Shown here in pieces: positions 1-64,000 of a stretch of DNA of 64,000 nucleotides (its first letter is position 1; every line of letters begins with the position of its first letter). The stretch is from a virus, in IMG/VR virus record IMGVR_UViG_3300046542_000271, positions 1 to 64,000 of that record. One strand, written 5' to 3'. The notes under the pieces are model-generated. The model saw nothing but the letters and a program-made list of their open reading frames with translations, was not told where the DNA came from and searched no databases. A program made the translations under genes and the position numbers.

Positions 1-129
1 CACACTGGGTATTCGGATGACTACTCGGTGCAACGTCGTGGTGACGCAGCCTACGCTGCGCTGGTAAAGATGAGGGATGAACTTGGTGGTAACGCCAAGG
101 CTATCTTCGACTGGTACTCCAACCAGTAA
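1..129 (+). CDS. 3' end of a hypothetical phage protein (partial)
   Basis: Open frame from window start (HTGYSDDYSVQRRGDAAY...WYSNQ) to TAA at 127-129, followed by a hairpin. Confidence 0.6.
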   Translation, partial: HTGYSDDYSVQRRGDAAYAALVKMRDELGGNAKAIFDWYSNQ

Positions 130-136
130 TTTAACC

Positions 137-154
137 GGGGAGGGAAACCTCCCC
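137..154 (+). terminator. GC-rich hairpin, probable terminator or processing stem
   Basis: GGGGAGG-GAAA-CCTCCCC just after the stop; no strong U tract. Confidence 0.5.
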
Positions 155-180
155 CATCTATATCCGTGGAGGATGGGAAC

Positions 181-411
181 ATGAGAAAGCCTAATAAGCG
201 TTTCGGTAACCTGGATTACCTGAGTCAGGGGAAACCGCGTGAGGAAGTCACGTTCCCTGAACCCGAGCCAATCGATCCTGAACTTGCCGACCACAAACGT
301 CGTGCGATGTACGAGTTCGAATTAGCTGTTTACAGAGATGTGAATGCTGGTAAGATCTCGCCAGTTGAAGGCATTACCCGCGTCCGGAAAGTCCTGGACG
401 AAAATCGTTAA
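181..411 (+). CDS. hypothetical protein
   Basis: ATG at 181 preceded by GGAGG; colinear with neighbours. Confidence 0.7.
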   Translation: MRKPNKRFGNLDYLSQGKPREEVTFPEPEPIDPELADHKRRAMYEFELAVYRDVNAGKISPVEGITRVRKVLDENR

Positions 412-438
412 TACATTCAGTCCGTGGAGGACAGCAAT

Positions 439-855
439 ATGTCGTTTACAGCCGCAGTTCGTTACAGCGAAGAACACTTCCATGATAAGGAAGGTGCTCT
501 GTTCACATTCCAGCGTGCCCGTGACGAAGGCATCTGGAACGTGCTGGAAGGTAACGTGGACATGGATGACATCTATGCCCGCCTGCACGACGAGAAAGGC
601 AGCCCTGTGCGCTACGTGCCGGTACAGGACTATTTGAAAGCCGTGTGCGAAGAAGGCTTCTTCTATCCTGGGTATGAAGGCGATATCGGGCTGATCGTCA
701 CCCACTACCGTCACCACTGTAAGACTTACGGTATTGAAGTTCCAGAAGTATGGAACCTCTCCGAGGCGGATATGGACGCGTCGTTATTGACCGTCCTGTC
801 GCGCGCCAACTATAAGCCGATCATGTCGTGGATCAATGCCATCAAGGCAAACTGA
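439..855 (+). CDS. hypothetical protein
   Basis: ATG at 439 preceded by GGAGG; phage-like codon usage. Confidence 0.75.
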   Translation: MSFTAAVRYSEEHFHDKEGALFTFQRARDEGIWNVLEGNVDMDDIYARLHDEKGSPVRYVPVQDYLKAVCEEGFFYPGYEGDIGLIVTHYRHHCKTYGIEVPEVWNLSEADMDASLLTVLSRANYKPIMSWINAIKAN

Positions 856-864
856 GGTGTGAAT

Positions 865-1587
865 ATGGAAACCAATACCGTTAAAGATGTTCAAGATAAA
901 GTACGGATGACGATCAATCATCTACTGGGCGCTGCACTCGATGCTGGCGTCGATCTTCACGACCTGGCTACCCACCACGTCTTCATGCACCACGTTTTCA
1001 CCGACCCGATGAATATGAATAACTTCAAAGCCCTTAGCGAAGGGAATGAAGACATCCTGAAGCCGGGTTGGTTGGGGACATTCTCCAAATATCTGGACGA
1101 ACGTGCTGGGGCGTTCAAGCATTATTCACCGCTCGACATCGTACGGATTTACCAAACCCTCAATACCTCGTTCTTACACGTCTATGTCCTTCAGTCTGAA
1201 CTGACAGAAGTGGTTACTGACTTCTCAAACGACATCCGTGGCCGTAGACCAGTCTGCGTGCTTGATCAAAGAGCCTTGGACGAAGTCAACGCCCTCGTTG
1301 AAGAGCAGATCGGTAAGGCCATCGCGCCGCTAGGGATGTCCCTCGACGAGTTCTTACGAGAACAGCATGAGATCGGCGAAGTTATAGACGGTATCAGTCT
1401 CGGCGAGCTGCATGTCGCGTTCGGCAATGGTCATCCGCACGCCGAACGGATCCGCGAGATCCGCGCTAAGCTCACTCTAGCGGTACGTCTCATTGCGGAG
1501 TATGATCTCAGTGAAGTTAAACGAACGTTTGTTCCTCTGACCGAGCGTCTCAAGCGTCTCAATCCTAACGACAATCCGCTTACGTAA
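865..1587 (+). CDS. hypothetical protein
   Basis: GAGGT SD before ATG 865; ends before a terminator. Confidence 0.75.
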   Translation: METNTVKDVQDKVRMTINHLLGAALDAGVDLHDLATHHVFMHHVFTDPMNMNNFKALSEGNEDILKPGWLGTFSKYLDERAGAFKHYSPLDIVRIYQTLNTSFLHVYVLQSELTEVVTDFSNDIRGRRPVCVLDQRALDEVNALVEEQIGKAIAPLGMSLDEFLREQHEIGEVIDGISLGELHVAFGNGHPHAERIREIRAKLTLAVRLIAEYDLSEVKRTFVPLTERLKRLNPNDNPLT

Positions 1588-1588
1588 A

Positions 1589-1637
1589 CAGCATAGATGC
1601 AGGAGCGTGAGCTCCTGCATCTAGCTTTCTTTTTTTT
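1589..1637 (+). terminator. intrinsic terminator with GCATA leader
   Basis: CAGCAT-AGATGCAGGAGC-GTGA-GCTCCTGCATCT followed by a long T run, between convergent genes. Confidence 0.85.
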
Positions 1638-1639
1638 GC

Positions 1640-4183
1640 TTACTTGATGTTGATCCGCCATCCGTGGAGGAAGCTACGCACATCAATCGCCTCACAGCGT
1701 GCTACACCACCCGATACGGTCTGCTGAGTTTTGTACTCGCTGACCATGCCGTTGCTGGCGTTGTAGTTTGGCATCCAGCCATCGTGCTTGTCACCCGCTA
1801 CCGTGTACAGGTAGATAGGTAGACGGTAGATCTGTTCCATCGACATCGGATTCTCATAGAACTCGAGGTTGATGACCTGACTACCTGCGGTGTGTGCGTA
1901 ACGCTTCAGACCAGCGTTCTTCTCGATTGCCGAGGAGATACCGAGCAGGATCGCTTCTTCACGATCAGACGTGGAGTAGAGCCAGGTGTTATCCTCGCAC
2001 CCATCCCACTTGACCAACGTACCCGAACGCTTGAAGCCAGGCATCAGCTCACTTTGCTGATACATGCTACCGTGATACAGAAAAGCAGGCAGACGGTCGG
2101 GGGTTGCGGTGGTAAGAGTCGACACGTTAGCAGGCGCTGGACTAGCCGATTCCAACGAGAGCGTAACGTCTGCTGCTTCGAGTGCGAGTTCAGTGATGAA
2201 GTCATGGCCATCCAGTTCACCTTCACGAGCTTCTAATGCCAAGCTGTCCAAGTCGACGTTGGTTACGCCGATGATGGAAGCCACCTGTTGTTGCGACCAT
2301 TCCATGATGTCGTTGCTGCGGGTGGAGATGTTTGGAAGATCCCCAGTGTCCAGCAAGACGTCCCACACGTCCACCGGCAGATCCTGACCCAGACGAGCAG
2401 CACGAGCCACGGTCTGTTCCCGGATACCCGAACGGAACGGTTGGTTGAGCAACAGCAGTTGGTTGGCAGCTGTCAGAGGCACAGCAGTCGACAACGACTG
2501 ATACGTTGCTACGAGGGGGTTGAGGTCAGGGACCTTGTAGAACTTAGCCACGATAGCAGCCAGGTCCTTGTTGGTCGAACCGTACACGAGTGCAGGGTCG
2601 TAACCATTCTCCTTGAGGATGACGTTGGACTTCTCCACCACTTCGACGAAGCTTGTGAAGATCAGCGTCTTCTTCTTGGCGTTGTCGATGAAGCGACCCA
2701 TGTCGATGTAAGGCAACATCTCGACGTGGCAGCGCGTACGCTCACGGCCGAGGATACCGCCCAAGGCTTCGCCCATGATCTTGAGGTCAACGTACTTCAG
2801 CACCGAACGAGCCGACTTGAACAGAGGCTTCTCACTCGGGTGGAGGATCGGCATGATGGTGCGCAACTCGAAGCTGTTGCAGTACGCCGCCTCTTCCTTC
2901 ATGAGCTTGGCATCAAACCCAGAGGACACCGTCTTGAAGCACTCCTGGTACTTGGCAAACGCCAAACGTTCCTGAGGTGATTTGATGGTGAGCTTGTAGT
3001 CTTCCAGTCCCCGGTTGTAATCCTGTCGGTACTTGCCGAAGTTCTCCTTGTAGTACTTACGACGTTCCTCGATGAATTTCTTCATCTTCTCGCCGATAGC
3101 ATTAAGGGTGAACTCCATCCCGTTGGGGATCTTGACCATGTGCTGCTTGGTGGTGACCACGATGTCCACCACGTCTTGTTTAGGAACGTGGTACTTCAGG
3201 TGACCGATCCGGTTACGCAGGATGTCGTTGGCACGCTTGGCATCACGGCCCCAGATCTTGCGGAAACGATCTTCAGACTCTTGGTCGAACAGTGGGTCGA
3301 TGCATTTAAGGAACGGAATACATTCCACACCCAGTGCCAGGATCGGAGTGCCCGACGCCCAGTTCACCCAGGACACGCACTTCATCTGGCAGAGTTCAAT
3401 GAAGAACTGAGTCCGCTGCGCGTCGATGCGGTTGAAGTTGTGCGATTCATCCAGCGCCACGAAGATGTTCTTCAATTGAGGCGAATGCATCTTCACGAAG
3501 TTCAGCAGGACTTCCAGCGACTCGTAGTGGCAGATGTAGTAGTGGTGTTCCATGGTCGGCATTTCACCCGACGTCGAAACCCAATACGACTTCTTGTTGA
3601 GCAGCAGATCCTTGATCGAATCTTCCCACACACGGTTGACCGCGTTCTTCGGTGTGAGGATGATTACCTTCTCAGCGTGCAGTGCAGCACCCAAGATCAG
3701 GTTGGTCAACGTCTTGCCCGTACCAGGCCCTGCATCGAGCATGTAGCCCTTCAGACGGTAAGCCGGTACCATGATCCCGAAGTGTTGCACGAACCCGCTC
3801 TGGAACGGTTTGAGTGGGTAAGGGATCTGCTTGTCGACCACGGACATGTCAGTGATGGATTTGGTGTCACGGTCGATCTGTCCCAGCCAGGTTTGTAGTT
3901 TGAGCTCTTCGATGATCTTGGCGATAACGCGACGAGGTAACCTGGTTTGAGGAGCGTTGTACAGCGTCTCCAGGATATAAAGGAAGTCCAGGCCGAAGAA
4001 GTGACGCATCCGCAACTCAGAGCTTCGGGCAATGGAAAACATATTTTTCTGGATGACAGTACTACCCCATGTGGCGTAGATGTCTTTGAACAACTTCATC
4101 GTGTCGATGCCCTGCACTACAATGTAGGTCGGGGTGGTCGTCACGGAGATAATCCCGAGTCGTTGCTTGAGCGCGGCGAACAT
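1640..4183 (-). CDS. SF2/SNF2-like helicase (phiKZ-type virion helicase) with an extra C-terminal domain
   Basis: Walker A DAGPGTGKT, DESH box, SGTP motif III, motif VI QTVARAARLGQ; C-terminal extension after ALE/SLE motifs. Confidence 0.88.
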   Translation of the reverse strand: MFAALKQRLGIISVTTTPTYIVVQGIDTMKLFKDIYATWGSTVIQKNMFSIARSSELRMRHFFGLDFLYILETLYNAPQTRLPRRVIAKIIEELKLQTWLGQIDRDTKSITDMSVVDKQIPYPLKPFQSGFVQHFGIMVPAYRLKGYMLDAGPGTGKTLTNLILGAALHAEKVIILTPKNAVNRVWEDSIKDLLLNKKSYWVSTSGEMPTMEHHYYICHYESLEVLLNFVKMHSPQLKNIFVALDESHNFNRIDAQRTQFFIELCQMKCVSWVNWASGTPILALGVECIPFLKCIDPLFDQESEDRFRKIWGRDAKRANDILRNRIGHLKYHVPKQDVVDIVVTTKQHMVKIPNGMEFTLNAIGEKMKKFIEERRKYYKENFGKYRQDYNRGLEDYKLTIKSPQERLAFAKYQECFKTVSSGFDAKLMKEEAAYCNSFELRTIMPILHPSEKPLFKSARSVLKYVDLKIMGEALGGILGRERTRCHVEMLPYIDMGRFIDNAKKKTLIFTSFVEVVEKSNVILKENGYDPALVYGSTNKDLAAIVAKFYKVPDLNPLVATYQSLSTAVPLTAANQLLLLNQPFRSGIREQTVARAARLGQDLPVDVWDVLLDTGDLPNISTRSNDIMEWSQQQVASIIGVTNVDLDSLALEAREGELDGHDFITELALEAADVTLSLESASPAPANVSTLTTATPDRLPAFLYHGSMYQQSELMPGFKRSGTLVKWDGCEDNTWLYSTSDREEAILLGISSAIEKNAGLKRYAHTAGSQVINLEFYENPMSMEQIYRLPIYLYTVAGDKHDGWMPNYNASNGMVSEYKTQQTVSGGVARCEAIDVRSFLHGWRINIK

Positions 4184-4275
4184 CTGTTAGTCCTTCGAAT
4201 GGGTGGTTATTGACTCATAAATTACGCATGAGGACCGATTGGTATGAGGTGCATTCATATGAAAGGATTAAAGCG

Positions 4276-5175
4276 ATGTTAGAGGCTATGCTAGGTATTC
4301 CTTTTGGCGAGTTACCGCCAAGCATCTATACACGATTACCAGACGGACCTTACCCGATCAACTCAACGTACTCAGCCGCCGCTATCATCGGAACCAAGGT
4401 GTATTTCGAGGGCGGTAAGAACTTTCGTACGTACGATGTAGTCACCGGTGTCTGGAACGACGGTGCAGCGCTCAAGAAGCGCAATACCAACCTGACGTTT
4501 AGTTATGGCACAACCCACGTCACCGGAGGACTCTTACACGTCCACGGTAGTACAGCCGGAGGTATCTATCAACCAGATGCGCTCGCTGGGGGATCGTACT
4601 ACAACCCAGTGACAAACCTGTGGACCGGGGCAAACTTCGGAGGATATACAACAGATCCTTCCTACTACGGTTATAACGTCGCTGGGGCATACGACCCAGC
4701 CACTGGCGTTCTGGTCACAGCCGGCGGTACTGACTTTAACAACGCTGCTAACGCCAGATTGTACGTAGCCGATTTCGCAGCACACAACTTTAATCGATAT
4801 AGCACTCCGTTCTACGCGTTAGGTAATGGTAACAGTGCGCAGTTCGTCAATGGCGCATACTACTTTCTTGGTGCCGGTGGACTCTTTTCGAAGTACGTCA
4901 AGGCATCTCAGGCCTGGACCCAACTACCTAACTGCCCAGGCATGGGTGGAGGTGGTGTCCGCACTACTGTCTACAAAGGTAAGATCATCGCTTACGGCGG
5001 TGGCGCTAACGCAGCCGGTAAGAAACTTTCCATCTACAACCCAGCGACCAATACCTGGATGGCAAAAGAGACAGGAGGACCGGGCGGTACGTATGGGGGT
5101 CTGGTAGTTTACGGCGATACACTCTTTATCTTTACCGGCCTTCAGGTCTGGACAGTCGACCTAACAGGTTTTTAA
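4276..5175 (+). CDS. Kelch-like beta-propeller, probable tail-associated receptor-binding protein
   Basis: Repeated GG...Y(D/N)P.T..W blades (YDVVTGVW, YNPVTNLW, YNPATNTW); AGGA SD before ATG 4276; TATG upstream. Confidence 0.75.
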   Translation: MLEAMLGIPFGELPPSIYTRLPDGPYPINSTYSAAAIIGTKVYFEGGKNFRTYDVVTGVWNDGAALKKRNTNLTFSYGTTHVTGGLLHVHGSTAGGIYQPDALAGGSYYNPVTNLWTGANFGGYTTDPSYYGYNVAGAYDPATGVLVTAGGTDFNNAANARLYVADFAAHNFNRYSTPFYALGNGNSAQFVNGAYYFLGAGGLFSKYVKASQAWTQLPNCPGMGGGGVRTTVYKGKIIAYGGGANAAGKKLSIYNPATNTWMAKETGGPGGTYGGLVVYGDTLFIFTGLQVWTVDLTGF

Positions 5176-5176
5176 T

Positions 5177-5212
5177 AGCATAGAGCCCCTCCCGAAACGG
5201 AGGGGCTCTATG
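5177..5212. terminator. bidirectional terminator hairpin
   Basis: CATAGAGCCCCTCC-CGAAAC-GGAGGGGCTCTATG between convergent genes. Confidence 0.8.
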
Positions 5213-5218
5213 GTGTTG

Positions 5219-8200
5219 TTAGAACGTAAAGCCTTGTCCGCCGATCCAGCGGTTACCTACACCGTCCCACAGAAGGGTGACGATGGTGGTAGTGACACCC
5301 AACACGGGTTGTGTACTGGCGTGCCAAACGATTGTGCCAGGCCAGGTGATCGCTCCTGTCCCGTTGACGATGAGGATCACAGTCATTGCACGGTCTGCGG
5401 CAGGGATTGTCCCCGCTTTGAACGTGATGGTCCGTGGGCCACTGTTGTTGATGGAAAACACTTGTGCGCTCGAAAGATCGAGCTCGGTAGTCGCGGCCAA
5501 CATGGCCACCGAATAAAGACTGAAACGTTCCCAGGCCGCACCACGACGAATGTACGTGAATGTGTTAATTGGCGCGTCTGAGATGCCAGGTGCCGGTAGG
5601 GCGACCCACTGACCTTTCTTACGGACGTACAACTCAGCATCTGCTGCGTCCGAGATACCTGCCGCTGGTGGCGCTGGTGGTTCTACCCACTGACCATCTT
5701 TTCGCAGGTAATACTTGGTGTCGGAAGGAGCGTCGGAGAGATAAACCAACTCAGCCCAATCACCATTGACTCGTACATACTTCTTCCCATCCGTAGGAGC
5801 TTCACCCACGGCAACCACTTGCTCTACCCATTCGCCATTCAGGCGCAGGTAGCGCTTGCCGTCTTGAGGTGCTTCTGTTACGTCGAGGGGTTTCCAGATA
5901 CCGTTGAATCGAACGTACTCGTTGTCATCTTCAACCGCATCGTAGACGTTGCCACCACCCATGAAGCCGAGTGGTCCCCAGAGAACTTCACTGACCTTCT
6001 TGTAGAACTGAAGGGTTTTACTGTTCAGGAAGTAGTCGCCTTTACGAGCATCGACTGGCTGAGGTGCGCGAGGGAGTACGACCCAGATGTTACCTTGAGA
6101 CCCAACGTCCCCTTGGTCACCTTTGTCGCCTTTATCACCCTTGACGGAATCGCCTTTATCTCCCTTATCACCCTTATCCCCTTTAGGGCCTTGGATGACA
6201 CCAAGATCATCGTACGCAGATCCTGTCCAACCCCAGAAGTGCCCATCGATCAGGTAACCTGACCCGAGGGTACCTGTGGCTGGCAATTGCGATACGTTGG
6301 TCTTCTTACCCAGGATACTGATCCCTGGACCCATCTCACCCTGTGGACCTTGTTGGCCACGGATGGTACCCATGCTGACCCAACCAGTGGTCTTGTACAC
6401 CCAGAGGATCGTACCACCCACCACGTACGCATCACCAACACCCATGTCGATCAATGCAAGGCGTGCAGCGTCATCGGCGAGGAAACCTTTCGGGTTAAGA
6501 CCTACACCCACATCCCCCTTGTCACCCTTATCACCCTTGTCCCCTTTCTCACCAACGATCGCTTCGAAGAAGTCAGCTTCGGTGATGATTGAAGGATCGA
6601 TCTCCTTCACGATGTCCATCGCAGACTTTCCGATCTCTCCTGACACATCGCCAAGATCGATCCAGACACCTGCGTTGCTGACGTACATGTGTTTGTCGAC
6701 AGTGTAGCACCAGCCATCCTGATGGCCGATTACCGCGTCCAACGCCTCACGGTCGGCAAGGGTACCTTTCGGTTTAAGGCCAGCACCGGTAGCGCCTTTA
6801 TCACCTTTGTCTCCCTTGTCACCTTTGTCGCCGTCTTCACCTTTAGGGCCTTGAATCGGACCGAGGTTTCTGTACGCCGCACCTACCCATCCCCAGAAGT
6901 CGCCGTCGATGAGGTAACCGTCACCTTCTTCCCCTGTGAGTGGGAGGTCGTCGGTATGGTCAAGCTTACCTTTGAGGATAATGGAGGCGCCCATATCTCC
7001 TTTAAGGCCTTTGTCGCCTTTATCTCCCTTTATCCCGACGCCTTTATCGCCTTGGTCCCCCTTATCACCTTTGTCGCCCTTATCTCCTTTTAAGGGACCG
7101 AAGTTATCCCAGTCGGTGCCAGTCCAGCCCCAGAAGTCAAGGTCAATCAAGTAACCTTTACCGACCTCCCCAGTCTCAGGCAGTTCGGCAGCGTTGGTCA
7201 GCTTGCCAACGATGGAGATACCGACACCAGTGTCGCCCTTGTCTCCTTTATCTCCTGGATCACCTTTGAGGCCGACCCATTCACCGAGGTCTACCCAGAC
7301 AGTGCCGACTCGGGTGTAGAGGTTTCGTCCAACGGTGTAGCTGTCGTTCTCTCCGGCTTGGGCTGGGAGTTGTCCTACGGTGGCTACACGACCTTTAATG
7401 CCCAACATTGGGCCACGGTCACCCTTGTCACCTTGGTCTCCCTTATCGCCCTTATACGAAGCCAGCCAGTTGGCCATCGATCCGGAGAAGCCCTGGCTGA
7501 GGGCCAGTTCGTAAGCTGACTTACCCGTAGGACCTACTTGGGTTTGAAGCCATTGGGCAACCGAGCCCACGAATCCGTTCGTCACCGCGAGATCGTAGTT
7601 CGACTTACCGGTAGGACCAATCGGGCCAATGTCACCCTTATCACCCTTCAGACCACGATCACCAACGACGTGACCGATGTTCTGCCATTGCGTACCCGTC
7701 CAGACGTACAGGTTGTCTCCCACCATGTAACCGTCTGAGACCTTGGCTCCGGTAGGTAGATTACCGACAGCTGGTACTTCGCCTTTCAGCGATACCACGG
7801 CCGCAGAACTACCGGTCAGGCCGATGTCGCCTTTATCACCTTTGTCGCCCTTATCTCCTTTCTGAGTCAAGAGCCACGCGGCTTCGGTACCTAAGAACCC
7901 GTTGGCGACAGCGATCTGGTAGTTACTCTTACCCACCAGGCTGGCGAGCCATTGCACCAGCGTGCCATTGAAGCCACGACTGACCGCACCTTGATACGCC
8001 GAAGCGCCTTCAGGGCCAGGCTCACCCACTTCTTTCCAGGCGGTTGTATCCCACACGTACATCTTACGATTGATGATGTACGTGTCACCAGAGATGTTGT
8101 CATCGGCTGGCAGATACTCGGTACCTGGGAAACTACCCAGTACACGCAAACCAGTTCCATCCATCCCCTGAAGTGAAAGAATCCATTCGTCCTCAGTGCC

Positions 8201-8359
8201 CTCAAATCCGGTTAGCTCGACGGCGATGTCGTAAGCGGATTTACCGGACACCATCACTTCAGAGATGGTGGCTCTTCGGCTATTGCCGTCTTGTACGACT
8301 TCAATCAACTCTTCACCGGACAGCGTATCCGCCGGTGACATGTCTGAAATAGTACCCAT
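5219..8359 (-). CDS. collagen-like long tail fibre protein
   Basis: Many (GDK)n Gly-X-Y runs; 5-6 SAY..AV..GF.G...WL repeats; 8 LP...GD.Y...W.G..W knob repeats; 6 [DE]AP.DG..Y.R..G.W repeats. Confidence 0.85.
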   Translation of the reverse strand: MGTISDMSPADTLSGEELIEVVQDGNSRRATISEVMVSGKSAYDIAVELTGFEGTEDEWILSLQGMDGTGLRVLGSFPGTEYLPADDNISGDTYIINRKMYVWDTTAWKEVGEPGPEGASAYQGAVSRGFNGTLVQWLASLVGKSNYQIAVANGFLGTEAAWLLTQKGDKGDKGDKGDIGLTGSSAAVVSLKGEVPAVGNLPTGAKVSDGYMVGDNLYVWTGTQWQNIGHVVGDRGLKGDKGDIGPIGPTGKSNYDLAVTNGFVGSVAQWLQTQVGPTGKSAYELALSQGFSGSMANWLASYKGDKGDQGDKGDRGPMLGIKGRVATVGQLPAQAGENDSYTVGRNLYTRVGTVWVDLGEWVGLKGDPGDKGDKGDTGVGISIVGKLTNAAELPETGEVGKGYLIDLDFWGWTGTDWDNFGPLKGDKGDKGDKGDQGDKGVGIKGDKGDKGLKGDMGASIILKGKLDHTDDLPLTGEEGDGYLIDGDFWGWVGAAYRNLGPIQGPKGEDGDKGDKGDKGDKGATGAGLKPKGTLADREALDAVIGHQDGWCYTVDKHMYVSNAGVWIDLGDVSGEIGKSAMDIVKEIDPSIITEADFFEAIVGEKGDKGDKGDKGDVGVGLNPKGFLADDAARLALIDMGVGDAYVVGGTILWVYKTTGWVSMGTIRGQQGPQGEMGPGISILGKKTNVSQLPATGTLGSGYLIDGHFWGWTGSAYDDLGVIQGPKGDKGDKGDKGDSVKGDKGDKGDQGDVGSQGNIWVVLPRAPQPVDARKGDYFLNSKTLQFYKKVSEVLWGPLGFMGGGNVYDAVEDDNEYVRFNGIWKPLDVTEAPQDGKRYLRLNGEWVEQVVAVGEAPTDGKKYVRVNGDWAELVYLSDAPSDTKYYLRKDGQWVEPPAPPAAGISDAADAELYVRKKGQWVALPAPGISDAPINTFTYIRRGAAWERFSLYSVAMLAATTELDLSSAQVFSINNSGPRTITFKAGTIPAADRAMTVILIVNGTGAITWPGTIVWHASTQPVLGVTTTIVTLLWDGVGNRWIGGQGFTF

Positions 8360-8383
8360 GTGGATCTCCCCTATATACGCATG

Positions 8384-8977
8384 TTAAGTTCCATCTTGAA
8401 GACGTACCTCGCTGTCCTCAAGATAGCGAATGGCACCATTTTCTTCTAAGCGTACTGGACCGTCTACATCTTCGACCGTGAAGATGAGTGTGGCTGGTCC
8501 GTTGTAATAGTAGTTGTCTTGCGTTGGGCGCAGAACGACTGTCAGTTTCCCCTTCACTATAACGGAAGGGTCGAGCTGACGCCTACCACGACTGTCGGCC
8601 GGGAACAGATGTCCGAACGATTCCATGTCTACGTCTAGTCCAGACATGCAGAACATTGCCAACACGTCTTCCACTAAACCGATCATCTCACTGAAGATGA
8701 TCTCCTTCCACGCAGGTCGAGTCGAAGCGGGGTTGGGGATACCGTAGCCGTTGAACTCATCCTGCAATGTATTGCGACGGTACCGCACCGTCTTTGAATT
8801 CTTGTACTTACCTTCGGGTCTTGCTGTGATGGTGATCTCAGTGTTACTGACGATTCCATTGACCTCAGTCTTGTTGGGTTTCACGCGTGGGGCTGAAATT
8901 TCGATCTGTGATTCATCGATACGATTCAAAGCTTTGGCGTTGATTAATTGCAGAATTCGGATGTCGATATCAGCCAC
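8384..8977 (-). CDS. tail fibre adaptor/structural protein (paralog family)
   Basis: LQLIN...NT.I.I......Y.....V.YRR..L family domain; C-terminal RLEENGAIRYLEDSEVRLQDG repeats; directly upstream of the fibre gene. Confidence 0.65.
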   Translation of the reverse strand: MADIDIRILQLINAKALNRIDESQIEISAPRVKPNKTEVNGIVSNTEITITARPEGKYKNSKTVRYRRNTLQDEFNGYGIPNPASTRPAWKEIIFSEMIGLVEDVLAMFCMSGLDVDMESFGHLFPADSRGRRQLDPSVIVKGKLTVVLRPTQDNYYYNGPATLIFTVEDVDGPVRLEENGAIRYLEDSEVRLQDGT

Positions 8978-9034
8978 GCTGATCTCCCTTTAATAAGGTG
9001 GTTCGTTCATATCGTTTGCAGTTATGTATAGTAT

Positions 9035-9480
9035 GTAACAACAGTGCAGTTTCTACCCCAATGGCCGACACTCGCTCCGTTGGCCGGGGTACCAACGCTG
9101 GGATGTCCTCCCTAGCACTGACACTAGCCCATGCGGGTGGCTGGTGTAGCTATAGCCCGTAATAGTGCTAAGCCTCAGAACCTATCTAGCGTGAGGACAC
9201 GGATAGCTTCTGGGGATTGTCATTATATGTACAATCAGGACATACGTGTCCACACAACTTGAACTCCGACTCCCTGTGGGATCCTTGCCGATCACCGTTA
9301 TAGTTGGCACCGGCGGGTTACGCGATCAATCCTCTGCCACACACGCTTCTGACTCCAGCGACCCAGACCCGGTACTCCGGCGAGGCATTCAATGGTTTCT
9401 GAGCAGGCCTTGGATCATTAGACACGTCGAGTCCCTGGATCACCTGGAGAGGGTGGTTCATACTCGGCGTGTTTATGCTG
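9035..9480. ncRNA. putative structured non-coding RNA (strand uncertain)
   Basis: Nested stems (ACCCC/GGGGT, GGCCGAC/GTTGGCC, TAGCACT/AGTGCTA, ACACTAGCC/GGCTGGTGT, CCTCAGAA/TTCTGGGG, GATTGT/ACAATC, GGACA/TGTCC) and a long terminal hairpin at 9421-9472. Confidence 0.5.
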
Positions 9481-9496
9481 CAACTTTTCCGAACCT

Positions 9497-9530
9497 GTAA
9501 AATTTTACAGGACGACACTATCATTTGAAC
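9497..9530 (+). promoter_or_regulatory. putative middle-type promoter overlapping an 18-bp palindrome
   Basis: GTAAAATTTTACA...ATCA..TGAAC aligns with 61551-61584 and resembles the phiKZ middle motif AAanntTAC. Confidence 0.45.
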
Positions 9531-9677
9531 AAAGGTTATCCCATCAGCCTTTGGTCATTGGCTCCAGGTCAGAACTTCCCCTTCAGGGCCTGGAGCCTCT
9601 TAGCACTGCGTTAGACCACCAACGACGTCCTCCCCCACTCCTCGTCGTTGGTGGTCATTTTTATCTCTTTTATGCTG
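9530..9677. ncRNA. putative small RNA of three hairpins with C-rich loops
   Basis: Stems at 9530-9553, 9560-9597 and 9614-9656 (14-bp perfect stem), followed by a T-rich tract and TATGCTG. Confidence 0.5.
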
Positions 9678-9715
9678 CGTCCGTAAAATACTATGCACAC
9701 ACTCTGGAGATAACT

Positions 9716-10156
9716 ATGAATGTAAATACTACACTGACCGGCAAACAGAACATTGTCGCTCTACTGAATTCGTTGAATGGCACTACCCTGGTAGAGGCTA
9801 ACGTGACCCTGGGAACCGTGGAGGCGCTGGTTGAGCAACCTACAAACGCCCGCGTCCAGGTCGCCCCTGGCCCTACCCCAGTCTTCAGTGGTGAAGATTA
9901 CCTCTACTATAACCGTGTCTCCGCACCGGTACAGTTGGGGACTACCGAATCCATCCAAGTCACTGTCACCGCAGGCATGACGGATCAACAGATGTTCACA
10001 GCAGCGATGGCTGTGTTCCCTCTCCAGGCTTCTGAATGGCGTTTTGTAGCTGCGCAGAAACCGATCGGTAGTGATCGTCCTGGTCTACTGGTCATCAGCG
10101 CGCTAGACACCTCGCTGATCTTTCGCGGTGATTACAGCTTCAAGTTGGTCTTCTAA
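9716..10156 (+). CDS. tail fibre/adaptor family structural protein
   Basis: GGAGA SD; LLNSLNGT.L...YYNR motif shared with paralogs; TATG upstream. Confidence 0.75.
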   Translation: MNVNTTLTGKQNIVALLNSLNGTTLVEANVTLGTVEALVEQPTNARVQVAPGPTPVFSGEDYLYYNRVSAPVQLGTTESIQVTVTAGMTDQQMFTAAMAVFPLQASEWRFVAAQKPIGSDRPGLLVISALDTSLIFRGDYSFKLVF

Positions 10157-10219
10157 GTACCCCCTAGATGATAGTATGGAGTTTAGTCCGAACTCTGTAT
10201 CACATCTAGGAGATGCGAC

Positions 10220-10735
10220 ATGAAAATCAATTTGGCTAAAACGCCTCTGGAGAACTTGGTTCTTCAGATCGTTGAAGACAACAGCGGTCTGGTTCTGACC
10301 GCTGCCCAAGTAACTGCTGGCGCTCCATCGACTTTCGGTGGTGATCCACAGAACACCCAAGTGACCCTGACCGCCGTTGATGGTCAAGGTTACAGCGGTA
10401 CCAAGCTCGTCAAGTACGTGCGTCTGGGCCTGGACAGCGGTAAAGCTGTTCCAGTCACCACTCTGGAAGTGCTGGCCGCTGACGACCAGGCTGCTGTTGA
10501 GGCCAAGGTCGCCGTCGCTCTGGGTCTGATCGAAGACGAACTGACCTTCTCCGCGTACACCGCTGCGGTTGACGATGCCACCCCTGGCACCATCACTATT
10601 GCAGCGAACGCTGGTAGCCTGCTGTACGTCGGCGCTGCCAAAACCATCGCTATCACCGTTCCAGCAGTAGCTGACCCAGATCTCGAAGATGAAATCGTCA
10701 TCGACGAACTGAGCGGCTTCGACCCAGAAGCCTAA
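10220..10735 (+). CDS. virion structural protein, tandem paralog 1
   Basis: AGGAG SD, highly biased codons, ends DLEDEIVIDELSGFDPEA. Confidence 0.8.
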   Translation: MKINLAKTPLENLVLQIVEDNSGLVLTAAQVTAGAPSTFGGDPQNTQVTLTAVDGQGYSGTKLVKYVRLGLDSGKAVPVTTLEVLAADDQAAVEAKVAVALGLIEDELTFSAYTAAVDDATPGTITIAANAGSLLYVGAAKTIAITVPAVADPDLEDEIVIDELSGFDPEA

Positions 10736-10778
10736 CAAGTAGGCCGCCAGGGACGGCGGCCCTCCTAGGGGTAAGTGG

Positions 10779-11222
10779 ATGAAGATCGACATCACCAAAA
10801 CGGCCTTGGAGAACATCGTTCTCCAGGTCATTGAGGACAATCCAGGACTCACTCTGAGTGCCTCCCAAGTTACTGCCAGCGACTTGGCCGTATTCGGCGG
10901 CGTTCAGAACACGCAGGTAACCTTGACGGCTATTCCAGGACAGGGCTTCAGTGGTACTGATGTGGTCTATTACGACCGCATGGGGATCAACGATGGCATT
11001 GGCCCAGACGTGACCAGTGTGGAAGTACTCCTCACCGACGACCAGACTGCTGTGGAGGTCAAAGTCGCTGCTGCCATGGGTCTTCGATTCGATGAGTTGG
11101 CGTTCAGTGACTACACCCCAGCCGTCAATGCGAGCACCCCAGGCGTCATCGGCGTGTCTCCAAAGCCCACCAGCATGCTGTACATGGGCGGCGGTGTCTA
11201 TATCACCATCACCGTGGCATAG
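10779..11222 (+). CDS. virion structural protein, tandem paralog 2 (lacks the C-terminal peptide)
   Basis: N-terminus nearly identical to paralog 3; remnant GFYPEA* lies out of frame at 11224-11244. Confidence 0.75.
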   Translation: MKIDITKTALENIVLQVIEDNPGLTLSASQVTASDLAVFGGVQNTQVTLTAIPGQGFSGTDVVYYDRMGINDGIGPDVTSVEVLLTDDQTAVEVKVAAAMGLRFDELAFSDYTPAVNASTPGVIGVSPKPTSMLYMGGGVYITITVA

Positions 11223-11289
11223 AGGCTTCTATCCTGAAGCTTAATGTCTAAACCGCCAGGGATCGGTGACACTCCTGCGGGTAAGCAAC

Positions 11290-11793
11290 ATGAAGATTGA
11301 TATCACCAAAACGGCCTTGGAGAACATCGTTCTCCAGGTTGTTGAAGACAACCCTGGTCTGATCCTGACCGCTGACCAAGTTACTCTTGGCGCAGTGAGC
11401 AACTTCTTTGGCGATCCTCAGAACACTCAGGTGACCTTGACTGCTATCGAAGGTCAAGGTTTCAGTGGTTCCAAGGTGGTCAAGTACAAGCGTCTCGGCG
11501 TTCTTAGCGGGAAGGCTGTACCTGTTACCAGCATCACCATCTCTGCAAGTGATGGGTTTGCCGAGGCTCAGATCGCGGCGGCTGAAGCGATGGGTCTGCG
11601 TTGGGAAGAGCTCCTGTTCCATGATTGGTCTCCACCAGTCAATGTGAACGTTTCAGGCATCATGGGTGTCTCTCCTAAAGCTGGCGGTTACTTCTACGTC
11701 GGTGCGGGTGAGATGATCCAAGTCAACATGTCGTCGGATCTCGAAACCCAGATCGCGACTGACGAGTTGAGTGGCTTCGATCCTGAAGTCTAA
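11290..11793 (+). CDS. virion structural protein, tandem paralog 3
   Basis: MKIDITKTALENIVLQV start; ends DLETQIATDELSGFDPEV. Confidence 0.8.
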   Translation: MKIDITKTALENIVLQVVEDNPGLILTADQVTLGAVSNFFGDPQNTQVTLTAIEGQGFSGSKVVKYKRLGVLSGKAVPVTSITISASDGFAEAQIAAAEAMGLRWEELLFHDWSPPVNVNVSGIMGVSPKAGGYFYVGAGEMIQVNMSSDLETQIATDELSGFDPEV

Positions 11794-11805
11794 TCTACGC
11801 CAACA

Positions 11806-11852
11806 GGCATAGGTGCACCACTGTGGGGAAACCCACAGTGGTGTTTATGCTG
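11806..11852. terminator. bidirectional terminator
   Basis: GCATA...CACCACTGTGGG-GAAA-CCCACAGTGGTG...TATGCTG between convergent genes. Confidence 0.8.
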
Positions 11853-12908
11853 TTAACGTGGACGAGCAACAACTTCTACCTTAATGTCTTCAATGACACG
11901 TTTTGGAGAAGCTGGTGTGGCAAAGCCCTTAATAAGCGACTGTACCGACGTTAGCATGTTGACGTTTGGAAGGTCCAGGAAACTCGAGGTAGCCGTCTTG
12001 GTGGAAAGTTTAGTCTCCACGTTCGCAGGGTTACCGCCTGGATGAGACCGACCTAGGTCTGACACGATCCCGTAGATAGGACCACTGTTGAGTTTGGATT
12101 GCACGGCTTTAGGGAGGTAAGTCTCTTTAACCCCATCGCCCTTGATCGTAGTCCCCAGTACCGTGGAGCTCAGCTCGGTAGTCGTCACATCCACACCTTC
12201 CGCGATGGTGATACCAGCATCGGCGTTAGCCTGACGATCCATCGCCAACTCACGGATGTTGACAGAACCCAAACGAGAGCTAGGCGCTATCCCGTCATCG
12301 TACACCACGTAGATGTCGGTGATGTGCGCTAAAGCACCGGTTTGTGTGGCACCTGGTTTAGCTACCATGCACGCCATGTTGATCTTCCAGTACGACAGCG
12401 GAACATCCGTGAGCGTGGACACTACAACTCCATCGATGTACAACGAAGCGGCTCCAGTCACTACGTCGTGTACGATCTCGAAGTAGAGGTCTGGACGGTC
12501 GTTATAAACCACCATGCTAGGCAGGCTAAACTGCTTACCTGTCGGTGGAGCGCTGGCGATGTGATGCGTCCCCGAGACCCATGGCCTGAGGGCTGTGGTC
12601 ATCCGCCAGCCAATGATGAGCTTCTTGGCATTACCGATCGGCGGTAGCGTTGGAACACCGCGCTGTGCCTCCACCGGTGGAACTAGCTCGTTACCAGGTT
12701 GGACTTTCAGGTAAAACGCGCTGGCCTCAGAGGTGGTGTAAGTCGCTGTTGGTGACATGATCCAACGACGACTGTTCAACTCAGCGATGGCCAGCACGTT
12801 ACTGGTTGAGTAAGCGCCGATGTCAGACGCCTTCCCGACCAGTCCCAGGCCGTTCGTAATCGGTCCCAGCTTTATCCGGTCAAAGCCTTCTGCGTAGACT
12901 AGTGACAT
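11853..12908 (-). CDS. LamG/lectin-like putative receptor-binding tail protein
   Basis: YAEGFD start, YFEIVHD...SLYIDG, ITDIYV...RLG motifs shared with eight paralogs. Confidence 0.6.
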   Translation of the reverse strand: MSLVYAEGFDRIKLGPITNGLGLVGKASDIGAYSTSNVLAIAELNSRRWIMSPTATYTTSEASAFYLKVQPGNELVPPVEAQRGVPTLPPIGNAKKLIIGWRMTTALRPWVSGTHHIASAPPTGKQFSLPSMVVYNDRPDLYFEIVHDVVTGAASLYIDGVVVSTLTDVPLSYWKINMACMVAKPGATQTGALAHITDIYVVYDDGIAPSSRLGSVNIRELAMDRQANADAGITIAEGVDVTTTELSSTVLGTTIKGDGVKETYLPKAVQSKLNSGPIYGIVSDLGRSHPGGNPANVETKLSTKTATSSFLDLPNVNMLTSVQSLIKGFATPASPKRVIEDIKVEVVARPR

Positions 12909-12910
12909 GA

Positions 12911-13783
12911 TCAGTTACTCCCTACTGCGTCGAAACCATTTAAGGTATCGGTAACGATTTCATCGTCCAGTACGAGAGGTACAACTATCTCGAAGCCATT
13001 CAATGTATCGTTAGCGATAGCCATGTGGAGCTTCGGCGTATTGTCGAAGTCCGTGGTCTCAAGCACTGGCAAGAGTACATCGATCTTGATAACCGCTGAG
13101 CTGTCGTAGTACCCATCCGGAGAGAACAAGTAACTGTCCGGGTGTGGATAGATCTTCACCGTACCGTCTGGATTAACTACCGACTTGACGTTGTCGATGT
13201 CTTCTGCCAGCAGGCTATAGCCGAGACCCTGGACGTAAGCCAAGAACGCAGCAACGTTGACAAAGCCACCGTCAGGCAGGAGTAGGTTGTCCAGTACGTT
13301 AATCGAGTAACGGTTGTACGTTACATCGATACTTCCACGATACGGGTTGAGCTCCTTCGCCGTGACCGTGACCTTTGACAGTCGTCCAGCCACCTGAGTA
13401 GGTCGAGTGAACGTCAGACGGGTCAGGTCAACCGCTATCTTCATAGCGCTCTTAAAGAGCGTCGAGAACATGGTCCAGCCAGTGACGCCCTTGTTGATTG
13501 CGAGCTCTCCAGCGGCTTGCTGGATCACTTGCGTACGGACAGCACTCAGTTGGGTGGTCGGGACCGTTTTACTCGCCACACGGGCACTCACGGTCTCCAG
13601 GCTACTCTTTACATCCGCACGCTCCGGCAGGATCACGTAGGCGTTGTCAATCATGACCTGGGTGGTGTAATCGGCACTGGCTACACGGGCACTGATTGTT
13701 TCGACGGTCGATTTACCGTCGGCCCGTTCAGGTAAGATGACGTAGGCATTGTCTAACAATACCGTTGAAGTTTCATCAGCCAT
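12911..13783 (-). CDS. tail adaptor protein with N-terminal strand repeats
   Basis: Duplicated DNAYVILPERAD.KS..ET.SARVAS, then the family domain (YRGSIDVTYNR), then C-terminal DTLNGF peptides. Confidence 0.65.
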   Translation of the reverse strand: MADETSTVLLDNAYVILPERADGKSTVETISARVASADYTTQVMIDNAYVILPERADVKSSLETVSARVASKTVPTTQLSAVRTQVIQQAAGELAINKGVTGWTMFSTLFKSAMKIAVDLTRLTFTRPTQVAGRLSKVTVTAKELNPYRGSIDVTYNRYSINVLDNLLLPDGGFVNVAAFLAYVQGLGYSLLAEDIDNVKSVVNPDGTVKIYPHPDSYLFSPDGYYDSSAVIKIDVLLPVLETTDFDNTPKLHMAIANDTLNGFEIVVPLVLDDEIVTDTLNGFDAVGSN

Positions 13784-13796
13784 AACGACTCCCCAA

Positions 13797-14702
13797 TTAT
13801 TGCTCTTTGGCTGTAAAGGTCATAGAGATATCGTCAAGGAGTGTTTGAGGAGTTTTAAGGTCCGCGTGACTACCGGTGAACGTCAATCCTACGGTGCCGA
13901 GCGTAGACGCCCTGACTGCATCCAGGTGTTGAGACTCGATATTACCAGCGGTTCGGTCGAACGAAACGTCCAACGCCGCCGGATACCCGGAGATGTGGGT
14001 GCGCTTCAATCCGATCTGCAACCCAACCAGTTGCTGTGCCAATGCAGCTGCTGGAAGCGACTTCAGTTTCAGTTTGAACGCGGCGTCGACGTCGTTGGAA
14101 TTGACACTAACCTGGTTACCGCGATCGCCAGCGATAACACCAGCCAGGTTAGCTACCGCCCAATCGGTGTTGGTGACGAGTTCAAGTTCGGCGTCACTGA
14201 CATTGACAGGACCCAGCGCGTCAGCAGCCAAACCTTCCAACACATACACGTCAGTGATGTAACAGAACAAAGCACCGGTTGACTGCATGGTGACGTAGTG
14301 GTTTCCGCTGGAGCCTGTATAACCAGACGCCGCTATCCAAGGCCCAGCGTCGACACGGTACGTAGGAGAGATACCGTACCCACCAGCCATTTCGAAATAG
14401 AACTCTCGATCAATCACACACGGAATCGTTTGACCGCAAACGTTCGCCGGAGCGAACTTTGGTAGGACGCGGAACCCGATGACTTGAGCGTCGCCAGCGA
14501 CGGCTGCAAACGGCTTCTTAACGGTCAGTGAGACGCCACCACTCTGCTTCGCCGCAAGCCATCGTTTACCATTCAGCGATATAAAGTCTACGTTGTTAGT
14601 AAACTGCGTCTGGGTTTGCACTGCGTTGAATAGAGAGGACATTAATCCTGCCTGATCGGTTACCTTCGAGTAGTTCTCGAGTACCAGTAGTTTAACAGTC
14701 AT
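13797..14702 (-). CDS. LamG/lectin-like putative receptor-binding tail protein
   Basis: VIGFR, FYFEM, YITDVYV...LG motifs. Confidence 0.6.
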   Translation of the reverse strand: MTVKLLVLENYSKVTDQAGLMSSLFNAVQTQTQFTNNVDFISLNGKRWLAAKQSGGVSLTVKKPFAAVAGDAQVIGFRVLPKFAPANVCGQTIPCVIDREFYFEMAGGYGISPTYRVDAGPWIAASGYTGSSGNHYVTMQSTGALFCYITDVYVLEGLAADALGPVNVSDAELELVTNTDWAVANLAGVIAGDRGNQVSVNSNDVDAAFKLKLKSLPAAALAQQLVGLQIGLKRTHISGYPAALDVSFDRTAGNIESQHLDAVRASTLGTVGLTFTGSHADLKTPQTLLDDISMTFTAKEQ

Positions 14703-14705
14703 GAC

Positions 14706-15836
14706 TTACGCCCCTCCAACGAACTGTGTGAATTTGACCCGGACGTCTTTCAACTTAGCGCCATCAGGATCTATGGTGGTCGGACTGAGATTGACAGTAC
14801 CCACAACAGCGCCAGGAGTCGGTGTGTTGGCAACAGACGACAACACAGAACTGTCCACCAACGATTTGACTTCAACGGCGGAGTCGACGCCACTAACCCG
14901 ACCATAGCGGAAGACAGGGATAGGGGTTCCTCGCAGACGAGTCGCTACGTGATCGAGCGTCAAGTCTACCTGACCGCCCAGACCAGTCATCCGGGTAGGC
15001 AACGTATTGGTTACCACTCCGTCATGACGCGCATTGATAGCGCCGTTGGCCAAGTTATTGCTAATGTCTGTCAAGTCATTAGGGTAACCGGAGATAGCCT
15101 TGGCGCGATAGGCTTTCGTTTTTATATTCAATGACCGAGCTGACTTAAACGTCGGGTTCAGGAACTGAGAAGCCACGTAGACATCTCTGAACTTGAGTTT
15201 CGAGCCGGCCTGTATGCGGATGACTGGGGGATAGGTTACCGTGTAGTCGATAGTGTAATCAGAGCGGGTGAACAGACTATCCCACACCCGGATTCCGTCA
15301 ATCCAAATTTCGTAACAGATTGATGACAGTCCAGGCCGCGCTGCTTGGGCTGGGGTGACGTGGTATTGTCTTACTTCGACGTAATATTCACCAATGCTGG
15401 TGATATACGACTGCAACCAATTGGTGTGAACGCCAGGAATGCCGTAGTAGGCGGTAGAACCGTTGGCGCTACGCACCATACCTAGGATCGACAAATCGAT
15501 ACCCACCAGGTCGCTAAGGTTATCAACCTTTAGCCTGAAACCGAAGGCGGAGTAATTAGTGGTTTGTGCGTCGGCGCTAGAATTTACACCGAAGCCGCTC
15601 GTCGGACCATGGGTACTGATACACAGTCTCGCCGCTCCAGACAATTCGAACCATCTACGACCATCAGTACCTTCCGTCACCGTCGTCTTCAGACTTGCAA
15701 GCGCCGTGCCTGGACGAGTGAGTGTAAAGCCAGGTACGCCGTTGCTGTAAGTGTCGCTATCGAGCTCAGCGAGATAGGGACTCTGAGCCATCAAGCCGAC
15801 TGGGTGCGAGTCAGGCGTTATGTATCGAACTACCAT
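14706..15836 (-). CDS. LamG/lectin-like putative receptor-binding tail protein
   Basis: FGFR, YYVEV, EIWIDG, FRDVYV motifs; ATCCTATG promoter upstream. Confidence 0.6.
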   Translation of the reverse strand: MVVRYITPDSHPVGLMAQSPYLAELDSDTYSNGVPGFTLTRPGTALASLKTTVTEGTDGRRWFELSGAARLCISTHGPTSGFGVNSSADAQTTNYSAFGFRLKVDNLSDLVGIDLSILGMVRSANGSTAYYGIPGVHTNWLQSYITSIGEYYVEVRQYHVTPAQAARPGLSSICYEIWIDGIRVWDSLFTRSDYTIDYTVTYPPVIRIQAGSKLKFRDVYVASQFLNPTFKSARSLNIKTKAYRAKAISGYPNDLTDISNNLANGAINARHDGVVTNTLPTRMTGLGGQVDLTLDHVATRLRGTPIPVFRYGRVSGVDSAVEVKSLVDSSVLSSVANTPTPGAVVGTVNLSPTTIDPDGAKLKDVRVKFTQFVGGA

Positions 15837-15861
15837 ATTACATACTCCGTAAGGTTACTGT

Positions 15862-15869
15862 CATAGGAT
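15862..15869 (-). promoter_or_regulatory. putative late promoter (ATCCTATG)
   Basis: Identical ATCCTATG also upstream of structural genes at 34470 and 35522; phiKZ late promoters carry TATG at the start site. Confidence 0.55.
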
Positions 15870-15880
15870 TTCTAATAACC

Positions 15881-15914
15881 TACAGTGGGAGGTTGATGCC
15901 TCCCACTGTATGCT
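15881..15914 (-). terminator. terminator hairpin with GCATA leader
   Basis: On the minus strand: TAG-AGCA-TACAGTGGGAGG-CATCAA-CCTCCCACTGTA. Confidence 0.7.
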
Positions 15915-16409
15915 CTAGATAGAACCTAAGTAGTTTGTGAACATCGTGGTCTGCAAGTGCGGCTTACGCAGCACTGGGAGGTCGTAGCTACCCTTAAACC
16001 ACTTAGACCCTACCTTGGCTACCAATGGGATCGTAAACTCCGTGACGGAGCCTGTGACGACCACCGGACCATCTACCAAGTCATCCTCAGTAAAGGGAAT
16101 GCCTGTGTTACGGCGAATGGTCGGGAGGAGACCGTAGACGGTACTGTCTTCGCTGGAGTATCGTTTAGCCAACCCCAGACCAGCAAGGCCAGCCAGATCC
16201 AATTGGAAGTAGCGGACCACCGTAGTGGAAGTACCACCACCCGCTTTCGGGATCGTGATGTTCAGCACGGCATCACGGTCTGATGCCCCGCCTACGTTAG
16301 GCGTGGATGTTGGCGCAACGACGCAGTCAGCCTGGACTAACGTCTGTCCCAACAACGTACCCAATTTATCGATGAACGTACCATCGACGAAGAAGTTCTG
16401 CTTAGACAT
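15915..16409 (-). CDS. short tail adaptor family protein
   Basis: Resembles the second domain of the 20301 and 22422 proteins (FFVDGTF, YFQLDL, AKVGSKWFKG). Confidence 0.65.
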   Translation of the reverse strand: MSKQNFFVDGTFIDKLGTLLGQTLVQADCVVAPTSTPNVGGASDRDAVLNITIPKAGGGTSTTVVRYFQLDLAGLAGLGLAKRYSSEDSTVYGLLPTIRRNTGIPFTEDDLVDGPVVVTGSVTEFTIPLVAKVGSKWFKGSYDLPVLRKPHLQTTMFTNYLGSI

Positions 16410-16420
16410 CAGGTACCTCC

Positions 16421-17335
16421 TTAGGCGCGATCAACCGCTTTCACGCCGACGGTCAGGACGGTCGCACCAGGCGTCGGAGCGAGCTGTCCTACGCAGACGC
16501 CATGACCTTTACTCGGGTTGAGCTGAGCAAGGATGTTATCCATACTCGTCGAACGCACCGTGCTTGTCTTGGTACCATCAGTGATAGTGGCAACCAGATC
16601 AGCCAGGTTGTCGGTACTGAGCATGGTCGATTGCGCTACCACGGCCAACGTACCGGCTGGGATGGCGTATGTGTTGTCAAGCTTAGTGGCGCCGACAGAC
16701 TTCAATGTTCCGTCACAGACAATTACCTCGTTACCAATGCCATTAGAGACGACTGGCAGGGTTGTGGACTTCCACCGGCGAAGGCGTGGTTCTTCATTAC
16801 CCTCGAACCGGCCGACGTAAATGTCTTTGTGGGTGAAGGCCTGGTTCGAGGACGCTCCCATGCCGATGCGAATAACCTTCGGACTGAGGCCTCCGACGGC
16901 TGCGGTCTTCACCAGGATGCCGTTGGAATAGAAACGCCCCTCTCCGGTGATTGGATTGTACGCCAGTTCGAGATACGCCGGCTGTCCGTTCGTCACACCG
17001 AAGACTTCAAACGGCCTTAATGCGACAGTGCCGATGTAGAACTCGTTCGAGGTCGAGGTGGCGCCGGCCGCGACATCTGGCGATACTAGGGTCCCGACCG
17101 TAACCCAATGCGAATCCCCTCGGGCCGGATCGATGGCGTCTGTGATATCGACGAAAATGTTGTCGTATGAGCCAGCGCGTTTTCGCAATCCACTGGAGTC
17201 CGCCGCGAGACCGTTCGCGGTGCCTGCTGTATAACGGAGTACGGTACCTTTGACAGTGAGGTAAGTACTGCCCACAACGTACGCCTCTGACATTTGTGCG
17301 AGGCGTTCTAACGAATAAGCGTGAAGAAGTTCCAA
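16421..17335 (-). CDS. LamG/lectin-like putative receptor-binding tail protein
   Basis: MELLHAY start, YLELAYNP.TGE..FYSNG, KDIYVG...RL motifs. Confidence 0.6.
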   Translation of the reverse strand: MELLHAYSLERLAQMSEAYVVGSTYLTVKGTVLRYTAGTANGLAADSSGLRKRAGSYDNIFVDITDAIDPARGDSHWVTVGTLVSPDVAAGATSTSNEFYIGTVALRPFEVFGVTNGQPAYLELAYNPITGEGRFYSNGILVKTAAVGGLSPKVIRIGMGASSNQAFTHKDIYVGRFEGNEEPRLRRWKSTTLPVVSNGIGNEVIVCDGTLKSVGATKLDNTYAIPAGTLAVVAQSTMLSTDNLADLVATITDGTKTSTVRSTSMDNILAQLNPSKGHGVCVGQLAPTPGATVLTVGVKAVDRA

Positions 17336-17343
17336 GATACACC

Positions 17344-18372
17344 TCAGACGTTGTAGTGGAGGATCAGGTAGCGGAATTTGAATCCTGTCCCTGTCGACAG
17401 GTCAATAACCAGTGCCCGGTTGTAGTAGCCGGAATTGTCCACCGGTACATCGGTCACCGCAGGCAGGGTCAGGATCTGACTGCCCGCCTGACGAAGACCT
17501 CGGGCATTGTTGTAAACGTAGTCCGTGGTGCAGTCGTGGGTTATCCCGGCGGTGTTCAGAGCGTTGATCACGGTGGTCGCGTACGCTGCCGCACCCAGTG
17601 AGGTGCCAGTCAAAGTGCCCAACGTTGCAGCACTGGCACTGAAGTCTGTCGCATGAACCTTGAACGCCAGCGCATCCACTTCAGTCCAATCAAGACCAAC
17701 GATCTCTGTAGCCCGTTCGTTAAGATCGAGACGTCCGAGATTGAGCTGTCCGCCTGGTTGGAAGTAGAACGATGTCGGACTGACTTTCAGAATACGATCA
17801 GTGCCAGTTGGCGTCGGTTCTTCGATGAAGTCGAGGGACGACAACTTAGTACCGAACACACTGTTCATCCGTGCCACGATTTGAGCCGTGGTGTTGAGCG
17901 GATCGGAGATACTGGCGACCAACCCCGCTGGATCGACCACCGACAGCAATGTCGAGACGTCTACCCGTCGGTACTGCACATCGCTGTAGCGGCGATAGCC
18001 AGACGTCTTCAGGGCGTTGAGTCGTAGGTTGACGAGGGCAGGGTTACCGCTGACCACAGCACCTAGGGTCAGGTCGTAGTTCGCTGGGAGGAGTGTGAGA
18101 CCCAGCCCATCACCCAGTGACTTCAGTACCTCGTCCTTATACCCGACTTTGAAACGTGTACTGGGCGCGGTACGACGAATACCGCCAGCGTGCGGAACAT
18201 CAACGACGATGGTGCCAGGAAGCTTGGCAATACCGCGAGCGTACAGGTAATCGATACCCACTACAGGGGCGGGTACAGACAATGCCGTAACGTTGAGTTC
18301 GTCGACCTTCACCTCTGGAGGGATCGACTGGATAGCGGTTACGAGCAGCTCGTCAATCTTTACTTCGGCCAT
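17344..18372 (-). CDS. tail adaptor protein with N-terminal strand repeats
   Basis: EVKIDELLVTA / EVKVDELNVTA repeats, YRRVDV domain, C-terminal DFS...LILHYNV domain. Confidence 0.65.
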   Translation of the reverse strand: MAEVKIDELLVTAIQSIPPEVKVDELNVTALSVPAPVVGIDYLYARGIAKLPGTIVVDVPHAGGIRRTAPSTRFKVGYKDEVLKSLGDGLGLTLLPANYDLTLGAVVSGNPALVNLRLNALKTSGYRRYSDVQYRRVDVSTLLSVVDPAGLVASISDPLNTTAQIVARMNSVFGTKLSSLDFIEEPTPTGTDRILKVSPTSFYFQPGGQLNLGRLDLNERATEIVGLDWTEVDALAFKVHATDFSASAATLGTLTGTSLGAAAYATTVINALNTAGITHDCTTDYVYNNARGLRQAGSQILTLPAVTDVPVDNSGYYNRALVIDLSTGTGFKFRYLILHYNV

Positions 18373-18375
18373 GGG

Positions 18376-19332
18376 TTACTCCTGTTTCAAAGCGGCCTTG
18401 AGCTTGAGTGTCAGCTGCGTGGCTTGTTTGGTTGGGGCGATCCCTGGAATCTGTCTACCGTTCGTTGTGTTGCCGAACTCGGTGTCCAGTTGGATACCTC
18501 CGATGGAATCGATCGTGTACGCAGAAATGGTGGTTCCATCACGCAGCTCGGTGAGGAGCTTCGAGGCCTGCTGCGGGTTGATACCCTTCAGATCGACTGC
18601 TACCGCGTCGAGTGGTTTTGTCGGCAATGCAAACCCGACCGTCTTCCACGAGTCCGTCACGGTGTTGTAGATGAATGCGCCGTTCTCTGCACGCAGGTCA
18701 CTACTGATCTCGACGAGGTCTTCACATTCCCACGAGTTCAGACGGGTAGCCCCTTCAGACTTGTTGAAGATCGCGGCGTAAAAGCGACTGGCCTGTTTTA
18801 CCGTACTGGTACCACCCGTCTGACGGTCCCAGAACTTCAGGTTTACATCAGTCAGTGGCACGTTAGCCGGAATCGGCAAAGTGCGGACGAGACGGCCGTT
18901 GATGTACCCGCTGACGGTCCTTGCGATCGGATCGATGGTCACTTCGAAGTACAGATACACGTCGGTCACAGAGACCGTGAGATCCGTCCAGAGGATCGGG
19001 CAGATGCTCAGCACGCTTGGGAGGTTGACTTTGATACCGGAGAGTGTTGGCCCGGCAACTGGCGCCTGGACCGTACCGTACCATTGCCAGCCGAACGTCA
19101 AGACTTCACCATCCACCAAGCGATTCAGGACGTCGAAGCTACGAGCCTGCAAATCGGTGTAGAGGCTGTTGAACGTCAAGACCTCGCCGTTACTGTTGAG
19201 TTGGTTACTTGCGATCTGGTAAAACTGGAATGGACTCGCACCCAAGGGGATCCAGGTGTTGGTGGGTGTGGTGGGTAGGTTGGTGCCCGCACCAGCAATG
19301 CCGCGTCCTGTATAAGCAAATAGTAATTTCAT
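18376..19332 (-). CDS. LamG/lectin-like putative receptor-binding tail protein
   Basis: MKLLFAY start, YFEVTIDP...GYING, FYAA...RL motifs. Confidence 0.6.
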   Translation of the reverse strand: MKLLFAYTGRGIAGAGTNLPTTPTNTWIPLGASPFQFYQIASNQLNSNGEVLTFNSLYTDLQARSFDVLNRLVDGEVLTFGWQWYGTVQAPVAGPTLSGIKVNLPSVLSICPILWTDLTVSVTDVYLYFEVTIDPIARTVSGYINGRLVRTLPIPANVPLTDVNLKFWDRQTGGTSTVKQASRFYAAIFNKSEGATRLNSWECEDLVEISSDLRAENGAFIYNTVTDSWKTVGFALPTKPLDAVAVDLKGINPQQASKLLTELRDGTTISAYTIDSIGGIQLDTEFGNTTNGRQIPGIAPTKQATQLTLKLKAALKQE

Positions 19333-19339
19333 GGTCTAC

Positions 19340-20293
19340 CTACGGCAACAATTTGAGGGAGGCAGTCACTTTCTTCGAGACGTTGTCAAAGTCAACAGAA
19401 CCCAGATGGTTAGCCACGTCGATACCTCGACCAACCCAGTTGTCGGCAACACCAACTAGAGGGGTGTCGAGCATACTGGTGGTGCGTTCGGAGCTACCGC
19501 TGCTAAGCTTGGCGTCTAACCGCTCTGGGAAAGCACCATCCACCGTACCGCCTAGCATCACCGACGATAACTTGCGGGTGCCGGAGTAATTGAACTCGAT
19601 GGTCTTCGGCGTCACGCTGAGTGTGTCGTCGATGTTATTGTCGGAATCTGAGCTAGGGAACTGACTAGCACCAACAACCAACGCCTCACAAGCCCAGCCG
19701 CCTAGGTAGACCTTTTCAGTAGCGGGTTTGAAGAAAGCCGCGTAGACATCCTTGACGATCAAGGTGGTGATTGCTCCGGTTGCCGGTGCTGACATAAAGT
19801 AGAAGTTCAGAGTCGTACGGTCGTGGTTAAGTGCCGACTGCACTGACTTGATGAACTTGCCGTTAACGTAGAGCGACCAGGTTTTCAGGTCATACGAACC
19901 GACGTACTCGACAAACATTCCAAGCTCACCTAAAGCACCTGCAACAACCTCGGTCCAGGTGAAGAGGTTCTCTTCACCGACACTAGAGGCTACTCGAAGG
20001 TAGGAGGCACCGTTTGTTGGAAGTACTTTACCTGCGGTGGTCGCCATGTAGTGCCCGCAACCGATCACTTCATCCGCCTGCCATGACGCCGCGGCGCGAC
20101 CGACCTGCAAAGAGAGGAATCCACTCGAGCCGGTCGTCCTCACCCCTTCAGGATCGGCGAAGACAGCGTTACCTATCTGGATCCAGATGAACATCGGCAG
20201 CTTCGCGATTCGGTTCCACGAAGCCTTGACGATATCGTACCGATGTCCGCTGTTTTGAAGGTCACTCGCGGTGACCGCATGAATCAGTCTCAT
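19340..20293 (-). CDS. LamG/lectin-like putative receptor-binding tail protein
   Basis: MRLIHAV start, FVEY...SLYVNG, VKDVYAA...YLG motifs. Confidence 0.6.
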   Translation of the reverse strand: MRLIHAVTASDLQNSGHRYDIVKASWNRIAKLPMFIWIQIGNAVFADPEGVRTTGSSGFLSLQVGRAAASWQADEVIGCGHYMATTAGKVLPTNGASYLRVASSVGEENLFTWTEVVAGALGELGMFVEYVGSYDLKTWSLYVNGKFIKSVQSALNHDRTTLNFYFMSAPATGAITTLIVKDVYAAFFKPATEKVYLGGWACEALVVGASQFPSSDSDNNIDDTLSVTPKTIEFNYSGTRKLSSVMLGGTVDGAFPERLDAKLSSGSSERTTSMLDTPLVGVADNWVGRGIDVANHLGSVDFDNVSKKVTASLKLLP

Positions 20294-20300
20294 AGATCAC

Positions 20301-21410
20301 CTACAGAGAGAACGTGTAGCCGTTGGGAACCAGGTTGGTAATCCAAGGCGCGCGGGTAAGAGTGAGGGTCGATTCACCTTTAAAGAACTTGCTGTTAGGC
20401 GCAGCTTTGAAGGTAACGTCAATAGTACCGGCTGGAGTAGGGTCCGCGATGTCCACGTTGACGAACTCGTTGGCATCGAATGGCAGACCAGCCATCGTAG
20501 CGAACTCAGCGACGTTAACCGCATCCAAGAACTTACCGGGTAGGATGTCCCAGACAGTTTTCGTAACCACGCGCTGTGGAAGCTCTGCCAACGACACCCG
20601 GAAGTAGTAGACGGTCTTATTGGTGACGGTCTGTCCTACTGTGAAGGTCAGAGAGATCTGACGATCGCGGGAGGTGGTCGGTCCAGCACTCGGCGCAGAG
20701 ACATCTGCGACTTGCGTCTGGGGTGCGGTGAACGTGTCATTGAACAGCTTGTTGAACTCAACGCGGAACGTGTCCTTCGTGAAGAACGCCTGCTGAGCAA
20801 CCAAGGTGTTCGCCGCCGGCCACTGAAGCGCCTTGAGGAGGAGTTCGAACTGACGGTCAGTACCATCGAGTCGACCCAAACTCACTTGGACGCCTGGCGC
20901 GAAGTAGTGCGACGTATCAGCCGTGGTCAGTACGGTTGGGACACCTGGCGTTATAGGTACAGCCTGGAAATCATTGACCGTGAGCGTCAGACCGTAAAGT
21001 CGGTTGAACGTAGCGATGATGTCGGCAAACGTAGCGATCGGGAAACCATCAGCCGGCTTGAACAGGTCCATGTCGATCGACGAGATCAGCTCACGCACGT
21101 CACGGCGACGATACACGATCGGAGTCGACCGCCGCTTACCAGACGACTCGAGGGCAATCAGGTCGATCGTCGCCCGAGCTGTGGCTGGGGTGTCGTTCAC
21201 GACAGGACCGATGTCATACTTCGTCGGATCGATCGCGATCCCTGTACTTACCGTGAAGGCTTCCAGGAGTTCTACGCGGGGCGTACGTTTGAATTGAGTA
21301 GTACCTGCGAGGCGAGTCACGACGCTAGCCGTGACCCCATCCATGTTGATGGTCGCTGGCACTGAGACGACGGCGCTCATTGACGCGCCGTCAAAATTCA
21401 TCTCAGCCAT
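20301..21410 (-). CDS. tail adaptor protein, paralog of 22422-23537
   Basis: N-terminal MNFDGASMS / INMDGVTAS strands; shared FF.KDTFRVEFNKLF and AAPNSKFF segments. Confidence 0.65.
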   Translation of the reverse strand: MAEMNFDGASMSAVVSVPATINMDGVTASVVTRLAGTTQFKRTPRVELLEAFTVSTGIAIDPTKYDIGPVVNDTPATARATIDLIALESSGKRRSTPIVYRRRDVRELISSIDMDLFKPADGFPIATFADIIATFNRLYGLTLTVNDFQAVPITPGVPTVLTTADTSHYFAPGVQVSLGRLDGTDRQFELLLKALQWPAANTLVAQQAFFTKDTFRVEFNKLFNDTFTAPQTQVADVSAPSAGPTTSRDRQISLTFTVGQTVTNKTVYYFRVSLAELPQRVVTKTVWDILPGKFLDAVNVAEFATMAGLPFDANEFVNVDIADPTPAGTIDVTFKAAPNSKFFKGESTLTLTRAPWITNLVPNGYTFSL

Positions 21411-21422
21411 GAAGGAGCTCTC

Positions 21423-22412
21423 TTAGTTGTTCACGATGGAGAGGGCGAGTTTGCACTCGGTCAGCGGAGTACCAGTAACGTACGGCTGCGGTGTAGCCAT
21501 GACCCGTTGGTTGGCGATCTCATCAAGCATCAATGTCGGAATCGCTGTCGGCATGTTGGCCGCTTTACGGGCAACTGTCTCACTGCCATTGAGGGTACGC
21601 TTCGTATTGACCGATGCCGTTGGCCCCTGACTGAAAGCACGGACACTTTCAACTACACCACACACCGAGAAATTGGCCACTGGTGCAGTATCGAATTCGA
21701 TGGTGTGATCACCGGTGACTAACTGTGCTGCACCGCCTGGGGTCATACCGTCGATGTTCAAGGTAGTGTTCTTCGCCACAAGCTTTTGGATCTTGAAGTT
21801 ACCCAGACGGTCATCGATACTGTCCACCACGCCGACGTAGAAATCGGTGATGAACATCCGGGTTGTCGTCTCCTGGGTGGCGAAGGAGTTGAAGTTAACG
21901 ATCTGTGTCGACAGCGGATAGGCGTTAGTGTTCAGGAGCGAAAAGATACCGCTTGCGCGCTGGATGCCGTTGATGAAGATCTTGTACGCCCCCGTCGCCG
22001 GACGGTAAATCAATTCAACGCATGTCCGCTTATTCTGACCGTACGTAGCCAGGATGTCGGCTCTGGTCAGTCCACCAATCCAGGTGACGATACTCTGGTT
22101 AGATGTGGTGATGGAGAAGAAGACACCGTTTGCGACGGGGGTGACGACCGGATCGATCATGATCCCCATCGCCAGCCAACACTCCCCAGTTGGGTAATCG
22201 GCGATGACCTCTTTCAGTGGCAGACCCGTCTGCGTGGCGTACGCAGCCATACTCAAACCTTTACCGGGCGTCGGGGTAGCTTTGTACCCACCCCAACCAT
22301 CTACGTGGAACAGGTCGAGCGTACCGAGTCGCCGGACGTTGCCGTCTGGGGTAGGTTGTACGGTCAGTGGGTTCGAGAAGTCATCGATCCCGATAGCAGA
22401 ATATACTCTCAT
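21423..22412 (-). CDS. LamG/lectin-like putative receptor-binding tail protein
   Basis: CVELIYRP.TG.YKIFING, ITDFYVG...RLG motifs. Confidence 0.6.
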   Translation of the reverse strand: MRVYSAIGIDDFSNPLTVQPTPDGNVRRLGTLDLFHVDGWGGYKATPTPGKGLSMAAYATQTGLPLKEVIADYPTGECWLAMGIMIDPVVTPVANGVFFSITTSNQSIVTWIGGLTRADILATYGQNKRTCVELIYRPATGAYKIFINGIQRASGIFSLLNTNAYPLSTQIVNFNSFATQETTTRMFITDFYVGVVDSIDDRLGNFKIQKLVAKNTTLNIDGMTPGGAAQLVTGDHTIEFDTAPVANFSVCGVVESVRAFSQGPTASVNTKRTLNGSETVARKAANMPTAIPTLMLDEIANQRVMATPQPYVTGTPLTECKLALSIVNN

Positions 22413-22421
22413 CTATTTCAC

Positions 22422-23537
22422 CTAGAAAACAAATTCGGTGTAAGGGACAACCGTGTCGGCGATGTGTGGTGCACGACTGATCGAGACACGCGTCGTACCG
22501 GTGAAGAACTTCGAGTTCGGCGCCGCAGTGATGTTGATGTTGATCGGGCCACGGTCGGTGGTTTCCACGATGGTGGTGTTAACCAACTCGTTGGCGTCCA
22601 GCGGGATGCCCGTCAGGGAGTTGAGTCGTGCTACGTTCGCTGGGTCGAGGATATTACCCGCCCAGAGGTCGTAAGTACTCGTCGCCATGTATTGTGAGGT
22701 CAACTGACCCAGGTCTAGCCTGTAGTAGTAAACCGTCTTGACGACATCACCTTGACCCTTGTTGAAGGTCATGGTCATTTGACGTTCGCGCTTGGTACCA
22801 AAGCCGGCCGCTGGTGCCGACACATCTGGGATCGTGGACTGGAGCGCTGTCCAGGTATCGCCGAACAGTTTGTTGAACTCAACGCGGAAGGTGTCTTTAA
22901 CGAAGAACGCCTTATGTCCCACGAGAGTCTTGGCAGCCGGCCAGTTGAGGCCGGGGATCTCCATGTCTCGATCGGACAACGCCACCACGCCGAGCGATGC
23001 CTTCGTACCTGGGATGAACCAGTAGGAGGAATCCTTCGCGGTGATGAGGGTATCGCCCGTTTGGTTGATCGGCCCGTCTTCGAAGTCCGCCAACGGAAGC
23101 TTCGTCAGGAACAGCCGGTTGAATTCGGTGATCACCTGATGGATGGTGGTACGAGCCGGACTGTACCGCAACAGGTCGAGGTTGTAGTCAGCTGTCAGGA
23201 TGTCGGCAGGGTAACGGGCGTAGGACAGGTCCAAGCTACCCGAGTACAATAGAGGACTCACCGCGCTGACGGCGACCTTGGTGTTGTATTCACCCTCATC
23301 AGCACCGGCCAAAGCAACAGGAGGACCAACGTTGAAGTTCTTCGGGGTGAACGGACGGCCGATCTTCGCTGCGATCGACTGATAGATGTCGTCGAGCGGT
23401 GCGAGTGTGAAGTTCGGTTGACCAAAAGGGACCTTGGTGAATAACGCTTTCGCCCCTACCGAGTACAGGGCGGCCTGTTGGGCCGCCTTTGTAGCGTAGA
23501 AGACGGACGCGCCACCAGTAATAGCTGACGTGGCCAT
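22422..23537 (-). CDS. tail adaptor protein, paralog of 20301-21410
   Basis: Two tandem family domains; YYRLDL, AAPNSKFF. Confidence 0.65.
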   Translation of the reverse strand: MATSAITGGASVFYATKAAQQAALYSVGAKALFTKVPFGQPNFTLAPLDDIYQSIAAKIGRPFTPKNFNVGPPVALAGADEGEYNTKVAVSAVSPLLYSGSLDLSYARYPADILTADYNLDLLRYSPARTTIHQVITEFNRLFLTKLPLADFEDGPINQTGDTLITAKDSSYWFIPGTKASLGVVALSDRDMEIPGLNWPAAKTLVGHKAFFVKDTFRVEFNKLFGDTWTALQSTIPDVSAPAAGFGTKRERQMTMTFNKGQGDVVKTVYYYRLDLGQLTSQYMATSTYDLWAGNILDPANVARLNSLTGIPLDANELVNTTIVETTDRGPININITAAPNSKFFTGTTRVSISRAPHIADTVVPYTEFVF

Positions 23538-23551
23538 AACTCAGAGTTTCC

Positions 23552-24709
23552 TTAGTTGACGCTCAGCGTGATCGTCTTCGTGAGAGAGGACGCGTCGATG
23601 TCGCCGTTAGGCAGCCTGACGTCGATCTGAGCAACGGTAGCGCCGATACCCGGCATACCTTGGGATTGTTGGAACGGATGCGTCCTAGGCGTCCTGAAGA
23701 CCGCAGAGCGACCATCTTGCAGCGCGCCCTTACACGTCTGTTTGCCGGAGACGTTCTTCAAGTCAGCCGTCACCATCACCGCGATACACTTCCCCTTACC
23801 TTGAGCAGCCGCATCATTCAGGAGCGTGTTGCGTAGGGCGAATGCCACTGGAGAACCAGCGGTAATTGGAACGGGTGTGCTGGCGGTATAGCGATCCGTC
23901 ACGACCTTCGTCAACTGACGCGGGGCGTTCAGCACGGTCGCGTTTGGATGCGAGCTGTTCACTACATCGGATAAGGTGGCGAGTGAGAAGTTACCGTGAC
24001 GGGGCGGATCTGTCGGCAGGTCATTCTCAGTGAAGAGGATGTCTTCGTACAGGTTTTCGTAGACGTACTGGTACGGTAGCGATGAGTTAGCCGGTGCGTT
24101 TTGGTTTGCCACCATCCCCACCATCAGACCTACGAACTTCAGGGTCGGATAGCCGGAGTAACTGGTGACTACCTTCGCCGCTTGGCCAGTTATCGGGTGC
24201 TTAGCGAACCATGTCACCGTGCGTCGCTTGCGATCCACCACGACTTCGCGACGAACACGCATACCTTCCACGATGGTCAAGACGGATGACATCGATCCGC
24301 CCAACTTCAAGATCGTGTACGTACCTTCGTCACCCTGGAGGATCATCCCCAGGTCAGCCATGTTGAAGATCCAGTTGGTGGGCAATGTCAGGTAGGTGTG
24401 GGTGAAGGACAGATTGAGTTGAGTCAACCGATCGGACAATCCAGGGTCGAGAGTGTCGAGGAGGTACGTCCACCCCTGTTCGACCGAAACAGAGTTCCGG
24501 CACCAGGTATTGCGCCGCATCTTGATACCGCCGGACTCAGGGTACGAGACGTAGTTAAACGGCGCGTTAGCGGCGTTAACCCGATTCTCGTACTGTGTCG
24601 CACGCATCATCGGGATGACACCAGCCATCGGCTGTACCAACAACTCACCCACATCCCGCATGTGGGCGGTACCAGCTCTGGACGTATCGACCAGATCAAG
24701 AATTTTCAT
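23552..24709 (-). CDS. divergent lectin-like putative receptor-binding tail protein
   Basis: REVVVDRKRRTVTWF, YENLY...RHG degenerate motifs; position within the cassette. Confidence 0.5.
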   Translation of the reverse strand: MKILDLVDTSRAGTAHMRDVGELLVQPMAGVIPMMRATQYENRVNAANAPFNYVSYPESGGIKMRRNTWCRNSVSVEQGWTYLLDTLDPGLSDRLTQLNLSFTHTYLTLPTNWIFNMADLGMILQGDEGTYTILKLGGSMSSVLTIVEGMRVRREVVVDRKRRTVTWFAKHPITGQAAKVVTSYSGYPTLKFVGLMVGMVANQNAPANSSLPYQYVYENLYEDILFTENDLPTDPPRHGNFSLATLSDVVNSSHPNATVLNAPRQLTKVVTDRYTASTPVPITAGSPVAFALRNTLLNDAAAQGKGKCIAVMVTADLKNVSGKQTCKGALQDGRSAVFRTPRTHPFQQSQGMPGIGATVAQIDVRLPNGDIDASSLTKTITLSVN

Positions 24710-24722
24710 GTGAGATTCCTAC

Positions 24723-25712
24723 TTACGGATCGATTTTGAACGACAGGGTAAGATCGTTACCGATATCGGCCGGATTGATCTTCACTATCCTGACATCGGG
24801 TAAGAGTCGCGGTTTGATATCACCCGCGATCTTAGCGCCGTTAGATCCAGCTTCGACATAACCGGTGCCGGTTACTTTCTGGTGAATGGCGTAGATGTAG
24901 TCAGCCGTCTTCAGTGCAGCTGGGTTGGCTAAGCTCTGGGTGAATAGCTTAGTACCCGCCGTGTCCAGCGTCGACGCCACGGTAGCCAAAGAACCCCAGT
25001 TATTCATGTCGGTGGGAGTGATGTTGAAGTTGAGGGTGTGGCTGGTGGTCAGCAACTGCTCGACCTTCAGATCGCCCAGCGGCTCAAACACCTCACCTAC
25101 CCCCAAGCCACCCATGTACAGATCACGAACATGACCTACCACCGGCGTGTTAGCGTACGGCATGTTGATCTGATCGGCATATAGACGGAAGAAGATCGGA
25201 TACGCGCTGTCGATACCCTGAGGTGCCGGCCACTTAATCTTCGAGACGAATCCGCCATCGATATAGATCCAGAGGGTACCTGTCTTCCAATCGATGACGA
25301 TCTCCCAATACTGACCATTATCGTCCGTGAGGTGCGGGGTGTAAGGGATTGGACAACCGATCGAGCTGTTGCCGGTACTCGGTTTTTCTGAAGCGAAGGC
25401 GTAAAGGTAAGGAGTGCCCGATGCCTCACCTCTATAGCCTGACTTCGTCACGATACGGAAGCCCACCACCGAGCGATCGTACGTATCGTCCTTCAGACTG
25501 AACACACCGGCGTTGATGGTAAGCCCAAAGGCGTACTGAAACCAACCAGTGGCGTCCATCGAGACCGGACCGTTAAACAACACTCCGGGTTGATTGAGGT
25601 CGTTGGTGAAAACGTTAGTGACCGGACTCACACTGAACAGTGGTGACGAACGTTCATCCGAGTTGTAGTCAGCGACGACCTTCGGCGCACCCATTAGGGC
25701 CAGCATTTCCAT
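24723..25712 (-). CDS. LamG/lectin-like putative receptor-binding tail protein
   Basis: VVGFR, YWEIVIDWKTGTLWIYIDG, VRDLYMG...LG motifs. Confidence 0.6.
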   Translation of the reverse strand: MEMLALMGAPKVVADYNSDERSSPLFSVSPVTNVFTNDLNQPGVLFNGPVSMDATGWFQYAFGLTINAGVFSLKDDTYDRSVVGFRIVTKSGYRGEASGTPYLYAFASEKPSTGNSSIGCPIPYTPHLTDDNGQYWEIVIDWKTGTLWIYIDGGFVSKIKWPAPQGIDSAYPIFFRLYADQINMPYANTPVVGHVRDLYMGGLGVGEVFEPLGDLKVEQLLTTSHTLNFNITPTDMNNWGSLATVASTLDTAGTKLFTQSLANPAALKTADYIYAIHQKVTGTGYVEAGSNGAKIAGDIKPRLLPDVRIVKINPADIGNDLTLSFKIDP

Positions 25713-25720
25713 ACATCACC

Positions 25721-26044
25721 TCACTGGTTGAAGTGGAGGTAGACCCGCGTCGCATCTCCCAGGTTTACGCCGACCACACGGTTGAACAGTGGGTTGGTTG
25801 GGAGGTCGTTGTGGTTCGGACCGTTGAGGAAGACTTCAGCCTTGCAGACGTTGGTCTCACGAGCGTCATCGCAATCGTTGACCCACATGCCAGCGGCCTT
25901 AGGATCGCGATCGGACATGATCGTGGCCAGGTGGGTGCCGTCTTCTTTACTCAACTCACCCAGAGCCAAGCCAGACAGGAACTCAGCCTCGGCAGTGAAG
26001 TTCACGCGGAAGAAGTTAGGACGAGTAGCAGTGCGAGTGGTCAT
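25721..26044 (-). CDS. stand-alone C-terminal domain of the tail structural family
   Basis: ATG overlaps the upstream stop (ATGA); LPTNPLFNRVVGV...VYLHFN matches the C-terminal domain of the 27486 and 29337 proteins. Confidence 0.6.
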   Translation of the reverse strand: MTTRTATRPNFFRVNFTAEAEFLSGLALGELSKEDGTHLATIMSDRDPKAAGMWVNDCDDARETNVCKAEVFLNGPNHNDLPTNPLFNRVVGVNLGDATRVYLHFNQ

Positions 26045-26544
26045 GTCGTTTGGTTCCAAGTGAAGGAATCGGTATTGACGTAGAGCGAGATGTGTTGGAA
26101 CGGCTCTACGCGGATGGTGGTGGTGCCGTACCACGCCAGAGACCCAGGCTTAGCCGTGAGGGTTAGCGTGTAGACACCAGGTGCGCCAGTGGCGACTAGC
26201 GGGGTCGGTTCGATATCCGTCGCATCGAACAGAATGCCCAACTGAGCCAACAGGTTCGCGAAGTGGGTGTGGGCAGTATCGCCAGCGGTCACGTTGAACC
26301 GAATGACCTTGGCTGAGATCCCAACCGATTGCAGGTCGAGCCGTTTGAAGCTGAAGATCCGACTGTTTTTGTAAGTGGTGTTCTTCGCCGACGGGGACAA
26401 TTTGATGCGCGCCGCGTCTTGCTGTAACGGGTTATCGATCACCACCGGCGAGAGAGCCCACATCGTTGGATCGACAACTGTCAACGATGCGTACTTCTGA
26501 AGCTGGAGGAGGATCGTAGCCTTTGAACCTTTTCGGAAGTCCAT
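26041..26544 (-). CDS. N-terminal part of a tail structural family protein
   Basis: FKRLDL and AKPGSLAWYG motifs; stops before the C-terminal domain. Confidence 0.65.
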   Translation of the reverse strand: MDFRKGSKATILLQLQKYASLTVVDPTMWALSPVVIDNPLQQDAARIKLSPSAKNTTYKNSRIFSFKRLDLQSVGISAKVIRFNVTAGDTAHTHFANLLAQLGILFDATDIEPTPLVATGAPGVYTLTLTAKPGSLAWYGTTTIRVEPFQHISLYVNTDSFTWNQTT

Positions 26545-26553
26545 GGATTACCC

Positions 26554-27432
26554 TCAGACTTTATAATGCAGGTACAAGATGTCCGGCATGTTAGTCAGTT
26601 TACTGGAGCGGTAGAGGATGACGCAGCGGTTATAATCATCGCTGTTGAAGTAGCCGCTGGCGTTGGGTAGGATGTACCGAAGGCCATACGCACTCAACAA
26701 CCCACCTGGGGTCGTATCAGCACCCAAGTCAAATGGTTGACCTGTGATGGTGGCGATGTACTCGACCAGGTTCAGCAGGTCCAGATCGGTAGGGTTCAAC
26801 GCTTTCGCCGTCGAGGTACTCCAGGTCTCCAGGTAGTCGGAGAACGCAGAGAAGTCGTGTCCGTACGTAGCGTAGCGGCGCAGGGGATCCGCTTCGTTAC
26901 GTGGAACGCCGTCCCAATGTACCAACATTGGAGGCGCTGCTGGAACGTGGAGGTCAGTCGGGTACCTGGCGAGGAAGCCACAAGTGATCTGGCCAGTGAA
27001 CGCCGGGTTTTTGGCATTCATCGTCAGGTAGCTACGACTGGTGGTGTTGCCGTACACTTGGAATGACGCGAACGATGTCGTGTCAGCTTCCACCAACGAC
27101 AGTCCGGTACGCTTGTTGAGGGCTGCGAGGACGTCTGAAAGTAGGACGACCGCGGTAGCGTACCACTCATCAAACCACACCATCGCATTGTCGGGCAGCA
27201 GCGACTGAAGGGCCAGACGACGATAACGAACCTTGAAGCCACCGATGTACGGACTGTTCGACCGCGGGGTGATGGTCATCTCGGTATTGCGGAAGTTGCC
27301 GGCGGCCGACCATGCGACAGGAGTACCGAAGAAACACTCGTTCGCTTTAATGGGGAACGGGAGATCCGGGTTGTCACGGTTGATCAGGTCAGCCACCAAT
27401 TCACCGGTTGGCTTTTTGTAATCTATAAACAT
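26554..27432 (-). CDS. virion tail structural protein (paralog family, type B)
   Basis: DLINRDNP.LPF, YRRLAL, YG.DFS, LYLHY; start placed at MFIDY because a terminator lies over the longer ORF start. Confidence 0.75.
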   Translation of the reverse strand: MFIDYKKPTGELVADLINRDNPDLPFPIKANECFFGTPVAWSAAGNFRNTEMTITPRSNSPYIGGFKVRYRRLALQSLLPDNAMVWFDEWYATAVVLLSDVLAALNKRTGLSLVEADTTSFASFQVYGNTTSRSYLTMNAKNPAFTGQITCGFLARYPTDLHVPAAPPMLVHWDGVPRNEADPLRRYATYGHDFSAFSDYLETWSTSTAKALNPTDLDLLNLVEYIATITGQPFDLGADTTPGGLLSAYGLRYILPNASGYFNSDDYNRCVILYRSSKLTNMPDILYLHYKV

Positions 27433-27450
27433 GATCAGATTCTCGTTGAG

Positions 27451-27484
27451 GATGGAGCTGGTGTGATCCAGCTCCATCTATGCC
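27451..27484 (-). terminator. terminator hairpin with GCATA leader
   Basis: On the minus strand: TGA-CGGCATA-GATGGAGCTGG-ATCACA-CCAGCTCCATC. Confidence 0.7.
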
Positions 27485-27485
27485 G

Positions 27486-28376
27486 TCAGCTGATGGCGTT
27501 CGGATCTTCTGGGTCGTTGTAGTGGAGGATGAACCGACCACTCGGCTTGGTCACCGTACCGGCCAGTTCAAGTACCATGATGTACTTGTAGGCAGGGTTC
27601 GAGGCGTACTCGATGGAGTTCAAGCCGTTATAGACGCAGGTAGCGCCGAACACGTTCCACAACAGCGCGGTGGCGTCAACAGCAGTCCACAGCAGAGCGC
27701 CGAGGCCTTTGTCGAGCGACTTCAGTGCGTTAGCGATCAGAGCTGCCTGAGGCTGAGTGAGAACGCCGCCATCGTCGATCAGCAAGAACTGATCGCGGTA
27801 CAGGCTGAAATCGTAGCCGTAGGTGTAGATCAATGCCGAGGTCTGAGTGGTGAAGTCATCCACCGGGTAGTTCAGACCATTCAGCGTGGTCGCTTGCAGG
27901 TAGTTGTCGATCAACGCACCGCCAGGGATGATGTCGAACGTCACGCTACCCAACCAGATCAGACTGCCAGCCTTTGCCCGTACAGTGACAGTCGCCTTAC
28001 CTTGACCGTCCAAGGTAATCGGATCATCTTCCACGTCGTCCGCGTTCAACTTGATCGCGTAGTAGTAGAGGATGTTCGACAGGATGTCGTGAACAGAATC
28101 CACCTGATAGCACGGCAACGTACGTACTGGACGGAAGTGACGGAAGTCACCCAGTTGCAGGCGATCGTACACCAGGTAGGTTTTACCTTTGAAGTCGGCA
28201 CCCGGCATTGGGGTGGCCTTGATAAAGGTGTTCTTGGTGGTGGTGCCCTCACGCCACGTACCAGCAACAGGCTGTGGGACCGAGAGGGCAGTGTTAAGTG
28301 CTGTGAACCGCGTCGTGCCGTTAGCGGCGTTGATGTAGTCCAGTAGACTTTGCTTGGGATTAATGAAGATGCTCAC
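27486..28376 (-). CDS. virion tail structural protein (type A)
   Basis: MSIFINPKQ..DYINAAN, YDRLQL, LNGLNYP, GRFILHYNDPED. Confidence 0.78.
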   Translation of the reverse strand: MSIFINPKQSLLDYINAANGTTRFTALNTALSVPQPVAGTWREGTTTKNTFIKATPMPGADFKGKTYLVYDRLQLGDFRHFRPVRTLPCYQVDSVHDILSNILYYYAIKLNADDVEDDPITLDGQGKATVTVRAKAGSLIWLGSVTFDIIPGGALIDNYLQATTLNGLNYPVDDFTTQTSALIYTYGYDFSLYRDQFLLIDDGGVLTQPQAALIANALKSLDKGLGALLWTAVDATALLWNVFGATCVYNGLNSIEYASNPAYKYIMVLELAGTVTKPSGRFILHYNDPEDPNAIS

Positions 28377-28389
28377 TGACTTCTCCTGG

Positions 28390-29322
28390 TTACTTGTTGT
28401 AGTACATGACGGTGCGACCGTACTTGGCGTACAGGGTAGAGTCCGTCGGGTACATCACAGCGGCGTAGCTGAATCCGGCACGGTTGACTTCCGGGTACGC
28501 GGCGTCAGGCAGGATGATGAACTTCAGGTTAAGTGTCTTGGTTCCAATACCTTTCGGGTTATTGGTCCCGTGGTAGACCCCGAAGTTGATCTCTAGGTCC
28601 TGGTTTACGAAGGCGTCGGCGTATAGCTTACCGATCCCGCCGTAGCTGGTGGTATTGTCGGTATTCACACTGGTAGTCTGGGCGGTGGATGGCCAGCTAC
28701 CAGCAACCGCCTCCTCAGTGAAGTGGCGATCCCAGAACAACCAAGTACCGTACGCTCGACGATCGTCCCATGCCGTGAAGTCGTTCTTCGCGTTCGACGG
28801 CCAAACACCACCACCAAGTTCAGCGGTGGCCATGATGTCAACGCCAAGCTCTTCCTTATCCTGAACCCAGCGGAACGTGGCGGCGCCAGTGTACATCAGG
28901 GAGGTGGCTTTGGTCGTGAGGGTGAAGTCGGCCTCAGGTGCGTAGGTGCCGTGCATCAATGTGTTCGTGTCTTGGAAATCCACCAGCGAGAAGTTAAGAC
29001 CGAACTGGTTATTGATCAACGGAAGAAACTCCGTCATCGTGTACCAGCGTGACGCGAGGAAGCGCTGGATGCGGGGCTTGTTCTCACGCAGCAGTTGCGG
29101 GAGGTTGATCCGACGGTAGGTCAGAGTGATCCCACCGCGATACATGCTACCCGCCTTCGGGGACAGGCGAATCTGGGTATCATGCTTCTGAGGCGTCAGC
29201 GCGATCGCAACTGGCAAACCCACGATCATCGTGGATTCATTGACCGGAAACGGAAGCGTGGGGTTGTCTCGATTGATAAGGTCGAAGACATTCTTAATTG
29301 CGGTACCTTGGTAAATAGGCAT
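28390..29322 (-). CDS. virion tail structural protein (type B)
   Basis: DLINRDNP, YRRINL, QDKEELG, MYYN. Confidence 0.78.
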   Translation of the reverse strand: MPIYQGTAIKNVFDLINRDNPTLPFPVNESTMIVGLPVAIALTPQKHDTQIRLSPKAGSMYRGGITLTYRRINLPQLLRENKPRIQRFLASRWYTMTEFLPLINNQFGLNFSLVDFQDTNTLMHGTYAPEADFTLTTKATSLMYTGAATFRWVQDKEELGVDIMATAELGGGVWPSNAKNDFTAWDDRRAYGTWLFWDRHFTEEAVAGSWPSTAQTTSVNTDNTTSYGGIGKLYADAFVNQDLEINFGVYHGTNNPKGIGTKTLNLKFIILPDAAYPEVNRAGFSYAAVMYPTDSTLYAKYGRTVMYYNK

Positions 29323-29336
29323 CTCAATGTCCTGTG

Positions 29337-30221
29337 TTAAGCAGCCGAGGCGTCTTCGGGGTCGTTATAGTGAATATAGAAGCGACCAGACGGAATGGTG
29401 ACATCGCCTCTGAGCTCGATACCGATGACGTACTTGTAAACCGGGTTCGTTGGTAGGGCCGCTTCGTTAAGTCCGTTGTAGAAGACTGTAGCGCCTTGCA
29501 GCGACCATGCCGTCGAGGATTGGTTGGAGTTCCACAATGCCTTACCGTCACTGCTGATGTCCAACAGCAACAGCGTCTCCAGAACCGCCGTCAATCCGGC
29601 GCCGTGTAGCGTCCCTTCCTCAATAACGAGGAGACGGTCACGGTTGATGGTGGCGTCGATGGGATACGCGATCACAGCAGCCGAACTACCGGTCTTGAAG
29701 TTATCGATCGGATACTTGATCTGATCCGGTGCGATGTTGGTCAAGTATTCTTCCAGAGGAAGACCACCTGGCATCACCTCGAACGTGATCTGACCGATCC
29801 ACAACGGAGACGAAGGTTTCGCACGCACCGTCACCGTACCGACCCCATTCACGTCCAAGTTCAGCGGATCATCTTCCACGTCATCGGCCGAGAGGTTGAT
29901 GGCGTAGTAGTACCTGATCGCTTCCAGGAGACCGTGGGTCGTGGCAGGCTTGGGAGCCTTGAGCTGACGCGCTGGACGGAACCGAGCAAAGTCGTTGAGT
30001 TGCAGACGGTTGTAGAACACCACCTTGCGACCCTTGAACAGAGGCGTTGCACCCGGAGCTACGATCGCCCAACTGTTCTTCTCGGTCTGTCCTTGATAGC
30101 GGCTGTCCATGACGTCGTACGGCCGTGACAGATCGATGTTAGCCGAGGTCAGACGAGTCGTGCTATTGGCGGCGTTGATGTAATCAATCACCGCCTGTTT
30201 CGAATTGATGAATACAGACAT
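29337..30221 (-). CDS. virion tail structural protein (type A)
   Basis: Close paralog of the 27486 protein (MSVFINSKQ...HYNDPED). Confidence 0.78.
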   Translation of the reverse strand: MSVFINSKQAVIDYINAANSTTRLTSANIDLSRPYDVMDSRYQGQTEKNSWAIVAPGATPLFKGRKVVFYNRLQLNDFARFRPARQLKAPKPATTHGLLEAIRYYYAINLSADDVEDDPLNLDVNGVGTVTVRAKPSSPLWIGQITFEVMPGGLPLEEYLTNIAPDQIKYPIDNFKTGSSAAVIAYPIDATINRDRLLVIEEGTLHGAGLTAVLETLLLLDISSDGKALWNSNQSSTAWSLQGATVFYNGLNEAALPTNPVYKYVIGIELRGDVTIPSGRFYIHYNDPEDASAA

Positions 30222-30229
30222 GGGGACCT

Positions 30230-31177
30230 CTACACGTTGTAGTAGAAGGGCAAGTAACCCATCGCCGCTTGGCCGAACGTTGGATGGTTGGCGAACCAGA
30301 GTAGGAGTACGTGCGTCGCCCCGTCGCGGTTGAGGAACGGGTACGTGACCTTGTTCCCAGCGTTGATCGGCATGAAACGCCAGCCCATCGTGCGACCGTA
30401 GATACCGTTCGGATTATCGGTAGCGTGGAAATCCTCGTATTTGATCCCGAGGTTGTACGCCACGTTAATCTCGTCAAGCAGCGCCTTGAAGCCGTATTGC
30501 GGCATCGAAGCACTCCAGATGAACGATGACTGCGTCGTGGTGGTTGGCCACAGACCAGCAACCGAGTCTTCGGTGTAGTCACGATACAACGGCAGGAACT
30601 CGTTACGTAGTGGCAACGGGAAGGTTTCTTCCGGATCGTACAGACCACGACCTGTAGGCCATACCGCACCTGCCAACTCGCCTTGGGTCAAGACATCGAG
30701 ACCGAGCTCTTCCAGGTCCTGCGACCAGTAAAGATCGATAGTGCCCACGTACTGATAACTCTCATCACCCATGACGAGGTTACGGGTGAAGGTCTGCCAA
30801 CCGCCATAGAAACCAGCACCCGTGACATCAGCAGGGTCCAAGTTCAACCCGTACTTCTTGTTGATCAAGGGGATGTAGGCTTCCTTATACAGCCAGGTAC
30901 CGGTCGTGATGAACTTCTTGAGTTCAAGTCGCTGACTACGGAACAGGATTGACAAGTCAATCCGACGGTAGGTCACGATCACGTTACCACGATAAGGACT
31001 GGACTCTTTCGCCGTGATCCGCATCTGGGTGTTGTGGTCCAGTTGGTTGGGGACCAGGTACTTCTGTGGTTTACTGTAGATGAAGTCGGTCGCGTTAAGC
31101 TTCCACGTCATCGCTGGGTTGTCGCGGTTGATCGCTGCGATAAGCAGGTCAATATCTTTACCGGCGTACAGAGGCAT
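30230..31177 (-). CDS. virion tail structural protein (type B)
   Basis: Close paralog of the 28390 protein (INRDNP, YRRIDL, QDLEELG). Confidence 0.78.
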   Translation of the reverse strand: MPLYAGKDIDLLIAAINRDNPAMTWKLNATDFIYSKPQKYLVPNQLDHNTQMRITAKESSPYRGNVIVTYRRIDLSILFRSQRLELKKFITTGTWLYKEAYIPLINKKYGLNLDPADVTGAGFYGGWQTFTRNLVMGDESYQYVGTIDLYWSQDLEELGLDVLTQGELAGAVWPTGRGLYDPEETFPLPLRNEFLPLYRDYTEDSVAGLWPTTTTQSSFIWSASMPQYGFKALLDEINVAYNLGIKYEDFHATDNPNGIYGRTMGWRFMPINAGNKVTYPFLNRDGATHVLLLWFANHPTFGQAAMGYLPFYYNV

Positions 31178-31187
31178 TGATCTTCAC

Positions 31188-31994
31188 CTAGTAAGGGTTG
31201 TAATGGAAGTAAAGGCGACCGGTGTAGTTACCCGCTGGGTAGGTCATCACGAAGACGCGCTCGAACGCAGGGTTCGCATCAGGGACCGCTGAGGTCGCAG
31301 CGTCAAACATCTGTCCGTTCGCGAAGTACGGAATACCCAACTTGTTGGTGGTCTTCACCAGGTTGTTGTAGCTGGTCATGTAGCCGGTCTTATTCGGCTT
31401 CATGTCGTCGTAATGGATCGAGAAGTCGTAACCCCAGGTCACCATGCGTCCGTACGGTTGATCGTACTTCTTCGACGGATGACGCAGGACATCCAACTCG
31501 ATACGGTTGACCATCAGGTCCAGCCACGAGGGACCGAACTTGATCGTGACTTCAACGGTACCAAACCACTGCAACGAGTCGGGAGCCATGTTGATGTTGA
31601 GCGTGATCTCATCACCGTCTTCGATGACGACCTCAGCGAAGTCTTCGAGGTCCTCGATTTCGAGGTCGAGCTTCGTAGCCGCTTTGAAGTAAGGGAAGAC
31701 GTTCTCACGAGTGATCGAAAGAGGGGTCTGCCAGTTCAAGGTCGGGAAGAAGTGTGCGATGTCCAGTCGGTTGTAGTACTGAACAACGTCACCCCAGTAG
31801 CCCTTGCTCGGGATACCTTGCACGGTGACCACGGTGTTGCGATCGTACAGATCGGTCGGAGCGAGATCAAAGTAGCGAAGGCGTGTGTCGTTGAACTCTT
31901 TCGGCGGAAGGTAGTCTTCGTTCAACACTTGGTGGATGAGGTTAGCGCTCCCCGCGAGGAACTCCTGCACCACTGGGTTTTCTTCATCGGCCAT
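31188..31994 (-). CDS. virion tail structural protein
   Basis: YNRLDI, SLQWFG, WGYDFS, LYFHYN. Confidence 0.75.
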   Translation of the reverse strand: MADEENPVVQEFLAGSANLIHQVLNEDYLPPKEFNDTRLRYFDLAPTDLYDRNTVVTVQGIPSKGYWGDVVQYYNRLDIAHFFPTLNWQTPLSITRENVFPYFKAATKLDLEIEDLEDFAEVVIEDGDEITLNINMAPDSLQWFGTVEVTIKFGPSWLDLMVNRIELDVLRHPSKKYDQPYGRMVTWGYDFSIHYDDMKPNKTGYMTSYNNLVKTTNKLGIPYFANGQMFDAATSAVPDANPAFERVFVMTYPAGNYTGRLYFHYNPY

Positions 31995-31997
31995 GGC

Positions 31998-32882
31998 TTA
32001 CGGCTCCAATGGGGCGTTGAAATGGAAGTACAGATCACCAATGTAGCCCAGGCACTTGACTGGGTCGACGGTTACACGTACGAAGCGCTCGTACTGGATG
32101 TTGTACTCGTCAGGGAGGTCGACAGTCGAACCCACAGCCTTCACAGTCGCGCCTGCCAGCGAGTAACGCTGGTTGGCTGTCATGGTCCAAGCGTGACCAG
32201 TAATCGCCACCAGGGCCAGTCTGACGGCTTCCAGCTGCGCTGTACCCACCTGTACGGTGTCCAGGTTGGCGAATTGGGCAGAGAAGTCACGCCAGTACGA
32301 GTAAACAGCGGCAAATGGCTTGGAGCTGTAGGTCGCTGGGTAATCGAAGGCACTGACGGTGACGTCGGTGAGGTAGTCCTTGAGCTGATAACCACCACGA
32401 CGCATACCGACGGAGACGGTACCGATCCAGCCAAGGCTGGTAGGGTTGGCTTCCAGGGTGACGCTGATTGGGTTGTCGAGGTCTTTCTCCTCGGTAGTCA
32501 GCGCACGCGAGACGATGTCGTCCGCGGTCAGGATCAGACCGTACTTCTTGTTAAGAGAAGCCACCACATCCATCGTGGTGTTGACCTCCATGACGTCTGC
32601 CAGCAACGGGGTCTGACGGATCAACTCCTTCAAGTCCATCCGGTGGTAGTAGACGGTGACGGAGCCCTGGTACAGCGAGTACTGATCTTTCGCCGTGATC
32701 AGCATCGAGGTATTGACTTTCTCGTCAATGGCCTTCTGCGCAGGCGTCAGCTCCTCAGGGAGGTCAAGGGGGTCGATAGCAGCAGGGGTACCGAAGAGGT
32801 ATTGCTCCTCGACCAGGGCCAGACCGTTGAGTCGGTTGATGGACTCGAGGATCTGAGGAAACGTGGATTTATAAATAGCCAT
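31998..32882 (-). CDS. virion tail structural protein (type A-like)
   Basis: SINRLNGL, YHRMDL, SLGWIG, LYFHFN. Confidence 0.75.
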   Translation of the reverse strand: MAIYKSTFPQILESINRLNGLALVEEQYLFGTPAAIDPLDLPEELTPAQKAIDEKVNTSMLITAKDQYSLYQGSVTVYYHRMDLKELIRQTPLLADVMEVNTTMDVVASLNKKYGLILTADDIVSRALTTEEKDLDNPISVTLEANPTSLGWIGTVSVGMRRGGYQLKDYLTDVTVSAFDYPATYSSKPFAAVYSYWRDFSAQFANLDTVQVGTAQLEAVRLALVAITGHAWTMTANQRYSLAGATVKAVGSTVDLPDEYNIQYERFVRVTVDPVKCLGYIGDLYFHFNAPLEP

Positions 32883-32890
32883 GATTTACC

Positions 32891-33784
32891 TTAATCCTCT
32901 TCAGGGACGATGATTTCGGTTTCGTTGTAGTGGAAGTAAGCGGTCCCTTCCTGTCTCCGTACGTACGGGTAATAAGGGTCGGCCACTTGTTGAATGATCA
33001 CGAACTCAAAGTCCTGACGGGCCTCAGGGCGATCCTTCGTCAAATACTGCGTGATCGTGTATCCCCATCCGGATGGCCAGGAGGTATACCCGAACAGGTT
33101 GCGCATCATGGTGGCAACCGCCGCCGAGTCAGAGAAGAACATCGGCAAGCGCGGGTTGAACCGGATGATCTCGCGGTATGGCGTGAAGTCTGTGCCATAG
33201 GTTGCCATGTTTACGGAATCTTTTACAGTAAACGGTGGAACGCCTGGACCGGGTTTCGGTGGTGCACGATACGTACGCCCCGCGTCCAGCATGGCATAGA
33301 GGTTTGGCTTCTTGACCACGTTAGCCAGGAAGATACGCCGGCGCGTGAAGCGGACAATGAAGTAACCCTGGTACGCCACACTCGAAGCTTTGGCTTCAAG
33401 CTTCAGGTTGGTGGTCTCGTCGAAGTCGAGCCAGCTGTAGTCAGCATCGAGGAAGTCGTCTTCTGACAACATGATGCCGAGGTGCTGAGACAGCCCTGGG
33501 AAGATCGAATAAAGGGTACCGCGACTCACCCCCTCGTATCGGGGAATGATGTCTCCAAACGCCTTGTTGAGGTCCATACGGGCATAGTTGACCGTCACGG
33601 TGCCTTGATAAGGGGAGAGGGGGCTGGAGATGGCTTTTGCGCGAGTATGAGTCGGGCCAGCCATGCCCACAAAAACAGGAGAGGTAAGCTTCAGATGGTC
33701 TGGCTCAATCGGAACCGGCAGCAGGGGAGACGCCGAAATCGCTTGAGCGAGGATATCTCTGCCAGGACCTGGGACCAGGATCAT
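32891..33784 (-). CDS. virion tail structural protein
   Basis: YQGTVTVNYARMDL, YGTDF, YFHYN. Confidence 0.75.
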   Translation of the reverse strand: MILVPGPGRDILAQAISASPLLPVPIEPDHLKLTSPVFVGMAGPTHTRAKAISSPLSPYQGTVTVNYARMDLNKAFGDIIPRYEGVSRGTLYSIFPGLSQHLGIMLSEDDFLDADYSWLDFDETTNLKLEAKASSVAYQGYFIVRFTRRRIFLANVVKKPNLYAMLDAGRTYRAPPKPGPGVPPFTVKDSVNMATYGTDFTPYREIIRFNPRLPMFFSDSAAVATMMRNLFGYTSWPSGWGYTITQYLTKDRPEARQDFEFVIIQQVADPYYPYVRRQEGTAYFHYNETEIIVPEED

Positions 33785-33803
33785 GAGATCGCTCCTTACA
33801 TGA

Positions 33804-33866
33804 ACAAAAAAATAAACCAGGATGACGCATAGCGAGAAGAGAACAAGTCTCCATCGCTATGCGTCA
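33804..33866 (-). terminator. terminator hairpin
   Basis: TGACGCATAGCGA...TCGCTATGCGTCA stem with a downstream T tract on the minus strand. Confidence 0.7.
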
Positions 33867-33877
33867 CGTCGAGCTAC

Positions 33878-34441
33878 TTACGGAGCTGGCTCTTCTGGAG
33901 GCGGCTCAGGGTAGTTCAGACCTTCCATCACTGGTTTGGTGATTACGGACGACAGAGGGATGTCATCAGCGGTCAGGGAGAGAGTCAACGACCCGATGAA
34001 TACCGGGCTGTCCGGGTTCATCTGGATGGTGATCTGCTTGGTTTCGTTCGGGGTACCTTCCCACGGACCGGCCTGCGTAACGATACTACCGTCGATGTAG
34101 TCATCTTCGGTGATGTTGGTACGCAGCTTGAGGTTGATCTCGGCCATCAGGTCCGAGAAGTTCTCAGCATCGCCGATACCCAGGGTCAGGGTTTCACCGA
34201 ACAGGAAGCCTTGGACGTCCAGACGGTTGTAGCCCAGGATCACTTGGCCGGTGTAACCCGAACCTGGCAGCGAGGTGACCGTCATGTCGGTGTTGTACAA
34301 CGCACCGGCAGTAGTAGTTACCGTTGGCAGGCCCAGCTCCACCAGGGTGTTATCGAGCGTGGTGCCGTTTTGCTCGTTGATGAGATCGAAGATGATCTCC
34401 TGAGGCAACTTGCTAAAATCACTGATGTGCTTAGCCATCAT
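33878..34441 (-). CDS. virion structural protein (short family member)
   Basis: DLINEQNGT, YNRLDV; ends PLSSVITKPVMEGLNYP; own ATCCTATG promoter at 34470-34477. Confidence 0.78.
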   Translation of the reverse strand: MMAKHISDFSKLPQEIIFDLINEQNGTTLDNTLVELGLPTVTTTAGALYNTDMTVTSLPGSGYTGQVILGYNRLDVQGFLFGETLTLGIGDAENFSDLMAEINLKLRTNITEDDYIDGSIVTQAGPWEGTPNETKQITIQMNPDSPVFIGSLTLSLTADDIPLSSVITKPVMEGLNYPEPPPEEPAP

Positions 34442-34482
34442 TGGTTCCTTCAGTAGTGAGGGTGTTCTACATAGGATCGAGC

Positions 34483-34977
34483 TTAAACGAGGCTAGTGTC
34501 CCGTTTAAGGTAGAGTCGTACAGACTCCGAATAGACCCTGGAGGTAGCTGATGCAAAGATCCGAACCAGGGTCCAGTCTTCGGCGTTCACCAACTTCGCA
34601 TTGAGGTCGATGTTGTCAACCGAGACCTCCTCAAGCTTGAGGTGCAAGGCAGCGTTAATGTACGTCAAATTCTCATAGAGGCTAGGACGCTTCCCGATCA
34701 CGACTCGAGGAATCTTTTCACACGCCGGGAGTAGTCGGCGCAATGGAACGCGGTTATAAAGGTAGGTCGCATTCCCTCGATAACGATCGCTCGTGGTGAT
34801 GGTCGCCACGATAGAGGTATCACGACCTTTATTAGCGTCGGCGCTCACAGCGGTTGGTGTACCCCACGACAGCTCCGAGGAGTTGATCGGGGCGTTCCCA
34901 TTCGAAAGCCGGATAATGTCCAGCATCAGACTGAGTTCTGGTTTGGTGTAATCGAATACGATAGCCACGGCGCTCAC
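34483..34977 (-). CDS. virion structural protein (short family member)
   Basis: YRGNATYLYNRVPL; start overlaps the upstream stop. Confidence 0.7.
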   Translation of the reverse strand: MSAVAIVFDYTKPELSLMLDIIRLSNGNAPINSSELSWGTPTAVSADANKGRDTSIVATITTSDRYRGNATYLYNRVPLRRLLPACEKIPRVVIGKRPSLYENLTYINAALHLKLEEVSVDNIDLNAKLVNAEDWTLVRIFASATSRVYSESVRLYLKRDTSLV

Positions 34978-35504
34978 CTATTTGGCGGGTCTGGGTAATA
35001 GAGGCCGTCCAGCATGGTTTTAGTGATGATGTCCCTGAGCGGTATCTCTACTGGGTCAGTCGGGTCTTCCTCAGCAGCGAAGACATGAGTACCCACCCAG
35101 ATATACGACGACGCAAAGAACTTCACCGACCAGCCGGCATGTGTACGAGTCGCCAGCTGCACATGCGACAAGTCGAGCTCGACATTATAAGTGCTGGCGA
35201 AGTACACCGCAAGTTGCTGCGGTGTCTTCACTTCCTTTGGAATCAGGATCGTTGGATTACCCAACCCTTGAAGAAGGAGCTCTTGCGTCAACCGATTGTA
35301 ATAGAAGACTTGGTCTTTCTCGACCTTGTCGTGCACAGCGGTAGCCAGCACCACTGTGTTCATGCCATCGATGTCATCGGCCCTAGGTAGGGACAGCACC
35401 AGCGAACTCGCATCAAGCACGACATCGTAGCCTTCGATTACCTCCCTGTTCGTCGACACAATCATGTCGATTAGTTGCTGTTTCCCGTCCATATGTGTGT
35501 CCAT
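34974..35504 (-). CDS. virion structural protein (short family member)
   Basis: YYNRL, SYIWVG; ends PLRDIITKTMLDGLYYP; ATCCTATG at 35522-35529. Confidence 0.72.
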   Translation of the reverse strand: MDTHMDGKQQLIDMIVSTNREVIEGYDVVLDASSLVLSLPRADDIDGMNTVVLATAVHDKVEKDQVFYYNRLTQELLLQGLGNPTILIPKEVKTPQQLAVYFASTYNVELDLSHVQLATRTHAGWSVKFFASSYIWVGTHVFAAEEDPTDPVEIPLRDIITKTMLDGLYYPDPPNR

Positions 35505-35550
35505 GTGGAGTTAACCTGAGTCATAGGATGTTTTCGATTCAACTTTTCTT

Positions 35551-35572
35551 GAGTCGTACATTCTACACTTGA
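35551..35572 (+). promoter_or_regulatory. putative early-type phage promoter
   Basis: nAGnnnTACATnnTnnnnnTG motif repeated at 39395, 44512 and 61724, each upstream of + strand genes. Confidence 0.5.
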
Positions 35573-35645
35573 CAATGGCAATAAAAATATACACAGGCTA
35601 CTGATGTAATGTGTGTATCGCCTTTCACTATCTGAGGAATCAAAT

Positions 35646-35987
35646 ATGACTTCCGTATCAAGGGAATTACACGGGGTAAAAGTTCAGCTGGAACCAGCTG
35701 GCGAAACCACGAAACTCAATCGCCGCATCGGGAGCTGCACCATCCGGTTCGAGGACGAGACGCGGGATTACATCCGGGTGTATGGCAAGCTCGATGACAT
35801 CTGGACCCGTCCGGAACGTGTTACCTTCGAGAAAGACCTCCGTGCCATGTGCGCTGATCAAGAGATCATCGACGAACTCTTCCCTGGCAAGAAGCTGCAA
35901 TCCGTACGACGCTTCAACCCTTCTGAGTTTCTGATCAGTAAAGGCTGGCGTTGCCACGGTACCCAGGTCACCGCTTCACAACTGTAA
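35646..35987 (+). CDS. hypothetical protein
   Basis: GAGGA SD before ATG 35646. Confidence 0.7.
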   Translation: MTSVSRELHGVKVQLEPAGETTKLNRRIGSCTIRFEDETRDYIRVYGKLDDIWTRPERVTFEKDLRAMCADQEIIDELFPGKKLQSVRRFNPSEFLISKGWRCHGTQVTASQL

Positions 35988-36038
35988 TAACTCTCGCAAT
36001 ATCCCAACTGATAAAGTTCGTCCGTGGAGGACACCAGC

Positions 36039-36584
36039 ATGACCGTATTCAAACTCGACAACCGTAAAGTAGTTGTATCGGAGAAAGGCGTTTCCAAAGT
36101 ACTCACTTCCCCTTTCGGTGTGAGCTACTCGGAAAAGACTGAACGCTTCTATGCGTGGGTCATCAACGATCAGGACCAGTGGTCTTCTCGTTCGTTTGGT
36201 GTCAACGCACATGGCGCAATCAACGCCTTCGAGTTGGCGGTTGAGGCTCGGGAAGATTCGCTGAACTTCTTGCTCAACCGCCGCATGCTGCCGCGCATCC
36301 GTCACTTGATGCGTAAGGTACCAGATCACGCTACCACGATCCGCCAGGTTGGGGATTTCTACATCGTACGTGATCCGTTGCGTAAGAACTATCACAAGTT
36401 CGCTACAAAGGAAGATGCACAAACCTTCAACATCGCTGTAACTGAGGAGTGGAAGCTGGAGTACAAGTTCGACAAGCTCTCCATGATCAAGATTGACTAC
36501 CAGCCTTACAAACGAACCGACGTCGTGGATAGCTTCACCCGTCAGTTCCGTAATGCGGCCCAGGAGATTGGAATCCGTCACTGA
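36039..36584 (+). CDS. putative AP2-like DNA-binding domain protein
   Basis: GVSYSEKTERFYAW...SRSFGVNAHGAINAFELAVEAR follows the AP2 domain pattern. Confidence 0.55.
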   Translation: MTVFKLDNRKVVVSEKGVSKVLTSPFGVSYSEKTERFYAWVINDQDQWSSRSFGVNAHGAINAFELAVEAREDSLNFLLNRRMLPRIRHLMRKVPDHATTIRQVGDFYIVRDPLRKNYHKFATKEDAQTFNIAVTEEWKLEYKFDKLSMIKIDYQPYKRTDVVDSFTRQFRNAAQEIGIRH

Positions 36585-36627
36585 TCCCCGTCTAACCCAA
36601 TCCCGTACTTACTAAGGAAGAACAAAC

Positions 36628-36798
36628 ATGCAGCGTTACCCTCATCTCGATATCGATACCTCTTACATCTACGGCAAACTGAACCGTCGTCGTAAGGCTT
36701 ACCGTCGTGAGCAACTCGCCAAGCGAGTCTGCCCTGTCGTGATCTTCGTCGCCACCATGGGCACCCTCGGCTATCTACTCGCCACGAGGTTGTTCTAA
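36628..36798 (+). CDS. small membrane protein (56 aa, absent from the ORF track)
   Basis: TAAGGA SD; basic stretch then a hydrophobic C-terminus; TAATG overlap with the next gene. Confidence 0.65.
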   Translation: MQRYPHLDIDTSYIYGKLNRRRKAYRREQLAKRVCPVVIFVATMGTLGYLLATRLF

Positions 36799-37010
36799 TG
36801 TCGAAGCGCAATCAAGACAAGGACATCATGGTCGCAGAGAGTAATACGATTCTCTGGCTCATTGGCGCAGTCTTCAGTGTCATGCTGCTCGTCAGTGTGA
36901 TCTACGAAGACCACCGTCCTGAGCCTGGCTGTGTTACGTTTGAACAGGCGTTGAAAGCCGGTGTGATGAGTTACCCAGACCCAGAAGCTACTGGCCAGAG
37001 TTGCGGCTAA
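36798..37010 (+). CDS. small membrane protein
   Basis: TILWLIGAVFSVMLLVSVIY transmembrane segment; translationally coupled to the upstream gene. Confidence 0.65.
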   Translation: MSKRNQDKDIMVAESNTILWLIGAVFSVMLLVSVIYEDHRPEPGCVTFEQALKAGVMSYPDPEATGQSCG

Positions 37011-37020
37011 GGAATTACCA

Positions 37021-37043
37021 GAGAGGTGGGTATCCCACCTCTC
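37021..37043 (+). terminator. hairpin, terminator or processing stem
   Basis: GAGAGGTGGG-TAT-CCCACCTCTC. Confidence 0.5.
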
Positions 37044-37065
37044 GCCTATGACTGAGGAGTCGAAC

Positions 37066-37440
37066 ATGTTGTACATTATAGCTGTCAGTAAGAAACACCG
37101 GATCAAGATCAGCGATGCTCAGGCGTTGTTCGATGGCGTGAAGGCGTTTGAAGGCATGCAACTCTCTGGCACTATCAGTGCTCGTGAGCTGGAAGTCGGC
37201 AAGTACTTTGGCAAGCTCTTCCAGATGGATGACGCTGTCAACGAATGCAACGATGTGCACCTGGTGATGTTGGGTGACTTCAAAGAGCACGAGCGTCTGG
37301 AGATGGGTCGATTCTTTACACCGATCGTCGAAGCGATGCCGGCTGAGGAATACGTCAACCTGTCCGGCGATGTGCTCCGCTATCAAGGTGGTCGTGCAGC
37401 ACTCGACCTGTTGATGCAATACATGAAACGTAAATCCTAA
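37066..37440 (+). CDS. hypothetical protein
   Basis: GAGGAG SD before ATG 37066. Confidence 0.7.
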   Translation: MLYIIAVSKKHRIKISDAQALFDGVKAFEGMQLSGTISARELEVGKYFGKLFQMDDAVNECNDVHLVMLGDFKEHERLEMGRFFTPIVEAMPAEEYVNLSGDVLRYQGGRAALDLLMQYMKRKS

Positions 37441-37456
37441 GACCGTGGAGGTCAGT

Positions 37457-38116
37457 ATGACTGGTAGCAAACAAGATACTCCAATCCCGGAGAATCTGCT
37501 GTACACGCGTGAGCAACTCGAGAAAGGCATGAAGCCTGGTAACCGTCCAACGATCCCAGCGTGGCATCTGGTGGATGGCGTTATCAAGCTGACGTACTGG
37601 CATGCGATCAAGTACTACACCAAGGTACTGATTGCCGCTGAGAAGGCTCGCCTAGAGTGCACTCACGCACAAGCGGCGGACTGGGTGGAAGGTTATCACG
37701 ACTTCCGCAATCGTCGCCTGGAGGACGTCCTGAAGTACCTGCTGGATGTCTACCCTCCCCACATCGAAGGCGCAGACAGACTGCATCGTCAATGGGAGAT
37801 GGTTCGCAACCGGACGTCGGAGTGTCCTCAACCTCCAGCTGATGAGCCGTCTGGGATTGAGAACATAAAGCCTTACGTGATACCTTCCTCAGACGAGAGA
37901 TTGAAGCGGATGTGGCTCGAGGGTGTGATGGAAGGTAATCCGGAAGAGTTCTGGACCTACCTGCGTGACGTTAAAGCTGAATTCGCTGAAGGCTTCGAAC
38001 ACCTTCGGGAGTTACTGTCGAAAGGCGGTAGAGACGCTGGTCGGCTTGAGCGGATGAGTAATACCGTCAAGATGATGCATAACGACATCTCTGACTTCAT
38101 CGCCAAGTACAACTAA
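37457..38116 (+). CDS. hypothetical protein
   Basis: GGAGGT SD before ATG 37457; followed by a terminator. Confidence 0.72.
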   Translation: MTGSKQDTPIPENLLYTREQLEKGMKPGNRPTIPAWHLVDGVIKLTYWHAIKYYTKVLIAAEKARLECTHAQAADWVEGYHDFRNRRLEDVLKYLLDVYPPHIEGADRLHRQWEMVRNRTSECPQPPADEPSGIENIKPYVIPSSDERLKRMWLEGVMEGNPEEFWTYLRDVKAEFAEGFEHLRELLSKGGRDAGRLERMSNTVKMMHNDISDFIAKYN

Positions 38117-38167
38117 CAGCATAGAGCCGGGGCGTAGTGCCCCGGCTCTATGCCCTTTCTTTTTTTT
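38117..38167 (+). terminator. intrinsic terminator with GCATA/TATGC base
   Basis: GCATAGAGCCGGGGC...GCCCCGGCTCTATGC followed by a T run. Confidence 0.85.
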
Positions 38168-38169
38168 GC

Positions 38170-39336
38170 TTACGCAGCGCCGCGAGCGCCCAGGCAAGTG
38201 TCCACTTCGTGGATACCTGGATCCAGGATACGCTCTACTGGGCAAGCCAGCAGACGGGAAGCGATACCGATACCCACTTGCAGGGCATTGGCCATCTTCG
38301 ACGAGGCAGCCAGCTCAGCAGTCTGCTCAGGCGTGTACTTGTCGATCTTCTTGTCTTCGGCATCAGCGATCTGCTCGAGCATTTTCAGCTCGTTCTGACG
38401 CTTCTCCATGGTCTTGCAGTTGACATCCAACGCATTGACCATGGCAGCACGAGCGTGCAGCAGTTCACGCACTGGGACTTGGCTCGGGTCCTTAACATCG
38501 TAGGACTCGTGACCGCCGCCTTGTACAACCACCTGAGCACCGCTACGACCGATGAAGAACGTGGCATGTCCGCCGGACGGCAGAGTGACGTTCTCTTTGT
38601 GGTCGCCAACGGACTTGGCAATGCTGGAGATGCTGTCGCCTTCGAACTTGGTGAAGTCCAGGTGCAGCAGTTTCTCGAACGCTTGCTCAGCAGCGTGGGT
38701 CAGCTTCAGGGAAGCGCCAGCAACTGCGTCAGCGCCTTTGGCCACGTCAGCTGGGTTCTTGCCCAGTACGCCGATGCGCAGGACTTTACCAGCTTCATAG
38801 CCGATGCCAGCAGGAGCCTTGTCAGCGCCGACTTCAGTACCGCCGAACTTGTAACCAACTGCTTGAGCAGCGGCTTCCATTTTGGACTGGCCGAGTTTCA
38901 GGTGCTCGACGTGCTGTTTCTTCTTGCCGAACCAGCTGGCGAACTTGGCTTTCAGTTTAGCCCACAGGCCTTTGATGAAAGCCCAGATGCGCTTGAGGAC
39001 GCCCTTCTTCTTCGATACCTTGGCTTCGGCTTCGGAGCCGGTAGCCACAACCAGAGCCTGGCTGGATTCAAACGAAGGTACAACAGCAGCCAGAGGGATC
39101 TCGACTTCTGCGGTGGTAAAGATCGATTCGATCGCTACCTGGTACGCTTCGTTGGACAGGGTCTCTGGATCCAGCTGCTCGATCGCAGTAGCCATGGCTA
39201 CGGAACGGCCCAGCTGGGCGAGGTCTTCACGCATGGCGGATTCGAAAGAAGCCATCTCCAGCGGGTCGTAGGCTTCAACAGACACTTCAGGTTCTGCGAA
39301 GTGTTGGCTGATGTGTTGCTGCAACAGATCGTTCAT
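38170..39336 (-). CDS. internal head (ejection/inner-body-type) protein with propeptide
   Basis: Acidic N-terminus with SVE, SFE, SNE, AIE, SFE sites matching the phiKZ prohead protease S/A/G-X-E rule, then LKRIWAFIKGLWAKLK amphipathic helix; TATG upstream. Confidence 0.7.
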   Translation of the reverse strand: MNDLLQQHISQHFAEPEVSVEAYDPLEMASFESAMREDLAQLGRSVAMATAIEQLDPETLSNEAYQVAIESIFTTAEVEIPLAAVVPSFESSQALVVATGSEAEAKVSKKKGVLKRIWAFIKGLWAKLKAKFASWFGKKKQHVEHLKLGQSKMEAAAQAVGYKFGGTEVGADKAPAGIGYEAGKVLRIGVLGKNPADVAKGADAVAGASLKLTHAAEQAFEKLLHLDFTKFEGDSISSIAKSVGDHKENVTLPSGGHATFFIGRSGAQVVVQGGGHESYDVKDPSQVPVRELLHARAAMVNALDVNCKTMEKRQNELKMLEQIADAEDKKIDKYTPEQTAELAASSKMANALQVGIGIASRLLACPVERILDPGIHEVDTCLGARGAA

Positions 39337-39450
39337 GACGCAATCCTTTATACGGGGTGAGTTAACTCATATTAAAACGTATCTAAAAATCTTTCAGTCA
39401 TACATAGTCAGCATGAACAATCCCACTAAAGCATTGCAGGAGTATGACAT

Positions 39451-39651
39451 ATGAGTATCGGCAACGTAGTTAAAGTCGGCATCGCCGCATTCGCCGCTGT
39501 TAAGCTGGCTACCTGGTCCTACACGGCCTGCCGTGACATTAGCCGGGTTCGTGAGAAGTTGGCGTTCCTCGATGCCAATGGCGTCACTCTGGAACAAACT
39601 ATCTTCGCAACCGAAGCTGACCTTGACAAACTGATGGGAGAAGTAAAATGA
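39451..39651 (+). CDS. small membrane-anchored protein
   Basis: AGGAG SD; hydrophobic N-terminus; early-type promoter at 39395. Confidence 0.7.
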   Translation: MSIGNVVKVGIAAFAAVKLATWSYTACRDISRVREKLAFLDANGVTLEQTIFATEADLDKLMGEVK

Positions 39652-39776
39652 GCGCACTGAAATTGGTAGGTCTGGTTCTGGTAGCTGGTTGGGCAGCTGG
39701 CACTATCGGCGGTATGGTCGGTAAGCGCCAGGGCGAGAAAGAAGTCAACGCAGTCAAGAAAGGGGAAGCAAAATGA
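39648..39776 (+). CDS. small membrane protein (42 aa, absent from the ORF track)
   Basis: ATGA overlaps at both ends; MSALKLVGLVLVAGWAAGTIGGMVGKR. Confidence 0.65.
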   Translation: MSALKLVGLVLVAGWAAGTIGGMVGKRQGEKEVNAVKKGEAK

Positions 39777-39922
39777 AAGAAGTTACTCTGCTGTTCGTAG
39801 GCATCGGTATCGGTTACCTGTACTGCAAAGCACGGGCTGAAGCAGCCGCTAACAAGAAGTTGGAAGCAGCCGCCACCTGCACGCGATGCGGTGGTAATGG
39901 AAAGGAACCTGCGGCCAGTTAA
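39773..39922 (+). CDS. small membrane protein with a CxxCxGxG motif (49 aa, absent from the ORF track)
   Basis: MKEVTLLFVGIGIGYLYCKAR...CTRCGGNG; ATGA overlap; terminator follows. Confidence 0.65.
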   Translation: MKEVTLLFVGIGIGYLYCKARAEAAANKKLEAAATCTRCGGNGKEPAAS

Positions 39923-39928
39923 GGTTCG

Positions 39929-39978
39929 CAGCATAAATGGAGGAGCGCAGGCTCCTCCAAATGTGCCTTTCTTTTTTT
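39929..39978 (+). terminator. intrinsic terminator
   Basis: CAGCATAAA-TGGAGGAGC-GCAG-GCTCCTCCA then a T run. Confidence 0.8.
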
Positions 39979-39982
39979 GTGT

Positions 39983-41524
39983 TTATTCGAAGTCAGACCA
40001 TTCGGCCCCAGCATCAGGACCGGACTTACTCGCACCCACTTTGCGGTAGGAGGTGTCGATGTCCAGATCAACGTCATACTTGAAGCCGATCATCGGCAGT
40101 TCAAGGAACTTCAAGCAGAAGTATTTAGCCGTTTCATCGGTTGCGCCCATCTTCCGATGCTTCGACCATTGGAACTCCTGCCATGTAGCGCCACCAGACA
40201 CCGTCTTAGCAACGATGTACTCGAAGTCGAACTCTGTATCCAACTTCTTACAACCTTCGTAGTAGCCTTTCCCTGGGAGCTTACGGACGTAGTCATCAGG
40301 GAACTGACGCGCAAGAGTCTTGGCATCTGTCGAAAGTTGGTGAGCAGTATAGTGGAAGATGTTGTGCGGTGACGTGAAACCACGCAGCTTACGATGCAAG
40401 CCCTGTACTTCATCACCCGCCGTCATCTGCGGAATACCCATCTTGCCGATCAGGTTCACGTAGTCGCAACCCGCCGACACAATTTCGAAACCTTCTTCTT
40501 CAAACCCTTTCAGGATATCGAGGTAAGCTTCGGAATCGCCACCGTTCGGGAATTCCACGAAACGTACGTTCCAACCATTAGCCTGGAGACGCGCCTTCAC
40601 GTACTCCGCCATCTCTTGCGGTTTCAGACCACGGATCTTCACAGGGAGACCGTGTTCTTGCTGCATCAGGATGACGTACAGCTTCTGGAACACCAGTTCG
40701 AGTTTGTCTTCGATGGTGGTATAGACGTGCAGTGGACGTTTGGTCTCATCAAACAGCACGGGACTGTTGAACAAGCACATGGCAATGAAGATGTCGAGCA
40801 GGTTACCCGACTTGTTCTGACCTGGCAATGCTGAGACGTTCAACCACTCACCACGACGCGCACCGCCCTGATCGCCCGTCATACGGTTCATCGCCTTGAA
40901 CCCGTACCTCAGGATAGCTCGAGGGTCGATCGCCGTCTGTGCCATGTGGTAGACGTCTTCAACAGACTGCATGTCGCCAATGTCGATGATACGTGCAACG
41001 TGAGCAGCCCGACGCTTACCGCCCAATGGCAGCTCTTGCAGCTTGGTCATCAACTCGTCGCGGTACGTTTTGATGTCCTTGATCTTCTCACGATCAAAGC
41101 CCAAGGTGCGGGATACAGAACGCATCATGGCAACGAATTGTTCGATGGCAACGAACTCATATAGCTCAGCTGATAGCTCGTCGTACTTCAATCCCGCCGC
41201 TACTGGATCTGTCACCGGTAGTAATGATTTGGGGAATAGATCGTACATGCGGTCATTATCACCGCAAGCGACGCGTACCCTTGAGAGCAAGTCCTCGAGG
41301 TCAAGCTTGGCGTTATGTCCCTTGAAGTTCATCCACATCAAGACATTACGCAGCTTTACAAGGCCTGACTTCTCCCGACTCGTCTCGAGAGGGTCTTCAG
41401 GAAGCTTCAAGTGCTCCATGACTTTCTCATGAAGTGCAAGTACTGGCTCGCCGTCAGGTCGCTCGGCATGGCTCGAGTAGTACGAGGCTCCGATAGCCTT
41501 CAGTAGTAATAATTTGATTTCCAT
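39983..41524 (-). CDS. dnaB: DnaB-like replicative helicase (phiKZ gp118-like)
   Basis: Variant Walker A ALPGQNKS, DYVNL, TAHQLS, KHR; conserved position upstream of the capsid gene. Confidence 0.85.
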   Translation of the reverse strand: MEIKLLLLKAIGASYYSSHAERPDGEPVLALHEKVMEHLKLPEDPLETSREKSGLVKLRNVLMWMNFKGHNAKLDLEDLLSRVRVACGDNDRMYDLFPKSLLPVTDPVAAGLKYDELSAELYEFVAIEQFVAMMRSVSRTLGFDREKIKDIKTYRDELMTKLQELPLGGKRRAAHVARIIDIGDMQSVEDVYHMAQTAIDPRAILRYGFKAMNRMTGDQGGARRGEWLNVSALPGQNKSGNLLDIFIAMCLFNSPVLFDETKRPLHVYTTIEDKLELVFQKLYVILMQQEHGLPVKIRGLKPQEMAEYVKARLQANGWNVRFVEFPNGGDSEAYLDILKGFEEEGFEIVSAGCDYVNLIGKMGIPQMTAGDEVQGLHRKLRGFTSPHNIFHYTAHQLSTDAKTLARQFPDDYVRKLPGKGYYEGCKKLDTEFDFEYIVAKTVSGGATWQEFQWSKHRKMGATDETAKYFCLKFLELPMIGFKYDVDLDIDTSYRKVGASKSGPDAGAEWSDFE

Positions 41525-41592
41525 TGGCTATTAGCTCGCTTGCCCTACACTCACTGGCCGAGTGTGGCAACTGTCAAATGCGGAGTGTATAA

Positions 41593-42057
41593 ATGTACGA
41601 TAAATTGAAAGTCCGGTACGTCCCAGCTTGGCTAACGGCCGTGGCTGATTACTACAAGACTGATATCGACAAATTGGAATGCATAGTATCTAAGCATGAT
41701 CTTGTGTTGTACGGTCTTGCTAATACGATGCTAAGGACCAAGTTGCAGCAATTGGGGATTCATAAAGATTTCGTGTTCCCTGATGTGATGGAAGGTGAAG
41801 TCTACAGCCAGGACGATGCGCTGTTCGCATTGTATGGCCAGAATCACGCAGGCAAGACCATCCCGGATTTCAACCTCTCTCGCTTCGCCATTCGTGCGGG
41901 CAAAGCTGAGGGTGAGATCTACTTGGTTGAGCTGGCAGATGGCGACGAATGTAATCTTGTGAAAGAACTGTTGTGCGCTGTCTCCCAATACTGTGGAAGA
42001 AAGGTAGCGCATGGATCAGATTCGTTCAGACGATATCTGTCCGCTGTCAAAATTTAA
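41593..42057 (+). CDS. hypothetical protein (conserved position between helicase and capsid)
   Basis: GGAG SD; synteny with phiKZ-like phages. Confidence 0.7.
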   Translation: MYDKLKVRYVPAWLTAVADYYKTDIDKLECIVSKHDLVLYGLANTMLRTKLQQLGIHKDFVFPDVMEGEVYSQDDALFALYGQNHAGKTIPDFNLSRFAIRAGKAEGEIYLVELADGDECNLVKELLCAVSQYCGRKVAHGSDSFRRYLSAVKI

Positions 42058-42239
42058 TACATGGGCGTACTCCGTATTCTTATGTAGGAAATATATCGCC
42101 CACATTGGGCGTGTTTCCAAAACCGAGTTCCAAGAACTTACGCCATGCGGGACAAGGATCGCTTTTACCAGTCGACTGGCATTAGACGGCGTCGATCCAC
42201 AAAAGCCTAGGCTATAAATCAAACGTTTGGAGTTTTTCC

Positions 42240-44393
42240 ATGAGTGTTCTCTCGCTGAAACGTAAGAACCGCTTCGCTGGCGCGACCGGTGTAAACATTG
42301 CCGACCTGAAAGCGGCCCAACAAAACAGCGCTATGTATAGCGTTGAATCGATGGACGTTGCCAAAGCTCTTAAAGATGGCAGCTTCGAATCCTTCGATCT
42401 GTCGTCCGTTGCCGATACCCTGCACAGCGTCCTGGAACCAGGTCAAACTGCCGGCGACTTCCGCAACCCTAACGGCATGGCCGTAGCTTCCATGATCGCA
42501 TCCCTGGGCCGTGCTGCTCCGGACTACCTGCGCATGGTTTCCACCGAAAGCGCCGCTCACAGCGATGGCCTGCCGTCCGCCCAAGCCTACGGCCTGGAAT
42601 ACGACAGCGTCTACTCCACCGAGTCGTTCGACAACCAGAACCTGACCGACCACCTGTCGATCTCGATCGGTCTGAACTACAAAATTTCCCGCCAAGGCCC
42701 GGCGATGGAAATGATCTACCGTACCATCCCTCTGACCCCAGAGCAAGGTACCGTGGAAGTGGAAGTGCCGAACCTGTACGTGCAGAACACTCTGCGCCAC
42801 GCCAACGACGGTAGCGAATCCGACTTCGGCCTGCGCCGTGTGATCGACTCGCACATCGACTACCAGGTTCTGAACGACAACTGCACTCAGCTGGTTCCTG
42901 GCCACAACGGTCAAACCGCTGCGATGTTCGTTCCGACCTCCGTCGTTACCCCGTTCGAATACAAGTCCGGTCGTCGTACCGTTCTGACTTCGGCTCTGCA
43001 AGTGGGCAAGACCATCAACCTGTTCGGCGTCGGTCAAACTGACGCAGTGAGCCGTGTTGGTCAAGCTGACTACACCGAAGCACTGGATCGCAACATCGGT
43101 ATCGAATCCGTGTTCGTGACCCTGGGCGGCGACACCATTCGCTGGGATACCCGCGGCCTGCCGTTCTCCCGCTTCTACAAAGGCCCAGAGCAAGGCAACC
43201 GCGCTCTGAAGCTCGACTTCCCGCTGACCACCCTGGTGATCAACAAGGATACCGTCGACTACGCTGGCGACGCACTGACCGATCCAGTGTTCGACATCAT
43301 CGCCACCGGCGAATACAGCGTTCGTCTGCGCACTACCCTGAACGGTACTGCCGACGTTGAGCGTGGTACTGTCAACATCAACCCAGCTAGCCTGGAAGTG
43401 ATGTCGATCACCAACAAAGCTGGCGAGCAGATCTCCCTGACTGGCACCGTTGGCGCGTCCATCGTTACCGGCCTGGCTGGCCTGAAGACCGAAGGCTGGT
43501 GGCCAGACGCTCGTCTGACCAACTCCAACCATCGTCACCTGGGTCTGCTGCTGAACGTCCGTTCGGTGAAAGAACGTCTGATGACTCGCGTTCGTTCCCC
43601 GTTCTTCGTTCCGTACCCAGTGTCGGAAGATCGCGACCAGACCGTAATGGACTGGCTGACCTTCGCTGTAGGCGCGTACATCAACAACGAAGCTGTTGGT
43701 TCGATGATCGGCTACCACGAGCGTCTGATGCGTCTGACCGGCGGCCTGCGCGGCGAGCTCACCATCGGTGACTTCGAAGAAAACGCCATGCCGATCGAAG
43801 GTATCGGTCGCTACCTGATCAACCCTTACGTCCAGACCTTGAAGGTCAACGTGAAGGGCAATGCTCAGAGCACCAACACCGTCGACAACATCAAGAACGG
43901 CCAAGAAGTTCTGCTGAACGTAATCCGTTCGGTATCGTTCGATATCCAACAGCGCACCAACTACGAAAACGCCTGCCGTTACGTAGATGGCGGTGAAATC
44001 TCCAAGGCATGGAAAGTTGCCCTGGTCACCAGCAAGAAGATCGAGCGCTTCATGACCGTGTCCGGCGACAGCCGTACTCTGGGTGCTGGCCTGCCGTTCC
44101 AGCTGGAAAGCGACGTCGACGCACGTCTGGACAAGCGTATCTACATGACGCTGGTTCGTGAAGGCGACGGCATCGACCCACTGAGCTCCGGCGTAATGCT
44201 GCTGACTCCTACTCTGGTATCGACTCTGTCGGTTACCCGTGACAACGCGCCTCGTCAAGAAGCCGTTGTTCAGCCGCGCTTCCAACACTACAACCTGCTG
44301 CCGATCGTTGTCATGATCGAAGTAGACGGTGTGGACGAGCTGCTCGAAGAGTCGCTGCCTTTTCGTGTGGAAAACACTGAAGTTACTCCTTAA
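42240..44393 (+). CDS. major capsid protein (phiKZ gp120-like)
   Basis: 717 aa, extreme codon bias, propeptide ending ...YSTE/SFD, DARLTNSNHR and VQPRFQHY segments, synteny. Confidence 0.9.
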   Translation: MSVLSLKRKNRFAGATGVNIADLKAAQQNSAMYSVESMDVAKALKDGSFESFDLSSVADTLHSVLEPGQTAGDFRNPNGMAVASMIASLGRAAPDYLRMVSTESAAHSDGLPSAQAYGLEYDSVYSTESFDNQNLTDHLSISIGLNYKISRQGPAMEMIYRTIPLTPEQGTVEVEVPNLYVQNTLRHANDGSESDFGLRRVIDSHIDYQVLNDNCTQLVPGHNGQTAAMFVPTSVVTPFEYKSGRRTVLTSALQVGKTINLFGVGQTDAVSRVGQADYTEALDRNIGIESVFVTLGGDTIRWDTRGLPFSRFYKGPEQGNRALKLDFPLTTLVINKDTVDYAGDALTDPVFDIIATGEYSVRLRTTLNGTADVERGTVNINPASLEVMSITNKAGEQISLTGTVGASIVTGLAGLKTEGWWPDARLTNSNHRHLGLLLNVRSVKERLMTRVRSPFFVPYPVSEDRDQTVMDWLTFAVGAYINNEAVGSMIGYHERLMRLTGGLRGELTIGDFEENAMPIEGIGRYLINPYVQTLKVNVKGNAQSTNTVDNIKNGQEVLLNVIRSVSFDIQQRTNYENACRYVDGGEISKAWKVALVTSKKIERFMTVSGDSRTLGAGLPFQLESDVDARLDKRIYMTLVREGDGIDPLSSGVMLLTPTLVSTLSVTRDNAPRQEAVVQPRFQHYNLLPIVVMIEVDGVDELLEESLPFRVENTEVTP

Positions 44394-44457
44394 AAACGTG
44401 GCGCCGATCCAGAACCTTGGAACGGTACCGCTGCCTAGGGTAGCGTAAGTGTCAAAT

Positions 44458-44499
44458 GCATAAAAGCCCCTGGGTTCACTCCCAGGGGCTTTTATGCTG
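44458..44499 (+). terminator. terminator with GCATA/TATGC base
   Basis: GCATAAAAGCCCCTGGG-TTCACT-CCCAGGGGCTTTTATGC. Confidence 0.85.
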
Positions 44500-44583
44500 T
44501 CTATGCTTTTATAGCAATACATTATCGTGATGCAGGGTAGATTCAATGAACTCGATGTAATTCTTTAAGGCAGGCAACTAACT

Positions 44584-45804
44584 ATGGATATGGGAATCTC
44601 CAAGCGACAGGCCAAAGGCAACGGTTCATCTGGCGTGGTATTTCGTAACAACGAAAACGCTGGACCAATCGTGATCACCAACCAGTACCTCAATTACGGA
44701 TTGACATACACCATCACCAACCTCACGGGCCGGTCAGTATATGTCAAAGACCGACTGGGTACTCTGGTTGAAATCAAGCAGGGCCGTGGCAAGGTAGAAG
44801 GCGTCATTTGTATTGAGGTGGTCTGGAAAGCGGGAGTGGAACAGATCCGGGCCTTAATGGAACAGTATTCGCGCTATAGCGCCATCAATGAGTTCTGCCG
44901 TAACGCAGAAGAAGCCCTTTACCTCTTTCTGAAGAATAGTAGTAATTCTTCACCATCTATGCGTATCTTTATAGATGAGGAGTTGCTGCGTTCGCGTAAC
45001 GACGCAATCTATCAACCTGATCTCGATTTACTCCTTATGTTCGCCACTCGTATCGAGACCGAGCATCCATCTAGCCCATTGTCGCGATTCCGTGACGGTG
45101 GAGACCAATCCGTCAAACTCATCAACAGCTGTGGCGCTGATGCGCTGATTTATGCCATCGAGGCAATCGACAACTCCATCCACCAACGTTACAAAGACAA
45201 ATATCTGTACATCGGCGACGAAGTCTACCATGTCCCGGTCCAACATAAACCTGGCTCGCCTCACTGCGGATTCATTGTGACACGCAATCGTTCAGCAGAT
45301 GAGATCAACAAGAACCTAGAACCTGGTAAACGGTATATCCGTGAACTTATGTCCTTTACTGATGCTGCCAGGAAGTTTGGGGTAGCTGATACGGTGGAGG
45401 AAGCCAGGGCCATGGGTGATCTAAAGCTTCAGTCTGAGGCCAGGATCGCCGAGCTACAGATGCGCATCAAAGAAACAGATACACAAAACACGCTGCTAAA
45501 GCGTGAAATAGAAAATACCAACACGGAGCGTGATCGCGAGAGCGGTAACGTCAAATACAACCGGGAGCGAGAGAAGAATGATGAAGAGTTCGCATTCCAA
45601 CGAGAGAAGTGGCAGCGAGAGCGCGAGAAGTTAGACCAGGATTCTGCCCTCGCTAGGGAGAAATACGAGCGGGAGCGGGACAAAGCTTTGCAAGACGCAG
45701 CAAGGGATGAGATCAAGAACACGTATGAATGGATCAAGGTCCTCACTGGGGGCTTGGCAATCCTCGGTACGTTTTTAGGGTTGAGTCGACTTAAATTGGC
45801 TTAG
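44584..45804 (+). CDS. conserved jumbo-phage protein with a coiled coil and C-terminal hydrophobic anchor
   Basis: E/R/K-rich helix then WIKVLTGGLAILGTFLGL; lies between capsid and RNAP subunit as in phiKZ-like phages. Confidence 0.7.
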   Translation: MDMGISKRQAKGNGSSGVVFRNNENAGPIVITNQYLNYGLTYTITNLTGRSVYVKDRLGTLVEIKQGRGKVEGVICIEVVWKAGVEQIRALMEQYSRYSAINEFCRNAEEALYLFLKNSSNSSPSMRIFIDEELLRSRNDAIYQPDLDLLLMFATRIETEHPSSPLSRFRDGGDQSVKLINSCGADALIYAIEAIDNSIHQRYKDKYLYIGDEVYHVPVQHKPGSPHCGFIVTRNRSADEINKNLEPGKRYIRELMSFTDAARKFGVADTVEEARAMGDLKLQSEARIAELQMRIKETDTQNTLLKREIENTNTERDRESGNVKYNREREKNDEEFAFQREKWQREREKLDQDSALAREKYERERDKALQDAARDEIKNTYEWIKVLTGGLAILGTFLGLSRLKLA

Positions 45805-45825
45805 TAATAATGCGGGATCTCGCGG

Positions 45826-47478
45826 ATGGACATTGAACTTTTCGACGAAATGCAAGAGGGGAAACCAGTCTTTGATCAACGGATCTTGGACGGCATGGCA
45901 TATAGCGGGTTACAGGACGCTAAGGGCGAAGTCGATCGCCTGATTGGGTGTGCCAGACGTAGCTTCCCTCAAGATTTCGAATACCTGGGGTCGTCTATTT
46001 GTCCGCCACAGGAAGCCTATTTGGTAATGGCTTCTATTAAACGACGTGGGGAGTCGTCGGTGGACCTTGCGCCAAGCGATGTAGTGCTGTGCAAGTATGA
46101 GTTTGCGTTTGAAGGGCTTCCGCTGAAGGACCGTTACTTCTTCCTCCCTTATGTTCGCAAGGGCGGATTCATCAAGATCGCGGGTAAGCAGTTTGCTATC
46201 AGTCCTGTGCTCGCAGATCCAGGCTTCTCGGTGGGTGAAGATTATGTCTTCATCCGGATGAACCGCGCGCCAGTCAACTTCAAGCGGATCATTTACACGA
46301 TCGACATCAACGGGGAGAAAGTCTCCAAGTATGTCGTTCACTCCAAGCTGCACCATAGAGCCGGTAATCGCGACCGTAAACACGGCAGCGATGTGATTCA
46401 CGTAGGGCGGGTGATTACGACCATCCCTCATTACCTGTTCTGTAAGTACGGCCCAGAGGAAGCCTTCAAACGCTTTGGTCACTGTGATGTCCACATCACG
46501 ACTGAGGCGGAATTGGCAGAGTCCCCGATGGACCCGGAGAAATACACGTTCATCCGCAGTCGGAAGGTTGCTCCTTCTACATTGAAGAAGATCCATAACT
46601 ACGCGATGAATGCATCGCCTGTGGTGTTGGTATTCGACAAAGCTCAAATGGCTGGCAAGCAGCACCTGGTCGAGGGTCTTGCGGCTGGGTTCTTCTACAT
46701 GGTTGACCACTTCCCTGAAGTGACTGAACGCAAGGAACTGGCTGACCCATTCACCTGGAAGCTGTGGCTGGCGTATGTTCTCTTCGGGGATCAGCTGGGC
46801 TACGGTAAGTTGGTGGAGAACGTTGATTCTCACCTCAACAGCCTGGATGACTACGTGGACGTTGAAGTCCGCCGTACGCTCCTGGATGAAGAGGAACTGG
46901 AGTTCGATGACATCTACCAACTGTGCTCTCACATCCAAGAGCACATGGATGACATCATCCAGCGCAAAGGGACTGACATCGCGAGCATGTACGGTAAACG
47001 GCTGATGACAGCCAACTACGTGCTGCGGGATATCTTTGAACAGATCTTCCGTTGTGTGTTCGAGATTACCAAGAACCGCAAGCGCAAACTGACCAAGGAG
47101 GATTACAACAAACTCCTCGGGAAGTATTTCATTCCTGAAAAGATCCATGAATTACGTAACACCGCTACGAAGGCATACGTCTCCTCGGTCTCCTCACCGA
47201 GCGACAACATGTTCTTCAAGGTCACCAGCCGTCTGGTAATGCAGGCACACACTGGCACCAGTGGCAAGAGTCAGAATGTGAACGTTCACGATCCGATGTC
47301 GCACCTGCACGAATCTACGGCAGAATGTGGCAACAGCTTGGTACTGCCCCGCAACAGTCCACTGGCTCGGAATACCATCAACCCTACCGCATGGCTGGAC
47401 TCGAAGATGACTCTTCTGAAGAAGCCTCACATGCGTGGGGTGATTGAGTACATCGGCGAACATATTCACCGCAATTAA
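45826..47478 (+). CDS. non-virion RNA polymerase beta-type subunit (phiKZ gp123-like)
   Basis: FLPYVRKGG.I.I.G..F.ISPVLAD, HYLFCKYG, SMYGKRL, INP motifs; synteny. Confidence 0.8.
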   Translation: MDIELFDEMQEGKPVFDQRILDGMAYSGLQDAKGEVDRLIGCARRSFPQDFEYLGSSICPPQEAYLVMASIKRRGESSVDLAPSDVVLCKYEFAFEGLPLKDRYFFLPYVRKGGFIKIAGKQFAISPVLADPGFSVGEDYVFIRMNRAPVNFKRIIYTIDINGEKVSKYVVHSKLHHRAGNRDRKHGSDVIHVGRVITTIPHYLFCKYGPEEAFKRFGHCDVHITTEAELAESPMDPEKYTFIRSRKVAPSTLKKIHNYAMNASPVVLVFDKAQMAGKQHLVEGLAAGFFYMVDHFPEVTERKELADPFTWKLWLAYVLFGDQLGYGKLVENVDSHLNSLDDYVDVEVRRTLLDEEELEFDDIYQLCSHIQEHMDDIIQRKGTDIASMYGKRLMTANYVLRDIFEQIFRCVFEITKNRKRKLTKEDYNKLLGKYFIPEKIHELRNTATKAYVSSVSSPSDNMFFKVTSRLVMQAHTGTSGKSQNVNVHDPMSHLHESTAECGNSLVLPRNSPLARNTINPTAWLDSKMTLLKKPHMRGVIEYIGEHIHRN

Positions 47479-47505
47479 TCGAATTGAAACTGGAGCGCAA
47501 CTAAC

Positions 47506-49431
47506 ATGGCTATGACCCGCGACGAACAAGCCCTTTGGGATGGCATTGCTGACGAAGCAGTACGCTACATTGACGAACGCGCTGATGAGCGCGGTGCAAG
47601 TGAACTGCGTGTGCGTTATGCCGAGATCCTCGGCAAGAACAACTACGCTAACCGCGACTTCGAAGCGTTGATCGATTCGATGTTCGACGGCTTCCGCAAC
47701 ATCGAAGAAGAATACGCGCGTTCCAACGATCGCCTGGAAGACTTCCTTCCGAAAGCGGTACAGGACGTGGTCGATGGTCACTTCGCCAACAGTGTGCTGA
47801 GCAATCGCCGCACTGCTGACGAGCTGGACAATCGCACCTATGCCGAAATGGAAGACATGGTCAAGCTGTACAAGGACCTGTTGGGCGGTCGTAGCCGCGG
47901 CGGTGGACGTGGTGACCGTGGCGGTCGAGGTGACCGCGGTGGTCGTGACGAGCGTGGTGGTTCTGGCTATAGCCGTGGTGGCCGTCAGGAACGCAGTCGC
48001 AGCACCGAGAACCTGGGTCGTACCAGTGGCGGTGGCGGTGGTGGCTGGCGTAATCAGAAGGCCGCTCGTACCAAAGTCGCTGCTGGCGATCATTGGGCAG
48101 AAGCTGCGCGTGATGCGCGGGATACCGATGATCGTGAAGAAGCATCCCGTCAGGTGGAAGAAGTTCGTCGTCCAGCCGCCGCCAAGCCGCTGATCGCTGA
48201 CTCTCCTCTGGCACCGGTGGAATCCCGTCCAGTGTTGGAAGGTCCGGATTACACCAAGGCTCGTCCGCATGACGAGTTCCTGCAAGATGGCGAGCACTGG
48301 AAAGTTGCTTCCAAGTCGGGTTGGGCTATTCCGTTCGACTATCAAAACCCACTGGCCAGCGTACCGAAGCTGTACGATGTCCGTACCCAAATCAAATACC
48401 ACGTAAAGAATGTAGACGGCAAAGTCCGTGAGGAGCTCGTTAAAGTGAATGATGACAACCGTTACCTGGCTCATGAAGGCATGCAGCAACCTGAGCGCTA
48501 CCACTCGACTAACCGTCGGGCTACTCCGGCCGTTTCCCTGTCGGGCGCCAAACCTGCCGCTGGTGATGACGACCTGAATCAGGTTGATGTAAAACCGGTT
48601 GTCACCAATCTCCAGGAATCCCTGGGCAATCTCGATCGCAACCAGTTCGAGATCGGCGAGAACGGTGCTCCTCTGGGCGAAACCCTCAACGGTCTGGTGT
48701 TCAACACCCGCGTGAAGATGGTTGCTGGTAAGGACGCTCAGCGTCTGAACATCTGCTACCGTCACACGGCGCTGATCGCCACCTCCTGGGAGCAGGAAGC
48801 GCTGATCCAGCGTATCTACGGCTCCAACAACCTGTCGGCTGCTGCGCAATCCCTGCGTGATCTGAAGGGTGACTTCGACGTCACCATCTGGAATGAACTG
48901 AACAAGCGCTTCTCGGACCTGGTCCTGCGTGCCGTTCGCTTCCAGTTCCAGCACAACTCGGTGAAAGCCATGTCGTTCGCCAACGACTGGGAGAAACTGA
49001 TCAAGCACCTGGAAGGCACCAAAGGCGAAGGCTTTGCTTCCGACTTTGCTCAGCGCACTTCGTACATCATCCCAATGGCCTGCGCTATCGCTGGCCGTGA
49101 CGATCTGTCGGCGTTCACTGAACTGCCAGAAGGCCAAGAAGCTCCGTGCGTAGTGTTCCTGGATTCGACTGCAATCGTCGCCCTGGACTCGACTCTGGAC
49201 GCTCTGGGTCTGGGCAAGCAGCTGCTGGAAATGGAAACCGGTGCCAGCATCACGGCTCAGGCCGATGCAGCTCTGAACACCGTCGTACGCGGTCTGTACA
49301 GCAAGCTGGACGACAAAGCGCCAAGCGCTGGTGCCACTCGTGTGTACCTGAACACCAACGACGGCGCCATCCTGGAACTGATTCCGTTTGCCGCTCGTAA
49401 GGAAAACTTCATCTTGGCAGTCGTCAAGTAA
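47506..49431 (+). CDS. conserved hypothetical protein with an RGG-rich disordered segment
   Basis: GGAG SD, strong codon bias, RGG/RG repeats around aa 128-180. Confidence 0.75.
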   Translation: MAMTRDEQALWDGIADEAVRYIDERADERGASELRVRYAEILGKNNYANRDFEALIDSMFDGFRNIEEEYARSNDRLEDFLPKAVQDVVDGHFANSVLSNRRTADELDNRTYAEMEDMVKLYKDLLGGRSRGGGRGDRGGRGDRGGRDERGGSGYSRGGRQERSRSTENLGRTSGGGGGGWRNQKAARTKVAAGDHWAEAARDARDTDDREEASRQVEEVRRPAAAKPLIADSPLAPVESRPVLEGPDYTKARPHDEFLQDGEHWKVASKSGWAIPFDYQNPLASVPKLYDVRTQIKYHVKNVDGKVREELVKVNDDNRYLAHEGMQQPERYHSTNRRATPAVSLSGAKPAAGDDDLNQVDVKPVVTNLQESLGNLDRNQFEIGENGAPLGETLNGLVFNTRVKMVAGKDAQRLNICYRHTALIATSWEQEALIQRIYGSNNLSAAAQSLRDLKGDFDVTIWNELNKRFSDLVLRAVRFQFQHNSVKAMSFANDWEKLIKHLEGTKGEGFASDFAQRTSYIIPMACAIAGRDDLSAFTELPEGQEAPCVVFLDSTAIVALDSTLDALGLGKQLLEMETGASITAQADAALNTVVRGLYSKLDDKAPSAGATRVYLNTNDGAILELIPFAARKENFILAVVK

Positions 49432-49524
49432 ACCAGTGACTCGATCTTCTACCCTGCGAAGTGTCGATCGAGTCATTACTCCCATTAACCCCTAACAGCT
49501 TACACAAACGTTTGTCTAATCCAC

Positions 49525-49564
49525 AGAGGTCCCTACGGGGGCCTCGCTGGTACTTTCTTTTTTT
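49525..49564 (+). terminator. intrinsic terminator
   Basis: GAGGTCCC-TACG-GGGGCCTC followed by a T run. Confidence 0.75.
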
Positions 49565-49579
49565 GTTCAAGGAGTGGCT

Positions 49580-50224
49580 ATGAAGGAATGTCTGATCGAA
49601 CAGTTGGCTTTTCATCGCTTCGAGCAATCTGAAGTGTCCAATGAAGCCTCTGGTCACGAGTACGAGATCGAAATCTACGTTCGGCTCAAGAACCCTGATG
49701 AGGTAGCGGCAAAGGCTTCCTCTCACGAACTACAAGAGCAGTGGGGCTGCTTCATCCCCAAGACTGATAAGAATGCTGCCAGCATGTCGACTCGCGTCCG
49801 TATGACGCAGCGGATGGACGAGGAGCCTGGCTACGTGTTCTGCTCCAAGACAGACGGTGGCGAACTGGGTCGTAAGGAAGTTGAACACGACTCCTGTCGC
49901 GATCAGTTCGAACAGTTCCGCATGGCCGCTGACCAGGGCTTGAAGAAGATCCGCTACAACGTTCCTCATCACCTGGAATCCATTGCGACTGACATCGTCT
50001 ATGAAGTGGACGTGTTCCGCAATAAGAAAGGTGAGTTGGTGGAATGGACCAAGATCGATGCTGAGGTTCAACCCGGCACCGCGATCCGTCCAGAAGACAT
50101 TCCTTTCGAGTGCGAGGAGATCATCATCGTGACTCCGGAAGCGAAGAAGGAAGATGCAGAGCTGCGCGACAAGATTGGCAAGCTGTACGCCAAATACTTC
50201 CGCTCGGACAACGAGTTGATCTAA
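49580..50224 (+). CDS. CYTH-like (triphosphate tunnel) domain protein
   Basis: EYEIE, RVR, EVE, KKIRY, YEVDVF, IDAEV occur in the CYTH order. Confidence 0.65.
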   Translation: MKECLIEQLAFHRFEQSEVSNEASGHEYEIEIYVRLKNPDEVAAKASSHELQEQWGCFIPKTDKNAASMSTRVRMTQRMDEEPGYVFCSKTDGGELGRKEVEHDSCRDQFEQFRMAADQGLKKIRYNVPHHLESIATDIVYEVDVFRNKKGELVEWTKIDAEVQPGTAIRPEDIPFECEEIIIVTPEAKKEDAELRDKIGKLYAKYFRSDNELI

Positions 50225-50226
50225 AC

Positions 50227-50272
50227 GGCATAAAGACACCTACTGGGTTTGCGCCCAGTAGGTGTCTGTGCT
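50227..50272. terminator. bidirectional terminator
   Basis: GGCATAA-AGACACCTACTGGG-TTTGCG-CCCAGTAGGTGTCT between convergent genes. Confidence 0.8.
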
Positions 50273-50273
50273 G

Positions 50274-50708
50274 CTATGTCGTAGGAACTGGTGACAACAT
50301 CTTCATGATCTCAACGATCAATTTAGTGATCTCCAGTACTGCTTCCGTGTTGACTCCACTTCCCACGCCACTGGCCAGGATGAGAGCAACCACGCAGACT
50401 GTAGCACCAAAGCCCATGAATGCTGCGAAGTGTTTGCGCGTCTTGTCCGTCTTAACAGCGGCATCGGATACCGGCTGATCAGACATCAAGGATACTTGTC
50501 CTCCCACAGATGTAACCAAAACCATCTGTTGCGTCACGGCGTCTAAAGTCGACAAGGCCGACTTAATTTCCATCGCCGTTGCGGTGCGGGGGTCCAACTG
50601 AGCATCCACATTCAGGAAGCTGTTGACCAATCCAATCAACGCTTCTTCCCAAGGGAAGTCCACCGCCGGGTTCCTGCCCATCAAAATTAAAGCATCTTCG
50701 ATTTTCAT
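50274..50708 (-). CDS. putative membrane protein
   Basis: Start at MKIEDAL; transmembrane segment FAAFMGFGATVCVVALILASGVG. Confidence 0.65.
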   Translation of the reverse strand: MKIEDALILMGRNPAVDFPWEEALIGLVNSFLNVDAQLDPRTATAMEIKSALSTLDAVTQQMVLVTSVGGQVSLMSDQPVSDAAVKTDKTRKHFAAFMGFGATVCVVALILASGVGSGVNTEAVLEITKLIVEIMKMLSPVPTT

Positions 50709-50737
50709 CCAGGAGACCCCTTCTTGCGTGTGAGGCG

Positions 50738-51400
50738 TTAGTCCGCCCTCATCAGATCTATGCCGTCGGGGTATTGCGAACTGAACCACATGTGACGTGG
50801 ACCCAGATTCTCCCGCAAAGCCACGGCCCTAGCCACAGCAATGGCGTCAATCGAGTGCTCATCCAGAGTCCTCAAGTTGATACCGTCCACTGCGACAATC
50901 GTGGGATCTGCAAGGATACAGTCACGGATGTAATCTTTCTCCGTTTTAAAGTTACTCCCTTTCGGGATTACAGCGGCCTTGGCTGTATAAGGAGAAATCC
51001 CGACGAACTCTAAGCCAGGTCGATAATCATACACAGCTGTCTGGATATAATCAAGCGACATGGATAACGCTTTGTAGCTACTCACGAATGCGCGACGGGC
51101 AAATGGTGTCTCAATTGCCACAGAGTCAGGATCTTCGTCCTCGAGCACCGTCCTCATATACCGCTGAATCGTCTTGAGGCGCGCTACAAGCGTATCCTCG
51201 TAAAAATTCATGTCAGGGTACAAGTAACCTGACGTACGGTCCGCCTTGAACGTCTCAGCGCGTGTGACCAAACTGATACCCGTACGGATATCATGCTCCA
51301 AGATAACGATGCCGACAGTGTTAGTGCCGTTGTCGATACCTAGAACTCGGAACTTCCATGAATCATCAGCATCGAAATTTATGAACATACACAATGCCAC
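50738..51400 (-). CDS. ruvC: RuvC-like Holliday junction resolvase
   Basis: VLGIDNGT..VG, VAIE, AK, DEHSIDAIAVA catalytic pattern. Confidence 0.8.
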   Translation of the reverse strand: MALCMFINFDADDSWKFRVLGIDNGTNTVGIVILEHDIRTGISLVTRAETFKADRTSGYLYPDMNFYEDTLVARLKTIQRYMRTVLEDEDPDSVAIETPFARRAFVSSYKALSMSLDYIQTAVYDYRPGLEFVGISPYTAKAAVIPKGSNFKTEKDYIRDCILADPTIVAVDGINLRTLDEHSIDAIAVARAVALRENLGPRHMWFSSQYPDGIDLMRAD

Positions 51401-51430
51401 TGGGGTTTAAGCCCCAGTGGCCTCCTATGC
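51395..51430 (-). terminator. hairpin with GCATA leader
   Basis: On the minus strand: GCATAGGAG-GCCACTGGGG-CTTAAA-CCCCAGTGGC. Confidence 0.6.
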
Positions 51431-51435
51431 GCGAA

Positions 51436-52311
51436 CTACGGAATAACGTTCAGGGTAGGAATCGAAGCAGTACCCAGCAGCGGCAGTTGGTTACCCAGGT
51501 CAAAGTCCAACGTCAGCTCTTGGCTGTTGTAGTACAGTGCCTTGTGGTCCATCGAGTAGCTGTAGGCCTGACATCCGATTGCTTCCAGGAAGTTAATCGA
51601 GCCGGAAGTACTTGGGACAGAGACGGTGCGGTCAGCGGCTGTGCAGAGTGCGAACTCCGACATGATGGCGTAACGCTCATCACCGTTGTGCATGATCTTG
51701 GCGGCGTTGATGAATTCTTCGATAGCCACTTCATCGAGACGCACGCGGATCACGCAGCTAACCGACAGGCTGACGTCAGTGGTGGACACTGCGCCTTTTA
51801 CTGGCAATTCAACCGGCTCTGGGTAGAGGTCAGCAGTAGAAGGAATGAAGACCGCTTCAGTGGTCTGGCCATTCTCCACGGTGATCTTCTTCATCACCAC
51901 GGTCACGTCAGCTGGATCGATGTCCATGCGCATGCCGTAGTAGGCGTAGTAGTTCACGCCACTGACCATCATTTCCTTACGCAACGCGTACTTGTCGCGC
52001 AGCACCTTAGGCAAGTCATCGTCGATACGACGCAGTGCGAAAGGTACCGGGTTGTAGGTCGACGCGTGGTTGGCCAGGTGGTCGATCACGGAAGTCAGTG
52101 CGATACCGCCATCGCCTGCTACAGCGCGGTGGCCTTTGTTACCCACGGTCATGATGCCGAGGTAGACCTTCTCACCGTTCGTTGGACGAGCAGCGTCCTG
52201 GATACCCAGGCGTTCGTTGAAGGTGGTACGCGATGGAATGACAGGCGTGTGACCCAGGAGGAGGTGGACCAGAGTTTTGGCACCATACAGGGTGGATTGG
52301 ATAGTGTTCAC
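51436..52311 (-). CDS. conserved virion structural protein (tail/baseplate)
   Basis: T.YG...TTFNERLGI...GNKGH, PFALR...DL, YYAYY, AIMSE...G.QLPL pattern typical of a phiKZ-like core protein next to RuvC. Confidence 0.7.
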   Translation of the reverse strand: MNTIQSTLYGAKTLVHLLLGHTPVIPSRTTFNERLGIQDAARPTNGEKVYLGIMTVGNKGHRAVAGDGGIALTSVIDHLANHASTYNPVPFALRRIDDDLPKVLRDKYALRKEMMVSGVNYYAYYGMRMDIDPADVTVVMKKITVENGQTTEAVFIPSTADLYPEPVELPVKGAVSTTDVSLSVSCVIRVRLDEVAIEEFINAAKIMHNGDERYAIMSEFALCTAADRTVSVPSTSGSINFLEAIGCQAYSYSMDHKALYYNSQELTLDFDLGNQLPLLGTASIPTLNVIP

Positions 52312-52320
52312 GGATCAACC

Positions 52321-53364
52321 TCAATGTTGGAAGAGTGGCGTGACAGACGACGGGTTGAACTGCTGGTTAGTCGGTGTAGCCGGAGATGAGTACCGGTAAC
52401 CGATCCGCAGTATGCCACTCAGATTCCGACACAGGTCACCGAGTTCGATAACCAAGACGTAACTGTAACGGCTGTCGTCAGCACTGTATTCAGGAGTGAC
52501 CAGCCCGTTATAGAGGATGGTACTGTTGTAAAAATTGAAATCCGATGCAGTGTCTGGCGTGTAGTGCCAGAGGTCACCCGTCAGCGCAAACAAGACGCCT
52601 GTAAGGCGGTTGGCTACGTCGACGATCGGACCGGACTTCTGTTCATAGAGATAGGCTGCGGTCTTCTTGGCATCACCCAACGGGGTCTTGATGAACTCAG
52701 CAATGAACAGACGACCCTGAGGAAGGTACAGATCGATAGGAGGACGACCTACCGCACCATCCTTATAGAAGTCACGGAAATCCATGCGGCGAGCGATGGT
52801 GGTATTCAGCAACGCAAGCGCAGGGCGGACCAACACATGCAGATAACCGAAGAAGACCAAGTGGTCGTCAAAGGTGATCTTGAAGTTACGGTCCAGATCA
52901 GGATCGGGTGCAAACGCAGGCTCAGTGACCTTATTAAAGCCAGTGAGGTACGGTTGAGTCATGCGGGTGGTGATGTCAGACTGATCTGCATCCAACCCAC
53001 CGTAGATCTCCTGGATCTGGATGTGTCCAGGTTCTAGCATCACGCCACATTGATCGAAGATCGCCTGGAGCAACGCTGCATCATCAGCCAGGTCAGTGGC
53101 ATTGATCACCAGACGACTCAAATCCGCGTGGCGATTAGCCTCGATGCGGTAGTAAGTCATCGGGCGTTGTTCGTCAGACCAACCCAGGTCAGTGCGGAAC
53201 ATCAACTTGACTTCAGTCTTGCCTTCACTGTCGAGAGCTTCAGGATCACTGAAGACCAACTGATCGGCAGCCAACTGGGTTCCGTTGAACGTGTTGATCA
53301 TCTCAACCAGCAATTGCTTGCTGGACTTATTGAAACGATTCAGAGGGGAAGCGCAGTTACTCAT
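52321..53364 (-). CDS. virion structural protein (tail family)
   Basis: EMINTFNGT, YYRI, YNG, YVLVIEL...G.L.I.Y; internal PYLTGF peptide. Confidence 0.7.
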   Translation of the reverse strand: MSNCASPLNRFNKSSKQLLVEMINTFNGTQLAADQLVFSDPEALDSEGKTEVKLMFRTDLGWSDEQRPMTYYRIEANRHADLSRLVINATDLADDAALLQAIFDQCGVMLEPGHIQIQEIYGGLDADQSDITTRMTQPYLTGFNKVTEPAFAPDPDLDRNFKITFDDHLVFFGYLHVLVRPALALLNTTIARRMDFRDFYKDGAVGRPPIDLYLPQGRLFIAEFIKTPLGDAKKTAAYLYEQKSGPIVDVANRLTGVLFALTGDLWHYTPDTASDFNFYNSTILYNGLVTPEYSADDSRYSYVLVIELGDLCRNLSGILRIGYRYSSPATPTNQQFNPSSVTPLFQH

Positions 53365-53380
53365 CAATCTGATCTCTGAA

Positions 53381-53845
53381 TTACGACAGTTCAACCTGGA
53401 ACGAGCCTGTCCAGAACAACGAGAGCGGAGCTGCCTGGATCGTCGACACTCGCTCAAGCAAGTTATCTTCGACCACGTCGTCGGCAGTCAAATAGAAGCT
53501 ATCGTTGGATCGCAGGGTGCTCAGGATAACTGACGAGTTAGTTGGGGCCACTACCTTGAGTTTGGTGGCTGTGAACCACTCACTCATCTGAAGGCGCTTG
53601 TATCGCACCGTGAGGGAGCCCGTATGGACACGGGCTACTGATTCACTGGTGGAGTCAAACGTTTCAATCAGGGCAACGGCATTCACACCATCGCTTTCGA
53701 TGACCGTAGCTTTTGCAAACTCCGGTCGTAGACGCAAGTTAAAGGCGTCATTCACCATGATCAAGAAACCCTCCACCGGAGGGTACTTGACATAGCGTTC
53801 GATGCGATGGAAGGGCACTTCACTGATAGTGTCCATCTTGTTCAT
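53381..53845 (-). CDS. virion structural protein (short family member)
   Basis: GSLTVRYKRL, SLFWTGS. Confidence 0.68.
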   Translation of the reverse strand: MNKMDTISEVPFHRIERYVKYPPVEGFLIMVNDAFNLRLRPEFAKATVIESDGVNAVALIETFDSTSESVARVHTGSLTVRYKRLQMSEWFTATKLKVVAPTNSSVILSTLRSNDSFYLTADDVVEDNLLERVSTIQAAPLSLFWTGSFQVELS

Positions 53846-53859
53846 CGGTCATCGTCCTG

Positions 53860-54965
53860 TTACGGTTCAGGAGTGGGTGGAGGAGGATAGCTCAGACCGT
53901 TAGGCGTCTTAACGAAGATGACGTCCTTCAAGTCTACGCCGCCTGGTGGTTTGCCTTCAAAGCCGTCGAGTCTAGGCAGGACAACTTCAGAAAGCTTCTT
54001 CTTCAGGTGAACGGTTTCAAAACCATCCAGCTTAGGTTTCCAGAGCGCCTCAGTCAGACGGTGCTTGGTTTTACCTTCGAAGCCATCAAGCGTTTCAACC
54101 TCTTCAGACAGCAACTTCAACTTATCGCTGTCGTAGCCATCCAACGCCGGTGTCTCGATCAATTCAGGCAGCAGGTAGCGCTTGTCTGATTCGAACCCAT
54201 CCAGGGCTGGAGTATCAACTACTTCAGGTAGGAGTTTCAGTTTGTCACTGTCGTAGCCATTGAGTGCGCGATCAACGATCTCCTCAGAGAGCAGGTGACG
54301 CTTATCGGACTCGTAGCCGTCCAAGGTCCGTACATCAATGACCTCAGGTAACAGTTTCAACTTGTCGCTGTCAAACCCGTCTTGCTGAGTGACCGGGAGG
54401 TCATTCTCGAGCAGCTTCTTCTTGTCAGACTCGAAGCCTTCCTGAGCGGTGGTGTGTAAAGTCTGCGACAGTCTGCGGGTGAGGTTAGACGTCCACCCGT
54501 CAAGCTGGGTGATCTCCAGTACCTGCGAGAGTGGCCTGCGCTTGTCAGATTCAAATCCGTGTTGCGATCCCTGAAATGCTTCAGAGATAAGCTTGCGCTT
54601 ATCGCTATCGAAACCATCCTGTTTCGGCAGATGGAACTCATCCGACAGCGGTCGGTGCTTTTCGGAGGTGAATCCGTCCAGATAAGGTTCAGGTGTCCAT
54701 TCGCCGATTGGCAGTTTCTTAATGGACTCAAAGCCCATAATGAACGGCGTGCGAGTGAACTCACCGATAGGCATCTTCTTAACGGATGTGAATCCATCAA
54801 GGTAAGGCTTACTGGTGCAGGTCCTGATATCCGGCGCTGGGAATGGAGGAACAAATCCATCCAGCTTAGGCGCGAGCAACTCCAGCGGCATCTTGCAACC
54901 GAACTTCAGGACGAAACCGTCCAAGACGTTGTCGAAGACTTCAGTCGCCAAGTCAATCTGGTTCG
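53860..54965 (-). repeat. coding tandem repeat, unit of about 60 nt (20 aa)
   Basis: For example KLLPEVVDTPALDGFESDKR / YLLPELIETPALDGYDSDKL. Confidence 0.85.
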
Positions 54966-55941
54966 ACTCATCCCAGATAACCAGTTCGACGTAGATGTCG
55001 CCGACGGTGGTCAAGGAGTTCGGCGTGGTAGTCAGGCGGTAAATGCCTTTCTCCACCAGAGTACTTGGGAGTGTTGCCCAGTTGGAGATGTCGCTTTCGA
55101 CCAAGCCCGTATCGAACTTGAAGTTGATGGCATCCAGTACCTTAGCCCTGGTCACCACACCACCTGTTGCTACCCTGACCGCATGGCGGTAGGTTGGGGT
55201 GTAGGATTTGCGCTGATACGTGAAGTCCATCGACCCGGTGAAATCACCGCCGACGCCTGTCAGTGTAATCTTGGTGTTCAGGCCGTTGTCATCCGGAGAG
55301 ATAACGGTAGGCCCAGAGGTAATGCGGAAATCCTCCGGCCGAAGCTGGTAGGGTTCTTCGTACGACGAGTTGTGGTTCTCTATCGCTTTCAACAAGACCT
55401 TTAAGAAGTCGTCTGAGCGGAAACCCGTCGAGAATGGAATAAAGATCGCTGTGTTCGAGAAGAACTCTTTGAGGAGGTAAGCTTCACGAATCAGTTGTAA
55501 CGCAACCGACCCCACCCAACGAGGTGAGGTTTCCGGGGCAGAGATGACGTAGCTACCGGCGGTTTCAGTCGTGAACAATGTCACGTCGTCCGCACTGACC
55601 GGTATATCGTGCTTCGCTAACAATCGACTGAGGATGTCGACCGAGCTCACGGACCCCTTGAACTTCACCGTCTTGTCCACCCCCGTTAGAAACTCGGTCA
55701 GGTTAAGACGTTTGAACTGGAAGGTTAGAGGGTCCTTGAACTTGGCACTGATTGCAGGTGGCGCGTAGAAGCTGCTGAACGTCATTTCCGCCAGAGCATC
55801 TTTGGAAGTCGGTACACCCTTTGGGCGAATGTTCTCAATGACGAGCCATTCTTTATTTACCCAGGATGGCAGATTATCCAGAAGGATCTGCTTAACCGCT
55901 TCCAAAGAGTCCATCTTGAGAAGGGATTCTGGCGTACTCAT
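53860..55941 (-). CDS. virion structural protein with two family domains and 17-18 LDGF repeats
   Basis: FKRLNL / YQRK domains followed by ~20-aa repeats L....L[DN]G[FY].SDK; ATG 55941 has a GAGG SD. Confidence 0.75.
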   Translation of the reverse strand: MSTPESLLKMDSLEAVKQILLDNLPSWVNKEWLVIENIRPKGVPTSKDALAEMTFSSFYAPPAISAKFKDPLTFQFKRLNLTEFLTGVDKTVKFKGSVSSVDILSRLLAKHDIPVSADDVTLFTTETAGSYVISAPETSPRWVGSVALQLIREAYLLKEFFSNTAIFIPFSTGFRSDDFLKVLLKAIENHNSSYEEPYQLRPEDFRITSGPTVISPDDNGLNTKITLTGVGGDFTGSMDFTYQRKSYTPTYRHAVRVATGGVVTRAKVLDAINFKFDTGLVESDISNWATLPSTLVEKGIYRLTTTPNSLTTVGDIYVELVIWDESNQIDLATEVFDNVLDGFVLKFGCKMPLELLAPKLDGFVPPFPAPDIRTCTSKPYLDGFTSVKKMPIGEFTRTPFIMGFESIKKLPIGEWTPEPYLDGFTSEKHRPLSDEFHLPKQDGFDSDKRKLISEAFQGSQHGFESDKRRPLSQVLEITQLDGWTSNLTRRLSQTLHTTAQEGFESDKKKLLENDLPVTQQDGFDSDKLKLLPEVIDVRTLDGYESDKRHLLSEEIVDRALNGYDSDKLKLLPEVVDTPALDGFESDKRYLLPELIETPALDGYDSDKLKLLSEEVETLDGFEGKTKHRLTEALWKPKLDGFETVHLKKKLSEVVLPRLDGFEGKPPGGVDLKDVIFVKTPNGLSYPPPPTPEP

Positions 55942-55964
55942 TATTCGCCTCAAGTAAAAGACTG

Positions 55965-58196
55965 TTAAAGTCCGAGGAACATCTTCCGTCGAGTGTCAGT
56001 CAGGACATCATACCCACCCGTCATGATGGGGAACGAAGACCCAATGAAGAGGTCCGCGTAACTCATCCGCTCAGGCTCAAGGTAATCGAGCGTGAGTGTC
56101 CGATCGCCAGAGATGTCGGTGACAGCCTCGGGGATCAGCTTGAGAGTCGGTAGGGCGAAGTCCATGCGGGTAACGAGTGTTCCCCGACCTAACAGTTTGA
56201 TGTTTGCGACGACCGGGATTTTACCGGTGACCATGTCCAGGGTAGAGCGGAAGTCCACTCCAACGTTGGCCTTGATCTTGTCATGCCGGCGCTCATACGA
56301 ATCGACGTCCAGGATAGTGGGTGGGTCGATGTCGATCAACTTGTGTTCGGTTTCATCCAGTTTCGGAATCGACTGCTTAGGGAACTTCCCGTCCACGATC
56401 TTGACAGGGTTGTCGTTGATCGTCTTGATGAACTGCACCGAGTAGGACGAAAGCGCCTGCATGATGCGGATCATCGAAGCATGGATCTGACGAACGCTGT
56501 TCACGTTACTGAGGTCAGCACCGGTAATCGAGTTGAAGATCGTGCTATACATCAGCTGATATTCAACACGTCCCATGGTGGCAGTGTCGATCCCCATCTC
56601 GTTGAGCCAGGAGTCGTAGGACTGCTCCTTCGCCAGGTCGATCCGGATGTCCTGGTAGAACCGATCCACCACAGTGTGCAGTTGACCTTCCGCTCGCCAG
56701 TCCTGGTAGTAGCAACGGAACTTACGGTGGTCCAACATCTTGCGGTGGATGTCGACACAGAGTTCCCGGAAAGCTTCCACCGAGACGTAACGCGTGATAG
56801 GTGCCTGGTCCGTCAACAGGTGATGGATGGCATAGTCTGGCACACGTTTAGGTTCAGCGAACTTCCTGAGCTCTGTAAACGTCGGCAACGGCATACGACG
56901 AACACGGTTGGCCGACAGAACCGGCACCTTATCGAGTGTGATCCCGATAGCCTTGTTGTACGCATAGATGTAGAAGATGAAGGCGTTCTTGGCCGTCAGC
57001 TTAAACGTATCCCCGTTACTCGGGTTGGTGATCGACATTACGGTGTTGTAGCGACCGAAGTGCGACAAGTACAGCCAGTGGTTCAACAAGACGTCAGTCA
57101 GGGTGAACGGGTCCGCGTCAGCACGGTCAAGAACGTTGGAGTCCAGGACCTTGGTGATGTGGGTACTGGTCTTGGCATGAACCGATCGCTTGGTAACGTC
57201 GATCTCATGGTCGTCCCGGTATGGCGTGTTACCCCTGGCGATCCCGTCTTCCATGTCGAGGATCTCGCCCACGGATTTATCGGTAGCGCCGTTAGCAGGT
57301 TCGATCCCGTTGAGGGTTTCCTGCTGGAGCTCAACCACAGGCTTGAGCGTCGTGGTGGTTTTGTCATACACATGACTCAGCTTAAAGCCGGACAGGTTGA
57401 AACCACGATCCGTCAGCACCTTCTCGGTGGTGAGCTTGAGGATCTCTTCACGCCCCAGGTTACGGTTGAGGTAACGGATGTTGCGGTACAGCCACAGACG
57501 CAGCTTACGCGTCATGTAGTCGAACTCTTTACCGACTGCACTGAACGAGGTCAGGTATTGGCGCACGTAGAACGTATGCACGTAATCGGTTTTACACATC
57601 TCTTTACGAAGCGTGACAATCCACAGCGGAAGCTTCGTGTAGAGGACACCCAACAAGCCCGTATAGTAGAAGGGTTCGAACAGACCGTAGTCCCGGTTAT
57701 CGCGTTGCAGGAAGTACATGTCGATGTAACGCTGAACCCGTGGGATCAGGTACTCTTCACCTTCCTCGACTTCCTTTTTGTCATGCCACAAGATCTTATG
57801 GTCTTCTGACGTAACTGCGGTCTCGATATCGATGGGGTTCAGGATACCGTTGATCAGCGCTTGCTGGTCAGGATACCTGGCTACCAGGTCTTTATAATAG
57901 ACCGAACCGTAGGCGTATTCGCGCTTCGTACCACGGTGCTCTGCTAAGGTCACAATGTCGAATGGGATCTCTTCCTGGGTGTCCAGGGAAACCACCGTCA
58001 TGTCGGTATCCGACTCGTGGTACGTACCCGCCATGTTGAGGTAGTACTTCCAAGTGTACGGATTGTCTCGATCCACCTTGTACCCTAACTGGGTCACTTT
58101 GGTGTTGAGGAGATCAGCTGTACTCGCACTCTTTATTAAGAGCGTAGCCGCCAATTTCAATGTGCTCTTGATATAGAGCCGGTAATGGGCATTCAT
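55965..58196 (-). CDS. conserved virion/baseplate protein (phiKZ gp128-like)
   Basis: WKYYLNMAG.YH.SD, LYRNIRY, TKVL.S, LSSYSVQF motifs; adjacent to the portal gene. Confidence 0.75.
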   Translation of the reverse strand: MNAHYRLYIKSTLKLAATLLIKSASTADLLNTKVTQLGYKVDRDNPYTWKYYLNMAGTYHESDTDMTVVSLDTQEEIPFDIVTLAEHRGTKREYAYGSVYYKDLVARYPDQQALINGILNPIDIETAVTSEDHKILWHDKKEVEEGEEYLIPRVQRYIDMYFLQRDNRDYGLFEPFYYTGLLGVLYTKLPLWIVTLRKEMCKTDYVHTFYVRQYLTSFSAVGKEFDYMTRKLRLWLYRNIRYLNRNLGREEILKLTTEKVLTDRGFNLSGFKLSHVYDKTTTTLKPVVELQQETLNGIEPANGATDKSVGEILDMEDGIARGNTPYRDDHEIDVTKRSVHAKTSTHITKVLDSNVLDRADADPFTLTDVLLNHWLYLSHFGRYNTVMSITNPSNGDTFKLTAKNAFIFYIYAYNKAIGITLDKVPVLSANRVRRMPLPTFTELRKFAEPKRVPDYAIHHLLTDQAPITRYVSVEAFRELCVDIHRKMLDHRKFRCYYQDWRAEGQLHTVVDRFYQDIRIDLAKEQSYDSWLNEMGIDTATMGRVEYQLMYSTIFNSITGADLSNVNSVRQIHASMIRIMQALSSYSVQFIKTINDNPVKIVDGKFPKQSIPKLDETEHKLIDIDPPTILDVDSYERRHDKIKANVGVDFRSTLDMVTGKIPVVANIKLLGRGTLVTRMDFALPTLKLIPEAVTDISGDRTLTLDYLEPERMSYADLFIGSSFPIMTGGYDVLTDTRRKMFLGL

Positions 58197-58231
58197 TTCT
58201 TTATAACCCCGATCTGACTAGGAGAGGAGTA

Positions 58232-61200
58232 ATGGACACTAACGAGGTTAGCGGACAGTCTCGAGTTGAGCAGTTCCGTGACTTGTCTGAAACGGACAAG
58301 AACGTTATTAAACGCCTTACCGTCGACAGAGCCAATAAGAAAGGTGGCGGCACCGATCGTCTGGATCTGTCTCCGTTGTCTGGCGTGTTTCGCCGTACGC
58401 TGCGTGATGCAACGGACATCCGTAACATCTTCCAGACGATGCCGGACCTTCACCTTCCGCGTGAAATCCTCATCAGTGCCATCATGTCACCAGGGGATCT
58501 CTCGCAACAAACCCTGATCTTCGGCAACGACATGAAAGGCTGTGATACAGCCCTCACGGCGCCTCTGGTTAAGAACCTTGAAGACTTCTTTATCACTATA
58601 AAGAAGACGGACACCAAGGTTGCCGAATGGGTAGACGACGCCCTTATCTGGTCTGGTGCTCACCCGATCCTCATCATCCCCGAAGCCACACTCGACCGGT
58701 TGGTCCTGGGTGACGACGATGCGTCGATGGAATCCATCAGCTCGTACGGTGGTGAGTTTGTCGATGGGTGGTACAAACCCAAAGGTATTTTCGGCCTTAG
58801 CGTACCGACGGTAGACGGTCACGCATACGTTTCGATGGAGTCCGCAAGCGGTCGCATCCGCCAAGGCTCCATGGCTGAATATCATACAATCAAGACGACG
58901 AGGGGTGAGAAGAAGCTCAGTCTGCCTATTCGCGTGACTGACAACATGGCCGTGTTGCGCACTCCGGCTGTCCAGAAGATGAAACGCAGTCGCGTGATGG
59001 AAAATGCTTATGGCACTCCATCGCTTGAAGCGCGTAAACGTCAGCGTAAAGCGGACAATCAGAAAGACGCGCCAGATGCCTCGTCGATCTACAACAAGTT
59101 CTATCGTCAGCCACAACAAGTGCGCCGTAGCCGCCTCCAGGTGGTGCCTAGCGGTAAACAAGCTGGCGGGGGTAACGCAGGTCACCCACTCGAGTATCAC
59201 CTCTCCACTGAAGCGGTGATGCCGGTCTGCGTACCTGGTGATGAATCCAACCACGTTGGGTACATTATCCTTCTGGATGCCAACGGCTATCCGATCAGCT
59301 ACAGTCGCCGTCTGAACTACTACGATGACATCCGTCGCAGCAGTGGCGGTACTGACAACGCCGGTAGCTCTGGCGGTGTGGCCGGTGAACTGATCCAGAT
59401 GTCGAAGGAAGCGATCGTTGGTGGTATTGCCAACGCCTCTGACACTCAGATCGATCGTCTGGCTGACTTGCACGCTGACCTGGTGGATGCTGACATCGTA
59501 GCCCGTTTCCGGACTGGCATGATGGGTGGTGACTTCGAGCTCACTCACACCGAGCACATTGACCGTCTGATGTTTGCACGGACAATGAAGAACCAACTGA
59601 CCACCATGCTCTACGTACCTGCTGAGCTCATGATCTACATGGCTTATGAGTACAACGAGTTTGGTATCGGTAAGTCGATCCTGGAAGATGCCAAGTCGCT
59701 CGCTGCTATGCGCGCCGCTGTTACCGTGGCTAACGTGATTGGTTCGACCAAGAACGCGATCCCTGGTAAGGACATCAACATCGAGCTGCCTGAGGATGAC
59801 GGTGACCCACTGGGTACTGCTACCTTCATGGCAAACGAAGCGTTGGGTCTGGCGTATCACCAGTTCCCGATGGCGATCAGTTCGACTGTGGGTCTGGCTG
59901 AGCAACTCCAGATGTCGTCCTTCTCGGTCAACGTAACGGGTAACCCTCGGTTCCCTGAAGTGAAGACCTCCATCTCTCCGCGTGAGTCCAGTTTCGCTCA
60001 GATCGATAACGACCTGCAACAGCAGCTGCGTGATGACCTGACGCGGGTATTCGGCCTGACGCCTGAAATGGTGGACAACGTCAACCAGCCTGAGTTTGCA
60101 ACGACAGCTGTGCAGAACAGCCTGATGCTGCAAAAACGTGTGATGGTGATCCAGGGTAAGACCAACCCGATGCTGACCGACTACGTGCGTATCTTTACGT
60201 ACAACTCGGGTATCCTCATCGGTGAGCTGATGGAGATCGTCGAGCAGAACGCTAAGTTGCTGCCTGATGACTACAAACAGGATCCTGAAGGCTTCCTGGA
60301 AGAGTTCCTGAATAACCTGACTGTTAAGTTGCCGGCTCCTGAGAACGACAACCTGACCAAGCAGATGGAACTGTTCAACAACTTCAGCGAAACACTGGAC
60401 AAGGCTCTGCCAGCTTACATCCGTGAAGAATACTTCGATGGCTACGCGCCTGACAAGATCAAGGAAGCCATGACAACTGTTGTGGAATCCTGGAAAGGCG
60501 TGATTCTGCGTCAATGGATGCGTAAGCGCGGTATCCTGCGTGAGTTGGACGTCTTCAGTTCTGCTGAGGATGGTAGCCCAATCATGGACCTGACCGAAGA
60601 GATGTCTAACCACGTCGAATCCGTCATGAAGTCCGTGGGTAGCTTCGCCAAGCGCGTGGCTAAGGACTCTGTCAAGCGTAAGAAGTCTACGGCTCAAACC
60701 GTGGATGAGCAGGACAAGGCGCAGAAGATGCTGGAAGAGCTGACCGCTGAGCCAGTTGATCCTAACGCTGAAGAAGACATGTACGGCGGTGGTCAGGATC
60801 TGGCCAACGGTAATGTCCCTGAAGAGCCTGACGATGAGTTTGGTGCTACTGACGGATTGGGTGATGGTACCGAAGGTGGCGATGTCAACGGTGATGGTAG
60901 CGATGATCTCAACATGGATCTGGGTGATGCTGAAGCGGGTGTTGATGCTAACACCAACGACAATGCGCTCACCGATACCAACGCTGACGCTACGGCAGAT
61001 GCAACTGCTGAGACCACCGATGCTACAGCTGATGCTAGCGCTGAACCTGCTTCGGCAGATGCGGATCTGGCTATCGACCTGGACGCTCCAGAAGGCGCTG
61101 AGACGCCAGACGCTGCTGAGCCTGCCGCTGATGCGGTTGAACCGGCTGCGCCTGCTGACGACGCTGCTGCGGCCCCTGAGGGTGAGCAGCCAGCTGACGT

Positions 61201-61498
61201 CGATACTGACTTGAACATTAACCTGGATGAGCCTCCAGTTGATGGGAAAGAAGGTGTGGAAGAAGAGGGTGGTGAGAAACCTACTGCTGAAGATGGTGAT
61301 CTCAACATCAACTTGGAAGAACCTGAAGTACCTGAGGAGGAGCCTGAGCCTGAGGTAACGGAAGAGGATCTCAAGCTTGATCTGGGTGAAGCGCCTGAAG
61401 TGAAGGACGATAAAGACAAGGATGACAAGAAAGGTAAGAAGGACGGTAAGGATGATCTGACGATCGACCTTGGCGAGCCTACTAAACCGAAGTCATAA
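58232..61498 (+). CDS. portal protein (phiKZ gp129-like) with a long acidic C-terminal tail
   Basis: ILISAIMSP.DL, VTDN...L, EAVMPV..PG...HVGYIILLD.NG, YNEFGIGKSIL, FATT motifs. Confidence 0.8.
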   Translation: MDTNEVSGQSRVEQFRDLSETDKNVIKRLTVDRANKKGGGTDRLDLSPLSGVFRRTLRDATDIRNIFQTMPDLHLPREILISAIMSPGDLSQQTLIFGNDMKGCDTALTAPLVKNLEDFFITIKKTDTKVAEWVDDALIWSGAHPILIIPEATLDRLVLGDDDASMESISSYGGEFVDGWYKPKGIFGLSVPTVDGHAYVSMESASGRIRQGSMAEYHTIKTTRGEKKLSLPIRVTDNMAVLRTPAVQKMKRSRVMENAYGTPSLEARKRQRKADNQKDAPDASSIYNKFYRQPQQVRRSRLQVVPSGKQAGGGNAGHPLEYHLSTEAVMPVCVPGDESNHVGYIILLDANGYPISYSRRLNYYDDIRRSSGGTDNAGSSGGVAGELIQMSKEAIVGGIANASDTQIDRLADLHADLVDADIVARFRTGMMGGDFELTHTEHIDRLMFARTMKNQLTTMLYVPAELMIYMAYEYNEFGIGKSILEDAKSLAAMRAAVTVANVIGSTKNAIPGKDINIELPEDDGDPLGTATFMANEALGLAYHQFPMAISSTVGLAEQLQMSSFSVNVTGNPRFPEVKTSISPRESSFAQIDNDLQQQLRDDLTRVFGLTPEMVDNVNQPEFATTAVQNSLMLQKRVMVIQGKTNPMLTDYVRIFTYNSGILIGELMEIVEQNAKLLPDDYKQDPEGFLEEFLNNLTVKLPAPENDNLTKQMELFNNFSETLDKALPAYIREEYFDGYAPDKIKEAMTTVVESWKGVILRQWMRKRGILRELDVFSSAEDGSPIMDLTEEMSNHVESVMKSVGSFAKRVAKDSVKRKKSTAQTVDEQDKAQKMLEELTAEPVDPNAEEDMYGGGQDLANGNVPEEPDDEFGATDGLGDGTEGGDVNGDGSDDLNMDLGDAEAGVDANTNDNALTDTNADATADATAETTDATADASAEPASADADLAIDLDAPEGAETPDAAEPAADAVEPAAPADDAAAAPEGEQPADVDTDLNINLDEPPVDGKEGVEEEGGEKPTAEDGDLNINLEEPEVPEEEPEPEVTEEDLKLDLGEAPEVKDDKDKDDKKGKKDGKDDLTIDLGEPTKPKS

Positions 61499-61510
61499 GT
61501 CCCTTTGGAG

Positions 61511-61545
61511 AGGAGTGGGTTTCGGCCCACTCCTGCTCTATTTTG
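61511..61545 (+). terminator. intrinsic terminator
   Basis: AGGAGTGGG-TTTCGG-CCCACTCCT then TATTTTG. Confidence 0.7.
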
Positions 61546-61604
61546 TTGACGTAAATTTTTACAACGCGTAGTCATCAGATGAACTAATTTAATGCTTTAT
61601 CTAA

Positions 61605-61668
61605 GTGAGTGTAGTGAGGCGTAGCCGAACGAAACGAACGTGGTAGACAACGAACGAAGTGAGTGTCT
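61605..61668 (+). other. two GNA-triloop hairpins with tandem G.A mismatches
   Basis: GT-GA-GT-GTA-GT-GA-GGC-[GTA]-GCC-GA-AC-GAA-AC-GA-AC and AGAC-A-AC-GA-AC-[GAA]-GT-GA-GT-GTCT. Confidence 0.6.
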
Positions 61669-61770
61669 CTAGTGCTCTTAACTGTGTTCAGGAGGGGGAG
61701 GCTTTTATTACGCAAACTTCTCCGAGTGATACATTATTCAAGTGAATACACTAAGCTTAGGAGATATGGC

Positions 61771-62247
61771 ATGACTTTGCAACGAGTGACCATGGTACAG
61801 TCGTTAAAGCGAGACATTCTGGAACGCTCAGGTGTAGAAGTACCTACCCGTTTCGTTAACTGCATGATTTATGAAGATCTGCAAACCTTCGAAGATCTGT
61901 TGAAGGTCGATCCCAAACTCGCAATCAGGTTCCCTAACTTTGGCGCTCGTTGCGTTGATTTACTCAAGCGGATCCAACAGTCGCAAGATCCGGCTCTTCA
62001 TCAAAGTAATCAGCACATGTTGACCGCTGTACGGAATCAGACGGTAGATTTGATTACTCGTCTGCGTCAAGAGATTCCGGCCTTCAACTCACTCCATGAC
62101 GAAGAGCAAGTCTGGATCGTGACCAACGTGCGTCTGCATGACTTCGAGTCATTCAAGTCAGCTGCTCTGCAAAGCTACGCCAATGGTGGCACGCCTGAGC
62201 GTGTGCTGCGCATGGCCATGAATGAATTTGGCTTCAATAAGGGTTAG
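61771..62247 (+). CDS. protein with an RNA polymerase alpha-CTD-like (HhH) N-terminal domain
   Basis: RFVNCM..E.LQTFEDLL......IRFPNFGARC matches alpha-CTD RSANCL..E.I..IGDLV......LKTPNLGKKS; early-type promoter upstream. Confidence 0.6.
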   Translation: MTLQRVTMVQSLKRDILERSGVEVPTRFVNCMIYEDLQTFEDLLKVDPKLAIRFPNFGARCVDLLKRIQQSQDPALHQSNQHMLTAVRNQTVDLITRLRQEIPAFNSLHDEEQVWIVTNVRLHDFESFKSAALQSYANGGTPERVLRMAMNEFGFNKG

Positions 62248-62257
62248 GGGATCCGAC

Positions 62258-62935
62258 ATGTCTTTGAAAAGAACACTCACTACGCAAGAACGTGTGGACC
62301 TTGCAGTCAAGGCTGGTTACTGGGCAGATATCACAGAGTTCGTCAGGATGCATGATGGTCAGGGCGCTACTGGCGCTGAAACCGGTAACGGCGTCATCTC
62401 TATCGCTGAACCCTCTGGTACACCTAAGGTGTACAGTGCGTTACCTGGCTATGCATTCCCAGCTATCGATTGTTATCTGAACACTTTCGGGATTCCGTTA
62501 GATGTTGAAGTCGAGACGCCTGCGGTATCCGCACCCAAAGCGTCTATGCTGTCAATGGCTCATTTGCAGTATGCCAACCATTGCCACGAGCAGGCGGCGT
62601 ACTTTGAATCTCAATCGGGTAAGACCTGCTCTGGTCGATTGAAGGAGGATGCGGAATACGCCGCAGCACACACTGCCTTCTCGATGATTGAAGAGATCGT
62701 CCAGAAACATCCGATCGAGATCCATGGTGCCACGATACTCGTCGATGACGTCAATGCGATCCGCACACTCAAGTTGGCCAGTGGTCGGATGGTCTGCCAG
62801 GCTAAGGGCTTCGCCGGTTACGGTTACTACAAACCCGATGGCTACACAAGCCACATGTCGGTTGATGACATCCTCAACCACGAAATCAACGAACTCGCCA
62901 ACGTTCTGCACGATAAAGGCCTGGGTCTCAATTAA
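62258..62935 (+). CDS. hypothetical protein
   Basis: GGGGA SD before ATG 62258. Confidence 0.7.
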   Translation: MSLKRTLTTQERVDLAVKAGYWADITEFVRMHDGQGATGAETGNGVISIAEPSGTPKVYSALPGYAFPAIDCYLNTFGIPLDVEVETPAVSAPKASMLSMAHLQYANHCHEQAAYFESQSGKTCSGRLKEDAEYAAAHTAFSMIEEIVQKHPIEIHGATILVDDVNAIRTLKLASGRMVCQAKGFAGYGYYKPDGYTSHMSVDDILNHEINELANVLHDKGLGLN

Positions 62936-62945
62936 GGAGTTTCAC

Positions 62946-63770
62946 ATGCGTCAAGAAGTATTCAACGATTTCATCCGCAGCTTCCGTATAAACCCTGCTG
63001 AACTCACTGCCCTCACGAAGCTGTACCTCTCGTACAACGTGCGTCAGGAACTACATCGTAGCAACGCTAATCCGGTGATCGTCCTCGATGGGAATGAGAT
63101 CAGCCTCGACTCTTGGGATGTCGGCATCAACGGCGAGGTGGCTATCGAACACTTCGCAGAGAGTCAAAGTGCACCGCATGGCGTCATGTTGAACTTCGGG
63201 CACGGTTTAAAGGTTCCGTTGTTCAATACCTGGGGCGTACCAACGAAACCTCCACTCGGTACCGGCGACAACGAACCGGCGGTCGAAGATCGTAAAGACC
63301 GTCGCCGTGAAGAGGTACGCATGGAACGCGTCGACTGCGAGCGCCATATGGACGCGGTGGATATCCAGATCCTGCGTAACGTTTACAGTAAGTGGTCCAA
63401 GACCTTGCTTGACCTGATGCAAGGCTGGTGGCAGGTAGCAGTACCCGCGAAGGTATACAAGAAGTTCTCTGTGGGTCAGATCGTCTACCTCATCGGTGAA
63501 AAAGATCTACTGAATGCCGCCTGGGAAGTACGCAGTACGGGCATTGCCGGTGATCGAGACATCGAAGGGTGTCATCTGATGTCCGGCGCTATTGAGCCGA
63601 TGTGTAGCGGTCACTGCGGTACCGAACAAGAATGGCTGAAGTGTCATGCGGTTAATACCCGGATGCGTGAACAGATGGTTCCTACCGACGAAGAAAAGGA
63701 GTTCATCGATGTGGCAAGAGACTTCATCGAGCGGAATTTCCGCCCGAAAGACCCACGCGATGCGCGCTAA
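62946..63770 (+). CDS. hypothetical protein
   Basis: TAAGGAG SD before ATG 62946. Confidence 0.72.
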   Translation: MRQEVFNDFIRSFRINPAELTALTKLYLSYNVRQELHRSNANPVIVLDGNEISLDSWDVGINGEVAIEHFAESQSAPHGVMLNFGHGLKVPLFNTWGVPTKPPLGTGDNEPAVEDRKDRRREEVRMERVDCERHMDAVDIQILRNVYSKWSKTLLDLMQGWWQVAVPAKVYKKFSVGQIVYLIGEKDLLNAAWEVRSTGIAGDRDIEGCHLMSGAIEPMCSGHCGTEQEWLKCHAVNTRMREQMVPTDEEKEFIDVARDFIERNFRPKDPRDAR

Positions 63771-63993
63771 CAACATCGCAGAGCTTCGTCCTCTCATCGG
63801 TCTGGCTCTGAAGATGGAGTTAGGTCGGTGGAAGGTCATCTGTAGTGACGGCATCGCTAAAGAAATCCACGTCAAAGCGGGTAACGTGATTTTCATCTTC
63901 AAAGTAGACGAGGTGAATATCGGTTACCTGGCACCCGGTGATGAAGTCCATGTGAACATCGCCACCGGTAAACTGACGCACGTACACCGTTAA
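63760..63993 (+). CDS. hypothetical protein
   Basis: ATG overlaps the end of the previous gene. Confidence 0.55.
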   Translation: MRANNIAELRPLIGLALKMELGRWKVICSDGIAKEIHVKAGNVIFIFKVDEVNIGYLAPGDEVHVNIATGKLTHVHR

Positions 63994-64000
63994 CAACCAA

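Follow-up and report, generated by a model that had tools for sequence, protein, structure and literature searches.

The DNA analysed here, which we call the window, is a stretch of 64,000 nucleotides (positions 1 to 64,000 of the IMG/VR virus record IMGVR_UViG_3300046542_000271). It contains 14 open reading frames (ORFs) that run along the minus strand from 25712 to 11853, spaced by 2–14 nt with the single exception of a 78-nt gap after 15915. Nine encode lectin-like proteins (L), four encode adaptors (A) bearing arrays of short N-terminal peptides, and one encodes a further adaptor-type protein (A′) that carries no peptides yet also alternates with L genes, giving the transcription order LLA LA LLA LA′ LLA L. 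A preliminary description of this DNA had listed the gene positions in this order, in agreement with our ORF coordinates. It placed the nine L genes and four adaptors correctly but listed 15915–16409 as a short gene; this gene encodes a paralog of the adaptor N-domain. The features are as follows.

25721..33784, minus: upstream DUF7941 array (32891, 31998, 31188, 30230, 29337, 28390, 27486, 26554 and the split pair 26041/25721), from Pfam PF25613 and phrog_1037 matches and all-versus-all blastp
24723..25712, minus: L1, 329 aa; L-family profile match, E 9e-90; orthologs in relatives at 51–83% identity
23552..24709, minus: L2, 385 aa; L family; final ∼25 residues invariant across three genomes
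22422..23537, minus: A1, 371 aa; two dissimilar N-terminal peptides and two DUF7941 N-domains; Pfam 64.2 bits in two stretches
23424..23525, minus: A1 array, residues 5–38; two types; 71% of positions invariant in three genomes
21423..22412, minus: L3, 329 aa; L family by profile
20301..21410, minus: A2, 369 aa; a single peptide type, twice, and two DUF7941 N-domains; Pfam 67.4 bits
21300..21401, minus: A2 array, residues 4–37; 2 × 17 aa; repeat score 31
19340..20293, minus: L4, 317 aa; modelled as a ConA/LamG-like domain (1–∼200) and a seven-strand C-terminal domain
18376..19332, minus: L5, 318 aa; L family by profile
17344..18372, minus: A3, 342 aa; four 17-aa peptides (a, a, c, d) and a full-length DUF7941; 38.6 bits
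18163..18366, minus: A3 array, residues 3–70; strict 17-aa spacing; c and d can be aligned to the peptide pair of A2
16421..17335, minus: L6, 304 aa; L family by profile; TTG start, also TTG in relative L002
15915..16409, minus: A′, 164 aa; DUF7941 N-domain alone, no peptide array; 29.8 bits, and phrog_1037
15837..15914, minus: sole sizeable intergenic gap; a hairpin, then a stretch containing TATGAC
14706..15836, minus: L7, 376 aa; not in relatives L002–L004; putative family member, by leads only
13797..14702, minus: L8, 301 aa; not in relatives L002–L004; putative family member, by leads only
12911..13783, minus: A4, 290 aa; peptides a-b-a-b-e, DUF7941 N-domain, two C-terminal LNGF linker motifs; 27.6 bits
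13508..13768, minus: A4 array, residues 6–92; contains 2 × the 35-aa a-b unit
12932..13003, minus: two DTLNGF linker motifs of A4, of the DUF7941 head-to-tail docking type
11853..12908, minus: L9, 351 aa; L family by profile; downstream of A4; kept in relatives at merely 30–34% identity

Sequence comparison places the adaptors in the DUF7941 family, whose homologous members include phiKZ gp127 and the filament-forming Goslar gp22/23. Against the curated cut-off of 27 bits for DUF7941 (Pfam PF25613), the proteins at 22422, 20301, 17344 and 15915 score 64.2, 67.4, 38.6 and 29.8 bits, all above it, and that at 12911 lies barely above it (27.6 bits). A1 also matches phrog_1037/2935, A2 is 38% identical to A1 by all-versus-all blastp, and the Pfam match of A3 spans profile positions 52–275. 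PHROG annotation of the adaptor-type matches goes no further than ‘virion structural protein’. When the DUF7941 profile of the window (A10) was compared with PDB sequences, it found phiKZ gp127 (PHIKZ127, 9xqd) with E 8.1e-18 over profile positions 8–265. In total, more than 20 DUF7941 paralogs are encoded in the window. The motif L[DN]G[FYW] occurs 12 times in a protein of 697 aa encoded there, and motifs of the LNGF type occur twice in 12911 and also in 27486. This filament-family identity, overlooked in the preliminary description, frames the whole locus. At least nine further DUF7941 paralogs lie immediately upstream (25721–33784), such that the region is a continuation of their array; no N-terminal peptide array is present in any paralog of that upstream array. 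Searches with the sequences of the 14 proteins gave no Pfam or PHROG match to a T4 gp10-like or XD branching domain.

Seven of the nine L genes belong to one rare family, as judged with a profile built without 14706 and 13797. These two fall outside that profile (E>10 by HMM; hhalign probabilities of 2.4% and 0.7%, respectively). ESM Atlas gives 14706 a feature score of 0.96 to viral ‘virion structural protein’ and CBM-like clusters, and gives 13797 a structural TM of 0.74–0.78 to viral clusters of ∼330 aa and of 0.55 to a Laminin_G_3 cluster; it is only these feature and structure neighbours that suggest, as leads, a viral LamG-like protein of ∼330 aa and of the same kind. Pfam Laminin_G_3, with a cut-off of 27.6 bits, scored at best 17.1 bits (19340) and gave no match for the other eight L proteins. 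The AF2 model of 19340 (pLDDT 84.5, pTM 0.86) has a predicted ConA/LamG-like jelly-roll beta-sandwich fold: Foldseek relates it to BoNT Hc and sialidase lectin domains (E 2e-7 to 1e-5), and the best VIA-align match is 5mqs_A, the lectin-like domain of sialidase BT_1020 (Z 13.0, rmsd 3.3 Å over 165 aligned residues). The N-domain scores Z 13.0–11.1 against sialidase lectin-like domains and CBMs, and among phage receptor-binding domains Z 9.5 against TM4 gp23 and Z 9.9 against the phage J-1 Dit CBM2.

In the same model the C-terminal domain of 19340 (residues 206–316) has seven strands with block pLDDT of 59–96, which argues mildly against an incomplete fold requiring a donated strand. Between 18 and 61% of L protein positions are invariant in three genomes. 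In most L orthogroups conservation is highest at the extreme C-terminus (50–100%), L9 having no such conserved end, and this matches the pattern expected for an attachment site. Neither the LNGF linker motif nor a DUF7941 domain is found in the L proteins, so that they have no visible means of joining a DUF7941 network alone.

The N-terminal peptides are true repeats with a period of ∼17 aa, each unit consisting of a ∼12-residue strand-like peptide and a short Pro/Gly linker. Every peptide quoted in the preliminary description is found in the translations, and its division into 2, 1, 3 and 3 types (A1 to A4) holds under ungapped BLOSUM62 scoring against 3000 composition-matched random peptides (99th percentile 22, 99.9th percentile 29). 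The pairs 20301a/b, 17344a/b, 12911a/c and 12911b/d score 31, 45, 70 and 49, all above the 99.9th percentile, and all remaining pairs score at most 24, at or near noise. This gives nine peptide types beside nine L genes, totals that are independent of how L genes are grouped with adaptors; the grouping itself is arbitrary, as the preliminary description had said. In three genomes of 45–80% overall identity, 51–71% of array positions are invariant, against 48–72% for the rest of the adaptors; at the sequence level, then, the peptides are conserved to the same degree as folded domains.

What is new here is the comparative evidence. Since the match of nine to nine prompted the hypothesis, a relative alone can serve as an independent test. 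Such a relative, G001 (264 kb, 100% complete by CheckV), has seven L genes, all within this cluster, and seven peptide types. L002, L003 and L004 lack 14706 and 13797 and precisely the types a and b of A4, while type e is kept along with the downstream L gene; the 35-aa a-b unit of A4 is absent from these three, present in two copies in P0020 and in three in P0021. The two missing L genes adjoin the single adaptor that is missing two types, and the remaining peptide accompanies the L gene remaining downstream of that adaptor, which fits the ‘LLAL’ grouping proposed before. Strand number was thus not seen to vary independently of L gene number, the two moving together from 9/9 to 7/7, and this supports the view that peptide types and L genes are functionally connected. 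The genomes differ here by one local block, in which two L genes lie together with both of the peptide types that occur twice in the 12911 adaptor; this amounts to one evolutionary event in a physically contiguous segment of ∼2.3 kb, so that physical linkage alone could account for the co-variation.

Among 50,697 cultured-phage records, Burkholderia phage FLC9 is the sole one with L-family genes. Its L genes are directly followed by a gene for a DUF7941 adaptor. Eight repeats at the N-terminus of this protein keep an exact 17-aa register, and the autocorrelation peaks at 17 and 34; the FLC9 DUF7941 proteins are ∼38% identical to those of the window. The eight repeats fall into four types, against six L-family genes, and so FLC9 does not follow a strict rule of one type for one gene.

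These observations are best explained, at a probability of about 45%, by a locus that belongs, in a jumbo phage of the chimallivirus type, to the gene cluster for the DUF7941 fibre network and supplies separate L heads docked on adaptor peptide arrays. The heads would be nine separately encoded two-domain proteins, each with a ConA/LamG-like lectin domain and a small C-terminal beta domain. The N-terminal peptides of the four adaptors would be putative docking sites for non-covalent attachment of the heads, in which a beta-strand is probably added to a conserved part of L, and the DUF7941 domain and LNGF motifs would plug each adaptor into the filament network. That the peptides physically bind L, that each L gene has one type, that binding is by strand addition and that the system serves host recognition is what we infer from the sequences and the model. 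A′, which takes its place in the alternation although it has no peptides, speaks against this explanation.

One virion also bears several receptor-binding proteins in CBA120, G7C and KP32-type Klebsiella phages, where adaptor modules with adjacent genes attach them. There the heads are trimeric tailspikes, branching is by T4 gp10-like or XD domains, and the docking peptide is on the spike, whereas in the window it is the adaptor that bears the peptides, and the heads are small and lectin-like. Chaperone–usher pili are assembled by donor-strand complementation or exchange; the likeness lies in short N-terminal strand-like peptides of hydrophobic pattern, here proposed to add to the beta-sandwich of another subunit, and in a 17-aa spacing that would allow Ig-sized domains in a row. 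The donor peptides here, however, are several per chain, and the modelled C-terminal domain of 19340, the putative acceptor, has seven strands. To our knowledge, no dedicated chaperone and usher are expected in a phage virion. Cellulosome scaffoldins, which work by cohesin–dockerin docking, offer a further parallel: which of several docking sites a scaffold bears, and how many, would determine the carbohydrate-binding modules attached to it. The folds are unrelated, however, and folded cohesin domains stand there in place of putative docking peptides of ∼12 residues.

Closer to the window in sequence is the Goslar system, where gp22/23 form head-to-tail filaments in which each protomer receives, on its N-domain, the linker peptide of its neighbour, and gp86, gp92 and gp161 bring sugar-binding domains into a DUF7941 ‘fibre cloud’ (bioRxiv 10.64898/2026.04.21.720040). 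By analogy with that work the LNGF motifs of A4 may serve in docking. Shared with Goslar are the PF25613 family with many paralogs per genome, linker-peptide docking motifs and associated lectin-like or carbohydrate-binding modules. The binding domains of Goslar, however, are fused C-terminally to the DUF7941 module, whereas the nine lectin-like proteins here have separate genes, and N-terminal arrays of ∼17-aa peptides, as seen in four adaptors here, are not described in the preprint. In phiKZ, gp127 with gp126 forms the tip of the gp139 band in the outer peripheral baseplate (PDB 9xqd; PMC13250141). This gp127 is a sequence homologue of the DUF7941 profile of the window; phiKZ reportedly has at least three DUF7941 proteins, far below the more than 20 here, and neither N-terminal arrays nor L-family partners are described in the cited literature.

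The arrays may instead dock the adaptors on another part of the virion, be it DUF7941 N-domains, the multi-motif hub protein or the peripheral baseplate, with the L proteins reaching the virion another way or being merely co-transcribed. Docking of a peptide onto a DUF7941 N-domain is the only docking mode documented for the family, the abundance of paralogs and the 12-motif protein imply that such docking is widespread in the window, and the numbers of repeats and L genes do mismatch in FLC9. Yet no motif is common to the N-terminal peptides and the LNGF linker, and docking elsewhere gives no reason for the counts of 9/9 and 7/7 or for the paired loss of two types and two L genes; it also leaves the L proteins without a visible attachment element. 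We regard this account as rather unlikely.

Less probable still is that the arrays fold on themselves, possibly upon oligomerization, into a repeat module of the kind of a small beta-solenoid or stalk; this would set adaptor spacing or valency, and the types would have no partner-specific meaning. The strict register of the eight FLC9 repeats is what such a structure would show, A3 has four repeats in the same exact 17-aa steps, and members of one adaptor family have 0, 2 or 3 repeats, as in stalks of variable length. Neighbouring repeats of one protein, however, are often unrelated, with noise-level scores, which is unusual for solenoids, and each type keeps its own distinct sequence from genome to genome. 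Arrays of two repeats (34 aa) are moreover too short to fold alone, and the A2 array has pLDDT 20–27 and no secondary structure in a fusion model of poor overall quality. That the count match and joint indel are coincidence, the peptides being low-constraint N-terminal extensions produced by recombination among paralogs, seems very improbable: the grouping was post hoc and the evidence is one event in a contiguous block, but across such divergent genomes the peptides have changed no more than folded domains have, and the architecture recurs in FLC9 with its distant DUF7941 proteins.

The docking of separate heads on adaptor arrays could extend to a cellulosome-like peptide code, in which each ∼17-aa type would bind one cognate lectin head by beta-strand addition, in gene order; this stronger form is possible but doubtful. 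If true, peptide type and copy number would programme which heads, and how many, are displayed on a micron-scale fibre cloud, and new host specificities would be gained by inserting a block of an L gene and its peptide.

Some DUF7941 modules of FLC9 are fused to carbohydrate-binding domains. The hairpin gap at 15837..15914 is kept in relatives, its stem differing in sequence.

The window covers the first 64 kb of an IMG/VR virus record of 112 kb (completeness ∼45%, CheckV), and in it every gene from 33784 down to 11853 lies on the minus strand, closely packed. The 14 ORFs listed in the preliminary description are all real and in the order it gave. The four genes that it grouped as one adaptor family score above the curated Pfam cut-off for DUF7941 (PF25613), and also match phrog_1037/2935. 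The short gene at 15915-16409 encodes a DUF7941 N-domain protein without N-terminal peptides (Pfam); since this gene (A′) is itself a DUF7941 member, the real order of lectin-like (L) and adaptor (A) genes is LLA, LA, LLA, LA′, LLA, L. At least nine more DUF7941 paralogs occupy 25721-33784, directly upstream of this run.

Lectin-like and DUF7941 genes of the window (single numbers are the lower coordinates of genes)
24723, 23552, 21423, 19340, 18376, 16421, 14706, 13797, 11853, minus strand: L genes, in order of transcription
22422, 20301, 17344, 12911, minus strand: adaptor genes, in order of transcription
15915-16409, minus strand: A′
26041-26544, minus strand: N-domain ORF of a split DUF7941 gene, 167 aa
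25721-26134, minus strand: C-domain ORF of the same split gene, 137 aa
8384, 10220, 33878, 34974, 52321, 53860: additional DUF7941 genes

All the N-terminal peptides quoted in the preliminary description are present in the adaptor sequences. Their similarity was measured as the ungapped BLOSUM62 score against 3000 composition-matched random peptides (99th percentile 22, 99.9th percentile 29). Repeats within a protein are significant, scoring 31, 45, 70 and 49, and all other pairs are at or near noise (≤24), so the assignment of 2, 1, 3 and 3 peptide types to the four adaptors holds. Each unit consists of a ∼12-residue strand-like stretch followed by a short linker with Pro/Gly, with a period of ∼17 aa that is exactly 17 aa in 17344 and 20301; the third and fourth peptides of 17344 (c and d) align to the two of 20301. 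In three genomes 51–71% of array positions are invariant, against 48–72% for the folded adaptor parts and 18–61% for the L proteins: the arrays are conserved as well as the adaptors' folded parts and better than the L proteins. In most L orthogroups conservation is highest in the last 20–30 residues, a sequence pattern suggestive of an attachment site.

Seven of the nine genes described as lectin-like form one family by profile, since a profile made without 14706 and 13797 recovers all the rest with E-values no worse than 1e-53. The fold was modelled for 19340 (AlphaFold2, pLDDT 84.5, pTM 0.86), giving an N-terminal jelly roll (residues 1 to ∼200) and then a seven-strand C-terminal domain. By Foldseek and VIA-align the N-domain resembles the lectin-like domains found in sialidases and in BoNT Hc, and also CBMs and phage receptor-binding domains (top figure Z 13.0, for 5mqs_A). 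Over its whole length 19340 is best matched in BFVD by ‘virion structural proteins’ of ∼330 aa from siphophages, AchV4 and JS26 among them. Neither HMM nor hhalign placed 14706 and 13797 in the family, but their ESM-Atlas neighbours (feature score 0.96 for 14706, structure TM 0.74–0.78 for 13797) are viral LamG-like proteins of the same kind as the other L, which we take as a lead. The family is rare: 1.84 billion proteins yield 111 representatives at E≤1e-3, most of them 300–390 aa long; long matches to its profile considered as DUF7941 fusions were rejected as generic Laminin_G_3 proteins. No match was found by tblastn of the window L proteins and the first adaptor against 50,697 cultured-phage records, nor by megablast of the region.

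Relatives of the locus provide a natural gain and loss experiment.

Related loci
L002/L005/L006: 263,994-bp IMG/VR genome, completeness rated 100%
L003: RCUJ01001413.1
L004: Ga0247818_10002161

As in the window, each of the three runs LLA, LA, LLA, LA′, and the peptide arrays there are the same. Downstream of A′ they lack 14706 and 13797, and their 12911 homologue (204–225 aa) is missing exactly the two 35-aa a-b units, retaining peptide e and the L gene that follows. A whole-genome profile search of the complete relative found seven L genes, all within the cluster, so that L genes and peptide types number 7/7 there versus 9/9 in the window. Because the upstream intergenic region, with its hairpin and TATGAC, is homologous between the two forms, the two differ by a single uninterrupted block of ∼2.3 kb, which extends from the start of the first L into codon ∼73 of the adaptor. 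Homologues of 12911 fall into one clade with repeats (two units in the window and in P0020, the latter on a JGI contig; three in P0021) and another without; the variation amounts to one event plus one copy-number change. Further adaptor-alignment searches of viral and genome contigs brought up the relative already recovered or gave no hit, and a protein search yielded only canonical DUF7941 orthologs.

In window DUF7941 searches by tblastn the nearest cultured relative is Burkholderia phage FLC9, which can be grown on Burkholderia glumae (38% identity); Erwinia and Salmonella SPN3US-like phages come next. Six L-family genes lie behind a DUF7941 array in FLC9 too: a profile detects five of them, and the sixth was recognised by eye. 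Three encode ∼340 aa, and the other three are longer, with added Laminin_G_3 domains. The protein F33084, encoded after them, begins with 140 residues made up of eight repeats in exact 17-aa register (FLC9 33084-33500; consensus [VL]R.[VL].A[LF].[WL].Q; four pair-types); beyond the repeats are a DUF7941 N-domain (Pfam E 4.6e-20), then linker motifs and Laminin_G_3 domains. FLC9 thus has the same association of an L run with a peptide-array adaptor, at a large evolutionary distance, with numbers that are not equal. Its L proteins are not specifically nearer to 11853, which is presumed to pair with the peptide type that resembles those of FLC9. Another FLC9 protein, F26268, was dropped as a candidate L-DUF7941 fusion when Pfam did not confirm a local HMM hint.

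DUF7941 is chimallivirus-specific; the Goslar virion holds >2500 copies, purified Goslar gp22 makes filaments, AlphaFold predicts that the linker of one protomer docks head-to-tail on the next N-domain, and three Goslar members have fused carbohydrate-binding, hydrolase or LRR domains (cryo-EM preprint, 10.64898/2026.04.21.720040). The window DUF7941 profile matches phiKZ gp127 (PDB 9xqd, E 8e-18), the protein at which, in the outer peripheral baseplate, the band formed by gp139 dimers terminates (phiKZ virion atlas, PMC13250141). We favour, at slightly less than even odds (roughly 0.45), a reading in which the arrays would be docking sites holding separate lectin heads non-covalently, with the DUF7941 part plugging each adaptor into the filament network. 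Goslar and FLC9 have DUF7941 and lectin fused in one protein, whereas the window would hold a split, non-covalent version. Two copies of the L[DN]G[FYW] linker motif lie C-terminally in 12911, and none was found in the L proteins.

Matching conservation peptide by peptide with that of the L proteins gave anecdotal agreement for the first adaptor only, and 11853 disagrees. The arrays might dock instead onto some other virion part, which we consider unlikely. The 17-aa regularity of the FLC9 repeats would suit a solenoid-like fold, and that the arrays are simply a self-folding 17-aa repeat module is a still weaker prospect. The proposal that strand number tracks L number stands in the complete relative but not in FLC9, where the counts are unequal; coincidence seems very improbable, and a strict code of one type for one gene is doubtful. 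Such a code would pair peptides a, b and e of 12911 with 14706, 13797 and 11853, with a predicted stoichiometry of 2:2:1. The preliminary description had each strand complete the C-terminal beta-sandwich of one cognate L protein. The seven-strand C-terminal domain modelled for 19340 is mild evidence that the sandwich is not incomplete; the same model provides no evidence against edge-strand addition. We rate it improbable that a donor strand completes a defective L fold. An artificial in-frame read-through of 21423 and 20301, with TAA read as Q, was modelled too poorly to bear on binding (pLDDT 59, pTM 0.36; <40 in the L C-terminal domain and peptide array).

Only in 2026 did DUF7941 fibres come to be seen as an organ with which nucleus-forming jumbo phages probably recognise their hosts. 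As of that year the family is known, and so is the idea that its fibres bear lectins; the cited DUF7941 literature describes neither arrays of N-terminal peptides nor L heads encoded as separate genes, nor that these are gained or lost together. The locus suggests a second, non-covalent route for module attachment, with a readable sequence code. If the code is true, host-range modules of these phages would be predictable from sequence, and it would be a source of short orthogonal peptide-domain pairs; if false, the locus remains, to date, the richest case of lectin-like genes inside a DUF7941 array.

Two L/adaptor pairs share a reading frame on the minus strand: 21423 and 20301, separated by TAA and 12 nt (21411-21425), and 18376 and 17344, separated by TAA and 3 nt (18373-18378). 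Both spacers are conserved in 4/4 genomes, where the longer one and its stop also stay in frame; the shorter is identical throughout, the longer identical in L002 and differing at four positions in L003 and L004. Translational coupling is the probable explanation of these junctions, which give no indication of a fusion by read-through.

The sole real intergenic gap within the 22-kb gene run (15837-15914, minus strand) has a 10-bp-stem hairpin and then a TATGAC-containing stretch, and relatives have the hairpin with other stem letters. The gap may combine a late promoter with a terminator or a processing site; a promoter/terminator scan gave no more than the shuffle level.

The canonical DUF7941 gene at 25721-26544 (minus strand) is split into two overlapping ORFs in different frames, as it is in L002, L003 and L004; a two-gene form that has been conserved, or else a programmed frameshift, may account for this. 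The 1046-aa protein of 5219-8359 (minus strand) matches tail-fibre PHROGs strongly and repeatedly (phrog_3904, E 5e-222). Transcription reaches its gene directly from a short DUF7941 N-domain gene immediately upstream (8384-8977), so a classical fibre gene stands beside the DUF7941 cluster. The 697-aa protein of 53860-55953 (minus strand) matches the DUF7941 N-domain twice and carries 12 strict L[DN]G[FYW] motifs spaced ∼20 aa apart (residues 344-665), making it by sequence a candidate multi-site hub for a head-to-tail docking code. In the 12911 family both repeat number and linker-motif number vary: P0021, on a 1300-bp Logan contig, has three 35-aa a-b units and one C-terminal LNGF motif only.
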